Assembly: GCA_043228905.1 (NCBI GenBank)
Contig: JBHGNT010000086.1
Coordinates: 1 to 64,000, forward strand
Direction of reading: 5' to 3'
Source of the DNA: Azolla caroliniana
Taxonomy: Eukaryota; Plantae; Polypodiophyta
DNA length: 64,000 bases
Position 1 is the first letter of the stretch; every line of letters begins with the position of its first letter. Below, piece after piece: positions 1-64,000 of this stretch. Under the pieces are notes generated by a model. It had not been told where the DNA came from, did not search any database, and was given only the letters and a program-made list of their open reading frames with translations. The translations under genes and the position numbers were made by a program.

Positions 1-149
1 CAATAAATGTGGTATGATATGATATCATTGCAACTATTTACATCAAATGATGGCCCACTTTTTTTGCAACATGTCCTGGTAGGAATTCTTGAGACAACAC
101 AACGCAATGTAAAAAAACATTCACAAAGGTTGTGATCGTTTTCATTCCT

Positions 150-605
150 GGGGGGGGGGGGGGGGGGCAGGGAATGGAGATCAAGAGTGTGCAACGGACT
201 TGGTGCCAGGTGGGTGATGGCACAACTAGGATGGAGTCTAGCGGGGCACCTATGGTTTTGTATCGTGAACAAAGAAAATAACTAATGGAGAGTACCACTA
301 TGGAGGTGTGGGAGGAGTTGCATGTAACGAACATACTCTTTGGGGGAGGACATGTCTATGGGTAATACATATGATGAGCAAAAGAGTAGTCTACCAGGAT
401 CAAGGTCAAGCAAGAATGAGCACAGGAAGGAATGAGAGGGGGGGGGGGGGGGGGGGGGGGGGTACAAGATGAAGTATGGAGAGTGAGTACTTGTGGTGTC
501 AGTCAATATCGTGACGACAAAAGGGAAGCAATCTATGCCTAGAAGTATGTATGTATTGTTTTCTTGACTTCAAGATGTGTGTGTGTGTGGGGGGGGGGGG
601 GGGGG
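150..605 (+). repeat. Three poly-G tracts (150-167, 438-462, 589-605)
   Basis: Homopolymer G runs of about 17-25 nt read directly; the poly-Pro ORFs on the minus strand are by-products. Confidence 0.9.
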
Positions 606-3299
606 TCACGTGAACATTCTACCATGAGTAGCAAGTGGAAGCATATTCATTGTTGTTGGTAGGGCCCTTGGGGGTGCATTAAATGATCTCTTTGTTTTTC
701 TCTCTTGTGGATCACATGCTGCTATATGTAAGTGTGCCCACCATCTTCTTGTAAGAGAGAAAAGGTAGTAGGGGTAGTAGTAGTAGTAATAGTACCAATC
801 TATCCATGGATGGTGATGATGACTCATGAGGATGTGGACTTGACCACATATAAATAATTCACTACTAGATTTCAAATCAATTAATTAGTGATAAAACAAA
901 ACAAAAATCCTTGACTTATTATTGCAAATAATAAAAAAACGGCTCCTTGCACACACACACACATAATATATTATGGATATCTATGTGACTAAAATAGCTC
1001 TAAAATAAATCGATATTAAATCATGACGATGATTTGCCGAAGTTTTGGGTGATTTATTTTGATTAAAGTACATAAAAATATATATATATAATTACCAAAT
1101 TAAATAATAAACAAATAAAAAAAGAAGAGAAGAAAATCAAAAGATTTTATTACTAAAGAATCGTGACCAAAAACAGAGGAGAAACATTACATATATAAAA
1201 TCAACATATTTTTATTTTGTGAATTTTATGAGCAAATTGGATTTGAATCTTTATATATTTACTTATTTCTACTTTATTTATTTATATTAAATTCAAAGCT
1301 TTAATAAAAAAAAAGGACGTGAGATGGGGCCTTTTTTTGTTATTTCTTTTCATTTGGTATTGTCTTTTTCCAAACATTTCATTGGTATTTTTTTTAAATG
1401 GAAATTGAAATTCTATTATGTGTTATTAAACGATATGTATGTACATAGATTGAGGGGGGGGGATTTGTTTTTCCCTTAAAATGGTGAAAATGCATTATCT
1501 AAACTTTAAAGGATGGCCATTCTTAACGAGAAAATGTGAATGAACCCTTCCTCACATGGCCATTTGTGCCTTATTGTATTATTTAAAGCAAGGAGAATCC
1601 AATCAGGCCTTTTCGTGATTGCCTTTGTATCGGCAATCGGATTATATCGCTACATACTTGATTTTGTACAATTTGCGTACTTGCAGTTTCCCTCGTTTTG
1701 AAGTAAATCGACTGATACTTGATTAGAAACTACGATAACCAGCAATATAATGACAATATATACTTCTTTGGGCCAAATGCAAGTGGCATTTTCGTGGTGA
1801 AGTGACGTGGTAGTTGTTGTGATGCGGTAGCAAAGTAATAACAATTCGACAGTGTGTGCATGAACACATTAACATTCATAGATATTATTTGTGCATACAC
1901 AAGTTGGGAATGTATTGATGAATTGTGAAATAATATATAAGGCACAACGCGAAAGCGACAGGTATTAGCCGCAACAAAATTAATGATGAAATTACATATT
2001 CAACGAGGACTACATAGAAATGTCAAATATAAGTTGGCATACTCCTACTTATTGTAAGAAAGGTGGAGTTATTTGTGTATCAAAGAAAGAATTACAAACA
2101 TCTTGAAATATAAGATATACAAGAACATTTCACACCGGGCTTCTCAAATTTATGTTTTGCCTCTTTTTGTAGAGATGCAATGCAAATGAACAGTGAAAGT
2201 CTACTCAATTTTTGTGAAATTTGATTTTCACGTGAGGGCAAAACTCCCAAATATGTAGTAAAGCTCAACTAATGAATTACATTTGGTTTGGGCAAATTAA
2301 AGTTGTTGATCCAAGTATATCTCATCAAGCTCAATTGGTGAACTCCATTTGGTTTAGGCATAAAAGTTTTCCCGCTCTCAACTGCATGGAGGTCCATCGC
2401 ACACTACAAGGAAGTAGAACCCTTGGACATTTTAATGTATGTAGTAGAACGACTGTAGATACATAATATATTTCATTCTTAGCTATTTGAACCTCCGACA
2501 TTTTAGTCTTCTCATAGTGGAAACCATTATTTATAACCTATATCTAAACTAGAGGTACTTCCTACTACATATAATGTGAAGAAAAGTTCTGCAATAATGC
2601 ATTTCACTTCAGTGTTTTTTAAACACTTTATAACTTTTTACGTCAAAAGTCATGATATGGATTTGCTTGGTTCTTCTTCTTATTTGTAGCCTTTAGGCTT
2701 GGCAGTTTTTTCTATGATCGAGACCAAAGAGAGAGAGGGAGGGAGGGAGATAGAGAAAGAGGTGTCAGCAAGAGTTATTGTTATCAATATATGTGATACT
2801 TTTAGATAAGAAAATGACTGCATAGTTTATTTAGTTGAAATGACCTCTTTGGACATGTTAAAGCATATTGGTATGACATAGAATTTAGAAAAATAGTGAT
2901 GTATGGTGTTGAAATTATGTTTGTGTTGATTTGTATATATCAGCCTAATAGCTTGGGCAATAGATTCATGGCCTTGTTAAGACAACGTAAAACAACAATG
3001 ATGCCCATGTGCTTGACAAGCTTTCAATTCTTGTTTTAGTTGACAATTGTTGACATTAAATAAACATAGATGGAGCATGCACATGCATATGCACATAAAT
3101 GGATGTATGGATATGTTAATCTAGAAACGTGTTATTTTGAATATGTGAGTATTATGCTTTCTTTTCATAAAGCTAGTAATCATTGTTAACGTCAACATAA
3201 GACACATTTTAGTTGTTCGTTGTGTGGCTATTTGCCAAAGTTAACATTGTCCATATGTTTTAAGCTTCACAAATCTATTAACCTTAGCTCATGAATACA

Positions 3300-6200
3300 T
3301 GAGAAGTAACTTGGTTAGACATCATAGGTGAGAATTTGTATAGTCTCTTTTATGATGCATACAACTAATGTTCTTACATTGTGCTTTAACCTGTAATATA
3401 TTTTATGCATGGCCTCAAGTTTTCAACCCTCCTTGGTAAAAAGCGATTTATCAAGGTATAATTTAGAATCAACTTGCTCATATGCATGATCATGGACCAA
3501 GTTAGATATGCAACATGTAACAATGTCAAATAATAAGCTAGAAGCATCGTAAAATCGAATAGCTTGGATTGAAGTTTTTTCGAAGAAACATGTATAAGAG
3601 AACAAATCAATGGTAAGCCTTTGAAATCAAAAGAAAGTCGTGAAATTTGTCATGTTTGCACAACTTATAGATATTAAATTCGATATTTTTATATTTAGAG
3701 ATACATATCCTTGACAATATGTCCTTTGTTTTTAGGGTAAAGGATGGAAATGGAGGAAACAATTTTCTTCAACAACAAATATATTGGTCTTCTTCACTAA
3801 ACAACATAGTATCCTAGGTAGTAGGATGGCAGAGCTCGAGAGAATGGGCACAACTTATTGTGGACTCTTTATTGGAATTCATATTTGCATTCCTTACATG
3901 AGCAATTCCTTTACTTTTTATCCGAAACCCACATAAAAAGAAATTACATCCATAAAATAAACTAAAAAACTAGCTAATCGGCTTTTGGTTCACGATGACC
4001 AATAGGCACATATAAGACATACAAAAAAATGTTGGAATCTGCAAAGATTATAAACTCAACGAATGCGTACACCATCTTTAGCATGATATGCAAGTTTGGT
4101 CCACAAAGCATGACGATTATTTGCGTGTTTTAAAATGTTGTAGGAACATAAACAGGTGTGGACAAATATAAGTTTGAATCTTGCAAAATGTTTGTAATAA
4201 AGGGTTTAAAACAACTTTGTACCATTTTGTAGTATAAACAGGACTTAAAATAAAGTTGAACAATGTAATTTTAAAATGCTAAAGAGGAATGTTTCGATAA
4301 GTGTAGAAAAGAAACATTCACATTTATGCAATTGTTGATCTCGACTTTCAAATTCAAACTCTAAAAGCAATATGCTTGTTCTCTTGGGATTAACTCTTGT
4401 TTCATATAATGCGATGAAATCAAAGGATATAGTATCAAAACATGCGTTTCTTCTTTTGCTTTATGCATATAAACATCAACCTATGTAAGTCACTTGATGC
4501 TCAAATGACTTCTTTTACGCATGTTACTTATGATGAACATGCATGGGGCATATGATTACAACATAAGCATTTTGGATGATCATTATGTCTTACATGCATA
4601 AATGATTGATTATCCATTTGGATAAAAGGTCTCATTTGGAGAGGCAATCAACTGAAGAGAAATTCCCTCACAAATGGGGAGTGCATTTCAAGTCAAATGC
4701 AAATTCTCTTTATTTCTTTCTCATTTTTCCTAGTTTCCCTTGCCAGTATCCACTTGCTTTTGAGTAAGGAATTATGGCCGCTTGCAAGGAACAATGAAGA
4801 TACAACATGGATTTATCCCCAATCGTTCTTCTTTGGTTCCTCACATGTATATTAGTATCCCACTGGGGCAATTGTTTGTGTTCTCCCATGCAAAAGTAAA
4901 AAGTTACTATGGTAAGATAAAACGAAATCGTTATCTTCGTTTTATTTCTGAACATAGAGTTGACTAAATTGTTGATATCATTGTTTGAGATCATTATCAA
5001 CATAATACTAACCACATGTGACTTTTTTAGTAAGATATCAAGTGAAGACCATGAACAAATAATTCTCATTCTTGTTACTCTAGCAAGCAAGAAGAGAAAC
5101 ACATTCAATGGATGTCAATAAGAGAAAATAGATGCAATGAATCATGCGATAATGTTTCGAATTATTTTGATATAGTAGTGCATAGAACAATACCTATTTT
5201 ATTGTATTCCTATGAAAATCATAGTCCATCAATGTCAATATATAAAACCCAATGAAAGCATTTTGTGTTTGTTTGATATTTTCGCATTGGATTCACAGTT
5301 GCAGTAAGGACTTTATACATAATGCACGAGATTAATTGCTATGATAGATTCAACCATTTCATAGCAACAAATTAGCAAAAGAGAGTTTCTCTCTTGTCGT
5401 AGGCTTGTTAATGCATGTTGGATCTTAAATTGAAAATCATATATACAATGGCAATTTGCATTTGGAAACAATTGATGATTCACCAATAACAAAGTGTTTG
5501 ACTTTTTGTTCACAACTATTCGGAGCCAAAGGACTGGTTTGTGAAAACCCAAATTATAGCCTACTATTATTGAATGTAAACATGATAAGGAGGCACGTTA
5601 GGATCTAAACCAAGAATTGATACTTCCATAAAAATGAAATAACTTTGAGCAATATATTATCTTGTATATGCTTTAACAATCCTCCTTTGTGTGTCAACAA
5701 CATTGAAACCATTATTTGTAAAGTCCAATTAAACCAATACCATGGGCAATTAAAAGCATCAATGATCGCGTCACTTTAATTCTTCAACCACACTTAGATA
5801 TCTTCCATAAAGTGTCCTCACTTCTCAATTTTGTTAATAGTTTATGTCAACAGATTAATGTATGAATAAAACTTCAAGGGAATGACACCAAAATAGATAC
5901 TCGATGTAGTTATGTTTTTTCTTTTCATATTTGATGTCAAACTCGGATGATTTCCTCATGTGGAAATTATTTGATACAAAATATCCTAATGACATTAAGT
6001 GTTTTTTTTTTTTCACAAAGGTTTAGAATCAAAGTAGATTCATTGATACAAAGAAAAATCCAAAGGCATTGAAGAATAATAACACTTAATATGACTATAA
6101 GTTTTCCTCTACTGACTCGAGACCTTGATGAATAGAGAGACAATACGTCGAAGCATTATAGTTATCAGGTTATTCATAGGCCAAGTTGAAGTATGAAACT
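3300..6200 (+). mobile_element. Possible highly decayed DNA-transposon (CACTA/En-Spm-like) transposase relic
   Basis: No ORF; only scattered fragments weakly resembling Transposase_21/DUF4218-type peptides. Boundaries approximate. Confidence 0.25.
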
Positions 6201-6960
6201 CCTTGAAACCTTGTTTTATTAGGGTTTTTGTAGGTGAAGTGTGTATACAAGTTGAAACAACATGCAGTGTTGGGCATCATCGTATACTAGCATTTTGTGA
6301 GACTTAATACATATGAAAGCGCACCCGTCTTGCAAAGATGCTTGCTTGCTTGCGATCCAAACCCCCGGCCGAAGATTATGAAAAACTATTGTGCATCCCC
6401 GAAACATGTTTGGGGCTAGGGCATAAAACATCATATCATGTATACATTTCTCGTCGATGTATTAAACCAGAATTCCGTGAGATTTATGGTACACAAATGC
6501 TGTGCTCCGCCCCGTGTCGTTCAAAAAAGAGAAGGAAAAAAAAGATGGCGAGGAGACAAGACGAGACAAAGGGAGGTGAATAGGGGGGTTTTAGATTGAT
6601 TTCAAAAAATTGAAGTAGAAGGAGAAGAAGGAATGTTGGTTTGTTTCACGTGCAGTTGATTCAAATATATATATATATATATATATTTCTGAGAAAATAA
6701 AGAGTCACTTTTGGAAGAAGAAATACAAGAAAGAAGGATTAGGTCAAAAAAAAGCAAACAGCATCAGATGAATAAAAAGCTAATTTATTTACATAATGTA
6801 TGTATGTACAAATTTGATTGCATTTTTATTTTATTTTATTGCTTTTTTGTTTTTGCTTTTCTATTGTGTTTGTGCGTGCTCTTATTATTATTATAATTTG
6901 ACTCATAAAATTTGTTATTTCATTTATACATACATATTTTATATATATATATATATATAT

Positions 6961-7060
6961 ATGCATATAATTGTATTTGATCTAAAACACAGAGAGAGAA
7001 ACAGAGTACTCTGTTCTTCTTCTTCTTCTTCTTCTTCTATTTATCATTTCATTTATATGC

Positions 7061-7092
<32 letters not shown>

Positions 7093-7240
7093 TTGATCTA
7101 AAACAGAGAGAGAAACAGAGTAACTCTGTTCTTCTTCTTCTATTTATCATTTCATTTATATATGTACATATATACATACATATATAATTGTATTTGATCT
7201 AAAACACAGAGAGAGAAACAGAGTACTCTGTTCTTCTTCA
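6961..7240 (+). repeat. Three tandem units just upstream of gene 1, each with palindrome AACAGAGTACTCTGTT plus variable (TA)n/(TCT)n
   Basis: Unit tgtatttgatctaaaac(ac)agagagagaaacagagtactctgttcttc repeated; palindromes at 7000-7015, 7114-7130 (1-nt insertion) and 7217-7232. Confidence 0.85.
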
Positions 7241-7330
7241 TCTTCTAACTTTAGAGAAACACTCCTCTTCCTCACTTCTCTGCTCTTTTTTTCCTTCCTT
7301 CCTTCTTCCTCTTCACAGACACACACATAT

Positions 7331-7672
7331 ATGACCACTAAATTCAGCCTGCCTCCTCAGAAGCCATCCATGTCTTCTGCTTCTTCTTCTTCTGCTTCTT
7401 CTTCTGCTTCTTCTCCTTCTACCACTACTACTACTACTACTACTAGATTTGTGGTACCCACCCCCAAGTCTGGAGCGCAGAGGAGGCGTCGTAGAGCCTT
7501 CCGAATGTCTCGAGAGAGCGAAATACCTTCGCTAAAGACCTCCCGCTTCTCCCGTCTCTCCTCCTTCGCCTCTGCAGGCATCCTTCCATCTCAGACAGCC
7601 GCCAGATTTTCTCACTCTCACTCTCATGAACTTAACCACTCCATAATCGCTCTTCTCCAACCAATGCCTCAT

Positions 7673-7704
<32 letters not shown>

Positions 7705-9760
7705 CTCTTCTTCTTCATTGAGCGAGGTCAGTGGAGGAGATGGAGATGTTAGCGATGTGGGTAACAGAAGAAGAAGAAGAAGACCCCATCTTTTTGAGTT
7801 AAGGAATTGGATTCGGAATTACAATGTAGCAGAAGAAGCAGAAGCAGAAGAAGATGATGATTCATCTTCATCTCCATCATCATCATCTTCTTCTTCGTCT
7901 TCATCAGATTCTTCATCATCATCTTCATCTTCTCCTGCTTCTTCTTCTTCTCAAATTCATGATGGCGATGGTGTATGGGAGCTTGAAGCTCAAATTCTCA
8001 ATGAAGAATGCAAACTACTGAGAGTGGAGAATGATCTGGCCTTGCTAAGGTGGAGGAATGGCCTCTCAAGTGTGAAACCGGACAACCCAAGTCCCAATGA
8101 TGCGCAGGTATGCCCAAATTTGTGTTTTACTACATCTGTTTATATGAGTGAATTGCAGGGTTTGTGTTGAATGATCAAAATTTGTGACAAATTTGTGGGT
8201 ACTTTTTTGGTTATGAAACTCAGATAGCAGAGCTTCCACACCCTTGTGTTGGTGATGATGACAATGGCGTAGAATCGATCCGGAGAGAGTATCGGTCCAT
8301 GCTTAGCGGCCCCGACACTTTCGTGTCCGGACACGATACTCCACCTCGGGTAGGAAAACAACCCTAATTTCATATTACCCACCAACAAATCAATCATCTT
8401 TTGATGACATTTTATTGCACACTAATCTATCTATCTTTCTTTCAATGACACATTCAATCTTTCTTTGAAATGGCCTTTCTTTTTTATGTTTTTGTTTTAA
8501 GACATTGGCCGAAGAAGAGATGTCGTGCAAGGCGGTGATTCGGCGGATGGTAGACCAAATGCAAGCCGAGGCGGAGCAATGGTCTCAAGTCCAAAGCGTG
8601 TTGCGTGACGTACATGAGGAGATGGAGAGCTTACACGAAGCTCGTATCGCGTGGGAAGCACGAGCGATCCGAGCCGAATCCCGCCTCTCCTCTCTCAAGG
8701 ATTCCGTAAGAATACCCCCTTCTCCCCCTTAAAGAAAAAAACATGTCACAATCTATCGGCATTCTGATCAATTTGCCGAGGAATTTGTATTCCTTGTATT
8801 TGGCATGGATCGATGAAATGGTGTTTTACTAAATCTTGGGCATTTTGCTTCATTTTTTTTTAATATAAGGTATACGAGTGGCGATGTAGGGCCCGAAATG
8901 CCGAGGAACGTGTGTCGGTGCTCGAGTCGGAACGAGAGGTGATGAGGAGAAAGCTCCGGGTCATGAAGCATAGGCATGCGTCCGAACGGACCGGATGGTT
9001 AGAAGTCATCGAGAAGATGAAGGAGGGCTTGGTCCCGGAGTCTTCCCCGCCTGAATCGTTTGCCGGAGCCCGAAACCTGAGCCGTTGTGTCGTTGTGGCC
9101 GAGACAGACGAGGAGAAGCCGAGGCCCGCGAGCGTGGGAACCCGAGAGGATTATGCGTTGTGCGAGTCGATCGCCCATAGCCGCAACGAAAGCACTAGGA
9201 GCAGCCTCGACTTTGGGGGGCCGGGATCATCATCTCAAAGAAGCCTCCACAAGGTGATGAAGAGGTCCTTCGATTTCGATGGGAATAGCACGAGTAGCTG
9301 CCGATCAGTGGGTGGTCGGGTCCCGCGGGGTGGCCCGAGCCACCACCACCACCCGAGGCTCGGCGACCACTTGGACTTCTGCAGCCGGTCAAGCGATGTG
9401 AATGTGAATCCGATGCCGAGGGTGCAACTCACGCGCCTAGAGATGATTGAGCCAGTGTTTGCGAGCAAGGACACGGCAAGGAATGTCTCGAAGAATGTGG
9501 CCAAGGATGGATCGAGGTATACGAGGCTTGTGGCCGGGAGGGAGAACATGGTATCGGGGTACCCCGCAGACATGTGTGTGCTCGTAGATGCCGCCCATCC
9601 ACAAGGCCTTGTGGGATCAAGCAATTCTTGCCAAGAGAAGAAGAAGGGCAATGGATCCGACGACCCGTTGAGGCCCAAGTCGGTTCTCGCGCCTAGAGCC
9701 CCTTTCGGTGAGATTATCAACAACTCAATGCATCGTGCGCCGAAGAATCGATCGTTCTAA
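7331..9760 (+). CDS. Uncharacterised plant coiled-coil protein with Ser-rich N-terminus, about 665 aa, 4 exons (7331-8107, 8224-8349, 8502-8705, 8870-9760)
   Basis: GT-AG junctions, all phase 0, join the ORFs in frame. Heptad-like segment SCKAVIRRMVDQMQAEAEQWSQVQSVLRDVHEEMESL...WEARA recalls an uncharacterised plant coiled-coil family. Start codon and exon 2 are less certain. Confidence 0.75.
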
Positions 9761-11200
9761 AAAGTGTTCCCGATGAATCGATCGATCGCCCATTCGCAAA
9801 CAATCGTTCATATCTTGTGATGTAATAATGAGTGTTGGGTAAAAAGAAACAAAATTTGATGTGTCCATATATAAAATGTTACTTCCAAAGTTCCTCAAAT
9901 CAGGTTGTTTTCCATTTGATTGATTTTTACTATATTGTTGTTTGTTGAGAGAGATGGTTGCAAAAGGTTTGTAAAGTTCTGGTCTGTATCTCATTAATAA
10001 AGAAACAAAAAAAGCATATATAAAAAATGGTGATGCCTCAATAAGTAATCCAAATTCCTTATGCAATTTCTGATCCTGATGTTGCCATCATCCACGCCCA
10101 ATGCGAAAACTCGTAAACTTTAAAATCCAAAGGTTAGTAGTCGATCAATGTAGTTCCTTTTCGCATAGTTTTGAATCTCAAAACTCAACTGTAGCCGACA
10201 AATGACAATGATCACGACATGAAATTAAAATCATCGGTTTTGTCGGATTATATAGTAAGATCAGAATATAACAATTGAATTAATGCTTTTTTTTTGGGTT
10301 TGGTTTGGGGTTTTTACTTTATACATTGAAGGTGTAAGAAAACATTCAATGGTTCATGTATTCTTAGGAAGGAAGTGCTAGTGTGTAATGAATTATCTTT
10401 AAGTAGAGTAAGTCATTAATGAACTATACTATATGTAGGGATGCATTATTATTAAGAGAATTGGCAAAGCAAATACACAGCCCCAAGCAAGAAAACAAAC
10501 AAGAAAAAGCCAAAAAGCACCAAAAAGCAAAGTCACAAGGGAATATAAGGGTTTATTTGTGTGTTGCTTTTTTTTTTCGGGTTTCAAAAGTAAAAGAGAG
10601 GTAAAAGGAAAAAGACTACATTAAATGTTGCTGATTCCCAATGTTGGTTTAAAAAATAAAAGGAAATGTTTTGGACTTGTGTGTTTGTGTGTGTGTATAT
10701 ATGTATAGATACTATGTATATATATCTTATAGAAAATGTGAAGAAAACAAAAAAGACTATGATCACTTGTGACTTTTGAGTACCATCTCAGATCCTCATC
10801 ATATACATATATGATTATATCAAGTTACCACGCTACACATATACACACGCTCTCCATCCTCCCACCCTCACATGCTCACAAAAGAATGGTCCGGACTTTG
10901 GCACTCCTCTTACTTGTAGGCAAGCTCCCATTGGAATCCCGTTGTCGCCTTGCTAGAGGCACATGGAGTCAACCGCTCCTAAATTACGTATTCTCCATTT
11001 ATATATACGCTATAATTTGTTGCAACATTCCTCCCAATCTCGAAAACCTCCAGACCACTTGCCGAATGAAGTCCCGATGCTTGTTTGCGAAATGCATGAA
11101 CGGTCAAGTTGTAAAAGCAATTTCATGGTCGTGCTAAGTGTTGCTCGAAGATTGAATCATTGGTGGGATATTTGCTGCCCCCATGAAAGGGTTGTTTGGT

Positions 11201-11537
11201 TTCTTAAGGAGTCTATAAGCTCGTTGACTGTCAAAAACATTTGTCTAGTTTTGGAGTTGGATGAATTTTGGGGTGGGTGAGGTGGCACACCCACTTTAAG
11301 TTGATAGACTTGGCGGAAGTTTCTTGCCAAGGAGTCTATAAGCTCGTTGGTTGACAAAAACATTTGTCTAATTTTTTAGTTGGATGAATTTTGGGGTGGG
11401 TGAGGTTGATAGACTCTGAGGAAGTTTCTTAAGGAGTCAATAAGCTTGTTGATTGACAAAAACATTTGTCTAATTTTTGAGTTGGATGAAATTTGGAGTG
11501 GGTGAGGTGGTGCACCCACTTTATCAAGGTGATAGAC
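11201..11537 (+). repeat. Tandem repeat, 3 units of about 105-120 bp
   Basis: aaggagtctataagctcgttg...caaaaacatttgtcta...gttggatgaattttggggtgggtgagg occurs three times. Confidence 0.85.
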
Positions 11538-14500
11538 GAATGCCTCTTCACTCACCCCAACACGAAAAAACAAAACAAAAAACTGGAAATGTGCCTAGTC
11601 CTTCTAGGCTCCTCCTGATCATTGGATAGTTTTTCATCTTTCCTTTGGGTAAAAGAAAAACATATATGTTTCGACGATGAGTTTTGCGATGAGATTTGTG
11701 CAATGCGAAGCCATACTTCTTGAGTAGGAGGAAACGTGTTGGAAAAAGTGATAGTTGTAAAAGCCCAGCCCAAACTTTTAGTAGGAACAATGTTTTTATA
11801 GAGAGCCATAATTGGTTTTGGAGAAACGGTTTACTTTGCATGATCTAAAGCTTAAAAGAAAGCGGCAACAATATTTCTGTCTTTAGGAAAATTCCCTCCC
11901 AACCCCAAAATTTGTTATTTTATTTGATTATTTTATTAGGGCTAGGAACTTGGTCTTGGTTTTTATGGAGACAAGAAAAGGGTAGCATATGTGAGGAGAG
12001 AAGTTAAGGTTAATTGTGATATTTCATGATTACTGAATTCTAAAAATAGCAAGGTTTTATGATGCCATTAGGCAATTGACTTACTTTTTTGACATTTTGT
12101 GGTAGTGTGCTTGATGCAACATGAACAAATTCTCTTGGATCCAACAATTTTTACGCAAACTATGCCGAGAGGTACTAGTGGACTTGTGATCAATCCTTGT
12201 ATTTTTGCAAACATTTAGCATGAACAACATGCATAGCACACAATGCTTGTTTAAAATGCAATCTTTCATATCACAATTCACAACAATTTTACAATGTCAT
12301 GATGTCAAGCCCCACTATTCTATTTTTGTGTTCATGTATATCTTCTACTTGAATCGTAAGTTTAAATTGCTAACAATCATTCAAACTCTAAGCCATATAT
12401 TGGAACTTCAACTCTCGCCTTTGCCTTGAATGGCAATCAACTCCAAGTTCCACGATTTGTTAATTTGCCATCACCTAAGGGCATGCTTGAATTAGAATAT
12501 TTTACGAATAATCTTTCACATTAGGTCGAACATTAGCTATAGTTCATGCCAATCTCAAGAAGGTTAACAATAAACAACCGTAATGGTGGGCATTGCATGC
12601 GACCTTCTGAAAGCGTAGATTGGAACATAACACATTGAGCTTGCCATGGACATGTCACAAGTGATACCCTATACTCACTTGCTTCTCAAGGTTTTAACAA
12701 AGAGGAGTCAAGGCTAATGTCTAGACACATTTTGGAAAATGCTTTAACTTTTGTGATGGGATGAGAAAATGTGGTATTTCTAGTTTAACAAGTCACATGG
12801 AACCAATTGAGCTTGAGAACTTGACATATCATCTTGACTTCTTTACATATAGAGTGAGGTAGAAATGTACAATCCCACTTTCCATGTGCAAGGAATAAAA
12901 TCTTCGCATATGAGTTTGCCTGACCAAGGGTTTGTCATATTTAATTGTCCCAACTAATCACTAACACATTTGAATGTGTATGTATTATTATTTCGAGTGT
13001 GGATATGCCATTCTTTCCTGCTTCTTGTTCCAAATTCAAAAGTAAACTTTGATCTTGAAGATCTTAGCAAAAATAGTTGCAAATATCACTCGTGGATTCC
13101 CAAGTAAGCTCATTAAATGGAGTTGAGAGTTATTCTTCACCTTTTGCTTTCAGAAAACAATGCACACAATTCTTTTACAAAGCAATACATACAAGTGAAT
13201 ACATATGTGGTTTGTTGCTTCAACTTTACAGTGTTGATCACATGAGTTGCTTGGCCGTACATAAAATGGTAGTCATGGTTTTCTGCCCTTTCAAGCTATT
13301 CACACAGTTGAATCCTCACAACATGATGTCTTTTGTCCACGATGTTTTCTATGAAACTCACATAATATGTATGCAATGTGCATACGGATGGTTCTTATTG
13401 TGTATTTCACCTCAAACTATTGCAATTAGTTAAATATTTTTTTGTTATATGTGCCATTCCCTAGTAACCATGGTATTTATGATGCACACATAATGATATA
13501 CATGTATCGGGTTTTGTGAGTGAAGTTCGAAGGGACTTCATTGCATCCTATGACATTTCATCATTTCCAACATAATGATCCTTGTTAAATCCATTCCATG
13601 ACTCATAACCCTTGTAATTACAACCATTTAAGTAATTAGAGTTATATAACTCATTTCCTAGTATTGGATGAAGATTTTGTGACCACACTACAAATTTGCT
13701 ACAACATACTAACATTGAGACACACAATCCAATGAATTATGTTGTGCTATATGCTTGAAGGGTTGTGATTCTAAGTGAAGTTCATAATTCGTGTGAATTT
13801 CTACAAAGAATGAGTATCCGAGCTTGTAACAGACAACAATTTTATTTGTGTTTGATATTTGAAGGGTTGTGATTTTGAGTGACGCTCATGATTACTGTAA
13901 ATCTCTAATAAGAACAATATCTAAACTTGTAATTAACAATCATTTGATGCGTTACAGAAAGCGGGGTGGCAATACACTTGACACATTTGCTAAAAGTTGA
14001 GTATGATGAATTCCTAGAAAACTTTGAGCATGACAACTTTAATAGTGTGGAGCATGTGGTTTGTACTTAGAAAGAACGACCCTTGACAATAGAGAATATC
14101 TAGTTTTTTGTATTGTTGAGTTCTTACAATGTTTGATAGATGCCCTTGACTAGATTTTGAGTCAAATGCTTAGTGTTACGCATTTTGAAGCAACATCGCT
14201 CTCGATCTAATTAAATTTATGGTAGATCGCGCATTTATCAGTCCACTTTCATCAACTTAATAATTTCAAACAAATTATATGTTGGTGTTCATCCATGCGT
14301 ACATGTTTCAACTGACATATTAATTGAAGTAAGTGAAGATCATGAGCTTCATGAACCAGAAAATAAAATATTGATATGATCAAATAAGTGAATGTTACGG
14401 TTATTTGATCGTCTCAATGCAAATGGTTACTGTTCATCAACCACACTTTTTTGATGTATAGATGCCTTTGAAGAAAAACATCATGAAACTTTAACTTTAC

Positions 14501-15539
14501 TATAAGACCATATGAATTGGATTCATGCACATAATAAAGATGAAATCAATGAGACTTTATGTAGGTCTTTTCATAGTATGAAAGGGAAAATACATTGATG
14601 TTAAGACCATTTTCAAGACGATTATCCAAAATAACACATATATTACAAACCTAGAATGAGTAGATCTTCCAAGTTGGACATTATTGGGCACTTTAGTATG
14701 GCTTTGAAAGTGATTGGTTACTATTTAGGCATAAAAATTTCAAGTATAAATGCTTTTGAAATGATGATGGATATGATTCTATCATGCACTTTGCATAAAA
14801 AAACTCATCATGAACATGTAACTAAACCATAAAAAAACCTACACTGAACTCATACGCAATATCATGGTATTCTTAAATTCTGTGTAAAACTCTTTTCTTG
14901 TGACCTTTGTACACTATCAGTTTATTGCATCAATGAGATTGGTTATTGTTTCAAGTATAAATTTCTCTTTCAACAAGGATCTGTGTGATTCTATCATGAC
15001 GTTTATTGAAAAACTTCCACGGAAGTTATTAAGTTGAGATGATACGGCCATTTACATTTGAATTTATATACATAACCAAAGATTGAAATAAATGAAACTA
15101 CATTGATGCTCATTAATACTTAAAATGATAACAAAGTTGATGTAAAGGCCATCTTCAACAATTGATGGACATATTTGATAAAGGCCATCTTCAAAGTAAC
15201 TGTGTATGATGGTCACCTATAGTATGACCAATACTTGTTTCAACTCCATAGCTACAAATCAACCTCGTACAAGTAGAACTTCCAAGTTGGACATGTAAGG
15301 TTCTTTTAGTATGCCTTAGAAAGAGACATGTTACTATTAAGCTATTGTTTGAAGTATAAATGCATTTGAGACAAGGATGCATATGATTCTATCATGCCCT
15401 TAAAGGGGAAAAAACATCATGAAAGCTAAACTTTATTGTAGAACTATCTACATTAAATTCATGCACATAATAAGTCATTAAATGCTAAAACACAATAGGA
15501 AAGCATTGCCTGCGCACATCATATACAAATGAGTCTTTA

Positions 15540-16100
15540 AAAATTTTGTTAACTTCACAATGATCACATCTCGATTCCTGCGCCTAGCTTGACCAAATTA
15601 TAATGATGTAACAATAAACCCTTCTGCTTTGCATTATAATCATCTTAATTATAAGTTTTTCGTATCTTTTGCTTTACACCATGCACAATCATTTTGCACA
15701 ACAGACGGGTTAGCTTTGTGGAATAAATGATTCTTAATTCCTGAAGTGAAAACACATTTCATATTTAGTATATCTTCAAAACCTCACCTAGATAACCCCC
15801 AATGTTAATGGAATTCCCAAATCTCCCTCATATTTTCACAAAATACCTTAGAGCTTTTGAAAATTTCTTTTCTTTTCCCCAAAGAAGTATGGTATATATT
15901 ATTAAACAACATGACAAGACAAACACCCTTTCTATCCCTACTATAGTGATGAGCAACTTATGGTATAGTAAACCTTCTAAGGTGTTGTAAGGCTATTTGA
16001 CATAAAGGCAACTCCTTTTGAGGATAAGGTGCTCGCAAAGTTCGATCGTGAAAATTCCAAATTCAAATTTTCTATCAATCTACATACATGTGGTACTCCA
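15540..16100 (-). mobile_element. Highly decayed copia-like integrase relic
   Basis: Minus-strand fragments resembling RDV-F-E (about 15560) and PQ-GVA (about 16010); no ORF. Confidence 0.3.
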
Positions 16101-19100
16101 TGTAGACCATCATACAAGAATCCATTTATCATACTCCAATTGTATAATAGACACCAATATCTAAGGTGGTCAAGCATAACCTTATATGACATTTACTTTG
16201 TAAAATTCTTGATCCCCCCAATGCAAATCCACTAAAATCCTTCTAGTTAATGATGCATAACCTTGTGACATAGACTTCAACAATAGGGCATGGAAATAAT
16301 CTTTCCCACAATCACTTGAAAGGAAAAATATACCTTATTTGAAATCTATCGGTGTTGTAAATGTGTTGTAAATTTGAAACTTCAAAAATATGTTTGATAC
16401 ATGATTTGTCCCACACTACTCAAAACTAAGGACGCAACCATCCTTGGTTGTTTTCCCACTATGATGAACATAATTGGTTTGTTGGGAACATAACAAAGTT
16501 TTCGGGTTCAGGATGCTCATGCAAGACATCCAATTGTCACTTGACAACATCCAAAGGTTTTGTCACACTCTAGTCACAACCCTCTCAATCCCAATCAACC
16601 CTAAGCCTTGATACTTCCTCTCCTTGTCACCAATATTCCCTTTTTATCTCATCCGAATCCGCGATACATTGATCAAGTTTTCCACATTCTCCACTCTATT
16701 CCCACCTTTGGTAGCACTTGTATCTTGCCCGACCCTCTTTACCTCTTCACACTCCCTTGATTTGGTACAATGTGTCTCGGCCGAACATTGTATGACACAA
16801 TGCACCTAGGAATGTACACTCATTAGGCTAAATGGAATTTCTCTAGATGGGTGTATCTTTTGTGTATCTATACTAGCGCACTTCCCTCAATCGTAATGAA
16901 ATCTTAGCTATGAGAAGAATCTAATGTTGAAGTAGTGATATCTACATGGAACTTGTGAAATGTCTTGGACTTTATAGATATCTTGTGCTACGTAAAGGTG
17001 GTTCATTGGCAAGTACTTCTTGTTGAAATAGGTCAAGTACCAAGTTCAACATTGTTTAGTATTTGCCATATGGGACACAAGTCAAGAAGATATTGACACC
17101 AACAACGTACACAAAGCTCAAGAAGACACTAGGAAAAGGGGGAGAGAGCAAATCTTACTAGAAAGGTTGTCACAAAATGGCCACCCCGGTGTGAAAGGTG
17201 CCCAACCTCATCGCAACAAGTTATAAAAGTCACTCTTTGGTGACTTTTAGAGCTTCTTCTTACTTCTTAGGTTTCTCCTTTCACTTATTGTAATAGAGCT
17301 CTCACACTCTCCCCTTAGTATTTTATTAGAGCTTAAATGCCAAAATTTCTTCTACAACTTTTTGGTGAACTTTTATGTTGGCAAGCTCTTGTACCTTTCC
17401 TATTTCTTCTTTGGTATTTGGGTAGGATACCAAGTAAGGTGGTAAAGATCTCAAACTTTCTTCGAGAACCTCTCTTGAAGGAATCATCCATTCCATTATC
17501 TTCTCTAAGATGAACTTGATCTTTCTTGTATGTGTATATGTATGTGTATGTGTTTGTTTTTGTTTCCATGCTATTTTTGTACACTATCCTTGTGAAGAAA
17601 ACCACATCCACCATCATGTGCTCTAGAGCCACTTTAGGAGGTGGATCTTTTAAGGATTCCATCATTTGATTGATTGATTTGTTTTGTTCTTGTTGACATT
17701 ATAATATTGTTGCTTGTCTAGACAATCACTTAGTTGTGTGGTCCTTGCCAATGTTGAGGATCATAGATAAATTGATTGTCTACACTAGATAGTTGTGTGG
17801 AAACAAGATAATATGAGCTAATGCAAGCACAATGGACCATGAATAGATAGAAAGTGGAGTATGAGAATATGATAGAGAGTGAAAACATACCGTATACACA
17901 TAGAAAAATCACATTCAAACTTTACATTTATATGATTCTTAGGGTTAGCTTAAAACCCTTTTGGCTATCTACATAAATAGCCAATACAAAGCTCTTAACA
18001 TGTACGTGGCCATTACCACACATACTACAATTTAGTAGTCACTACCAAGATTCTATATGCTATTGTGTGATGTACTATTTTTCCATACCTAGAACCTCAT
18101 AGAATTCTCACCAATTTCTCCCGCATACTCTATTCAACTATGCAAACCTTGCACCCATTTGCGGTGCTAGGATAGCCAAAGGTGTTTGCGAGGGCACACT
18201 AGCTAGATCCACATTAGGGGTTTGGCCACATCTACCATCATGCATTTGCTATTATTACTCTTATTTTAGTGAGCTATGTATCCACAAAACCACCTGCAAT
18301 ATGGAGAATGTGTTTAGTGCAACTGTGAGAATTTGCGGTTGGTATGGTGGGTATCATATGTTTTCTTTAATATCATTGGCTATAGGTCTTTCCGATTGTT
18401 TGTTTTGAAACCTTGGTAGTGGGGCTAGGGCTATGTAAATCCAAGTTTGGTTGCTGCTATAGTGGGTATGCGTATACCCATAAGGTTGTCTCCCATCCTC
18501 ATGGGCACCAATTAGCTCATGGATGAGTAAAGGTTTTAATAACTTTTTCTTTATTAACACAAAGTCACACAAGTTTCCTTGAGCAATGTTCTAAACCACC
18601 TCCTTGCTCGTTTAATATTAGAGGAGAGGGATTCAACCCAAAAATGTTCTATGGTGACATGCATATCCATTGCCTTGGCATGTGGGCATGCATGTATCAT
18701 TTTCCTAATTTGGGTCGCTTGGTCTTGTTCAGTTTCGATTGTAGTTGATGTCTTTTTGCCACGCATGAATGCAATATTGCTTAACACAAAGTTGCAATGT
18801 AAAGGATAGTGAGAACATTACACATGATGTGCATGTCTTTGTTTGTTAGAACACTTGATCAACGTAAGTTTCATGTGTCTCTACTTCTTTGAGTGTTCAT
18901 ATCTAACTCTACTAGTCTATTGCAACTACCAAGGTGGGAATCCTTACTGTTTGTGGGTGAGCTACAAATTGGGCTTTTCCTTTCACTAATTCATGTTCAT
19001 ATATCTTTCTCAAGGATTCTTTTATGTCTTCTATTCACGCAATCATCAAGAACATTTCTATGTTGCTCTTAAATGTCCATACTTCTTGATATCAAATATG

Positions 19101-19960
19101 TTCCTTTATAGAGGCTACTTCTTCAATGTTGGGTATCTTGTTGCAAAAAGTAAATGTTGCATTGTAGCTCATCTCTCTCTTTCCTTAACATAACTACCCT
19201 AACTAGAATTGTTTTGGACAGGCAAGATGAATAATAGGTAGTCTCATAGAGGGCATATCATCGTGCAACTTGGTTGAGTACTTGTTCTCCCATTTGTCGA
19301 CTTGGACCTAACACTTAATGGGAGTGTTTTGTATTTCAATCACGGACTAGTTTTTTGACTATGTCATATCATCATACTGGCCGATGAGCTTGAATTACCT
19401 TTCCTTTCTCCCCCTCAAGATTGGTGGATCAAGAGGACAAGTTCAGTTTTATTGGAAAATTGTCCATGTTTGTTTACTCCAACCACTTTGGTAAAAATAT
19501 TTTCCATTCGTTGAAAAGTTCAATGATACACATTGTTGGCTATGATTTTGTCTTGGATGGTCCGGTGATGTAGTGGTATATGTGGGTTTCGATTGGAGTT
19601 GTTATAGATGGTGCTGTGATGTGGTGTGTGAAGGAAAGAAAATAAGAAAAAGTCATGCTTCATAAAGCTTGGGAATTTGAATAATGTGGACACTGGATGG
19701 AAAATATAAGTGATTAACCTAGAGTTAGTGATCAAGTATTTAGAATAGTCGATGAACGGAACGAAAATATATCCAAATAATCTTCCACAAACAAACTTTC
19801 TAGGATGAATTTGAACCAATGAAGACAACCTAGAGTGCTTCATCTTAGAAAAAAACTCAACAATCTTTAAATTTTCAATATCAATATTAAAGTTGTCATT
19901 GAGAATTATCCGAGAATTACCAATATATATGTAAGCCTCTATTGTCTATGAGGAGGTAAG

Positions 19961-20236
19961 TGACGGGAACTCCTAGCTCCTTATGCGCAACGCTCGGCCA
20001 CAACCGAGCTTCTTTTCATACACAAAAAACGGGAAATAAAACACGACACAGAGAAGAGAAATGGTACACAGGAGGTTTACGTGGAAAACCCCAAACTAGG
20101 AGAAAAAACCACGGCAGCCCACGGGCTGCAAACTGTCACTATGTATGAATGTACAAAATAGTGAGTACACTAAGGCAACGACCTCGAACTCACGATCTTC
20201 GCCACAGGCGGCGGTTACAACAGAGGCAACGACCTC

Positions 20237-20276
<40 letters not shown>

Positions 20277-20595
20277 GTACAGTTACGCTCTCTCTCTTCT
20301 TCTTGCACCAACAAGGAAGAATGACAACAACTACAACAACTATTTAAAAGTTTGCCCTAAGTCATATTTATACTAATATGACTTTTCGGCTATTTACAAA
20401 TGTAGCCACAATGGGCTCTCAGAAACATATTTACGAATATGTCTCTTCCTCCGGTTCATACCGGTTCTGCACCACCCGGCTCTCCGTAGCCGGGTACTCC
20501 TCATCCGGTTCACACTCGGCCTATCGGCCTCGGCCGAGTTTGTTCGTCGGCACTGTTCTTCTCCCTTCCCATCCGGAGGGACTTGTCTCCCAACA
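19961..20595 (-). repeat. 3' LTR of copia-1 (635 bp)
   Basis: Matches 25627-26409; adjacent to the PPT (+ strand aactcccccttc, 20596-20607). Confidence 0.95.
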
Positions 20596-21313
20596 AACTC
20601 CCCCTTCACTCCGGCATGGGGTGTCTTACCAGTCCGATTCTCTTCCGGCATGCATCCAGCTTGTCGGGTGTCAGCACTTTGGTCAGCATTCTGACCCGTT
20701 CTCGGCCGTGTGGATCTTCTTCAGTGCGAACTCCTGGTCATCTACTCTTTCCTGGATCCAGTGATACCTCCGCTGGATATGCTTCGTCCGGGAATGGTAG
20801 GCCGCATTTTTAGCAAGGTGGATGGCACTTTGACTGTCGCAATAGAGTCGGTATTCCTCTTGCCGTATACCGAGCTCTCCGATGAAGTCCTTCATCCATA
20901 AAATTTCCTTGCCGGCTTCCACAGCCGCCATGTACTCCGCCTCCGTGGTTGACAATGCAATCGTCTTCTGCAGCCTCGACTGCCACGAAACAACTCCCCC
21001 TGCATATGTCATTACATACCCGGATGTAGACCGGCTGGTATCCACATCAGCCGACATGTCCGAATCGGTGAAACCGTCTAGTTGAGGTTTTCCAGAGCCG
21101 AATCGGAGACACATATTTGAAGTGCCCTTCAAATACCGGAGTATCCATTTGACTGCGTTCCAGTGCTCCTTGCCGGTGTCGGGGTAGTTGTGGTTCGTGC
21201 GGCGAAGTCACGGGGACTAAGGTTAAGGGGAGTTGAAGGAACTTAACTTTGAATAAGGCTTGTATGGTGATGATAGAATGGTTAAGGATAGTAAGATGAA
21301 GAGTTACAAGTAA

Positions 21314-21353
<40 letters not shown>

Positions 21354-21544
21354 GAGCATAGATAAAAGATAGAGACAATGTATGATTCAAGAAAGAAGAT
21401 TGAGACAAAGTATGATTCTAGAAAGAAGATTGAGACAAAGTATGATTCAAAGAACCAGAGTATATGATATAAACATGATGTATATTAAAAATATAATATT
21501 TTACCAACTTTACAATCCTTGATCGCAAGATGAATCTTTTCAAT

Positions 21545-21612
21545 ACCGACCCTTGATTTGAACCCTCGACCCCAACTTCGAAACGAGAGGTTCTCCACCC
21601 AATGAGCTAGTC
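21545..21612 (-). other. Degenerate tRNA-like element in the solo LTR (sense to the LTR, downstream of TATA)
   Basis: Minus strand TAGCTCATTGG (A box) ... GGTC GAGGG TTCAAATC (B box) at tRNA-like spacing; stems mostly broken. Confidence 0.5.
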
Positions 21613-21855
21613 TTCTTTACTTGATTATATTATTTTCCCTCTCTCCCTTGATTGATTCCCTTTTGTTTTCCTATCCCCTCTTTTTATAAGTATTTCCATG
21701 CATATGGTAATGGCATGCATGTAATGCACGAGTTACATCTGATGCATGATCGCCATTTGGCGCACATGCATTGCATGTGATGCATGATAGCCATCATGCT
21801 CATTTGAGCTCCCATGTATTGTGATAAGTATAATGATGGATATAATCTTAAAACA

Positions 21856-21926
21856 AATAATCTAGCTTAGTGGTGTATGCTTTGTGCTTGATATACAAGG
21901 TTGAGGGTTCAAGTCCCTCAATTTTA
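21856..21926 (+). other. tRNA-like cassette in solo-LTR U3 (antisense to the LTR)
   Basis: TAGCTTAGTGG (A box, 21863); anticodon-type arm TTGTG-CTTGATA-TACAA pairs; perfect T arm GAGGG-TTCAAGT-CCCTC; acceptor stem does not pair. Confidence 0.7.
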
Positions 21927-21992
21927 CTTAATACAATATTTAAGTTTATTCTTATATAGTGAAGCACATTCTTGACAACATTTCTAAAAACA

Positions 21993-22062
21993 AATAGCCT
22001 ACCCTAGTGGTATATACATTATGCTTGGTTTATAAGGTTGTGGGTTCAAGTGTTTGAAATAT
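21993..22062 (+). other. Second tandem copy of the tRNA-like cassette (period about 137 bp)
   Basis: TACCCTAGTGG ... TTATG-CTTGGTT-TATAA GGTT GTGGG TTCAAGT; flanks align with the 21856 copy. Confidence 0.6.
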
Positions 22063-25000
22063 TACTGAATTCAATATTTAAATTTATTTTTATATCGTGA
22101 AGCAAATCCTTCACGACACCAGGATTACTCATGAACCGGCTCACCACTCCGACTGCGTGTCCAATATCCGGTCGGGTACAAACCATTGCGTACATCAAGC
22201 TCCCGACGGCAGAGGCATATGGAATCTTCATCATATCTGCCTTCTCTCCTTTCGTCTTCGGGCTTTGCTTGCTGGATAGCTTGCAGTTTGCCGGAAGTGT
22301 CGATCCGACCGGTTTCGCATCTGTCATGTTGAACCTGTGAAGCACCTTTGTCACGTACTTCTCCTGTGACAACCATAATTGCTTCACTGACCGGTCCCGA
22401 ATGATGTGCATCCCCAGCATCTGTCTTGCCGGACCCAAGTCTTTCATTGAGAAGGTCCGGTTGAGAGCCTTCTTCAGCATCCGTATTTTGACTTGGTCCC
22501 GTCCGATGATCAACATGTCATCCACGTACAGGAGGAGTATCAGGAAGTCCCCTCCTTCGAACTTCTTCACAAACACGCAATGATCGGCCTGCGTCTTGTG
22601 GTACCCTTGATCGGTCATGAAGGAGTCGAACTTCCGATACCATTGCCGGGGAGCCTGCTTCAGTCCGTATAGGCTCTTCTTCAACCGGCATACCAGGTGC
22701 TCCTTCCCTTTCTCCACAAATCCTTCCGGTTGCTGCATGTAGATCTCCTCTTCGAGGTCGCCGTGAAGGAATGCCGTCTTCACGCCCAACTGCTCTACCT
22801 TGAGGTCCATGCTTGCTGCTATACTCAGCACCGTCCGGATGGAGGTCATCTTTACTACCAGGGCGAATATCTCGTCGAAGTCCACACCCTTCTTCTGCTG
22901 GAACCCCTTCACCACGATCCTGGCTTTGTATCTCGGGGGGTTGCCGACATCTCCCGGTTTCAACGTGAACACCCACTTGTTTCGGAGTGCCCGCTTTCCT
23001 TTCGGCAACTCCACCAATTCGTACGTATGGTTCTCATGCAGGGAATCCATCTCATCCTGCATGGCACTTAACCATTTTCGGCTGTGGGTGCCTTCCTTCG
23101 CTTCCTCGAAGCTTTCCGGCTCCCCCTCATCGGTCAGTAGAACATGCTCTGCATCCGGAAATCTCCGGGGCGCCCTTCTCTCTCTGAGAGGATATCTACG
23201 TCTTCGGGCTTCGGTAACCGGCTCCTCCATTTGCTCTTCATCCGAATCCAATTCGGGGTCTTGACCGGTTCCGGTCTCAACTTCCTCTACTTCTTCTTCT
23301 GCCGGTTCGGTATCCTCACCGTAACCGGCTGGTTCCTCGAGTGCTAACCGGTCTCTTGCCGGTTGGGTCTGCTCATCGTAGAGTCTATCCTTACCGGTCG
23401 ACTCGAAGTTCATTATCTTCTTCTCCGACTCCCAGTCGGCGAGCGTCTTGTCCTCCATGAAGATAATATCTCGACTCCGGAATACCTTCTTGTCGACCGG
23501 GTCCCACACTCGGTAGCCGAACTCATCGTCACCGTAACCGAGGAATATGCATGGCCGGGTCTTTGGATCTAACTTTCCTCTCCGGTCCTTTGCTACATGC
23601 ATGTACGCGAGACACCCGAACACCCTCAGATTCCGGTAAGACACTTCCTTACCGGTCCATACTCTCTACGGCGTGTCTCCGTCCAAGGGTACTGAGGGTG
23701 ATTTGTTTATCACATATGTCGCCGTCGACAGTGCCTCAGCCCAAAACTTCTTGGGTAGTTTTGCATGCGCTAGCATACTCCGGACCCTCTCCATTATGGT
23801 CCGGTTCATCCTCTCGGCCAGTCCGTTTAGTTCCGGCGTCTTCGGCACAGTAAATTCGAGCCGGATTCCCTTCGAGCGGCAGTACTCCTCGAACTGCCCT
23901 CGGTATTCTCCTCCGTTGTCTGCTCGAACCGCCTTCAGCTTCTGGCCGGTTTCTCTTTCCACTCTCGCGTGGAGCTCTTTGAAGACGGATAACACCTGAT
24001 CCTTCGTCTTCAGCGGTGTGGCCCACAGCTTCCGGCTGTGGTCATCTATGAACGTCACGAAGTACTGCGCTCCGGCATGTGACTTCGTGTCTACTTGACA
24101 CACATCCGTATGCACCAACTCCAGTGGTGCATTGCGTCTCATCGGTGGCCTTGGTCGGAAGGAGGTCCGGTTCTGCTTACCGGCCAGACAATCAGTGCAC
24201 TTCTCTAAGTGCACGTTCTTCACTGGAATGAGGTTGTCTTCTGCAAGCCTCTTCATCCCCTTCTCGCTCATATGACACAACCTCTTGTGCCACAGCTCAC
24301 CGGCAGTGTCGGATGCCACGTTCACTTCTTCCGGACATAATCGGGCATTCATCAGGTACAACGTGTTTACCTTCCAGGCCCGAGCCACAATCAGGCTCCC
24401 TTTGCTGAACTTCATGACACCGTTCTGGATGCTACCCGTGTAGCCTTCATCATCTAGCCGACCGACTGATATCAGGTTCAGACGAACTTCCGGAACGTGT
24501 CAGACATCCTTCAGCAGCAACTTGCATCCGGTTGGTGTTGTCAGCCACACGTCTCCCATGCCGACAATTCGGCATGTTCCTTCATTCCCCATCTAGACAC
24601 AGCCGTGATCACCGGCTGAATAGGATGAGAAGCATTTCCAGTCCGGGGTAAGGTGGAACGATGTTCCGGAGTCTACCACCCAGGTCATCTCGTCGCCGGC
24701 AAGGTATATTTCACTCTCCTCGGTGATGAGCATCAACTCTTCTTCACTTGCCGCGATAGCTGTCGTTCCCTTCCGGTCCGGCCCCCTCCGGTCTTTACCG
24801 TTCCGGTCCGGGGTTTGCTTTGAATCGGTACCGTCGGTTTCTTGTCTTTACGGAAATGCCGACAGTTCTTTTGGAAGTGTCCCGGCTTGCCGCAATAGAA
24901 GCAAGTAGGCCTCCCCCTTGACTTTGACCGTGTCCCCGACTTCTCCTGGTTCTGGGGACTACGGTTTCTATGTCTTCCGCGTTCCGATTCGGTAAGGAGC

Positions 25001-25612
25001 GCTTTGGAGTCGGAGCTCGTGTCTTTGTCTTTCCGACGCGCCTCCTCATCTAGCAAGCTCAACTTTACTCTTGCTAGGGATAACCGTTTTCCTTCCGGCC
25101 CAGCGTTGCCCAAAGTGACAACCAACGTCTCCCAGCTATCCGGGAGGGAACCGAGTAGGAGTAGCGCTAGTACCTCGTCGGCAAGAGGTACTTCCAATGA
25201 CGTTGCCTGGTGGATCAGCCCCTGGAAGGCATTCATGTGCTCCGCCATGCTGGAGCCATCTTGGTACCAGAGTCTTACCAACTTCCGGAATACCGAAACC
25301 TGATTGACAACATTTTTGTTCTGGAACATTATGCCGATCTTCTCCCAGAGCTCATGAGCCTTGCTCTCTTCATTGAAGTTGTTGTACAGGCTCATGTCGA
25401 TGAAGCACCGTATGTACGCCGTTGTCTTCATGTGCATCACCTCCCATATCGCGGCGTCGATTTTGTCCGGTCTCTTGTCCCCGAACTGAACCGGCAGCCA
25501 GAGGTCTTTAACAACGAGCATGTCCCTCATCTTCGACTTCCACACTGAATAGTTGGAGCCGGTGAGCTTGAACATGCCACCAAACGATTCGTCCATTTTC
25601 TGTGTCGATTTT

Positions 25613-25624
25613 GCTCTGATACCA
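25613..25624 (-). promoter_or_regulatory. Primer-binding site of copia-1 (tRNA-iMet)
   Basis: Minus strand TGGTATCAGAGC, 2 nt from the 5' LTR. Confidence 0.95.
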
Positions 25625-25626
25625 CT

Positions 25627-26409
25627 TGACGGGAACTCCTAGCTCCTTATGCGCAACGCTCGGCCACAACCGAGCTTCTTTTCATACACAAAAAACGGGA
25701 AATAAAACACGACACAGAGAAGAGAAATGGTGCACAGGAGGTTTACGTGGAAAACCCCAAACTAGGAGAAAAAACCACGGTAGCCCACGGGCTGCAAACT
25801 GTCACTATGTATGAATGTACAAAACAGTGAGTACACTGAGGCAACGACCTCGAACTCACGATCTTCGCCACAGGCGGCGGTTACAACAGAGGCAACGACC
25901 TCGTCTCTCTCTCTCTCTCTCTCTCTGTGTACAGTTACGCGCTCTCTCTTCTTCTTGCACCAACAAGGAAGAATGACAACAACTACAACAACTATTTAAA
26001 AGTTTGCCCTAAGTCATATTTATACTAATATGACTTTTCGGCTATTTACAAATGTAGCCACAATGGGCTCTCAGAAACATATTTACGAATATGTCTCTTC
26101 CTTCGGTTCATACCGGTTCTGCACCACCCGGCTCTCCGTAGCCGAGTACTCCTCATCCGGTTCACACCAGGCCTGCACCATCCGGCTCTCCGTAGCTGGG
26201 TACTACTCATCCGGTTCACGCCGGGCCTGTATCATCCGGCTCTCCGTAGCCGGGTACTACTCATCCGGTTCACACCGGGCCTGTATCATCCGGCTCTCCG
26301 TAGCCGGGTACTCCTCATCCGTTTCGGCCTTGGCCTATCGGCCTCGGCCGAGTTTGTTCGTCGGCATTGTTCTTCTCCCTTCCCATTCAGAGGGACCTGT
26401 CTCCCAACA
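25627..26409 (-). repeat. 5' LTR of copia-1 (783 bp) with an expanded 54-bp U3 repeat
   Basis: Same as the 3' LTR except three extra 54-bp units, a 14-nt shorter (TC)n and a few substitutions. Confidence 0.95.
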
Positions 26410-27914
26410 GTAAGTAGGGTTACTGCTTGAATGTTCTTGAATACTAGAAATTTTGTCATTAACTTGCTCAATATAGAAGTCTAAGTATATAGTTCCACTT
26501 ACTTGAAGAGGTTTCAATCCTGGGCTCAATGTTGTACCAATGTGTCAAATTAACTATTAAGTTGCAATTGAGGTCAATTACAACAAGTCGTCCATTGTGA
26601 AGGGCATTTTCCGAACTAGAAATTTTTTAACGATAGACCAACTTGTGAAAATTTCATTAAGAAATCTATATGTTGGCAAGGTTGTTTTAAACATATGGAA
26701 ATTCTAAATAAAGGCCCACCTTAATGAGGGTGCCACAGTACACCTATGGTTGGATACATAGTAGATAACTATGCATCATTCTTGCTGGATGCAAACGTGG
26801 GAGAATGAAGACCAAAAGATAGCTCCAATGTTGGGGCACCAAATGTCACTTTTACATGAAACCTCTTCTCCATTTATATAAGTTGAAAACCCTAAAGTGC
26901 CATGTTTACATTACAAGGCCATTGAGCATTAGCCATTGCTACCTAATAAAGGATAATTCTCCATAAATTACGATATGACCATGTTTCTTGCGTAAATTTG
27001 GTGTATAACCAATATTCTAGAGTGGAAATATTAAGCCTTAAACTTAAAGAATATAACATTATTTCCCAAGTTGGTACAAATTCATGTAAGTGACATCATT
27101 TGCCCAATAAAAACCCTAGGGAAGTAAACATTGATTATATCACTCACAAGGGTTTTGAACCCACTCACAAGTTGGAGGCCTTTGAAGAGCGTTGGCTAGA
27201 ATAAAAGGCCTTTAGACCCTCATTCACGATCCTAAAATTGATGCATTGTTACAGGCATGACCATAAATTATCCTGTGGTAAGGTTGTACCGTGATATTCT
27301 ATACATGTGGATAAAGCGTGAGGTTAAACGTGAGTGTAGCGAAGGGAGAATTACTTTTAATCCAAGGAATTGAGACAACCCATAAAGGCCAAGTGTGATC
27401 TTGTCTGGGGGCCTTAGGTTTGGCTATAAATATGAGGCCTAACTACCCTCATTTAAGACATAATCGACTATGTCAAGACTCTAATGTTATCGTGATCAAC
27501 TCTTGTAGCGAGTGTGCTAGCACCGGGTACGAGTCGATGCCACAACGGTGGTATGGGACGCCGATTGAGGCTCGAATCCGTCTTGATCCCTTTGCTCGGG
27601 GGTGGTCGGGTGGATCGCCACCCTTCTTTCTCTCTCCTCTCTCCTTATCATATGCTTACATTAGGATTAAGCTCTAACAATTGTTATTAGTTAATAGAGC
27701 GTTTTCCTAATGGTTCTTTTGTTGGATGGTGATCGATCGATGTTCGTTCGAGTTGGATTCAGATACGCATCAACAAAGGAACTTCAATATTTTCTTTTAT
27801 TATTATTTTTCTATTCTTTCTTCTCTCATTCTAATCATGTTTATGTCATTATTTAATCATTTCTATGATTCAATTATGTTGTAGTGGTAATCCTTTGGTT
27901 GTATAAAGCGTAAA

Positions 27915-28240
27915 TATGTTACATATGCATATGATGTCAATACCTCCATTACCATGTATTTGATATGCAATTTGTGTCGTATGCGTAAGAGGTCAATACC
28001 TCGATTGTGTATTACATTCACGTACATATGTTATGTATGCATATGAGGTCAATACCTCGATTGCGTATTATGTTCACGTACATATGTTATGTATGCGAAT
28101 GATGTTAATACCTCAATTATCATATGTTAGATATGCGATCTATGTCGTATGCGTAAGAGGTCAATACCTCAATTGCGTATTACGTTCACCCTTATCTTTG
28201 GATGTTACTTGTGCATAGAGGCTATATGCCTCGATTACGT
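27915..28240 (+). repeat. Minisatellite, about 6 units of 56-60 bp, core GAGGTCAATACCTC
   Basis: Core near 27932, 27989, 28045, 28101, 28158 and 28218. Confidence 0.8.
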
Positions 28241-28689
28241 ATTAGATTCTCAATTACATCATTTGTTGGTTATGTTTTGTTAACGATCTTTGATATATAC
28301 ATATGTAATCACATGTATATGTATTTAATTGTATAGATGTCACAAACATATATGTGTGTATATTAGGAATTTGTTACGTTATGTTAATTGATTGATGGTT
28401 GTCTTTAGGGTTTAGGATATTGTGGTCATCCTCACATTTTTGTGAGAATGGTGAAGTCACTATCCTTTTTTAACAAACTTTTTTTGTTATCCCCCTTGGT
28501 CACCTCGATTTTGCTACACGTTAGAATGAAAGAAGCATAGCCACAATGATGTTGTGAGTGTAAGAGCTTGACCCACTTTATGCGAGGTCGCCCTTATGAA
28601 ACAAGTATCGAAAATTCCGCACTCGTTACATGATTACGATGCCACCATGAGAACATCATTATGAAAAGCATTCATAATGGAGGAACCAT

Positions 28690-28818
28690 GTGATGGGCCA
28701 CGTGGGCCTACTACGAAAAAAAGGCTAGTGTTGGCTTTGCCAGGAATAGTACTGAGACAGAGAGGAAAATAGTACTAAGAGATGAATATTCATACTAAGA
28801 GGAAAAGAGGGTATAGAA

Positions 28819-28865
<47 letters not shown>

Positions 28866-29540
28866 GACAACGATATATTATGTGACAGAATATACAAGGA
28901 TGGCTAGGAGGCTTAAAATTGGCGTTGAACCGATTTGGTTCGAAATAATGCCTTGTGCCTCCTTTTATAGTGTTCTCAGGAGTACTCCTAAAGTTTCTAG
29001 AATGTTCCAGAGAAATCTGGAATATACATCAATTTTCTATAGTAAAACTTAAATGAAAATAATATTTTTAATATTACAACATATAGTTTAATGGTCAAAA
29101 GCTCGACCCATGTAACATAAGGTCATGGGTTTGAGTCTTGTTATATCATGATAGGCTTGACTATTAGGTTGCTCCTTATGGTATGCCATTGTAATGATGA
29201 GACTTGAGGTTGGGTAACATACCAACATAGTTTTCTAGTTAACGAGGGGGAATAAGGATACTACACACATATTTTTTCTTTAAAAAAAACATATATGTGC
29301 AAATGCCTTCATATATCTCTCATATGTATAAACATTAAATATTCAATAGGGGCAAGCCATATGGTTAACTGAAGTGTTTAATGGCTTTGTTCTCGAGGTC
29401 TTATGTTCAAATATGACCAAGACTATATAACATTATTGATGCATATCACTATAAAACATGTTTAGACTTTAGGTCTAAGTGCACTGCAGGGTCCTCGTAA
29501 TAGGACTTAAAGAGCCGAAACCACATGGGTGGGCACAAAG
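28690..29540 (-). mobile_element. LTR-like remnant (boundaries uncertain) with a tRNA-like cassette at about 29077-29148 (+)
   Basis: Minus-strand CTATAAAAGGAG (about 28959-28970) followed by (CT)n. On +, TAGTTTAATGG (29084) ... GGTC ATGGG TTTGAGT CTTGT. No TSD found. Confidence 0.4.
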
Positions 29541-29854
29541 ACGTAGTTTATTGTTAACATTTTTCATTAAACTATTCATGATACAAACAAACATGGTTGA
29601 GTCTCTGGGATTGCCATGTAAAAATTGATATAGAGATAAGGGAAAGACATTCGTTTGTCACTGCCATGGTTTTTAAAACATCTTTGTGTTACCATAGTTA
29701 CCTGATCTTGAACCTCATCTCATACCTCCAGAGGGGTATTGATGTGAGATCATGATATCGATGGCTGTTTGTCCATGATATGTTTACATCGTGGCGTTGT
29801 GTTATGGCTATTTATCTGACCCTATCCTATTTCTTTGCCAAATGTTATATTCTT

Positions 29855-32800
29855 ATGGCTCATAATAATGACCCGCTAATATCCTCCCAAGTGGAGGCAA
29901 TTCAAGGAACTCTTGGGGCAATCCAAATTGAGCATATTTTTTACAAATACAAAATTTCCCTAATTCTACCTTGAATGAGATTTCCGAACTTCAATAATGT
30001 CATGGTGATCTAGAAGCACAGGTCATTAGCATGCAATGCGATACTCATAAACTAGATGAATGTCAAGGTGAACCATCGTTTGTCATCAAGCCATTTATGG
30101 GGGAAAAAAAGGGAAGAACCGAAGAAGCAATCTGCACATGGGTTGGCTAATGGGAGTCTCCTTTTGAGCTCTATCCCAAGCCAGATAGTACGAAGATTGC
30201 ATATGTTGGTCGAGAACTAGGGGGTAAGGCCGCCGTCTAGTGGCGTGGGCTCCGAATTATGGGGAAATTGCCAGATACCTGGACAGACTTTGTCACGATT
30301 TTGGAGGGTCAATTTTTGGAACCTCCATCTCAGACCGAGGCAACACAAGCCTTAATGAACCTCTCTATCCAGAAATGTTCCTCACTAGAAGATTATGTTC
30401 ACCATACTAGAACCCAAATCCAAAAATCGGGTCTAGAAGGTGACAATTGGTTAATAGCTTGTTTTGTCAATGGCATCTCCAATTCGGACTATCATTAGAT
30501 AGTGCACGACAAGGATCCAAAATCCTTCGAAGAGGCCATTGAAATAGTTTTTTGTTATCAACACACTTTGAAGAAGGACCATAACAAACCCCAAGTGCCT
30601 ACGACTAAGTAGTCGCAATTTGCTAGAAAACGCAATACACCCAACGAATTCATGGATTGGGATTATAAGCGACAAAGTCCTTTTTGCGTGTTTTGAAAAA
30701 AGAAGGGTCACACAAAAGAGCAATGTCGGAAGCTCCAATGAAAAGAGCACAACAAGAACAACAAAGTTGCAGACCATAAAGGTTAGACTCTTGATGTCCT
30801 TGAGGCCTATACACATCATTTAAGTAGTTGTAAATGTTCTTTCCCTCACTATGTATTGGGACCCAATGATTTACTACGTGCAAATGGGTATATCAATGGA
30901 TCTCCAGTACAGTTCTTATTTGATTCGGGAAGCTCACATAACTTTGTGAATGATCGTTTGGTTCAGATATGGGGAATCCAACCCACCGTAAGTGATGACA
31001 CCTATAAGGTGCCCTTGGCTGATGGAAGAGTTCAATACATCAACAGGGCGATTCATTCATTGGCCATTAGCATTGATACTTATGTAGAACAAGTAGATTT
31101 CCATGTAATGAATCTTTCTACCATTGATGTAATATTAGGTTAGCCATGGTTTTTTAATAAAAACTCTTCTTTATCTATTGATTGGGTTCACCATTCAATA
31201 TCTTTTACATTGAATGATTGTACTCATTTTATTGAATGTGTAAGAAAACAATCGAGTCTTTCAATTCCTCTCCATCAGTATTTGAGTTGTCTTGTTTTAC
31301 TTTATGTTAATGTGTTCTTAATTCGGACATTCACATTTATATTATCAATAGCGTCCCGAATCATTTATCTTATTTTGAACAACAACTACTCAATGAAATC
31401 TTAAATGATTTTCGTTGTGTTTTTCCAATTGAACTACCACATGGGTTACCACCTAAACATAATATGGACCATCGTATAGATCTTTTAGCTGAGGTTGCAC
31501 CAATAAGTATACCTCCATATCGCTTAAGTAGATCCAAAGAGGATGAGGTATCTAAGCAACTTAAGGAATATTTACGAATGGGTTATATATGTTATAGTAA
31601 ATCTTCATGGGGGTGCACCGGTTCTCTTGGTAAAAAAGAAAGAGGGCACATGGTGTATGTGTATTAATTACCGACACTTGAATAAAGTGACGATCAAGAT
31701 TTCATATCCATTGCCATGGGTTGATGATCTGATTGACTGTCTCTAGGGAGCTCGATATTTTACAAAACTTGATTTCCATATGGGCTACCATCAAATTCAA
31801 ATAAGTACGTGTTATGGCCAGTATGAGTTTTTGGTCATGCCTTTTGGTTTGAGCAATGCTCTGGTCACATTTCAACAAGAAATGAATGACATCTTTCGAG
31901 AACAACTTGGAAAATTTGTCGTTATTTTTTTGGATGATATTCTAGTTTATAGCTGCCATACATTAGAAGAACATAGTAAACATGTCTACTTTGTTTTACA
32001 AACATTGCGCGACAAACAGTTCTATGCGAAAATCTCAAAATGTGAGTTCTTCAAGGAATCAATTACTTATCTAGGTCACGTCATAATCGAACAAGGAGTT
32101 GAAATTGATCCTTCCTGCATCGAGAAAGTCAAACTTTGGTCCACTCTTCAGAATATTCGAGAATTTCGATTATTCCTTGGTTTTGTCGGGTTTTTGCGAA
32201 AATCTCTTTGCAATTATTCCCAATTGACATTGTTGTATACTAATCTTCTGAAAGGTCAAATGCGTAAGTCTAAAAAACCTATAGTATGGAATGCTACTCT
32301 TAACCTCGCCTTTAAGGACTTGAAGGACCAGGTGCGCAAGGCTCCTTCGCTTCTCTTACCGGATCCTTCAAAACCTTTTCAAGTTGAAACCGACGCAAGT
32401 GATTATGCTATAGGTGTTGTTCTATATCAAGATGGTAAACCAATAGCATTTGAGAGTAAGAAACTTGATTCTACTGAATGTTGGTATACTGTTCAAGTAA
32501 AGGAATTATCTGCAGTTATCCATGCGCTAAATTCATGGCGTCATTATCTTTATGGAAATCGTTTTGTGGTAACTACGAACCACGAGTCCTTGAAATTTTT
32601 GTGACCAAAAAAACTTTAAGGGTCGCAAGGCACGACGGGTAGATCTCATCTAGGACTTTGATTTTTCCATACAATATCGTAAAGGTTCCATGAATACTAT
32701 CATTCATGCCCTTAGTCACATTTGTGAAGTAAACATGCTTAGCTTAACTGAAATAACATTAGATCTTTATGATCACCTTCGAGGAAAGTATCTTGATGAT

Positions 32801-33447
32801 GAATATTTTGCAAAATACTGGGCAAGAGTTGAGCCTGGAACAAATATCACCACACCCTTGAAGGAATTCTTCCACAATGCTAATGGTATGCCCTATCATA
32901 ATGGGAAGGTTTGTGTTATAGATTTGCTTAAGGTCAAAAAGAGAATTCTTTTTGAATACCATGATGCACCCTCAACATGGCACCTTGGAATAAATCGCAC
33001 ACTTGTTCTCATCTCCACTCAATTCTATTGGCCTAAGATGCGTCCTGACATACATATCTACGTGACTAAATGTCATCTTATTCAATGTCAGGTTAACAAA
33101 GTTGAGCGACTTAAAGCCGTTGGACTTTTACATCCCTTGGAAATTCCCAACAATAAGTGGGAAAGTATATCCATGGATTTTATTGTTAGCATTCCTCGCA
33201 CCCAAAAAGGCCATGATGCCATCTGGGTTGTGGTTGATAGACTAACTATAGTAAAATGGCCAAATTTATTGCAGTTACTAAAGCCACGGTAACAACTCCT
33301 GAATTGGCTTACCAATTCGTTGATGAGTTATTTCGTTTTATGGGTTACCAATGGATATTGTGAGTGATTGAGATCCAAAGATTCCTAGTGATTTTTGGAC
33401 GCAAGTCTGTAAGATGTTAGAAACTACATTGAGCATGAGCTCCACGG
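29855..33447 (+). mobile_element. Decayed Ty3/gypsy (chromovirus-like) gag-pol, truncated in integrase by LTR A
   Basis: Protease FLFDSGSSHNF, RT VMPFGL/FLDDIL, RNase H ETDASDYAIG, integrase H-H-C-C and SMDF; many stops and frameshifts; ends at TTLSMSST just before the expected HPQ motif. Confidence 0.9.
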
Positions 33448-34108
33448 TGTCGTGAAGAAAACCGTCCCCAGGCGCAAACCGTGTAGAGCGTGTGTGAACC
33501 GGCCCTTACACGTGGGCACGCCCCTTGTTGTATAGTAGATAGGTAGGCACAAAAGTCGAATCCTAGGTAGCAATATTCTATAGAGAGAATTAATGTGATG
33601 TAAACGGATGAAACGGTCTCCCTCCTTGAGCTATAAAAGAGAGGGAGACGGGGGGAGAAGGTATCACGCGCTAGAGGGGACGAAGTGCTGTCGGACTGGG
33701 ACCAAGCTCTTCTTCTCTGTCGTTCTCCATAGCTTTCTTTTGCGCAGGTTCTTAGGAGGCTGATTCTGCTCCGTGGAACGCCCGTGTGCTTCCGGCAGAA
33801 TCTCCATCTTGCTCCCCTGTGTGCGTGGGTGATTAGGCGTCGACATCCATCTTGCCGACCTGATCGGCAATAACCGTTCGAGTCGTTTGCATACATACAA
33901 ATACATACATATATTTATATACATACACTAGTGTTCTCAACTTGTGTCTCCTGTGTTGTTGGGCCGCGTCCCCGTGCGCTTCTTTGTCTATACGTGTGTG
34001 AGCGTCTCTCTCTCTCTCTCTCTCTCTCTCCCGTTTCTCACCTATTCCTCGGTCCAAGACCCCAGTGGTCCCGCCTTGTTCTCCACGCACGTGCGTAACA
34101 ATGCGACA
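33448..34108 (+). mobile_element. LTR A (661 bp), 5' LTR of Trp-primed gypsy element A
   Basis: TGTCGTGAAG...TGCGACA, TATAAAAGAG near 33632; followed by a Trp PBS and a gag start MASAVDRIVSAR similar to KAVDRVVELE in element B. Confidence 0.88.
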
Positions 34109-34112
34109 TCTT

Positions 34113-34130
34113 TGGTGAACCCGACGTGAA
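34113..34130 (+). promoter_or_regulatory. PBS of element A, complementary to tRNA-Trp
   Basis: TGGTGAACCCGACGTGAA is the reverse complement of the plant cytosolic tRNA-Trp 3' end (TTCACGTCGGGTTCACCA, from memory); 4 nt from the LTR. Confidence 0.85.
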
Positions 34131-34214
34131 CATGCGGCAGAGGAGTGGAAGATGAGGGGGTCGGACCTCGCAGAAGCCATGGCTTCGGCTGTGGACCGTA
34201 TAGTGAGTGCGCGC

Positions 34215-35315
34215 TGTCGTGAAGATTTTCGGCAATAGTGTGAAAATCCCATAAAACGTACAAAATCGAGTATGAATCACGTAATACAATAATTGTGAAG
34301 ATAACATTTTTAATATCTAAGTACAAAATGATCGAGGTTTCGAATGCACTTTATTACACAAGAAATAGACAACTAAATGTCAAGATATGAGGGTATAAAG
34401 TTTGTGAAAAGAAAAGAGAAAATTGTGAGATATCCCACATAGGCACGACAAATACGGCTCTCATCATATATAAGGTGGAGCAAAAGATATTATCTTTGTG
34501 TCTATGTGTGGAGCATAAAGAGTTCAAGGTAACTTGAACTTAGAGTGGAGGTGGCTAGCTACTCGAAAAGGGTTTTGGCCAACCAAAACCGGACCGGCGA
34601 TGGAGCCGGTGATCCGACGGCATCCGACGGCAATCCGGCGGCAACATGCGGCGTCGGTATCCGGGGTCGGCGTCGGCATCCGACGGCGGCACTGGCATCC
34701 GGTGTCGGCGTCGGCATCCGGCGGCGACACCGGTATCCAATGGCGGCACCAGTATTCGGCGACGGGATCCGACGATGGTATCCGGCGAACCGGCGACTAG
34801 ATAAAATAAATATATAAAAATATATACATATTTACATATACAAGGAGGGCAAGTATAGATTCGAACCTTGCACCTCCAAGTTAGAAGTCAAATGGCTTAC
34901 CATTAAGCCATGGTATTTAGTTGAAATTATATTTCTATCATTGTACTTTTACATGTAAATTCTCATCCATGAGAGCTAAAATGGGTGACATGGTTAGCAT
35001 GCACCACATGTAATACTTAAGTGCCAAATGGCAAACATGCAATTTATGCATGTCTTGTACCCTCACATGTATCATATGCATGAGAGCATCTATAAAAGAG
35101 GGAAGGGGGAGGAGAAAAACATGGGTTTTTTTTTTGTATGAAAATTAAGAGGAAGAAATTCGTTATCAAATTGATCGTGTAATCTCAACTTCTCTCTTTC
35201 CCAATCTATCTTAAGTTCTTTCTCGCCAAAGCTTGTATCGACTCTAAATCCTTCTGGTCCAGAACCCCGGCGGTTCCGCCTCACGATCCGCTCGTAGTGA
35301 CGGATCTTCACGACA
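34215..35315 (+). mobile_element. LTR B (1101 bp), 5' LTR of Trp-primed gypsy element B, nested in the gag start of A
   Basis: Perfect 12-bp terminal inverted repeat TGTCGTGAAGAT/ATCTTCACGACA; GC-rich GGCATCCG(A/G)CGGC repeats at about 34595-34797; TATAAAAGAGGG at 35091. Confidence 0.9.
34848..34917 (-). other. tRNA-like cassette (Arg-UCU-like loop) in LTR B U3, antisense to the LTR
   Basis: Minus strand TGGCTTAATGGTAAGCC (A box, perfect D stem GCTT/AAGC), TGA-CTTCTAA loop, GGTTCGAATCT (B box); other stems degenerate. Confidence 0.65.
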
Positions 35316-35323
35316 TAATTAAG

Positions 35324-35341
35324 TGGTGAACCCGACGTGAA
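35324..35341 (+). promoter_or_regulatory. PBS of element B (tRNA-Trp)
   Basis: TGGTGAACCCGACGTGAA, identical to 34113-34130, 8 nt after LTR B. Confidence 0.85.
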
Positions 35342-35376
35342 CGAGGCGGTAGGAAGGATCAAGTCGAGATTAATAC

Positions 35377-37581
35377 TTGGAGATGGCGTCCTCAAGCAAC
35401 CAAGCAGGAGAGCTCGAAAGGATGATGCTAATCGTCGAGCAAATGATGAGATCTCAGGACAACGACGCGAGCGTGGAGAAGGCTGTCGATCGTGTCGTAG
35501 AGCTCGAGGGCCAATTCGATGGAAGGAACGTTACGAAGTTCCTTGATGCATATAAGAGGGAGATGAATCAAAGGGACGTGTCCGAGGCACGTCAAATCGC
35601 AAGCTTCAAGAGAGTTGTCGCCAACAACATCCAAAGACGTGTCATCGAGCTTCAAGAAGGAAAGACAACATGGTCTGAGTTCGAGAAAACGATACTAGCG
35701 GAGTTTGTGACTGAAGACTCAACGAGGATGACTCGACATGCCCTGATGAAGTGGATAGAGAAGAAGAATAAGAAGATGAGCGTCTCGAGGGTGTACGACG
35801 AATTCGACCAGATGTTTAGTCGTCTCCCCAATACAGACCAAGTATTGCTTGAAGAGGACAAGACTTTGTACTTCTTCAAGGCCGTGGACATAAAGGATAG
35901 ACGGGAGTTGGGGACTCTTCTCGAAGATGATACCCAAGCAAATGGGCTCGTAGCGGACTGGATCGCGGTGAAACGGGCATGCAATAGGCTCGACAAGCGT
36001 CGCCAATGGGTTCATGACACCGACTTGATGGGACCGACTACCACGGAGAAAGCAAGACCGCCGAAAGTAGCTGAGCCGCCGAGACAAAGTAACGTGGAAG
36101 AAAAGAAGATTGATGACAACATCATTGAAGAGCTAGCGAAGAAGTTCGAGAAGGTCACGCTAGCCAACATGAATCGTCGGGGCCCTAAAGGAAAAGAACC
36201 CTTTAGATGCGTGTGGTGCGATAGCATGGACCACATGAGAAGGGATTGTGCGAGCCTTCGAGAGGCGATTCGACAAAATATCGTATACATAGAGGACAAC
36301 ATGATCTGCTCAAGCGAGACTAGAAGACCCCTACGGGTGAATTTCGGAAGAGGAGGAATGAAGAAATCTATGGAGGATGCCGATGTGACTCATGTGGATG
36401 CGATGCACTATGCTGCGTCGGCCGGAATAAGAGTCGGGAAAGACAAGACTGAAGCTGCTAGAGCGGGAGCAAAGTTTTGGACTTCCGTTCTCGAATATGA
36501 GAAGAAGGGAAAAGTCACATCGAACGAGGTAGAGCTTGCAGACCGAAGCGTGCAAAGCATAACTGGGTGGTCGGATCCGGTGGACGACAACACCATACTT
36601 GCAGAGGTGATGTGCGACAACCACGAGGTGTTCGTCGAAGAAAAGAGAAAGAGAATAGAAGAGCAAGGGCCATCAAAAAGACATGAAACAAGGAACGCGA
36701 AAAAGAAGGACGATGCGGAGACGAGTCAACCTTTACAAACGGAGGAACGAGAATCAAGCCGAAAAGGGGAGCCGAGCATACGAGTTGAAGAAACGGTTCG
36801 GCCCGTGAAGGTTGGTGTCGAAGACCCCGCTCGGAGGACAAGGACCATACCTACCTATAAGCTAAGGTCAGACATAGAGCAGACGACGGACCTAAAGAAG
36901 ATTCTCGAAGAACGAGTTCTTGATAGCCATGTAACTTTGTCCTTGAGGGAATTGCTTGGCATTACGAAGAAGGAGTTCCATGACACGATCGTGGACCTTG
37001 TAAAGAGAAAGAGACAACAATCGGACGAGGAAGAAGAGAAGCCGCAGAAAGCAAAAACGAATGCCATAACGATGGCAAGAGACGAAATCGATGAAGATAT
37101 GGTGGACAGCCACTACACTCGACCTCATTGGGCACGAGCGACAACGGAGACGCCGGTGAAGATCGGGGAGAAGAAAGAGACCGTCGTAGCCTTGATCGAC
37201 CACGGCTCGGAGATCAACCTCATGTCAACCGACTTCTACAAAAAGGGAAGATGGCCAATCAATACAAACCACGGATGGAAGATTCGCGCGGCAACAAAGT
37301 CTACGGAGGACTTGTACGGAGCTTGTCCCAATGTCAAAGTCACGATCGGGGATGTGGAGATGGATGAACACTTCTTCGTACAAGAATCGGCATCGCATCC
37401 TGTCATCCTAGGGCAACCTTATATCACATCATCTCGGATGGAGACCAAAGTGTTCGATAATGGAGCAACCTTCGCACGAATAAAGAGTCTTGACAACCAA
37501 AGATCGGTCCAATTCCTAACAGTGCGAGCCAATCATGAAAGGAATCGAGATAGTCTCGGAGGCGAATCCTCGGATTTTTAG
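35377..37581 (+). CDS. Element B Gag-protease ORF (about 732 aa; first ATG at 35383)
   Basis: Uninterrupted ORF; zinc knuckle CVWCDSMDHMRRDC; retroviral-type aspartic protease ALIDHGSEINL...VILGQP; ends SSDF-stop. Confidence 0.9.
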   Translation: MEMASSSNQAGELERMMLIVEQMMRSQDNDASVEKAVDRVVELEGQFDGRNVTKFLDAYKREMNQRDVSEARQIASFKRVVANNIQRRVIELQEGKTTWSEFEKTILAEFVTEDSTRMTRHALMKWIEKKNKKMSVSRVYDEFDQMFSRLPNTDQVLLEEDKTLYFFKAVDIKDRRELGTLLEDDTQANGLVADWIAVKRACNRLDKRRQWVHDTDLMGPTTTEKARPPKVAEPPRQSNVEEKKIDDNIIEELAKKFEKVTLANMNRRGPKGKEPFRCVWCDSMDHMRRDCASLREAIRQNIVYIEDNMICSSETRRPLRVNFGRGGMKKSMEDADVTHVDAMHYAASAGIRVGKDKTEAARAGAKFWTSVLEYEKKGKVTSNEVELADRSVQSITGWSDPVDDNTILAEVMCDNHEVFVEEKRKRIEEQGPSKRHETRNAKKKDDAETSQPLQTEERESSRKGEPSIRVEETVRPVKVGVEDPARRTRTIPTYKLRSDIEQTTDLKKILEERVLDSHVTLSLRELLGITKKEFHDTIVDLVKRKRQQSDEEEEKPQKAKTNAITMARDEIDEDMVDSHYTRPHWARATTETPVKIGEKKETVVALIDHGSEINLMSTDFYKKGRWPINTNHGWKIRAATKSTEDLYGACPNVKVTIGDVEMDEHFFVQESASHPVILGQPYITSSRMETKVFDNGATFARIKSLDNQRSVQFLTVRANHERNRDSLGGESSDF

Positions 37582-39099
37582 AGCGGACTATTGAAGCATG
37601 GGGCACAAATAGTCGGAGCAATCACAAGACCCCACAAGAAAGAAGAGCGTGTGGATTGCAAGGAGAAGCAACATGTGTCACACCTAGTGGCGCATGTAAA
37701 CTAGTACTACCCGACAAGAAGCACAAGCGCCGGATACAAGAATTCGAGAAGATGCTGAAAGAAGAGAACATAATAGAAGAAGGAGAGTTTGTGACTCATA
37801 TTATGGAAGAAGCCTCATTTAACGACACCATCGGCGAAATCGAGGACGTCGTGGACTTGAGCTATCTTCACAACCAACGTGTGATTTCGGTTAACTCCGT
37901 CAACATGTACGCTATCATCGATGAATACTGTCGTGGCATCTCGATGAAGGAAGCTGACATCAACACGAAATATAAAACAGTGGATAAGAAGATCAAGCCA
38001 GTTGCGGTTCCGCTACCGGAAGATAGCTGGCAAAAGATGAAGGAAGTCGCTAACGATCCAAGCTTAAGAGATCTGAAGAAGATAGGTCATGACTTCACCA
38101 AAGAGACGAAGGGGAAGCTACGAGTTGGAAAGGAGGATTTCCTTCTCCCTGAAGAGGAGCGAATGTTTCGCGATATGCTTGAGAGACATGGGAAGGCTTT
38201 CGCATTCTTCCCACGAGAAATCGGATGCGCCGACCCAAAGGTTATAGAGCCGATGGTGATCTTCACGGTGCCTCATGTGCCTTGGAACTTGAAACCGATA
38301 CCGGTTCCGAGAGCACACCTTCCGAAGCTGATCGAGCTCTTAAAGGAGAAGGTGAGTATGGGAATTCTAGAACCGTCGAATGCTCCTTATTCCAATAGGT
38401 GGTTCACGGTGCCGAAGAAGAATGGATCATTGCTATTCATCCAAGATCTTCAACCCGTGAACAAGGTGACAATTCGAAATGCCGGAATCGGTCCGAGCGT
38501 GGACGAATTTGCCGAAGCGTTTGCGGGCCGGTCCATCTACTCCATTGGCGATCTCTACTCCGGATATGACCAATTCCAATTGGCGATCGACAGTCGGGAC
38601 ATTACAACCATGAGGACTCCGATCGGGCTTGTGCGGATGTGTACCTTACCCCAAGGCGCAACGAACTCGGTGGCTCATATGGTGAATGCCAAGAATAAAG
38701 TCTTGAAGGATTGCATTCTGGACATCACGATGCCATTCTTGGATGATATTCCGATAAAAGGATGTTCGGATGAGGAGAAAGATGAATCGAAAGATAAGGA
38801 AGGTTGTAGAAAGTTCGTTGCGGATCATATGAAAGATTGCGAGAAGGTGCTTCAAAGGCTCGAAGATGCGAATTTGACATTTTCGGGAGAAAAATCCACA
38901 TTCGGGCAACCGGAGATCTTGGTGGTAGGTCACTTGTGTGGAGCATACGGCCGGAAGCCCTCGCCATCCAAAGTGAACGCAATCCAAGACATGAAAGAAG
39001 AATGCGAAAACCAAACGGAGGTTCGAAGGTTCCTTGGAGCGTGCGCATTTTATCATATATGGATTCCTCACTACGCTCATGTCGCCGAACCGTTATATG
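37572..39099 (+). CDS. Element B Pol (RT) in the -1 frame, truncated before RNase H and integrase
   Basis: -1 frame open from 37554; RT motifs DLYSGYDQ, LPQGATNS, FLDDIPIKG, RRFLG; homology stops after HVAEPLY. Confidence 0.9.
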
Positions 39100-39255
39100 C
39101 ATCTTGCCCCGTCTATTCTATGTTATTGTCTTATTCTTTCTCACATCCTCTTGAGCTAAGCTTCCATTTTGTGTCTTATTCTTTCTCCTCTACTCCCTAG
39201 TCCAAGACCCTCGTGGTCCCGCCCCTTCTACACGCATGCGCGTAACAACGCAACA
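39100..39255 (+). mobile_element. 3' end of an LTR-A-type LTR
   Basis: gtccaagaccctcgtggtccgcc...cacgcatgcgcgtaacaacgcaaca aligns with the LTR A end (gtccaagaccccagtggtcccgcc...cacgcacgtgcgtaacaatgcgaca). Confidence 0.8.
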
Positions 39256-40719
39256 ACGGCAAGGTTCAACTCACTCTCCTTGGTGATGAGCATTAGTTCT
39301 TCTTCACTTGCCGCGATCTTCATTGTTCCCTTCTGGTCCGGGCCTTGCCCCGAACCGTTTCGGTACTGTCGGTTCCCTTGTCCTTCTAGAAATGCCGACA
39401 GTTCTTTTGGAAGTGCCTCGGCTTGCCGCAATAGAAGCAAGTGGGCCTCCCCCTTGACTTTGACCGTGTCCCTAACTTTTCCCGGTTCTGGGGACTTCGA
39501 TTCTTTTGTCTTCCGCATTCCGATTCGGTAAGGAGGGCTTTGGCATCGAAGATCACCTCCTTGTCTTTCCGATGCGCCTCCTCATCTAGCAAGCTCGACT
39601 TGACTCTTGTTAAGGATAGTTGTTTTCCTTCCGGCCCGGCGTTGCCCAACGTGACAACTAACGTCTCCTAGCTATCCGGGAGGAAACTGAGCAGGAGTAG
39701 AGCAAGTACCTCATCGGCGAGAGGTACTTCCAACAAGGTTGCTTGGTGTATCAGCCCCTGGAAGGCATTCATGTGCTCCGCCATACTAGAGCCGTCTTGG
39801 TACCGGAGCCTCATTGGCGTTCGGAATACCGAAACCCGATTAACAACATTTTTGTTCTGAAACATAATGTCGATCTTCTCCCAGAGCTCATGAGCCTTGC
39901 TCTCTTCATTGAAGTTGTTGTACAAGCTCATGTCGATGAAGCACCGGATGTATGTCGTTGTCTTCATGTGCATCACCTCCCACACCGTGGCGTCGATCTT
40001 GTCCGGTCTCTTGTCCCCGAATTGAGTTACCGTCAACCAAAGATCTTTAACCACCAACATGTCCCTCATCGTCGACTTCCACACTGAGTAGTTGGAGCTG
40101 GTGAGCTTGAACATGCCGCCGTAAGATTCTTCCATTTTCTGTGTTGCTTGCTCTGATACCAATTTGATGAGAAACGCACAGAATATCGCTCGGCTATAAC
40201 CGAGTAGTAAGTCACTTCTATAAGAATCAAACACAGAAATGGGAAGTGGAGAGTACACAAGGAAGTGACACAGGATGTTTACGTGGAAAACCCTAATAGG
40301 GAAAAACCACGGGAACCCACAAACTCCGAACTATCACTATGAAGAGAAGGGGATACAATTTGAGACTCGGAGGCAACAACCTCGACCTCTGTTTCTTCGC
40401 ACAATGGCGGTTACAACAGAGTATTGGTATGTATCTCTCTCTCCCTCACTCTCTCTCTGTACAACAGTTACAGCAATATAACAGCAACACAATCACACTT
40501 CACACACTAAAGTGATTGCCCTAAGTCATATTTATAGTTATATGAACTTAGGGCTATTTACAAAGATAGCCTCAATGGGCTTGTTCAAGACATATTTACA
40601 AATCTGTCTTCTCTCCCGATTCTCACCAGGTCTCCTCCGGTTTCCGGATCTCTTCTGGTTCTCACCGGGTCCTCTTTATTCAACACCGGATCCCATCCGG
40701 AGAGACCGATTTCCCAACA
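39256..40719 (-). mobile_element. Copia-2: truncated relative of copia-1 (5' LTR 40165-40719, Met PBS 40150-40161, gag from 40135)
   Basis: Gag MEESYGGMFKL... closely parallels copia-1 MDESFGGMFKL...; contains a stop and frameshift; cut just before the protease. Confidence 0.92.
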
Positions 40720-40759
40720 AAAATGTTGGCATACATGAAATATGTACATTTAGGTTATC

Positions 40760-41520
40760 ACCCCCATGCTAAGTTCTAATTGTCTGCTTAAATAAATACT
40801 TAGGTGTAGAGTAGAGCCTGTCCACCTTATCAGAAATCTGTGCATAAAACATTTCTTTGTCCCATATGGCATGAAACTCCAATCGTTGTAGCTCTACCCG
40901 TTGCATATTACCTTTTACATTATCCAAGGAATCTCCAAGTTTATGCACAACCTCTCTCCAAATCCCAGAGATTATCTAGGTAGGTCTTTCAGTTACATTT
41001 TGGAATACCTTCAAACATCTTGCCTTCCAAATATACCAAATTGTGATACGACTTACCAATTGCCATATTTTAGGTATATCAGTCTCTATTTGTGGATTTA
41101 GAGCTATAATTGTTTTTCGCATCAAATAATGTCTCATAGGAAGAGCATATGCAACATCCTCGTCTTCATATATCATTGGTTCATCTTGTACCACAACCCA
41201 TAATACTAGCTCCCCATGTATAAATCACTTGAGGATAGATTGGTATCAACAATATTATGATTCTTCTCATATTTCCATCACAAAGTCACAACTCCACAAA
41301 CAATGCTTAGCAATCTCCAATAGATTCGCACACCATTGTCTGCATTCACCCCTTTTCTTCGACCATTAATTGGTATAGCTCTATGAACCAACAACCATCG
41401 AAAACAAACAAATTTCCTACTCATTTTTATGCCCCACAACCATTTCCAAAATTGCTTGAGATATTGTGGTGACAGTCCATATTATGTCTAGAAAACATTT
41501 GTATCCAGTTCCTTCCATGA
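40760..41520 (-). mobile_element. L1-type LINE 3' relic (zf-RVT region)
   Basis: Minus-strand peptides VCFRWLLVHRAIP, EIAKHCLWSC and IWYIWKARCLKVF. Confidence 0.7.
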
Positions 41521-44500
41521 TCTAGCACCTAAGTCATCTAGAGAAATTTACGCTTTTTGTATTTGATTTATTTTCATAAAATTTCCCTTTTTACTTTGTT
41601 TTAGATGTATTCTTGTTTATTATCTTTTTTACTTTTAAGTATGAATTATTTTTGTTTCTCTTTTTTAAATAAAACAAATACGACGATAATAGTAAAAGAT
41701 GAATAAAAGTAGTTAAATCATAAATAGATAGCTAAAACATAACACATTATATAGTTGTAGATATGTATCTATTTCTCTCAATCTCTGCATAGCTATGGAT
41801 AAACGGCTTTAACGCTTCTTTCACCTAGTCTATTCTGTCAAAACTTACTTTCTTTATAATGGAAACCAGCACTGGGGGAAACCATAAATAAAGAAAGGAA
41901 GAAAGTTAAATAAATTATAATACAACTACAGTAAATAATAGTAAAAGGGATAAACTCATTAAATAAATAGTAATAATTTTAATAGCAAATATAATTGAAA
42001 AAGCTAATGATATTAACAATAATAACAAAGTAAACAAACAACTACATACATGTATCTTACTTTATAAACAAATAATAACAGTAATAAAATATATGTATCA
42101 ATAAAAAACAAAAAAACTTAAGCAAATAAAATGATGAAATATGTAGTAATAATAGACTAAATAAATTTATATATTATTCCAGATTATAGGAAAAAGGAAA
42201 GTCTAGACATCACATATGATTCCTTAAACATATACACTTTTGTATGTAAATTATTGTTGAACGAAGGTTTCATTTGACAAGCGATATCTAGGGTTCTATT
42301 CAATGGAATTTTTGAATGCGCCTAGAATATTTGTCCTCAAAAGTTATTCTAAGAATTTGAAAGTTATTTTTATGCATGAAAATATGGTTTCAATCCAACA
42401 GATATTCTCTTTTCAATATAATATTTGTCCTCAAATACTTGTTGGTGCTTCATATCATATGATGAGACACTCGATTGAAGTGTGAAAGACTCCTCAAAAT
42501 ATGACATACAATAGCAAATTATTGGTGCATAAGAATGTAAAGAATAATGTCTTGTAAAATGTAAAATGTGAATTGTTTTGTCATGCATATAATAATTTCA
42601 TGGCTAGTTAATGGAAGTGTGGTTGTTAGGATGTGGGTGTCCAAGGTATTACAATTTGTGTATGGTATGTAGATAGATATTCAACCTTAAGTTTTATTGA
42701 CAAATTAATTTGTTTTTATATTCTAACTTCAATGGCTAACATTGCAATAATCAGATGCAAGATTATTACGTTCTTGTTAATTTGATTTGTAATTGATTGG
42801 ATACGTAGGTGGCCATGACTCCTTAATGATCATAATAAGAGAACCTTGTGAGCATATACTAAAGTACTAAATATCCTTAAATGGAGTAGATATTGTTTTG
42901 TATACATGTGGTTCACACCATGAATTGTATCTTCTTCAAAAACTTCTAACACATTTTAATAAATATGTGGTGAATACATTGAGATCGTGTACCTCTCTAC
43001 ACATTGATGATTGTATGGTCTCGGTTATGCCAAACAATTTTTATAGACACATGGTATATATCATGATATTATATTCTTTTATCATCCAAAATGATGGGAA
43101 GTACACTCCATGGACATCTTTATCACAGGGACCATGGTGACTGTTTAGCATATGATCTTATCAACTGAACACAACTGGTGATTGTTTGGCATTTGACCTT
43201 ATCAATTGAGAGTATATAAACTTTATAAGTTGGATCCATATTTATGAATATTGATATTTTTTTGACTTTATTTTATGGTTTGAGATTGATTGCAAAATTT
43301 TATATTTTGGAGGGCAGACGAGTGACTTTTGAACTTCAAGACAACGATTCATTTTGAAATGGGGCTAATTGAATTTCCCTATAGGGGCCAACATGCCTCT
43401 TATCTTGGAGTGTTACATTTCCATGGGTCACTACCAAGTCATGAGGAGTTGCCTTCCTCAGAGCGCATTAATCAAGGGATTGAGAGTTGCATCACTCCCC
43501 AATGGCAAAAACTATGACATTTACCCCTCCATTACATGTAACTATGGAAATCTCCAAGGCTTTGTAAATTAAACTTACAACAACACATCTTATTAGTACA
43601 CCAATGACAAACTATATTTGTCTTAATTTAAAAGTTAGTTACTAGACAAATATCTTCATCTTCAAATATTTGTCTAGAGCTAGAGCTTACACCCCTCCTT
43701 GGTTACGGCTCTCCAAATATTTGTCTCCTTGTAAATCATATCCGAATCTTCTTATCTAATTTCCACCACAAAGGCACTAAACTTAAGCTTCTATCTTAAG
43801 TATCCAACAGTTTGAGCCAAAAGACTCCTCAATACCACCATACATGCTTTATTTTTTTCCATTTCATGTCTTTAGTGCTAAATATTTTAATAGTTAATAA
43901 TTATGTGATTAAGAGATGTTGATTTAAGCTTTAACCCTTTCCTATGTATTTAGTTGTTAGGTTTAGGATTTGTTTGCTCATTCTAGGTGTTTGCATGTAG
44001 GCTTAATAGCAATTTGACACCCTTGCCTACTCCATATTTCCAACAATAGAGTAGAAGTTGTCTATACCCCACTGATACCAATGTTAGGTTAGTTTGAACT
44101 AATTGGAATGAAGTATAGCAAGAACTAAATCGTCCACATAACATGGCACCGTAAGTATGAAGCACTACATAATGCACGAACCTTTGTAATGTTTTGGCCA
44201 CAATCTTGAATGAAGCTCTTATGGGATGAATGTGTATGAAGACGTGGACCACCCACAATTCGGTATCAAGACCCAATAAAGCATCAATGCTTCATGGGAT
44301 TTTCCTTGACACACAATTCCAATCTAAGAGGAAGGAGTTGATGTTGCAATACAAGAGATAAGTTATGAGACCAAATATATATTGCATCGGTAGATCAAAG
44401 TTTCTTTCAAAAATTGTTTATGTGGTTGATATCAAAGTATAATTATGAAGAGACTTTGTAATGAATGCATTGCTAGGCCCACAATGTTGGTTTTGTGACA

Positions 44501-47149
44501 GACAAACCACTACACTACATATTGTGTATGTACATATATATAACAATGCCCAAACCTCCAGAAGCACTAAATGTTTCAATGTCTTGTATGATGTATAAGG
44601 GCAATGCTTTTAGTTTGCACTTAAGCATCCAATGTTTGTCGTATTATTTCTCTTATGAAGCACCTCTCATTTTCTTCTTTTCTCTTTCCAAACAAAATTC
44701 CAACCTTTTCCTCCATTGTAAAGTAAAATCCCTCATTTAAAATTTCCCATTTAGATATTATTTGTAGCTTTAGTATAACTCACCTTTCGCCTAACCTTTT
44801 CTCTCCACTCTTTTTCACTTTAAAATGAACAAAATGTCAAGACATCCGTCCAACTAGTTTATAACAAATTATTATTCTTATCGCACTCATACGTGAACAA
44901 TTTGCTTGTATTAGACTCAATTTTGTTGCACATACTGACATATTATCATCTTGCTTCAGAAATATGCTTTTCTTTTGCACTCTTCTCTAATGTGTACACA
45001 TGGACATGAGCGTTTATAAAGTGTAAGAATAATTGCAAACCAACTAACGTTAACTTCTATAATTAGAAGAGCATGATAACTGCCCCAATTTTTTAGCATG
45101 GGTGAATAAATAACATATGTAGTTTGAATCTCTCTCTCATACACACACACGCACACATCAAAACAATTTCCGGCCATGTTATCAATAAGTAAAATCAAAT
45201 AATTTTTACAATTATGCATATGTGTGTTGAATAAACGTTGGATATCATCAACATATCAAAGTCAACATATTGATCTCCTTAAAGAAAGACATGTGCTTGA
45301 AAAATCATAACTAACTAACAAAAGACCATGCTAACTAAGGTTTTCTATTTAAAGGTGATGCTTATACAACAATATTGTTTTGGCATTTACTTATTAGGAA
45401 AATTTGTAATATACATGAAGGTTTAGCCCTATTACCAACAATAGCACTATTGTTGGAATAGTTATTCAGTCATGTGAAAGATTTTACTGGAACCATTTAA
45501 TCTCCCAAAAGATAACATCTTTGATTTCCAAGATTAATGACAAGGACCCCATTAAGTGTCTTAGCATGCTATCCACCTTCGAAGTTCTAGTATGTCAATG
45601 CATCTAAACATGCACACAGTGACGGGGCCATTGTTAACTAGTAATCTTTTATAACTACTTCCAAGAGCAAGAAAGTGTCTACCATATTCCATTATGTCTC
45701 CTTTGTCTTGTGTTCACCATCAAATTCCAATTTGTTCTAATACAATCTTCATGTATTATTTGCTTTTCACATGTGTGCACCTTCAAGTTTTCAACTAGCA
45801 TGATGTCTTTCATGCTTTCAAACTTCAAAATGTCATCATAAAGTGATCGGTAGGGTGATTCCCCACTCAACACAAACATCTAATCTACAAATTGAAAAAA
45901 TGCCATTTACATACCTTTTAGGTTCCCTCTACTTATTCTCGTCCACATGTAACGTGAATATACACTTTTAGGCATTACTTTTACTATTTCTCACATATGT
46001 CGTCATAATACAATTGTTCCACTAAATCCTATTGTAGCATTTGCAATGTGTGGCTAAGGTCAATTTGCAAAAACTCTCATTTATAGCTTTGGAAATTTGG
46101 ACGCATATTGACTAAACCTAGCTAAATTTTGAGATTATGAACCCGACGTGAAGCACTGATGAGGGGGGCAGAGCAGTAAATTATTTATATGGAATAGAGG
46201 TGTGGCTCAAGATGATGAGGGTCTATTAAATGTGTTTGAGGAGTTTCATTTCGAAGATAATTGCGAAGTTCAAGATAAAGTCCAAGATGATGAGTGTGTG
46301 TTAAATGTTGAGTAACACACTGCCACTAGTCAATGTTGAGTCGATGTTGCTAATGTGACAACCCAATGCCTAGGGGTCCAATTAGTCGTCGTAGCAAAGT
46401 GCTTGGAAGACCTAGAAGAATGAACCAAGTCGCAAATCTATATGTTAAACGAGGCCTACACTATTGTATATGAAATCGTCATGTAATAGTTCATGTTGAA
46501 TTGCCTCATTGCCAGCAATGAGTACCCACCTCCTCAAACCAACTCACCCACTCACCAATGAGCATGTTCACACAATTATTGTGAAATTTTGCAAAAAGGC
46601 AACCACCTACATGGATGTTATGATTCAAGTAGGATCGCACATGAAGGTCATTGAAGCCACCAACATATAGATATTAAGTGTGGATGAAGAAAATTGCAAG
46701 GTCACAAGAAAAGTAGCGTACAACATGATATTAAGGGGGGATACAATGAGCTCTCCACTAGCATTATTGTCAAATTTCGCAAGCTAGTCGTGCTCTTGGA
46801 TAAGATTTGTGTAGAGCTTGTTTTCCAACTAGAACCAAAGTTGGATTTGAATAAAAAGCAAGACCACACTCAAACTCATATATTGTCTCAATCAAGTTGA
46901 GTCATGACCAATGCTACCAACCTTTACGTTGATGGCTAGCAACGTCACAGTCAAAAAAACATGTTGGCATATTGTGACCAAAACACTCAAAAGGTTGGTT
47001 TCCACTAAAGCATACAAAAAGTGGAGAGACAGTATTATCTTTGCTAGTTAGTTAGATTGTATCACAATTGTTGGTGACCTCTCTTATAAATCCAAGTTGT
47101 GGTCAACATGGATCACCGGGGAAGTTTATTCTTAAAACCATACTAGCTT

Positions 47150-47686
47150 GATTAGGATATGTCAATGAAAGAGCTTTCCCAACAATAGGGGGGCATATAT
47201 GTGAACAAAGCGGTTTGAGCTTAATCCTTGATGTCTAAATACTTTGATTCCTTCTCCTTAAACAGGTGTTCGAATAAGAGTGCAATATGTGATGTGTGAG
47301 TGCATGTGTGAGACATACGATGTGTGATTGCCACTTGGTGTACATGTCCTAACGTATGATTTATGAAAGCCATGTTTTATCTAACTCAGAACATTGTGTT
47401 TGATAATGGATAATGTATTATCCTAGTGGCTTATATCGATTGGTTCATATGTGAGCTTATGGGTTCAACACAACATATGACACTTGCAATACTATTTGAA
47501 TTTATTTTCATATCGTTAAACGAACCGAACCCATTACATATGACACTTGCAACACTATTTGAATTTCTTTTCATATCATGAAACTATTGCTTCACAAAAC
47601 ATGCATTTGAGATAAGCTTGAGGTGCTTTGTACTCACATTTGTCCTCCTATTGTTGGGAAAGCTCTTTCATTGGCATCTCCCAATC
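47150..47686. mobile_element. MITE/foldback-like element with about 85-bp imperfect terminal inverted repeats
   Basis: 47150-47233 is the inverse of 47603-47686 (core caatgaaagagctttcccaacaatagg exact); internal short tandem duplication; no TSD seen. Confidence 0.6.
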
Positions 47687-48090
47687 CACACATTCATCAC
47701 TCATCCAACAAATTGTTTGGGTGAGCTTGTCTTATAATGGTCATGGATGGTTGAGTGCGTTCTCCTCACACAAGCCATGAATCATTGTTGAGATGGGTGT
47801 GCCATGTGTGTATAGCTCCTTATTGTGTGGTGGGGAAACCCTTAGCGTTGGTCCTTTAGGAAGGTGTTAAGAATGATGGGCTCAACCATTATTGTGGCAA
47901 AGAGTACAACCATTAGGGGAAGTGAGGGGGAGGGATATAGTTTCTTCCATTTGGCTTGATTGGAGCTCAAGTAACGTCTCAATAGCATAAACTGCATATA
48001 ACTCCCATCACTTGAAATTTGGATCCAGTATGTCTACGAGGAATGTTATACAACCTATGTGGTAAATTTCTAATACCTTTTGCATTTGTG

Positions 48091-48337
48091 GTTATATACA
48101 TAGGGAGTTCCACCTTGCTTGCCCTCAATGCCTTCAACACCAACTATTTGGTGTGTTGGATTCCTCTTCATTTTTCTTGCTTCTTCTTTCCTCTCTCTTG
48201 CCTTTCTCGTCAAACTCTTCACTCTTCTTCCTCACTTTCTTGTCTCACTCATTCGTTGATTGTTGTCTCCCATCTATAACAATGACAAGATTCATGAACA
48301 AACTTTTTCCGCCATGTCGCTTTTCCACATTAATTTA
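48091..48337 (+). repeat. 247-bp direct repeat, copy 1
   Basis: Near-identical to 50430-50676. Confidence 0.92.
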
Positions 48338-50429
48338 CTGGCTATAGTCATCGATGAAGGTCACAAAGTATTGTCCACCTCGATGTGACGAAGCATCTAC
48401 ATAGCACACATCCGTATGTATTACTTCCAATGGCACTTCTCTTCTCCTTGGTGGTCTAGAGTGGAATGTTTCTTTGTTCTGCTTTCCGACGAAGCAATTG
48501 ATACACTTCTCCAGGTGCACTCCCTTTACTTCTGGTAGAAGCCTCTGGTCGGCCAATAGATGCAGTCCCTTCTCACTCATGTGGCCTAGCCTCTTATGCC
48601 ATATTTGTCCCACCGAGTCGGCTGCCACATTCACTTCCGACTTGCACAATCGGGCTTGCATCATATACAATGTGCCTTCCTTCTAAGCTCGGCCGACTAT
48701 AAGATTTCCTCAGCAAAACTTCCACTTGCCATTCCAAAAACTACCATTGTAGCCTTCGTCGTCCAATCTTCCAGTCGATATTGGATTCAATCTGATATCG
48801 GGAACATGTCGAACATCCTTCAGAGTTAGCCGACACCTTGTTGACGTCGTCAGGCAAACACTTCCGATTCCGACTACCTTGCACTCACCATTGTCACCCA
48901 TCTTTACATAACCATGATCACTGACTATGTAAGTCAAGAAATACGCTCTCGACGGAGTTATGTGGAAGGATGCACCAGAGTCGATCACCCAAGTGCATTC
49001 TTCGTTCGCAAGGTTTGCACTTGACTGTTCGCAAATGAACAACAATTCTTCATTGCTCGTAGTAATGGCTGAAGTGCCCTTTTCATCGAGAATCTTCGTA
49101 GGTTCGACACCATTACCGACACCTTTGTCCTTCCTCATGTGTCAGCAGTCCTTTTGGAAGTGTCCAAGTTTTCCACAATAGAAGCACACGAGCTTACCTT
49201 TGGACTTCAACCTGGCTTGAGAATTTTCTCTCCTTGGTGGACTTCTTTGCCGGTTCCTCCCTCTACCGATGTGTTGAGTCAAATTTAACTCTGACTGGAC
49301 TAGGACACCCTTGTCCTTCCTTCTCGCTTCCTCATTATGCTTGTCTTCACCGCTTGTAAAGGCAAGTTCTCTTCTTGACAAGAGGTGTTGAGAGTAACCA
49401 CCAGGTTCTCCCAGCGATCCGACAATGTGCACATCAACAAGATGGCATGCATGGCATCATCGAGGGGAAACTTGGTTGCAGCATGTTGATTTACATACCC
49501 CATGAATGTGTTGATGTGTTCGATGATGCTCTCATCGTCTCTGTATTTCAGTCGTACAATCTTTCTCATCAGTGAGGTTTTATTGAGGGCATTCTTCCTT
49601 TCATATAAACCTGACAGCTTCTACCACATCTCGTGAGCATTTGTGTCATTCGCCCCATGTTGATGGACACTTACATCGACACACTATCGGATGGTGGCCA
49701 CCGCCTTTCTGTTAAGAAGTTTCCATTCTGACTCTAATACCCCCGTGGGTATTTCTGCTCTGTCGATCGGCTCGTATAGGTATTTGACTATGAGAAGGTC
49801 CTCCATCTTTATCTTCTAGTTTGCATAGTTCTGAGAGTTTAGAACTATCATTCCCGGGAAGCCACTCACACCTCCTTCCATGCTTGCACCTCAAGCTCTG
49901 ATACCAGTTTGTAGAGAAATGAATCGTCAATCCACAAGGAATGCGTTGAAATACACAAAAGAAAGTGTACACATATTTTACGTGGAAACCCTAAAGCGGG
50001 AAAAAACCACAGAGAATAGAGCTTCACTATATAGTGGATATACAATGACGAGATTAGAGTACAACACTCTCTACACCGAATGTATCAACCGCGCAAGGCT
50101 CTTGCGTATGTTGTTATAGAACACAGCCATGGTGCCACTTGCACAGTCTCTCTTCACGTTCTCACTCTTCTCTATCATTGGCTACAATAGAGGATCACAC
50201 ACTATTCTCGCAACATGCACACAACTTGCCCTAAGTGTATTTATACTTATACCCTGTATGGGCTATTTACAAATGTAGTCACTGCTATTGTCATTCCTAT
50301 TATTATCTAATATTAATTATAGTCTCACTAATCAACTAATTGATCCAATCAGTCAGTTGCTCCCTATCTTCGATTGTCGGCTCTCTCTGAACAATTGGCT
50401 CCTCCCACTAGAGGGACATATTCCTAACA
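48338..50429 (-). mobile_element. Copia-3: truncated copia (5' LTR 49910-50429, Met PBS 49895-49906, gag-PR-partial INT)
   Basis: CFYCGKLGHFQKDC, WVIDSGASFH, IWHKRLGH; ends at FIDDYSQ; several stops. Confidence 0.92.
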
Positions 50430-50676
50430 GTTATATACATAGGGAGTTCCACCTTGTTTGCCCTCAATGCCTTCAACACCAACTATTTGGTGTGTTGGAT
50501 TCCTCTTCATTTTTCTTGCTTCTTCTTTCCTCTCTCTTGCCTTTCTCGTCAAACTCTTCACTCTTCTTCCTCACTTTCTTGTCTCACTCATTCGTTGATT
50601 GTTGTCTCCCATCTATAACAATGACAAGCTTCATGAACAAACTTTTTCCCCCATGTCTCTTTTCCACATTAATTTA
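50430..50676 (+). repeat. 247-bp direct repeat, copy 2
   Basis: Starts at the first base after the copia-3 LTR terminus. Confidence 0.92.
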
Positions 50677-51728
50677 TCGATGTATATTGTTCTTACTTAG
50701 TAACTGTTTATTTAAATGAGACAACTATATTTCTTAATTTGTATAACGATTAGATGTATGTTAATTTTAGATTACATTCATAGTCATGAAGGCCCAATGA
50801 GGGAGGTAAGAGTTTTAATATGTGTTGATGTATTATTTGGTCTTTGTAATTAGAGCTCATTGTTGTCTAGGTCCAATCTCTCTATTAACCCATTGTGAGG
50901 AAGTAGAGCTTGGTAGTAACACTTGGAAGTGCAACATTCAAAGATATGAGTTACGATGGACACTTCGAGGAAACTCAATATAGTTGTATTGATATTCATG
51001 ATGATAAGTTTTGGGGGGAATACAATAAGGTGTTAGATAAGTCAAAGTGATAATCATGAAGATTTTTGTGATGAATATGAATAAGGGTTTGTGATGATGA
51101 TGATGATGATGTGGTGTATATAATAATGGTAAAGTGAGTATATAAATTATGATGATGTAGAATATGGTAAAGTGATTTGGGATGTGTATAATGATGCTAT
51201 GGGTGAATATTATGTTGATGGCGTAAACATGTATAAAATCCATGTGAATGTAAATTATGAAATTGTAGGGGTTTAAATGTTGTGATTAAAGATGTTATTA
51301 ATCAATTTATTTGGGATATGTATAGTGAAGCTAAGGGTGGGTATGATGATAGTGTGAAGGTGCATGTGAATGGTGTGATTAAGGTTGAATTAGATGTTGA
51401 TGTTAATGATGGTGATGATGATGATGATGTGGTTAAGGGTAACCTATCAAGGCTATTGTGATGTTCATGGGTCTAAAGCCAAATAATTAGTGAAGTCAAA
51501 CTTGAGAAAACATCTTTCCAAATTATCTTTTGAATTCCAAGGTTTATTTGAAGCAAAATAATGGGATAAAGGATTGAAAGTTTGACTAATTAAGATCAAA
51601 CAAGACAATTACAATCACCAAGAATTCTTGATGGTAAGGTGTGATTTAGGAGTTGTTTTGACTGGGCAAAAATGCAGAGTGAGGAGGAGCATGTACAATG
51701 GCAGTTCTCAAAGGTTGAAGTGAAGTTG

Positions 51729-52010
51729 CCAAGGTCAAACTACATCCATTGTGCTTGTTTGCGACAAGATTAGTACATCATGGTTTCCTTGTATTAACAT
51801 GGGTTTGAAAAGGAGGTATTTGATAGTAGTGGTACACTCCAACTAACCAGCAAGGGGACACATTGTGGAATCTATCCAAGGTCAAACTACATCCATTATG
51901 TGTGTTTGTGATATGATTAGTACATCATGGTTTCCTTGTGTTAACATGGGTTTGTAGGGGAGGTCTTTGACAGTAGGGGTACACTCCAACTAACCAACAA
52001 GGAGACACAC
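51729..52010 (+). repeat. Tandem duplication, period about 147 bp
   Basis: ccaaggtcaaactacatccatt...ggtacactccaactaacc occurs twice. Confidence 0.8.
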
Positions 52011-54981
52011 ATTAAAGGGACGGAGAAGGCTTGCACATTTCTCTATCTTTACTTAGTGATTGTCTAGATCAACAAGAGACCTCGATGAAACTAGGACCAA
52101 AACAGGTTGCTTATTGCTCAAATAAGCAAACTTGTTATTAACACTTAATTAATACATAATTAAAGTGAAGAGACATGTGTACAACATAACAATGTAAAAA
52201 TGCACTCATTCATGCCTAATATACATATTTATATAATGGTTCTTGCTACAAGGATGGTGTCTGATTGTTTGCACTTCAAAATGTATTGCTTGTCGCCTTG
52301 TGATTCAATGCGACCCATAATTGGATCCTTAACATTAAACTTAATATTGGTTCTTTGCCACTACTTTGATCAAAGGCGCATTTTCATTCCTTAGCTTGAG
52401 CTTTCACATCCATGGACACCTTGACCCATGGTAATATTTCCTCCTAAAAAGAAGAATTAGGGAATCAAATATTCATGTATCAAGAATCGAGTGTGTGAGG
52501 AACGGATATTAATGTAACTCAAATTAATGCCCTTGAGATTAGGTCGCGAGAGATCAATGCAACATGGAAGAGAATATAAACATATAAAATTCATGACCAT
52601 TGACTTATGAATGCATTTGCAGAGGGGGTCAAAGTCATTAATGCCATTGTGGATCCAGAAAATGGAGTAGAAAATTCAAAAACTCAAGTACATAAGCATG
52701 GGTATGGCGAGCCATAAGATATACGCAGAATCTTATGTGCACATAGTATAGACAAGGTTTTGAGAAAGTATTTATGAGAAAATGGAGATACCATGCCATC
52801 ATCTAAGGAACACATTAACAACATTGGCATGCTTGGCATACATGTCGATTTTCATAATTTACTACAAGGTTGACTTTATTGTTTATTATTTACTAATTAC
52901 CAAAAGCCATCACCAACACGAGGCATGCACTTATTCAATTCCTCAAGCAACACAACTCTCTAATAAAGGTTGAATTTACACGTGCTAACCCCATGAAAAG
53001 GGAGAGCTTTACCAAATATCATGGTATGGTTGTAGGGACCATTTGGATCCTAGGAGGATGTTAATACATCATAGTTCTAGAGAATGGTACTAAATATAGA
53101 TCACATTTTAAAATAGTCGCAATGTGGATAAAATCACGAAAACACAATCTAGTTTTGAAACATTTCCAAGGAACATGTTATAATGTGTGAAATTATAATC
53201 ATAAAAGCGTTGCCTTGAGGTCACACCGATGATCACTTATAGATTCATTATAAGGTTATTGAAATTATAAATTAAAAATTTGTAAACATAATCATAGAGT
53301 TAAATCTTTTGTTTCCCAAATTTGAGGTTGTGAGTTTTAGGCATGCCAATGGGTAGCGGTATTAATTGTTCATTACTATAAAAACTCTTCATAATTGCAA
53401 TTTAATCTTGACGTGAATTTGGTTATGAAAAATGGTTGTGGAACATTCAAAGGAACACATTTTCTACATATGAATTGTAGAATTGATAATATTGATAGAA
53501 AACACTTCAAATAATCTGTATCCCAAATTCTTAATTCATTTATTTAACACTAAATTAACCATAACGATTTATTGGCACTAATTGGTACTTAAGGGTAATT
53601 GTTATATTCTCTTCCCAAAATGATCTCGTCCTAAGATAGAATCTACATTCAATAAGTTCAAGTATGTCTTTCAAGGATTTCACTAAAAAGCTCTTTACAA
53701 TTTTGACATACACAACTACACGACCTCACACACACAACTACACAAACTTAATCACTTACTCTTGTCATGTGGAATCATTGTGTCAAGGGTTCAACCAATT
53801 GACTAAGGCTCATAACTTGTTATTGGCGTCTATCGTGTTGACAAAAGTTAATATGCATCCAACTATTGTTTTGGAAGTTAGAGACATTGGTGGCTAATAA
53901 TCACTTATAATGTAAATACATATACACTTAACTAAGTCAATGACAAAAAAAAGTAGATAATTCTCACTTACGTAGTAAATATATATGCACTTAACTAAGT
54001 AGTTGACGGACAAAGTGGATGAATATAAAGGTAAGACATTACAAGCTAATTTTAACCTATCTAGATGAACATCGATGTTTATTAAAAGAGATGGATTGAT
54101 CAACATTTAAATATGTATTGAAATATAACACATCCTCACTTTCGTAGGAATTGTAAAATGTGCATTGGTCTTGATCAATTGAGAATAAGTATTCTAACCT
54201 CTTGGCAATAGAACTTCATAGAATACAAAACAACCATGAAATGCTTTTGTACATGTAATAACGTTAAATTTCTTCATCAATATGACAAGTTTCCCTTCTA
54301 ACCATGCAATGAACACAAAAAAAGGGTAAATAAATGACGAAGGATAAGGCTCACGCAAGTACTTTCCTCTTGATCGAACATGTCATCGGTGAGGATTAAT
54401 AGAGAATTGTGTGTACACAACACCATACATGTCAGTGATTAGCTCAAAACGTGGGATTGGGTAGTTCACACACTTATAATAAATCATTGTCACTATGTTG
54501 GTGGGCGGATTCCTACCTAAGTGAATAGAGAGAATATGGAATCACACAAGGGTAGCTCGTCGTTGCATATATAGTGAAACCCGAGTTTTTGTCCAAACCA
54601 TAGGGGGTCCATAGATATCTAGAGCAAACACCAGTCAAGATAATTGAATGGTAGCAATGCAACTAGCGCTCGAGACCATTCCTTTGAAACCGACGGCATT
54701 TCACGTAGGAAACTTTTTTTTGTTTTGTTTCCGTGTGGTAAGAAGTGTTACAGATACAAGTGACACATAATAAGGAAAAGCAAGAGCCCCCTTGCTCTTT
54801 TCTCGTGTCTTACTGCTTGCTACCAATGTGAACCCAAGGAGAGGCAAAAAACAATATCTCGAGAAGTCCAATCATATCGCGACAATAATCCAATCTTTGT
54901 GAAGCTTGGGGTTTTCGAGAGCCAGGAGTTTGTGAGGGAGAGAGTGTGGTGGGCAGAGGATAGGAGGGTGTGGTGTTTGAG

Positions 54982-54982
<1 letters not shown>

Positions 54983-55044
<62 letters not shown>

Positions 55045-55073
55045 GTGGTAAGAAAGGGATAAGGAGCCACATG

Positions 55074-55113
<40 letters not shown>
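54983..55113 (+). repeat. Compound microsatellite (TG)n(AG)n and (CT)n upstream of GLDP
   Basis: Read directly. Confidence 0.9.
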
Positions 55114-55120
<7 letters not shown>

Positions 55121-55757
55121 CTGTGTGTTGTAGAGAAAAAAAGAAAAGGAAAAAGAAAAGAGGATAACAAAGCAGAGGAGGAAAATGCAAAATGAGGAGA
55201 ATTTTTTTCTAAATAAGAAGAAAAGGATTTTTAGGAAAAATAAAAATAAAATTTAAGAACAAAGGAAAGAAATTCTAAATAGATAACAAAGAAGAGGAGG
55301 AAAAATGGGGGAAAAACAAATGGAAATGAAAAAAAAAAACAGTTTTAACTAGGGAAAACAAAAATTTAAATGAATAATAAAAAATCAAGCTGACAAAAAT
55401 AAAATAAAATTGTGGTTTAAATGAGAACCATGAAGTATAACAAGCATATCAGCACCACCCACCTTCCCTTCACACATCCACCCACAAACAAAAAAGGCTT
55501 GGCTTAGCCTAGCCTACCCTAATCCTGCAGTGTAGGGGAGCAAGGGCACCACCATATCTCTCTCCTCCTCCCTCTGGGTTAGGGGTCTCCATGTACTCTG
55601 TTTTTGTTTAGGGTTTCCTTGTATTCTATTTTCCTTTTAGGACTCCCTTGTATCTTTGAGAATTTAGGGTTTTATTTCTCTCCATTTCCTCATTTGGCTC
55701 TTTTTTTTTTTTGTTTATACTCTGTTCAAATTACATTTTCTTTTTCAAAACCCTACA

Positions 55758-58700
55758 ATGTCTTCTGCCATCATGGCATCTAGAATGCGCCGCCTTTCTT
55801 CTCTACAACATCTCTTGAAGAGGTCGAGCCCTCGATCGTCTGCTTCTTCTTCTTCTTCGACAAATGCAATGGCTTCTTCTCATCATCGTCATCTTCATCA
55901 TCAATTTCCGGCACCATCAACTATGGCTCTGGCATCAAACCCTAGCCTTTTCTTCTCGGCTCGTCCCATATCAATTGAAGCACTTCAGCCGAGTGATACC
56001 TTTCCTCGCCGACACAACAGCACAGCTGAAGATGAAGGTAAGATGTCTCAATTCATCGGATTCGAATCCGTCGACTCCCTTATTGATGCCACCGTGCCAA
56101 AAAGCATCATTAGGCCGGATATGAAATTACCCAAATTTGATGGTGGCCTCACTGAATCACAAATGCTTGATCACATGAAAGACTTAGCTTCCAAGAACAA
56201 GGTTTTTAAATCATATATTGGGATGGGATATTATAACACTTATGTGCCTCCGGTGATTCTTAGGAATATTCTTGAGAATCCCGGATGGTATACCCAATAT
56301 ACTCCTTACCAAGCTGAGATTGCACAAGGTAGGCTTGAATCTTTGCTCAATTTCCAAACCATGATCACTGATCTTACTGGTATGCCTATGTCTAATGCCT
56401 CACTCCTCGATGAGGGTACTGCGGCTGCTGAAGCTATGGCCATGTGTACCAATGTTGCGCGGGGTAAAAAGAAAACATTCCTCATAGCTGATCATTGCCA
56501 CACTCAAACCATAGACATTTGTAAAACAAGATCTGCAGGATTTGATCTTGATGTGAAAGTAGTGAACTTGAGTAAGTTCGATTATAGTAAAAATGATGTG
56601 TGTGGGATTCTTGTGCAATATCCGGCTACCGATGGAGAGATCATTGATCTCTCAGATGTAGTGAAAACCGCACACACACATGGTGCAAAGGTGGTGGTGT
56701 CAACGGATCTCTTGGCATTGACTGTTTTGCAACCACCGGGTGAATTTGGTGCCGATATGGTTGTTGGGTCGGCCCAGAGGTTCGGTGTCCCTATGGGATA
56801 TGGTGGTCCTCATGCAGCTTTTCTTGCAACCTCTCAAGAGTACAAGAGGTCTATGCCTGGAAGAATCATCGGTGTGAGTGTCGATGCGAATGGAAAACCT
56901 GCTTTAAGAATGGCCATGCAAACTCGTGAACAACATATCCGAAGAGAGAAAGCCACCAGCAACATATGTACTGCGCAGGTAAGTCTTAGCTTTTTTCTCC
57001 GTCTGCAACTGTATGGTAGAAGCTCAACTTCTTTGATCATGTTTGAGTATTCCTTAAGGCTGTTTTTTTCTATGTTACTACATGGTTTGTTATATGTTAC
57101 CTTGTGCTTTTGTTATGCTACTATATGCTTTTGTTATGTTACTACATGTTTTCTTTTACGTTCTACTGCATGCTCTTTTCTGTTAATATATGTTTTTTAT
57201 ATTGTATTTACATTTTTGCTAGTATCTTCTGTTTTATAGCAGTACTTGTTTTTGTTTATGTCACTACACCTTTATGATACTATTTGTTGATTTTATGCTA
57301 GTATATGTTAGAGCATGTGCTGATAGTCGCTAGATTTATTATATATAAACAGGCTTTGCTTGCCAACATGGCTGCCATGTATGCTGTCTACCATGGGCCT
57401 GAGGGATTGAAACAGATTGCAGAGAGGGTACATGGATTAGCAAGCGCTTTTGCTTCTGGAGTCCAGAAATTCGATCATGTGAAAGTAGAGAAGAAAGCAT
57501 TCTTTGATACAGTGAAAGTAAGTGTATCAGATGCAAATGCTATCGCAGAAGCTGCTTTGAAACGTGGTGTTAATTTGCGAGTTTTGGATGGAAAAACGGT
57601 AAGTTGTTTTACTTGCCAAATTAAAGCGTACTATAAGAAAAAAAGATTATTACTCAGCTACGTTAAAGCATATAAGGAAATTCTTATTGTTTAGTTAAGA
57701 CCTAATCTAATACCCAACTGGTACTATGATATAGATCACTGTCGCATTTGATGAGACAGCAACACTTGCTGATGTAGATGAGCTCTTTGAGATCTTTGCC
57801 AATGGAAAGCCGGTCAGAATTTACCCCTTTTCATCTAACTATTTGAGAAAAAACTGGAATAAGATATTGATCTAAAATCCATTTTTCTCTTATGTTCTTA
57901 GGTCAATTTCACTGCTGCATCTCTTGCTCCTGAGGTAGCTACAGCCATTCCAGCATCTCTTCAACGTGAGAGTGCATACCTCACTCACCCAATTTTCAAT
58001 ATGTAAGTGTTGTAAATCTAGAAGCACCACTTGAAGAAAAGAACAAAGAATAATTATGAAGAGGATTTCCTTTTTATATTTATTGCTCATGTACATTGCA
58101 GGTACCATTCTGAGCATGAAATGTTGAGATACTTGCATCGGATCCAAGCAAAGGATTTGTCACTATGCCATAGCATGATTCCTTTAGGATCATGCACTAT
58201 GAAGCTCAATTCAACTGTCGAAATGATGCCTATCACATGGCCAGAATTTGCCAATATTCATCCGTTTGCACCATTGGATCAGGCTGCAGGCTTTCAGGTT
58301 AATTATTAAGAGCTCATATGAGGGAGAGTGATTACATCCTGTTCTATCTCTCTGTTATGTTTTCCCTCTCATGCATGATTTCCGTTTCTTATCAATTTAT
58401 TTTCCTTCTTTCAGGAAATGTTTCAAAATTTGGGAGAGCTCCTCGCTGAGATTACAGGTTTTGACTCAGTATCTTTGCAACCCAATGCCGGTGCTGCAGG
58501 AGAATATGCAGGACTCATGGTTATTAGGGCATACCACCATGTGAGTTTAATTATTATAATATTTGGTGCTGTTAGATATTCATACATAGAGAAAGTAGGA
58601 TAGACATTGAAATGTATACTGACTTTTGTTAAGAGATACATTCATAAAGTAGTATAGATGTGGAAATGCATAGTGATTGTTCTTAAGACATACACATACA

Positions 58701-61575
58701 TAGAAATAGTAGTATATACGTTGAAATGCATAGTGATTGTAATGAAGAGATACATACATAGAGAAAGTAGTATAGATGTTAACACAGCAGTTGTTGTTAG
58801 GAGATGCATATATAGAGAAAGGATAGAGGTTACATTTATTATTAAGAGATATATACTCAGAGAAATAATAACAACTGTGTGGGCATTGTTGAAATTTGTA
58901 TGCAGTCACGAGGTGACCATCATCGAAACGTGTGCATTATACCAGTTTCTGCTCATGGAACAAACCCAGCGAGCGCTGCAATGTGTGGAATGAAAATTGT
59001 GTCTGTGGGAACAGATGCAAAAGGAAATGTCGACATTGAGGAACTCAGAAGAGCTGCAGAGACCCATAAAGACAACCTTTCTGCTCTCATGGTAAGCAAC
59101 CCTGATGAGAACCGACCGGTGTACATATTTCCTCCTTTCAATAAGGCTCTCTATTAACTTCATATTTTGTATGTTAGGTCACTTATCCTTCAACTCACGG
59201 TGTGTATGAAGATGGAATTGATGAGATTTGTAACATCATCCACAAAAATGGAGGTCAAGTGTACATGGATGGTGCTAATATGAATGCTCAGGTGAAACAG
59301 GATATAACGTTGAACTAATTGGTCACATCCAAGTAGATTCATTATCATCCTTTCCACATCCTTGCCTCTTATTTTTATTGATTTCATTAGGTCGGTCTAA
59401 CAAGCCCGGGACATATTGGAGCAGATGTATGTCACTTGAATTTGCATAAAACATTCTGCATTCCACATGGAGGTGGAGGTCCAGGAATGGGACCTATTTG
59501 TGTGAAGAAGCACCTTGCGCCCTTTTTGCCTTCTCACCCTGTTGTAAGTTCAATTAATTTCTCTATTTCTTAGTTAGTATTATTGTTGATTTGTGATGAT
59601 TATCATCATAGTAAAAAACTCATCATCATGCTTCTATTTAGGTTTCCTTTTTATGATGATCATCATCAAAAGCTTGACTTCATGTTTTTTTCATTATGAT
59701 TCAATATATTCATTGCCTATTGATGATGATGATTGTTGCGGTTCTATTTGCTCATTGCTTGTTGATGGTGATGGTGATCATAAAAATGACCAATTTCATG
59801 TTTTTTGTCATGGGGTTATTTACTTGTTGCTTGTTGATGATGATCATGAACATCATAAAAAGCTTGATTTCATGTTTTATTGTCGTGGGTTTGATATAGG
59901 TTGCAACAGGAGGTATCCCTCCTCCTAAGGAAAAGCTTGAACCCTTAGGTGCCATCTCTGCAGCACCTTGGGGATCCGCCCTCATCCTACCCATTTCTTA
60001 TTCTTACATCGCCATGATGGGATCCAAAGGACTCCTGGATGCATCGAAATATGCTATCCTGAATGCCAACTACATGGCGAAGCGACTTGAGGTAAACCTT
60101 TCCATTTTTCTCATGTGAATGCAGTTCGATGTTTTTATAAAAATCTAATCTATATGCTTTCCTTTTTTGCTTTTTTTTTAATTGTGAAGGATTACTACCC
60201 TGTTCTATTTCGAGGAAAGAATGGCACATGCGCACATGAATTCATCATTGATTTGAGGCCATTTAAGGTAATACAAGGAACACAATCTCTTCATAAAGGA
60301 TTTTTGTAGGTAACTAGAGAGATGAAATTTATGTTTTCTGGAATTAACGCTCAAGGATCTCTCTACTACCACTTCTTGAATACAGGCAACTGCGGGATTA
60401 GAAGCAGAGGATATCGCCAAGCGTCTCATTGATTATGGATACCATGCACCCACAATGTCATGGCCAGTGCCTGGGACTCTCATGATTGAGCCGACTGAAA
60501 GTGAGAGCAAGGTATGGATCTATCATGCTGAATTGACATCATGTAACCAAAACCAAAACAAAAAAGATTATGTCAAGAGTACGTTTACCTTAAAAACAAA
60601 ACCAAAAACCCTAAGACCCTTGATTTAGAATCGATAAAAGTCAATCTTTACTGAACCCTAGATACTAAGCATGAACCAGCCATTACAAAAATCTGGTTTT
60701 TGATAGATTGTTATCTTTTATATAGGCTGAGCTTGATCGATTCTGCAATGCGATGATCTCAATCCGCCATGAAATCCAGGCCATTGAGAATGGTACCGTG
60801 AGCCAAGAAGATAATGTGTTGAAGGTGAGGTTTTTTTCAAGGCAATACAAAACAGAAAAGAAACTTTACAAAGAGAAGATAGAGGAATTATATGGGACAG
60901 GTTTAGGTGGATTGTTGAGGGCAAATAAAATATATTGGTTTTTAATACCCTTACTCTGATGATGATGAATCAGAGTGCACCACATGCTGCTTCGGTCGTT
61001 CTGGCAGACACGTGGACGAAGCCGTATTCAAGGGAGGTTGCAGCTTTCCCTGCATCATGGGTTCGAGCTTCCAAGTTCTGGCCAACAACTGGTGAGTTTT
61101 GTATATATTCTTTTTTTAAAGCATCAAAGTGCTAATTAGATTCAAACATACCTCATAAACAATGCCTAGTTACAACCAAATTAATAATTGCTTAAGAAAA
61201 AATAGATCTAGGGAAAACTTCGAAATACCCCCACTATCTCCTCAAACCCCATGGGTCATCCCGTTGAACCCAAAATGAATTGACCCCAGAAAATTTATCA
61301 AATACTGGTCCAAACCAGAAAAGTAATCCTTTGCTTTCTGAAAACCCATGAGGTATATGGTGGTAATTATCCTGAAAACCAGGGGTGCATCTGAATAATA
61401 ATACATCTTTTGACTCTTCAAAGAACAATTTCTGTCGTAGAGGAACTCATTTCTTATGTCGATATACGCGAATGTTGTTTCAGGACGAGTGGACAATGTG
61501 TATGGTGACCGTAACCTCATTTGCACACTTCCTGCGGCTGAGCCTACATTCGAAGAGCAGGCAGTTGCTGCTTGA
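55758..61575 (+). CDS. GLDP: Mitochondrial glycine dehydrogenase (glycine cleavage system P protein), about 1041 aa, 15 exons: 55758-56978, 57353-57598, 57735-57812, 57902-58002, 58102-58297, 58415-58540, 58906-59091, 59178-59291, 59391-59543, 59900-60091, 60190-60267, 60386-60511, 60726-60824, 60974-61091, 61484-61575
   Basis: Ser/Arg-rich transit-like N-terminus; [45 protein letters not shown]-lysine motif [28 protein letters not shown]. All introns GT-AG; exon sum 3126 nt is in frame. Confidence 0.97.
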
Positions 61576-62020
61576 GTTTTCGAGCAGTGATGTGTCATCC
61601 ACTCTACTTTTTACTCAAATCTAAAAAGTAGGGCCCATGAAGCAAAGAAGTATAAATGTCTGTTTATTCTAGCCACATTTCATAATATTTAAATGTTAGA
61701 AAATCATCCCTTGTACTCACAATGTCAATCAATGTATGCAAATCATCGCTTGCACGATCCAAGCTGTACAGACACTTGTTGTTTTTAATCATCTCTCATT
61801 TCAATTTGTAAATTGTTTTAACCACTCTTCAAATAAGTTCACAAAAAACATAAACCGTCTATGCTGTGTTTGTGCATCAATTGATAAGACAGAACTTGAA
61901 AAGTCACCTTCCACATCTTTTGCTAGAACCGTGTGCAACATTTGGAAAATTCCCTCTTCTTTATTGCTTGACCAAATTTCTGGCTCTAAATTAGTGTTCA
62001 TAGATTTCTGAAAAGCTTTT

Positions 62021-62230
62021 GAGAAGTTGCAAAAGAAAACCCTACCAGTTAGAATGTAGAGCTTTATAGCGTCTCAACATGAGACAGGTACCTCTCACCT
62101 CCCTTAAAATGAAAGGAAAGATGGAGAAGTTGCAAAAGCAAACCCTACTGGTTAGAATGTAGAGCTTTATAGCGTCTCAACATGACTCATGGTACCTCTC
62201 ACCTCCCTCAAATTGAACGGAAAGATGGAG
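62021..62230 (+). repeat. Tandem duplication, period about 124 bp
   Basis: gagaagttgcaaaag...gttagaatgtagagctttatagcgtctcaacatga...ggtacctctcacctcc occurs twice. Confidence 0.8.
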
Positions 62231-64000
62231 GACGCATTCTCTAGTATGAGCATGATAAAGTTATACAATTTGGATGGACATGCATTTTGGATTTTCATGG
62301 ATGGAAGAATTAAGAAGAGTTTAGATTTACCTTTTTTAATTGGTATGGATAGATGGATTAGTAGTGTTAATGCGGAAAAAGCTGTTGGATGTAACAAACT
62401 TAAGCTTCATGAAACTAAAATTTTATGCTTTGAAAACATCCATCATGGGGTGATCTAATATGGAAACTCCGGTGAGATGAGAATGTTCATGGTTCTTATT
62501 GCCATTAGCGACACCCACATCAAAGATAAATGGCTCAAGTCAGCATGATTACTGATCTATTGTTGTTCAAAGGAATCATGGCATGCGTCTCCATTTATGA
62601 ATATGGACTTATTGTTGGCCATCTTTGTGCTTATTTAGCTTCTAGATTAATTCAAGTTTTGTTCTATGCCCACTTTAATATTATCAGTTTAGTTGTCTCT
62701 CCTGATCTCGCCATACTCAAACGAACCATCAAAATCTGTACTCAAAATGCTGGGATCAATGCATCCACAACATTCATGCAAATGTACTTGAAATCAATCT
62801 TTAATATTTTTGTAAAAAGTAACCAACTAATTCCATATTTTATTAACACTACCAATGTGCAGTTTATAGTATTGAGGTCGAGTCTGGTTGCTCTACACCT
62901 CTCTGGAAACCAGAGAGGAAACCGTGTTAAGTGTCTGCAAGTGGTTGCTCATCTTCACCTGTGTATGGCTTTTCACCTGTGTATGGCTTTTCACCTGTGT
63001 AGGCTTTCCTTCTGTTTAGATATAGAAGACAACTGCACTCTATATACTTGTAAGGTGTGAGGTTCTTCATTTTCTTTCTTCCAGACTATCATAAGGTGGA
63101 CTTCTTTTGGCCAGGACTTTGTTCACAATGCCTTTCCATGCTACTGCAGGGTTCAAATTTTTCTTTGTGCTTCACTTCCACTATCACATTTCGTCATTTT
63201 CTGCCCCTCAGCGTGCTCATGCTTTCAATTTCTAGCCAATATCCATTTTGTTTATGTTTTTTGGGGACATTCCCATATCCATAGACCATGTTCGTAGTTC
63301 CTTCTCTTCATTGTCTTTCACAATGTACACATTTCCAGTCTTCTTGGCTTTCTTATTATCTATTTTAAAGCCTGATTCATCGAAGCTATTTCAACATATA
63401 CAATTGTATTTCTGCTTTTAAGGTTTCAACACATATAAGCATAACCATATCATTGGCCTTTTGTAGCTTCCAACATACACAACGGTATATCTGCTTTTAT
63501 GGTGTTGACACCTATAAGCATAACCACATCATTGGTCTTTGATCAATAACACAGCTCCATGCAAATCAACAATCTCACTGAAAATATGGTAATTGAGGCA
63601 AGCCAAAATAATATTTTTTCCTAGTCATAGTAACACCATTGTCATCTGACAATAAAAAACAGGGCTGGTTACACCGCATCTAGAATTCTGCATGATATTT
63701 CAACGAACATGAATGTAGAAATCACAATGAATAAAGAGAAACAGATGGCGTCATAAGTCAAATGTACACACTTGAAAGGCTGCCGAGGTAGTTTATACTC
63801 CTCATAATGCTTCTGGTGTGACACTCGTCAAAATAAAAAATGCGTAAAGAAAGTCAATATCTCATTGGAATTATGCAAGAGTTTTGAATGCACATCATGT
63901 CTTAATAATAGAACGAACATAAAAAGTATCAAATCATGTGAAGCCATAAATATTTTTTCCTAGTCATAGTAACACCATTGTCATCTGACAATGGTTACAC

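Follow-up and report, generated by a model that had tools for sequence, protein, structure and literature searches.

The closest described counterpart of the LTRs analyzed here is Helenus/TRIMp3, a group of non-coding elements (311 to 1,263 bp as a whole, with LTRs of ≤323 bp) that carry tRNA-derived sequence in the LTRs of TRIMs and whose Pol III promoter is proposed to drive the element RNA; Selaginella, with a 5-bp target-site duplication, is the single plant case described (Kojima 2024, PMC10886601). The sections of that paper on the subject hold that any autonomous partner must rely on Pol II and probably has no LTR sequence in common with TRIMp3, and that "not a few" Repbase LTRs resemble parts of tRNAs, TRIMs alone being followed up there. 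Cassandra and Ajax are TRIMs with a 5S rRNA-derived promoter in their LTRs (as described in PMC10886601). A first-pass annotation of the DNA studied here had invoked Cassandra as precedent, rightly in that a Pol III promoter is inherited within the LTR of a plant retrotransposon; but Cassandra, as described, uses 5S rather than tRNA sequence, transcription from its 5S part copies the element, and it is non-coding. Helenus is closer; it shares with our elements tRNA-derived LTR sequence that is not a primer and that conserves boxes A and B but not the tRNA fold. It differs from them in size (here the LTRs of unit-bearing families alone measure 0.7 to 1.15 kb, gag-pol is seen in family B, families C and D have internal parts of 1.7 to 2.3 kb that give no gag/pol match, and no internal part was seen for family S) and in placement, the main unit here being antisense in U3, upstream of a conserved Pol II TATA box. 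The annotation's reference to autonomous gypsy elements needs qualifying, since two of the four families give no gag/pol match. In the literature searched, antisense tRNA-like units are not described for the LTRs of coding plant gypsy elements, and the available parts of PMC6786969, PMC11963269, and PMC3485330 contain nothing bearing on tRNA-like LTR units.

Phygy, a non-chromovirus Ty3/gypsy lineage, has a 4-bp NCGN target and, in 81%, a tRNA-Trp primer site (Neumann et al. 2019, PMC6317226). It was described as Physcomitrella-specific, and the portion of that account available mentions no tRNA-like LTR units, whereas the host here is likely a fern. By primer site and target, the solo LTR and LTR B of the window (the whole 64,000-nucleotide stretch analyzed) are nonetheless Phygy-type gypsy sequences. 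One 18-nt primer site, presumably the complement of tRNA-Trp, is identical after LTRs A and B and after relatives of families S, C, and D, in loci that were themselves chosen by their Trp-type primer site; the family S relatives with such a site are L052, L055, and L078. The NCGN target was found at three insertions in the window and at 15 of 16 LTR starts with host flank, a count that set aside nine starts preceded by a purine tract and two uncertain ones; the solo LTR is flanked by CCGG and CCAG, an NCGN target with one change. The named RT relatives are from Riccia, Adiantum, and Calypogeia (45 to 71% identity). Viral contigs gave neither a pattern match nor an RT relative, and prokaryote genomes gave 11 primer-site matches and no LTR junctions.

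tRNA-derived units in the window

The solo LTR and LTR B lie where the annotation had placed them (Table 1), and two of its central observations also held up: both LTRs contain the CATG...GCCAAATGGC block followed by a TATA box, which is conserved across eight S and B LTRs, and both have an opposite-strand tRNA-shaped unit with A and B boxes. Unit 1 of the solo LTR, 167 bp upstream of the TATA box, is a full-length match to the Rfam tRNA model RF00005 at 27.8 bits, just missing the cut-off of 29 bits; it was the single unit that Rfam found in the window, and Rfam found none in 12 loci. The LTR B unit, 172 bp upstream of its TATA box, was detected by neither Rfam nor ARAGORN, the latter reporting no tRNA genes in the window and 33 loci. 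It ranked third in the window by a cloverleaf/box scorer (29.4; the best scores of 12 shuffles were 14 to 29) and aligns with the solo unit column for column. This unit stands between a CpG-dense repeat and a CpG-free promoter block.

The tandem second copy proposed for the solo LTR is real, with a decayed A box and T stem; L052 and L055 have two antisense units as well, and L078 a single one. A third, sense unit also exists, but it lies downstream of the TATA box, in R/U5, and not in U3 as had been claimed. LTR A has no cassette, in agreement with the annotation. Two further units, at 29077 to 29149 and 47412 to 47495, were missing from the first-pass list, as was the A-box remnant in LTR B; E values for these two units come from a model that did not have them in training.

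Table 1. Features of the solo LTR, LTR A, LTR B, and additional units, by position in the window
Feature	Positions	Strand	Remark
Solo LTR, family S, Phygy-type	21177..22118	-	Sits in copia RT gene
Sense tRNA-like unit, solo LTR	21543..21616	-	Downstream of TATA (R/U5)
Predicted Pol II TATA box, solo LTR	21681..21688	-	By sequence
Spacer and CATG-rich promoter block, solo LTR	21689..21855	-	Common to family B
Antisense tRNA-derived unit 1, solo LTR	21856..21927	+	RF00005 match
A box of unit 1	21863-21874
B box of unit 1	21906-21917
Antisense unit 2, solo LTR	21993..22064	+	Part of 137-bp tandem duplication
Additional antisense unit	29077..29149	+	107 bp upstream of TATA in unrelated LTR-like stretch; E 8e-6
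Weaker second candidate beside it	29355-29425
LTR A	33448..34108	+	Same lineage, cassette-free; internal negative control
Trp-type primer site after LTR A	34113-34130
LTR B (5' LTR)	34215..35315	+	GCGC precedes
GC-rich tandem repeats in U3, LTR B	34590..34797	+	Far side of cassette; 38 CpG in 208 bp
Antisense tRNA-derived unit, LTR B	34846..34917	-	Cloverleaf/box score, alignment
Spacer and CATG-rich promoter block, LTR B	34918..35090	+	0 CpG in 173 bp
Predicted Pol II TATA box, LTR B	35091..35097	+
A-box remnant of sense unit, LTR B	about 35162..35179	+	Alignment with L033, L050, L114, L121; remainder deleted in this copy
Primer-binding site, element B	35324..35341	+	tRNA-Trp type
gag (DUF4100-like) and pol (RT), element B	35374..39200	+	Broken off near 39110-39200 by other LTR-element sequence
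Additional decayed unit	47412..47495	+	In degenerate S-like LTR end; E 8e-5

Distribution and orientation of the units

Scored against shuffled sequence, a check that the annotation had called for, antisense units were in excess: 15 scored ≥22, in 12 of 66 related LTR ends, and 10 shuffle sets gave none. Antisense units occur in four LTR families (S, B, C, and D), L058 having added a fourth, with 138 to 233 bp between the 5' end of the unit and the Pol II TATA box (12 LTRs); family S has the tandem doubling, and family D two unlike units (D1 and D2). All four families share the slot, but by hand count the antisense unit is present in no more than 11 of 33 complete LTRs and absent from 22, including the large A clade, so it is not essential to these elements. 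Unit carriers do not form one gag clade, which is all that the gag tree shows: antisense and sense labels each need two changes, no better than shuffled labels, in a tree made by a quick method from 47 rows, many of them half-filled, with three antisense and four sense rows labeled.

A second, sense unit is found downstream of the TATA box, in R/U5, in LTRs of S, B, E, and L116/L107. Together with the lack of gag/pol matches in C and D, such sense units could suggest a use like that in Helenus and Cassandra, in which the LTR Pol III promoter drives element RNA, at least from the sense unit in short non-autonomous derivatives. We consider this very unlikely: the sense units are more decayed than the antisense ones; the units in the best condition are antisense, face outward from the element, and so are unable to drive its own RNA; the elements are several kb long, with T runs soon after the units; and the Pol II TATA box is conserved.

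The orientation also fits a role in priming. In the genomic RNA an antisense unit reads as the complement of a tRNA, close to the 3' end, where it might anneal the host tRNA as the second part of a split primer site, such as yeast Ty3 has, or prime itself. This is the least probable reading that we weighed, since the longest match to the primer 3' end is 3 to 7 nt, which is the shared T-loop word only, the bodies differ among families that have one common primer site, and normal purine tracts precede the LTRs. On the length of that match we rejected both self-priming and a split primer site.

Conservation of the boxes and loss of the fold

Sixteen units align without gaps across 72 columns, with no indel between the boxes, and the invariant or near-invariant columns are the tRNA promoter positions plus the variable-loop AGGT. 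Between families, identity is 0.73 in the A box and 0.74 in the B box, compared with 0.38 between the boxes, 0.29 to 0.33 in the flanks, and 0.28 at random; bodies S, B/C, D1, and D2 are 21 to 40% identical to each other between the boxes. The units have lost the tRNA fold and kept both Pol III promoter boxes. Cloverleaf pairing is 53% (acceptor 34%, D stem 44%), versus 52% in shuffled sequence, so that the paired cloverleaf of a functional tRNA gene is lacking, while A and B boxes stand at tRNA spacing, as in a type 2 Pol III promoter. The GTTCRA core of the B box is intact in 14 of the 16 units, and the A box is canonical in 10 by the pattern set in this analysis.

Box identity between families is by itself no proof of selection, because two different tRNA donors match at the boxes by origin; moreover, the family C and D units were found through their boxes. 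Variation within family S bears on the same point. Among contigs of three DNA runs, with a position (72 in all) scored as varying at ≥4%, none of 16 box positions varied, compared with 15 of 56 elsewhere (Fisher p=0.014, in a test that used analyst-chosen box positions, counted private reference changes as variation, and pooled related runs and both tandem units). Damaged B boxes do occur, in the high-coverage contigs L033 and L078, and in L033 and L050 the CpG within the family B B box has decayed, on either strand, a hint that many copies of the family B unit are methylated.

Origin of the units

The annotation had preferred an inherited module to chance SINE insertions, and most of our evidence points the same way. 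The units share a slot in four LTR families and keep their boxes but not their fold; none of 13 has a target-site duplication of its own (the longest shared flank words, 4 to 7 nt, are as in shuffles); and no free copies outside LTRs were found in the window and 121 loci (∼277 kb), loci that were selected for LTRs. They resemble tRNA-derived SINEs (SINE2) in having a tRNA head with boxes A and B and an acceptor arm that has decayed; they differ in that we found neither a target-site duplication nor a body or tail common to the units, nor, in these LTR-selected loci, any free copies. Between the solo family and family B, the cassette bodies are just 37% alike, compared with 76% for their promoter blocks; thus the slot is inherited, but the body was probably exchanged. 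LTR segments appear to have passed from one family to another, joined at or close to the A box, keeping the slot and changing the body. In the region of the family S unit, ∼30 contigs per run diverge from the reference at 21819 into other upstream sequence. The B, D1, and S bodies may resemble Lys, Val, and Pro tRNAs, respectively; in BLAST searches, the L022 unit gave only weak matches to phage tRNA-Asn (E 0.06 to 9).

The units could still be functionless passengers, remnants of SINE heads or tRNA copies that inserted into ancestral LTRs, with boxes that seem conserved through the way in which units are found. Their absence from two-thirds of complete LTRs, the damaged boxes, and the decay of sense units are compatible with this, as is an AT-rich microsatellite after the family B unit that could be a worn SINE tail; SINE insertion is also the origin that Kojima proposes for Helenus (PMC10886601). 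Yet bodies that differ occupy one slot, in one orientation, behind promoter blocks of two different kinds, and a relic accounts poorly for the constant spacing of the boxes, their invariance in family S contigs, the missing duplications, and the lack of free copies in the loci searched. We regard the passenger explanation as rather unlikely, albeit one to be taken seriously.

Possible function

What was observed is that the units share a position and an orientation, have their boxes at a fixed distance, no longer pair as a cloverleaf, vary less in the boxes than elsewhere, and show no SINE hallmarks. From this we tentatively favor, at a little under an even chance, a reading in which the A/B-box units, inherited at a fixed LTR slot and facing away from the Pol II promoter, act as TFIIIC/TFIIIB landing pads that keep this promoter open. 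TFIIIC would bind the boxes and set TFIIIB in the ∼170-bp AT-rich gap shared with the Pol II TATA region. Pol III and Pol II promoters would then stand back to back across a nucleosome-poor gap, with a barrier toward distal U3 or the host flank; whatever RNA Pol III made would be short and a by-product. In families S and B, the outward-facing unit downstream of the TATA box, itself decaying, may complete a bracket. Each round of replication copies U3 from the 3' LTR, so the module would move with the element.

Precedents for such a function are the barriers that TFIIIB/TFIIIC form in yeast and the insulators that tRNA genes form in animals (both PMC9540200), as well as the boundaries formed by B2 SINEs (PMC8136502). 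As described there and in PMC5340127, these too have A/B-box DNA beside a Pol II promoter or chromatin border, but they are host loci or free SINEs, whereas here the site lies in an LTR and would serve the element. The part available of a review of plant barriers names no plant tRNA-gene barrier. Counting against the landing-pad reading are the 22 complete LTRs that lack an antisense unit, the damaged boxes, the hint of methylation in family B, the decay of the sense units, and the contigs that depart from the reference at 21819. So does the opposite sign of the effect in yeast, where Pol II promoters close to active tRNA genes are repressed (PMC5340127).

That repression suggests another use of Pol III activity, as a brake on the LTR promoter by tRNA-gene-mediated silencing, or through short antisense RNAs, which would modulate silencing of the family or serve as decoys for tRNA-fragment pathways. 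Box conservation fits this equally well. A T4 run lies ≤34 nt past the end of 13 of the 16 units and CAA just upstream of nine, counts taken in AT-rich DNA without a null; plant tRNA genes use CAA and TATA (PMC3082873), and a TATA at about −30 is inconsistent across our units. Families B and C both retain an alternative hairpin of 10 bp around the B box, but its covariation term is unfavorable (+0.84), RNA sequence and cloverleaf vary between families, and a constitutive brake would presumably bring the element little gain. Among RNA or guessed-RNA runs, X19 and X5 gave no contigs and X7 gave three, none over the cassette; contigs cannot reveal the absence of short RNAs, so this result weighs on neither side. 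On balance a brake or RNA role seems unlikely.

The landing-pad reading has a broader form: that fern gypsy elements of autonomous type have time and again taken up different tRNA-derived Pol III promoters at the same slots, bracketing the Pol II promoter as a self-carried anti-silencing insulator, which would be the first plant tRNA-gene-type barrier in the literature searched. We consider this possible but doubtful.

Implications

Pol III promoters in LTRs have so far been described for miniature non-coding elements only, and are thought to transcribe the element. Here they stand backwards beside an intact Pol II TATA box in full-size LTRs, and must therefore have another role or none. If they are indeed TFIIIC barriers, this is a transposon that brings its own insulator. 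With many copies in one genome, of sister families some of which have the unit and some of which do not, plant tRNA-gene barriers would become addressable by methylation and chromatin data alone. Such units could also inflate tRNA-gene counts in genomes of this kind.

Antisense tRNA-derived units in the LTRs

The first-pass annotation held that LTRs here carry an inherited tRNA-like Pol III cassette, divergent from the LTR promoter. The antisense units, which point away from the Pol II TATA, are real and family specific. A common CATG-rich promoter block, a TATA box, and tRNA-shaped units all lie where they were claimed in the solo LTR (family S) and LTR B (family B), and LTR A has no unit, as was also said. 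The four units already proposed, together with an additional one, rank highest in the window with our custom scorer (A/B-box patterns plus stem pairing), which gave six matches of ≥20 versus 0.75 in 12 shuffles, one of which scored up to 29. One S unit is a full-length Rfam tRNA match (27.8 bits; cutoff, 29); the LTR B unit was detected neither by Rfam nor by ARAGORN. Placement of the cassettes in U3 stands except for the sense unit, which instead lies downstream of TATA.

The S unit is duplicated in tandem (137 bp), the same size class as the many local duplications of 70 to 150 bp in the window. At the 5' terminus, LTRs of families S and E (L035) bear a hairpin that is short and perfect (TCGTGAAG...CTTCACGA). 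An S-like LTR end, degenerate and carrying a decayed unit, is flanked by the two arms of a 62-bp inverted repeat.

Features of the window and of relative loci (designated L) found by metagenome scan
Feature	Position or loci	Remark
Solo LTR, family S	21177-22118, minus strand	Phygy hallmarks
S unit	21856-21927	Rfam match
5'-terminal hairpin	22099-22118	family S
LTR-like stretch	28690-29524, minus strand	TATA near 28968, then CT repeat
Additional unit	29077-29149	absent from first-pass annotation
Nest	29900-40609	
LTR A	33448-34108	Phygy hallmarks
LTR B	34215-35315	Phygy hallmarks
Hairpin around B box	34846-34870	family B/C units
Break in pol of B	near 39110-39255	
Inverted repeat with S-like LTR end	47150-47686	arms 47150-47211 / 47625-47686
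Host gene, first coding exon	55668-57239	glycine decarboxylase P
Local tandem duplications	11199-11537, 13737-13948, 51729-52009, 58581-58820, 59745-59892, 62021-62230, 63389-63540	
Family S carriers	solo LTR, L052, L055, L078	among matches listed
Family B carriers	LTR B, L022, L033, L050	among matches listed
Family C carriers	L001, L066, L079 (both LTRs)	among matches listed
Family D carrier (fourth family)	L058 3' LTR	two unlike units; among matches listed
Non-autonomous derivatives, internal parts	L001:836-2800, L058:455-2757, L079:734-2390	
tRNA copies outside LTRs	L036:1152-1222, L018:2982-3040	near complete

Distribution among relatives

The scan, for the LTR-end/primer-site junction, returned at least 122 loci, at least 80 with long flanks; these come from several assemblies, include collapsed repeats, and do not represent independent copies. 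Our test set of 66 ends comprised the three window LTRs and, among the matches listed, 63 ends preceded by ≥400 bp; one duplicate locus and two that looked bacterial were excluded. The units score better than shuffled sequence: 15 antisense matches of ≥22, in 12 LTRs, were found among the matches listed, whereas 10 shuffle sets gave none; sense matches numbered 3 versus 0.2. Position is conserved, with 138 to 233 bp between TATA and the unit 5' end in 12 LTRs. Presence throughout the lineage did not hold: of the 33 LTRs whose start is visible among the matches listed, 11 have a unit (a hand count, with two starts uncertain), and three large clusters, including that of LTR A, have none.

Family B codes for gag-pol, and L001, L079, and L058 have internal parts of 1.7 to 2.3 kb without a gag or pol match; L001 and L058 each contain one open frame of ∼620 to 645 codons, unmatched to gag/pol of the window. 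Contigs covering the S unit come from DNA runs labeled as four organisms (707 and 1113 contigs for a wider stretch; 152, 162, and 146 for a narrow one).

Inherited module or SINE

A fixed slot, and the absence of any target-site duplication above chance at 13 of 13 units, favor an inherited module over chance SINE insertion, and we regard such a module as very probable. A SINE origin of the units is plausible. Clear extra matches in the window and 121 loci lie in LTR or LTR-like DNA, except the L036 and L018 copies; because these loci were selected for LTRs, free SINEs may still occur elsewhere. The two copies are presumably Arg-like (L036, ∼170 to 240 bp outside the start of an A-cluster LTR) and initiator-Met-like (L018).

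Conservation of boxes and fold

Sixteen antisense units align without gaps over 72 columns, (nearly) invariant at tRNA positions T8, A14, D-loop TGGT, variable-loop AGGT, and T-loop GGTTCNA. Between families, identity is 0.73 in the A box and 0.74 in the B box, versus 0.38 between boxes, 0.29 to 0.33 in flanks, and 0.28 at random. The tRNA-like fold is not kept: 53% of cloverleaf cells are paired versus 52% in shuffles (acceptor, 34%; D, 44%; anticodon, 68%; T, 73%). Family B/C units have an alternative 10-bp hairpin around the B box, with one double change in L001.

When S-unit contigs from three DNA runs are compared, variation of ≥4% is seen at 15 of 72 positions, but at 0 of 16 defined box positions (P = 0.014, a modest test, since we chose the box positions, private reference changes were scored as variable, and the runs are not independent of one another). 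Of the 16 units, 14 retain an intact B-box core, and 10 match our own A pattern; B boxes are damaged in L033 and L078, both high-coverage contigs. Selection on the boxes is probable. That the units are passengers, carried along without function, is rather unlikely.

Probable exchange of unit bodies and a second class of units

The same position holds different unit bodies: S and B are 0.76 identical in the promoter block and 0.64 in the 45 bp adjoining the unit, versus 0.37 between boxes and 0.20 in 3' acceptor parts, whereas within either family the variation of the inter-box and acceptor parts is similar to that of the block. B and C have a common body (0.64) and different blocks, C and D a common block and different bodies, and in L001 a C-type U3 is combined with a 3' end of D type. 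Therefore, LTR segments appear to have been shuffled between families, and either several tRNA-derived donors came to occupy one position or a single ancient unit has changed everywhere except at its boxes. In a quick gag tree the carriers fall into two or more clades that are apart from each other, with too few labeled rows for more.

A model built from antisense units alone also detects sense units, which lie in R/U5 of further LTRs: L116 (E = 2e-5) and, weakly when taken singly, L025, L121, L094, L114, L035, and L033 (E = 0.02 to 0.7). In these the B-box core is retained, though often with a decayed A box; family B has copies that are eroding or, as in LTR B, half deleted. Thus, the S/B ancestor likely had outward-facing units flanking TATA on both sides.

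Lineage and genomic setting

Element B encodes a gag resembling DUF4100 and an RT; the named relatives of the RT are from liverworts and a fern. Purine tracts of the elements are normal. Neumann et al. (PMC6317226) assign Phygy a 4-bp target, NCGN, and a primer site of the tRNA-Trp type and describe the clade as Physcomitrella specific. The NCGN pattern fits all three insertions in the window, as well as 15 of the 16 LTR starts that were usable in relatives; we call the lineage Phygy-type from target and primer site. Both hallmarks (NCGN target, Trp-type primer site) occur in what is likely a fern, in the window LTRs and at relative loci.

In the nest, LTR A interrupts the integrase of a decayed gypsy pol, and element B sits at the start of gag of element A; pol of B is itself broken by an LTR end resembling that of A, after which comes a copia fragment. 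The host glycine decarboxylase P fragment best matches, among named sequences, Ceratopteris and Adiantum (76 to 78% across the whole query), so that the host is probably a fern. The LTR-like stretch has two antisense tRNA-like units, one clear and one weak, and no BLAST relationship to Phygy-type LTRs; it hints that the layout may extend beyond this lineage.

Possible role of the units

Helenus, Ajax, and Cassandra are miniature noncoding LTR elements whose Pol III promoters have been proposed or shown to drive the element's own RNA (PMC10886601); the same paper remarks that "not a few" LTRs in Repbase contain tRNA-like sequence, pursued for miniature ones only. The accessible part of a 2026 sugar beet paper names tRNA-derived LTR parts for Cassandra and Helenus/Ajax only (PMC13570524). 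The literature searched, mostly open-access papers, gave no account of the present layout. The units here are like Helenus in what they conserve but fall outside it by size, coding, and orientation, and a Helenus-like promoter is very improbable; a second primer site is slightly more so. Downstream of 13 of the 16 units there is a T4 run no more than 34 nt away, and 9 of the 16 are preceded by CAA (figures without a null), so any unit RNA would be short. Action as a brake or functional RNA is unlikely.

Slot, orientation, and spacing of the units are fixed. In LTR B the unit separates a CpG-dense repeat from a CpG-free block, and in S it lies ≤∼50 bp from the outer LTR end. TFIIIC would occupy the predicted boxes and load TFIIIB in the AT-rich gap common with the Pol II TATA region; this loading would keep the gap nucleosome poor and stop silent chromatin coming from distal U3 sequence or from the flank. 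We tentatively propose that the units may thus act as a barrier that holds the LTR promoter open.
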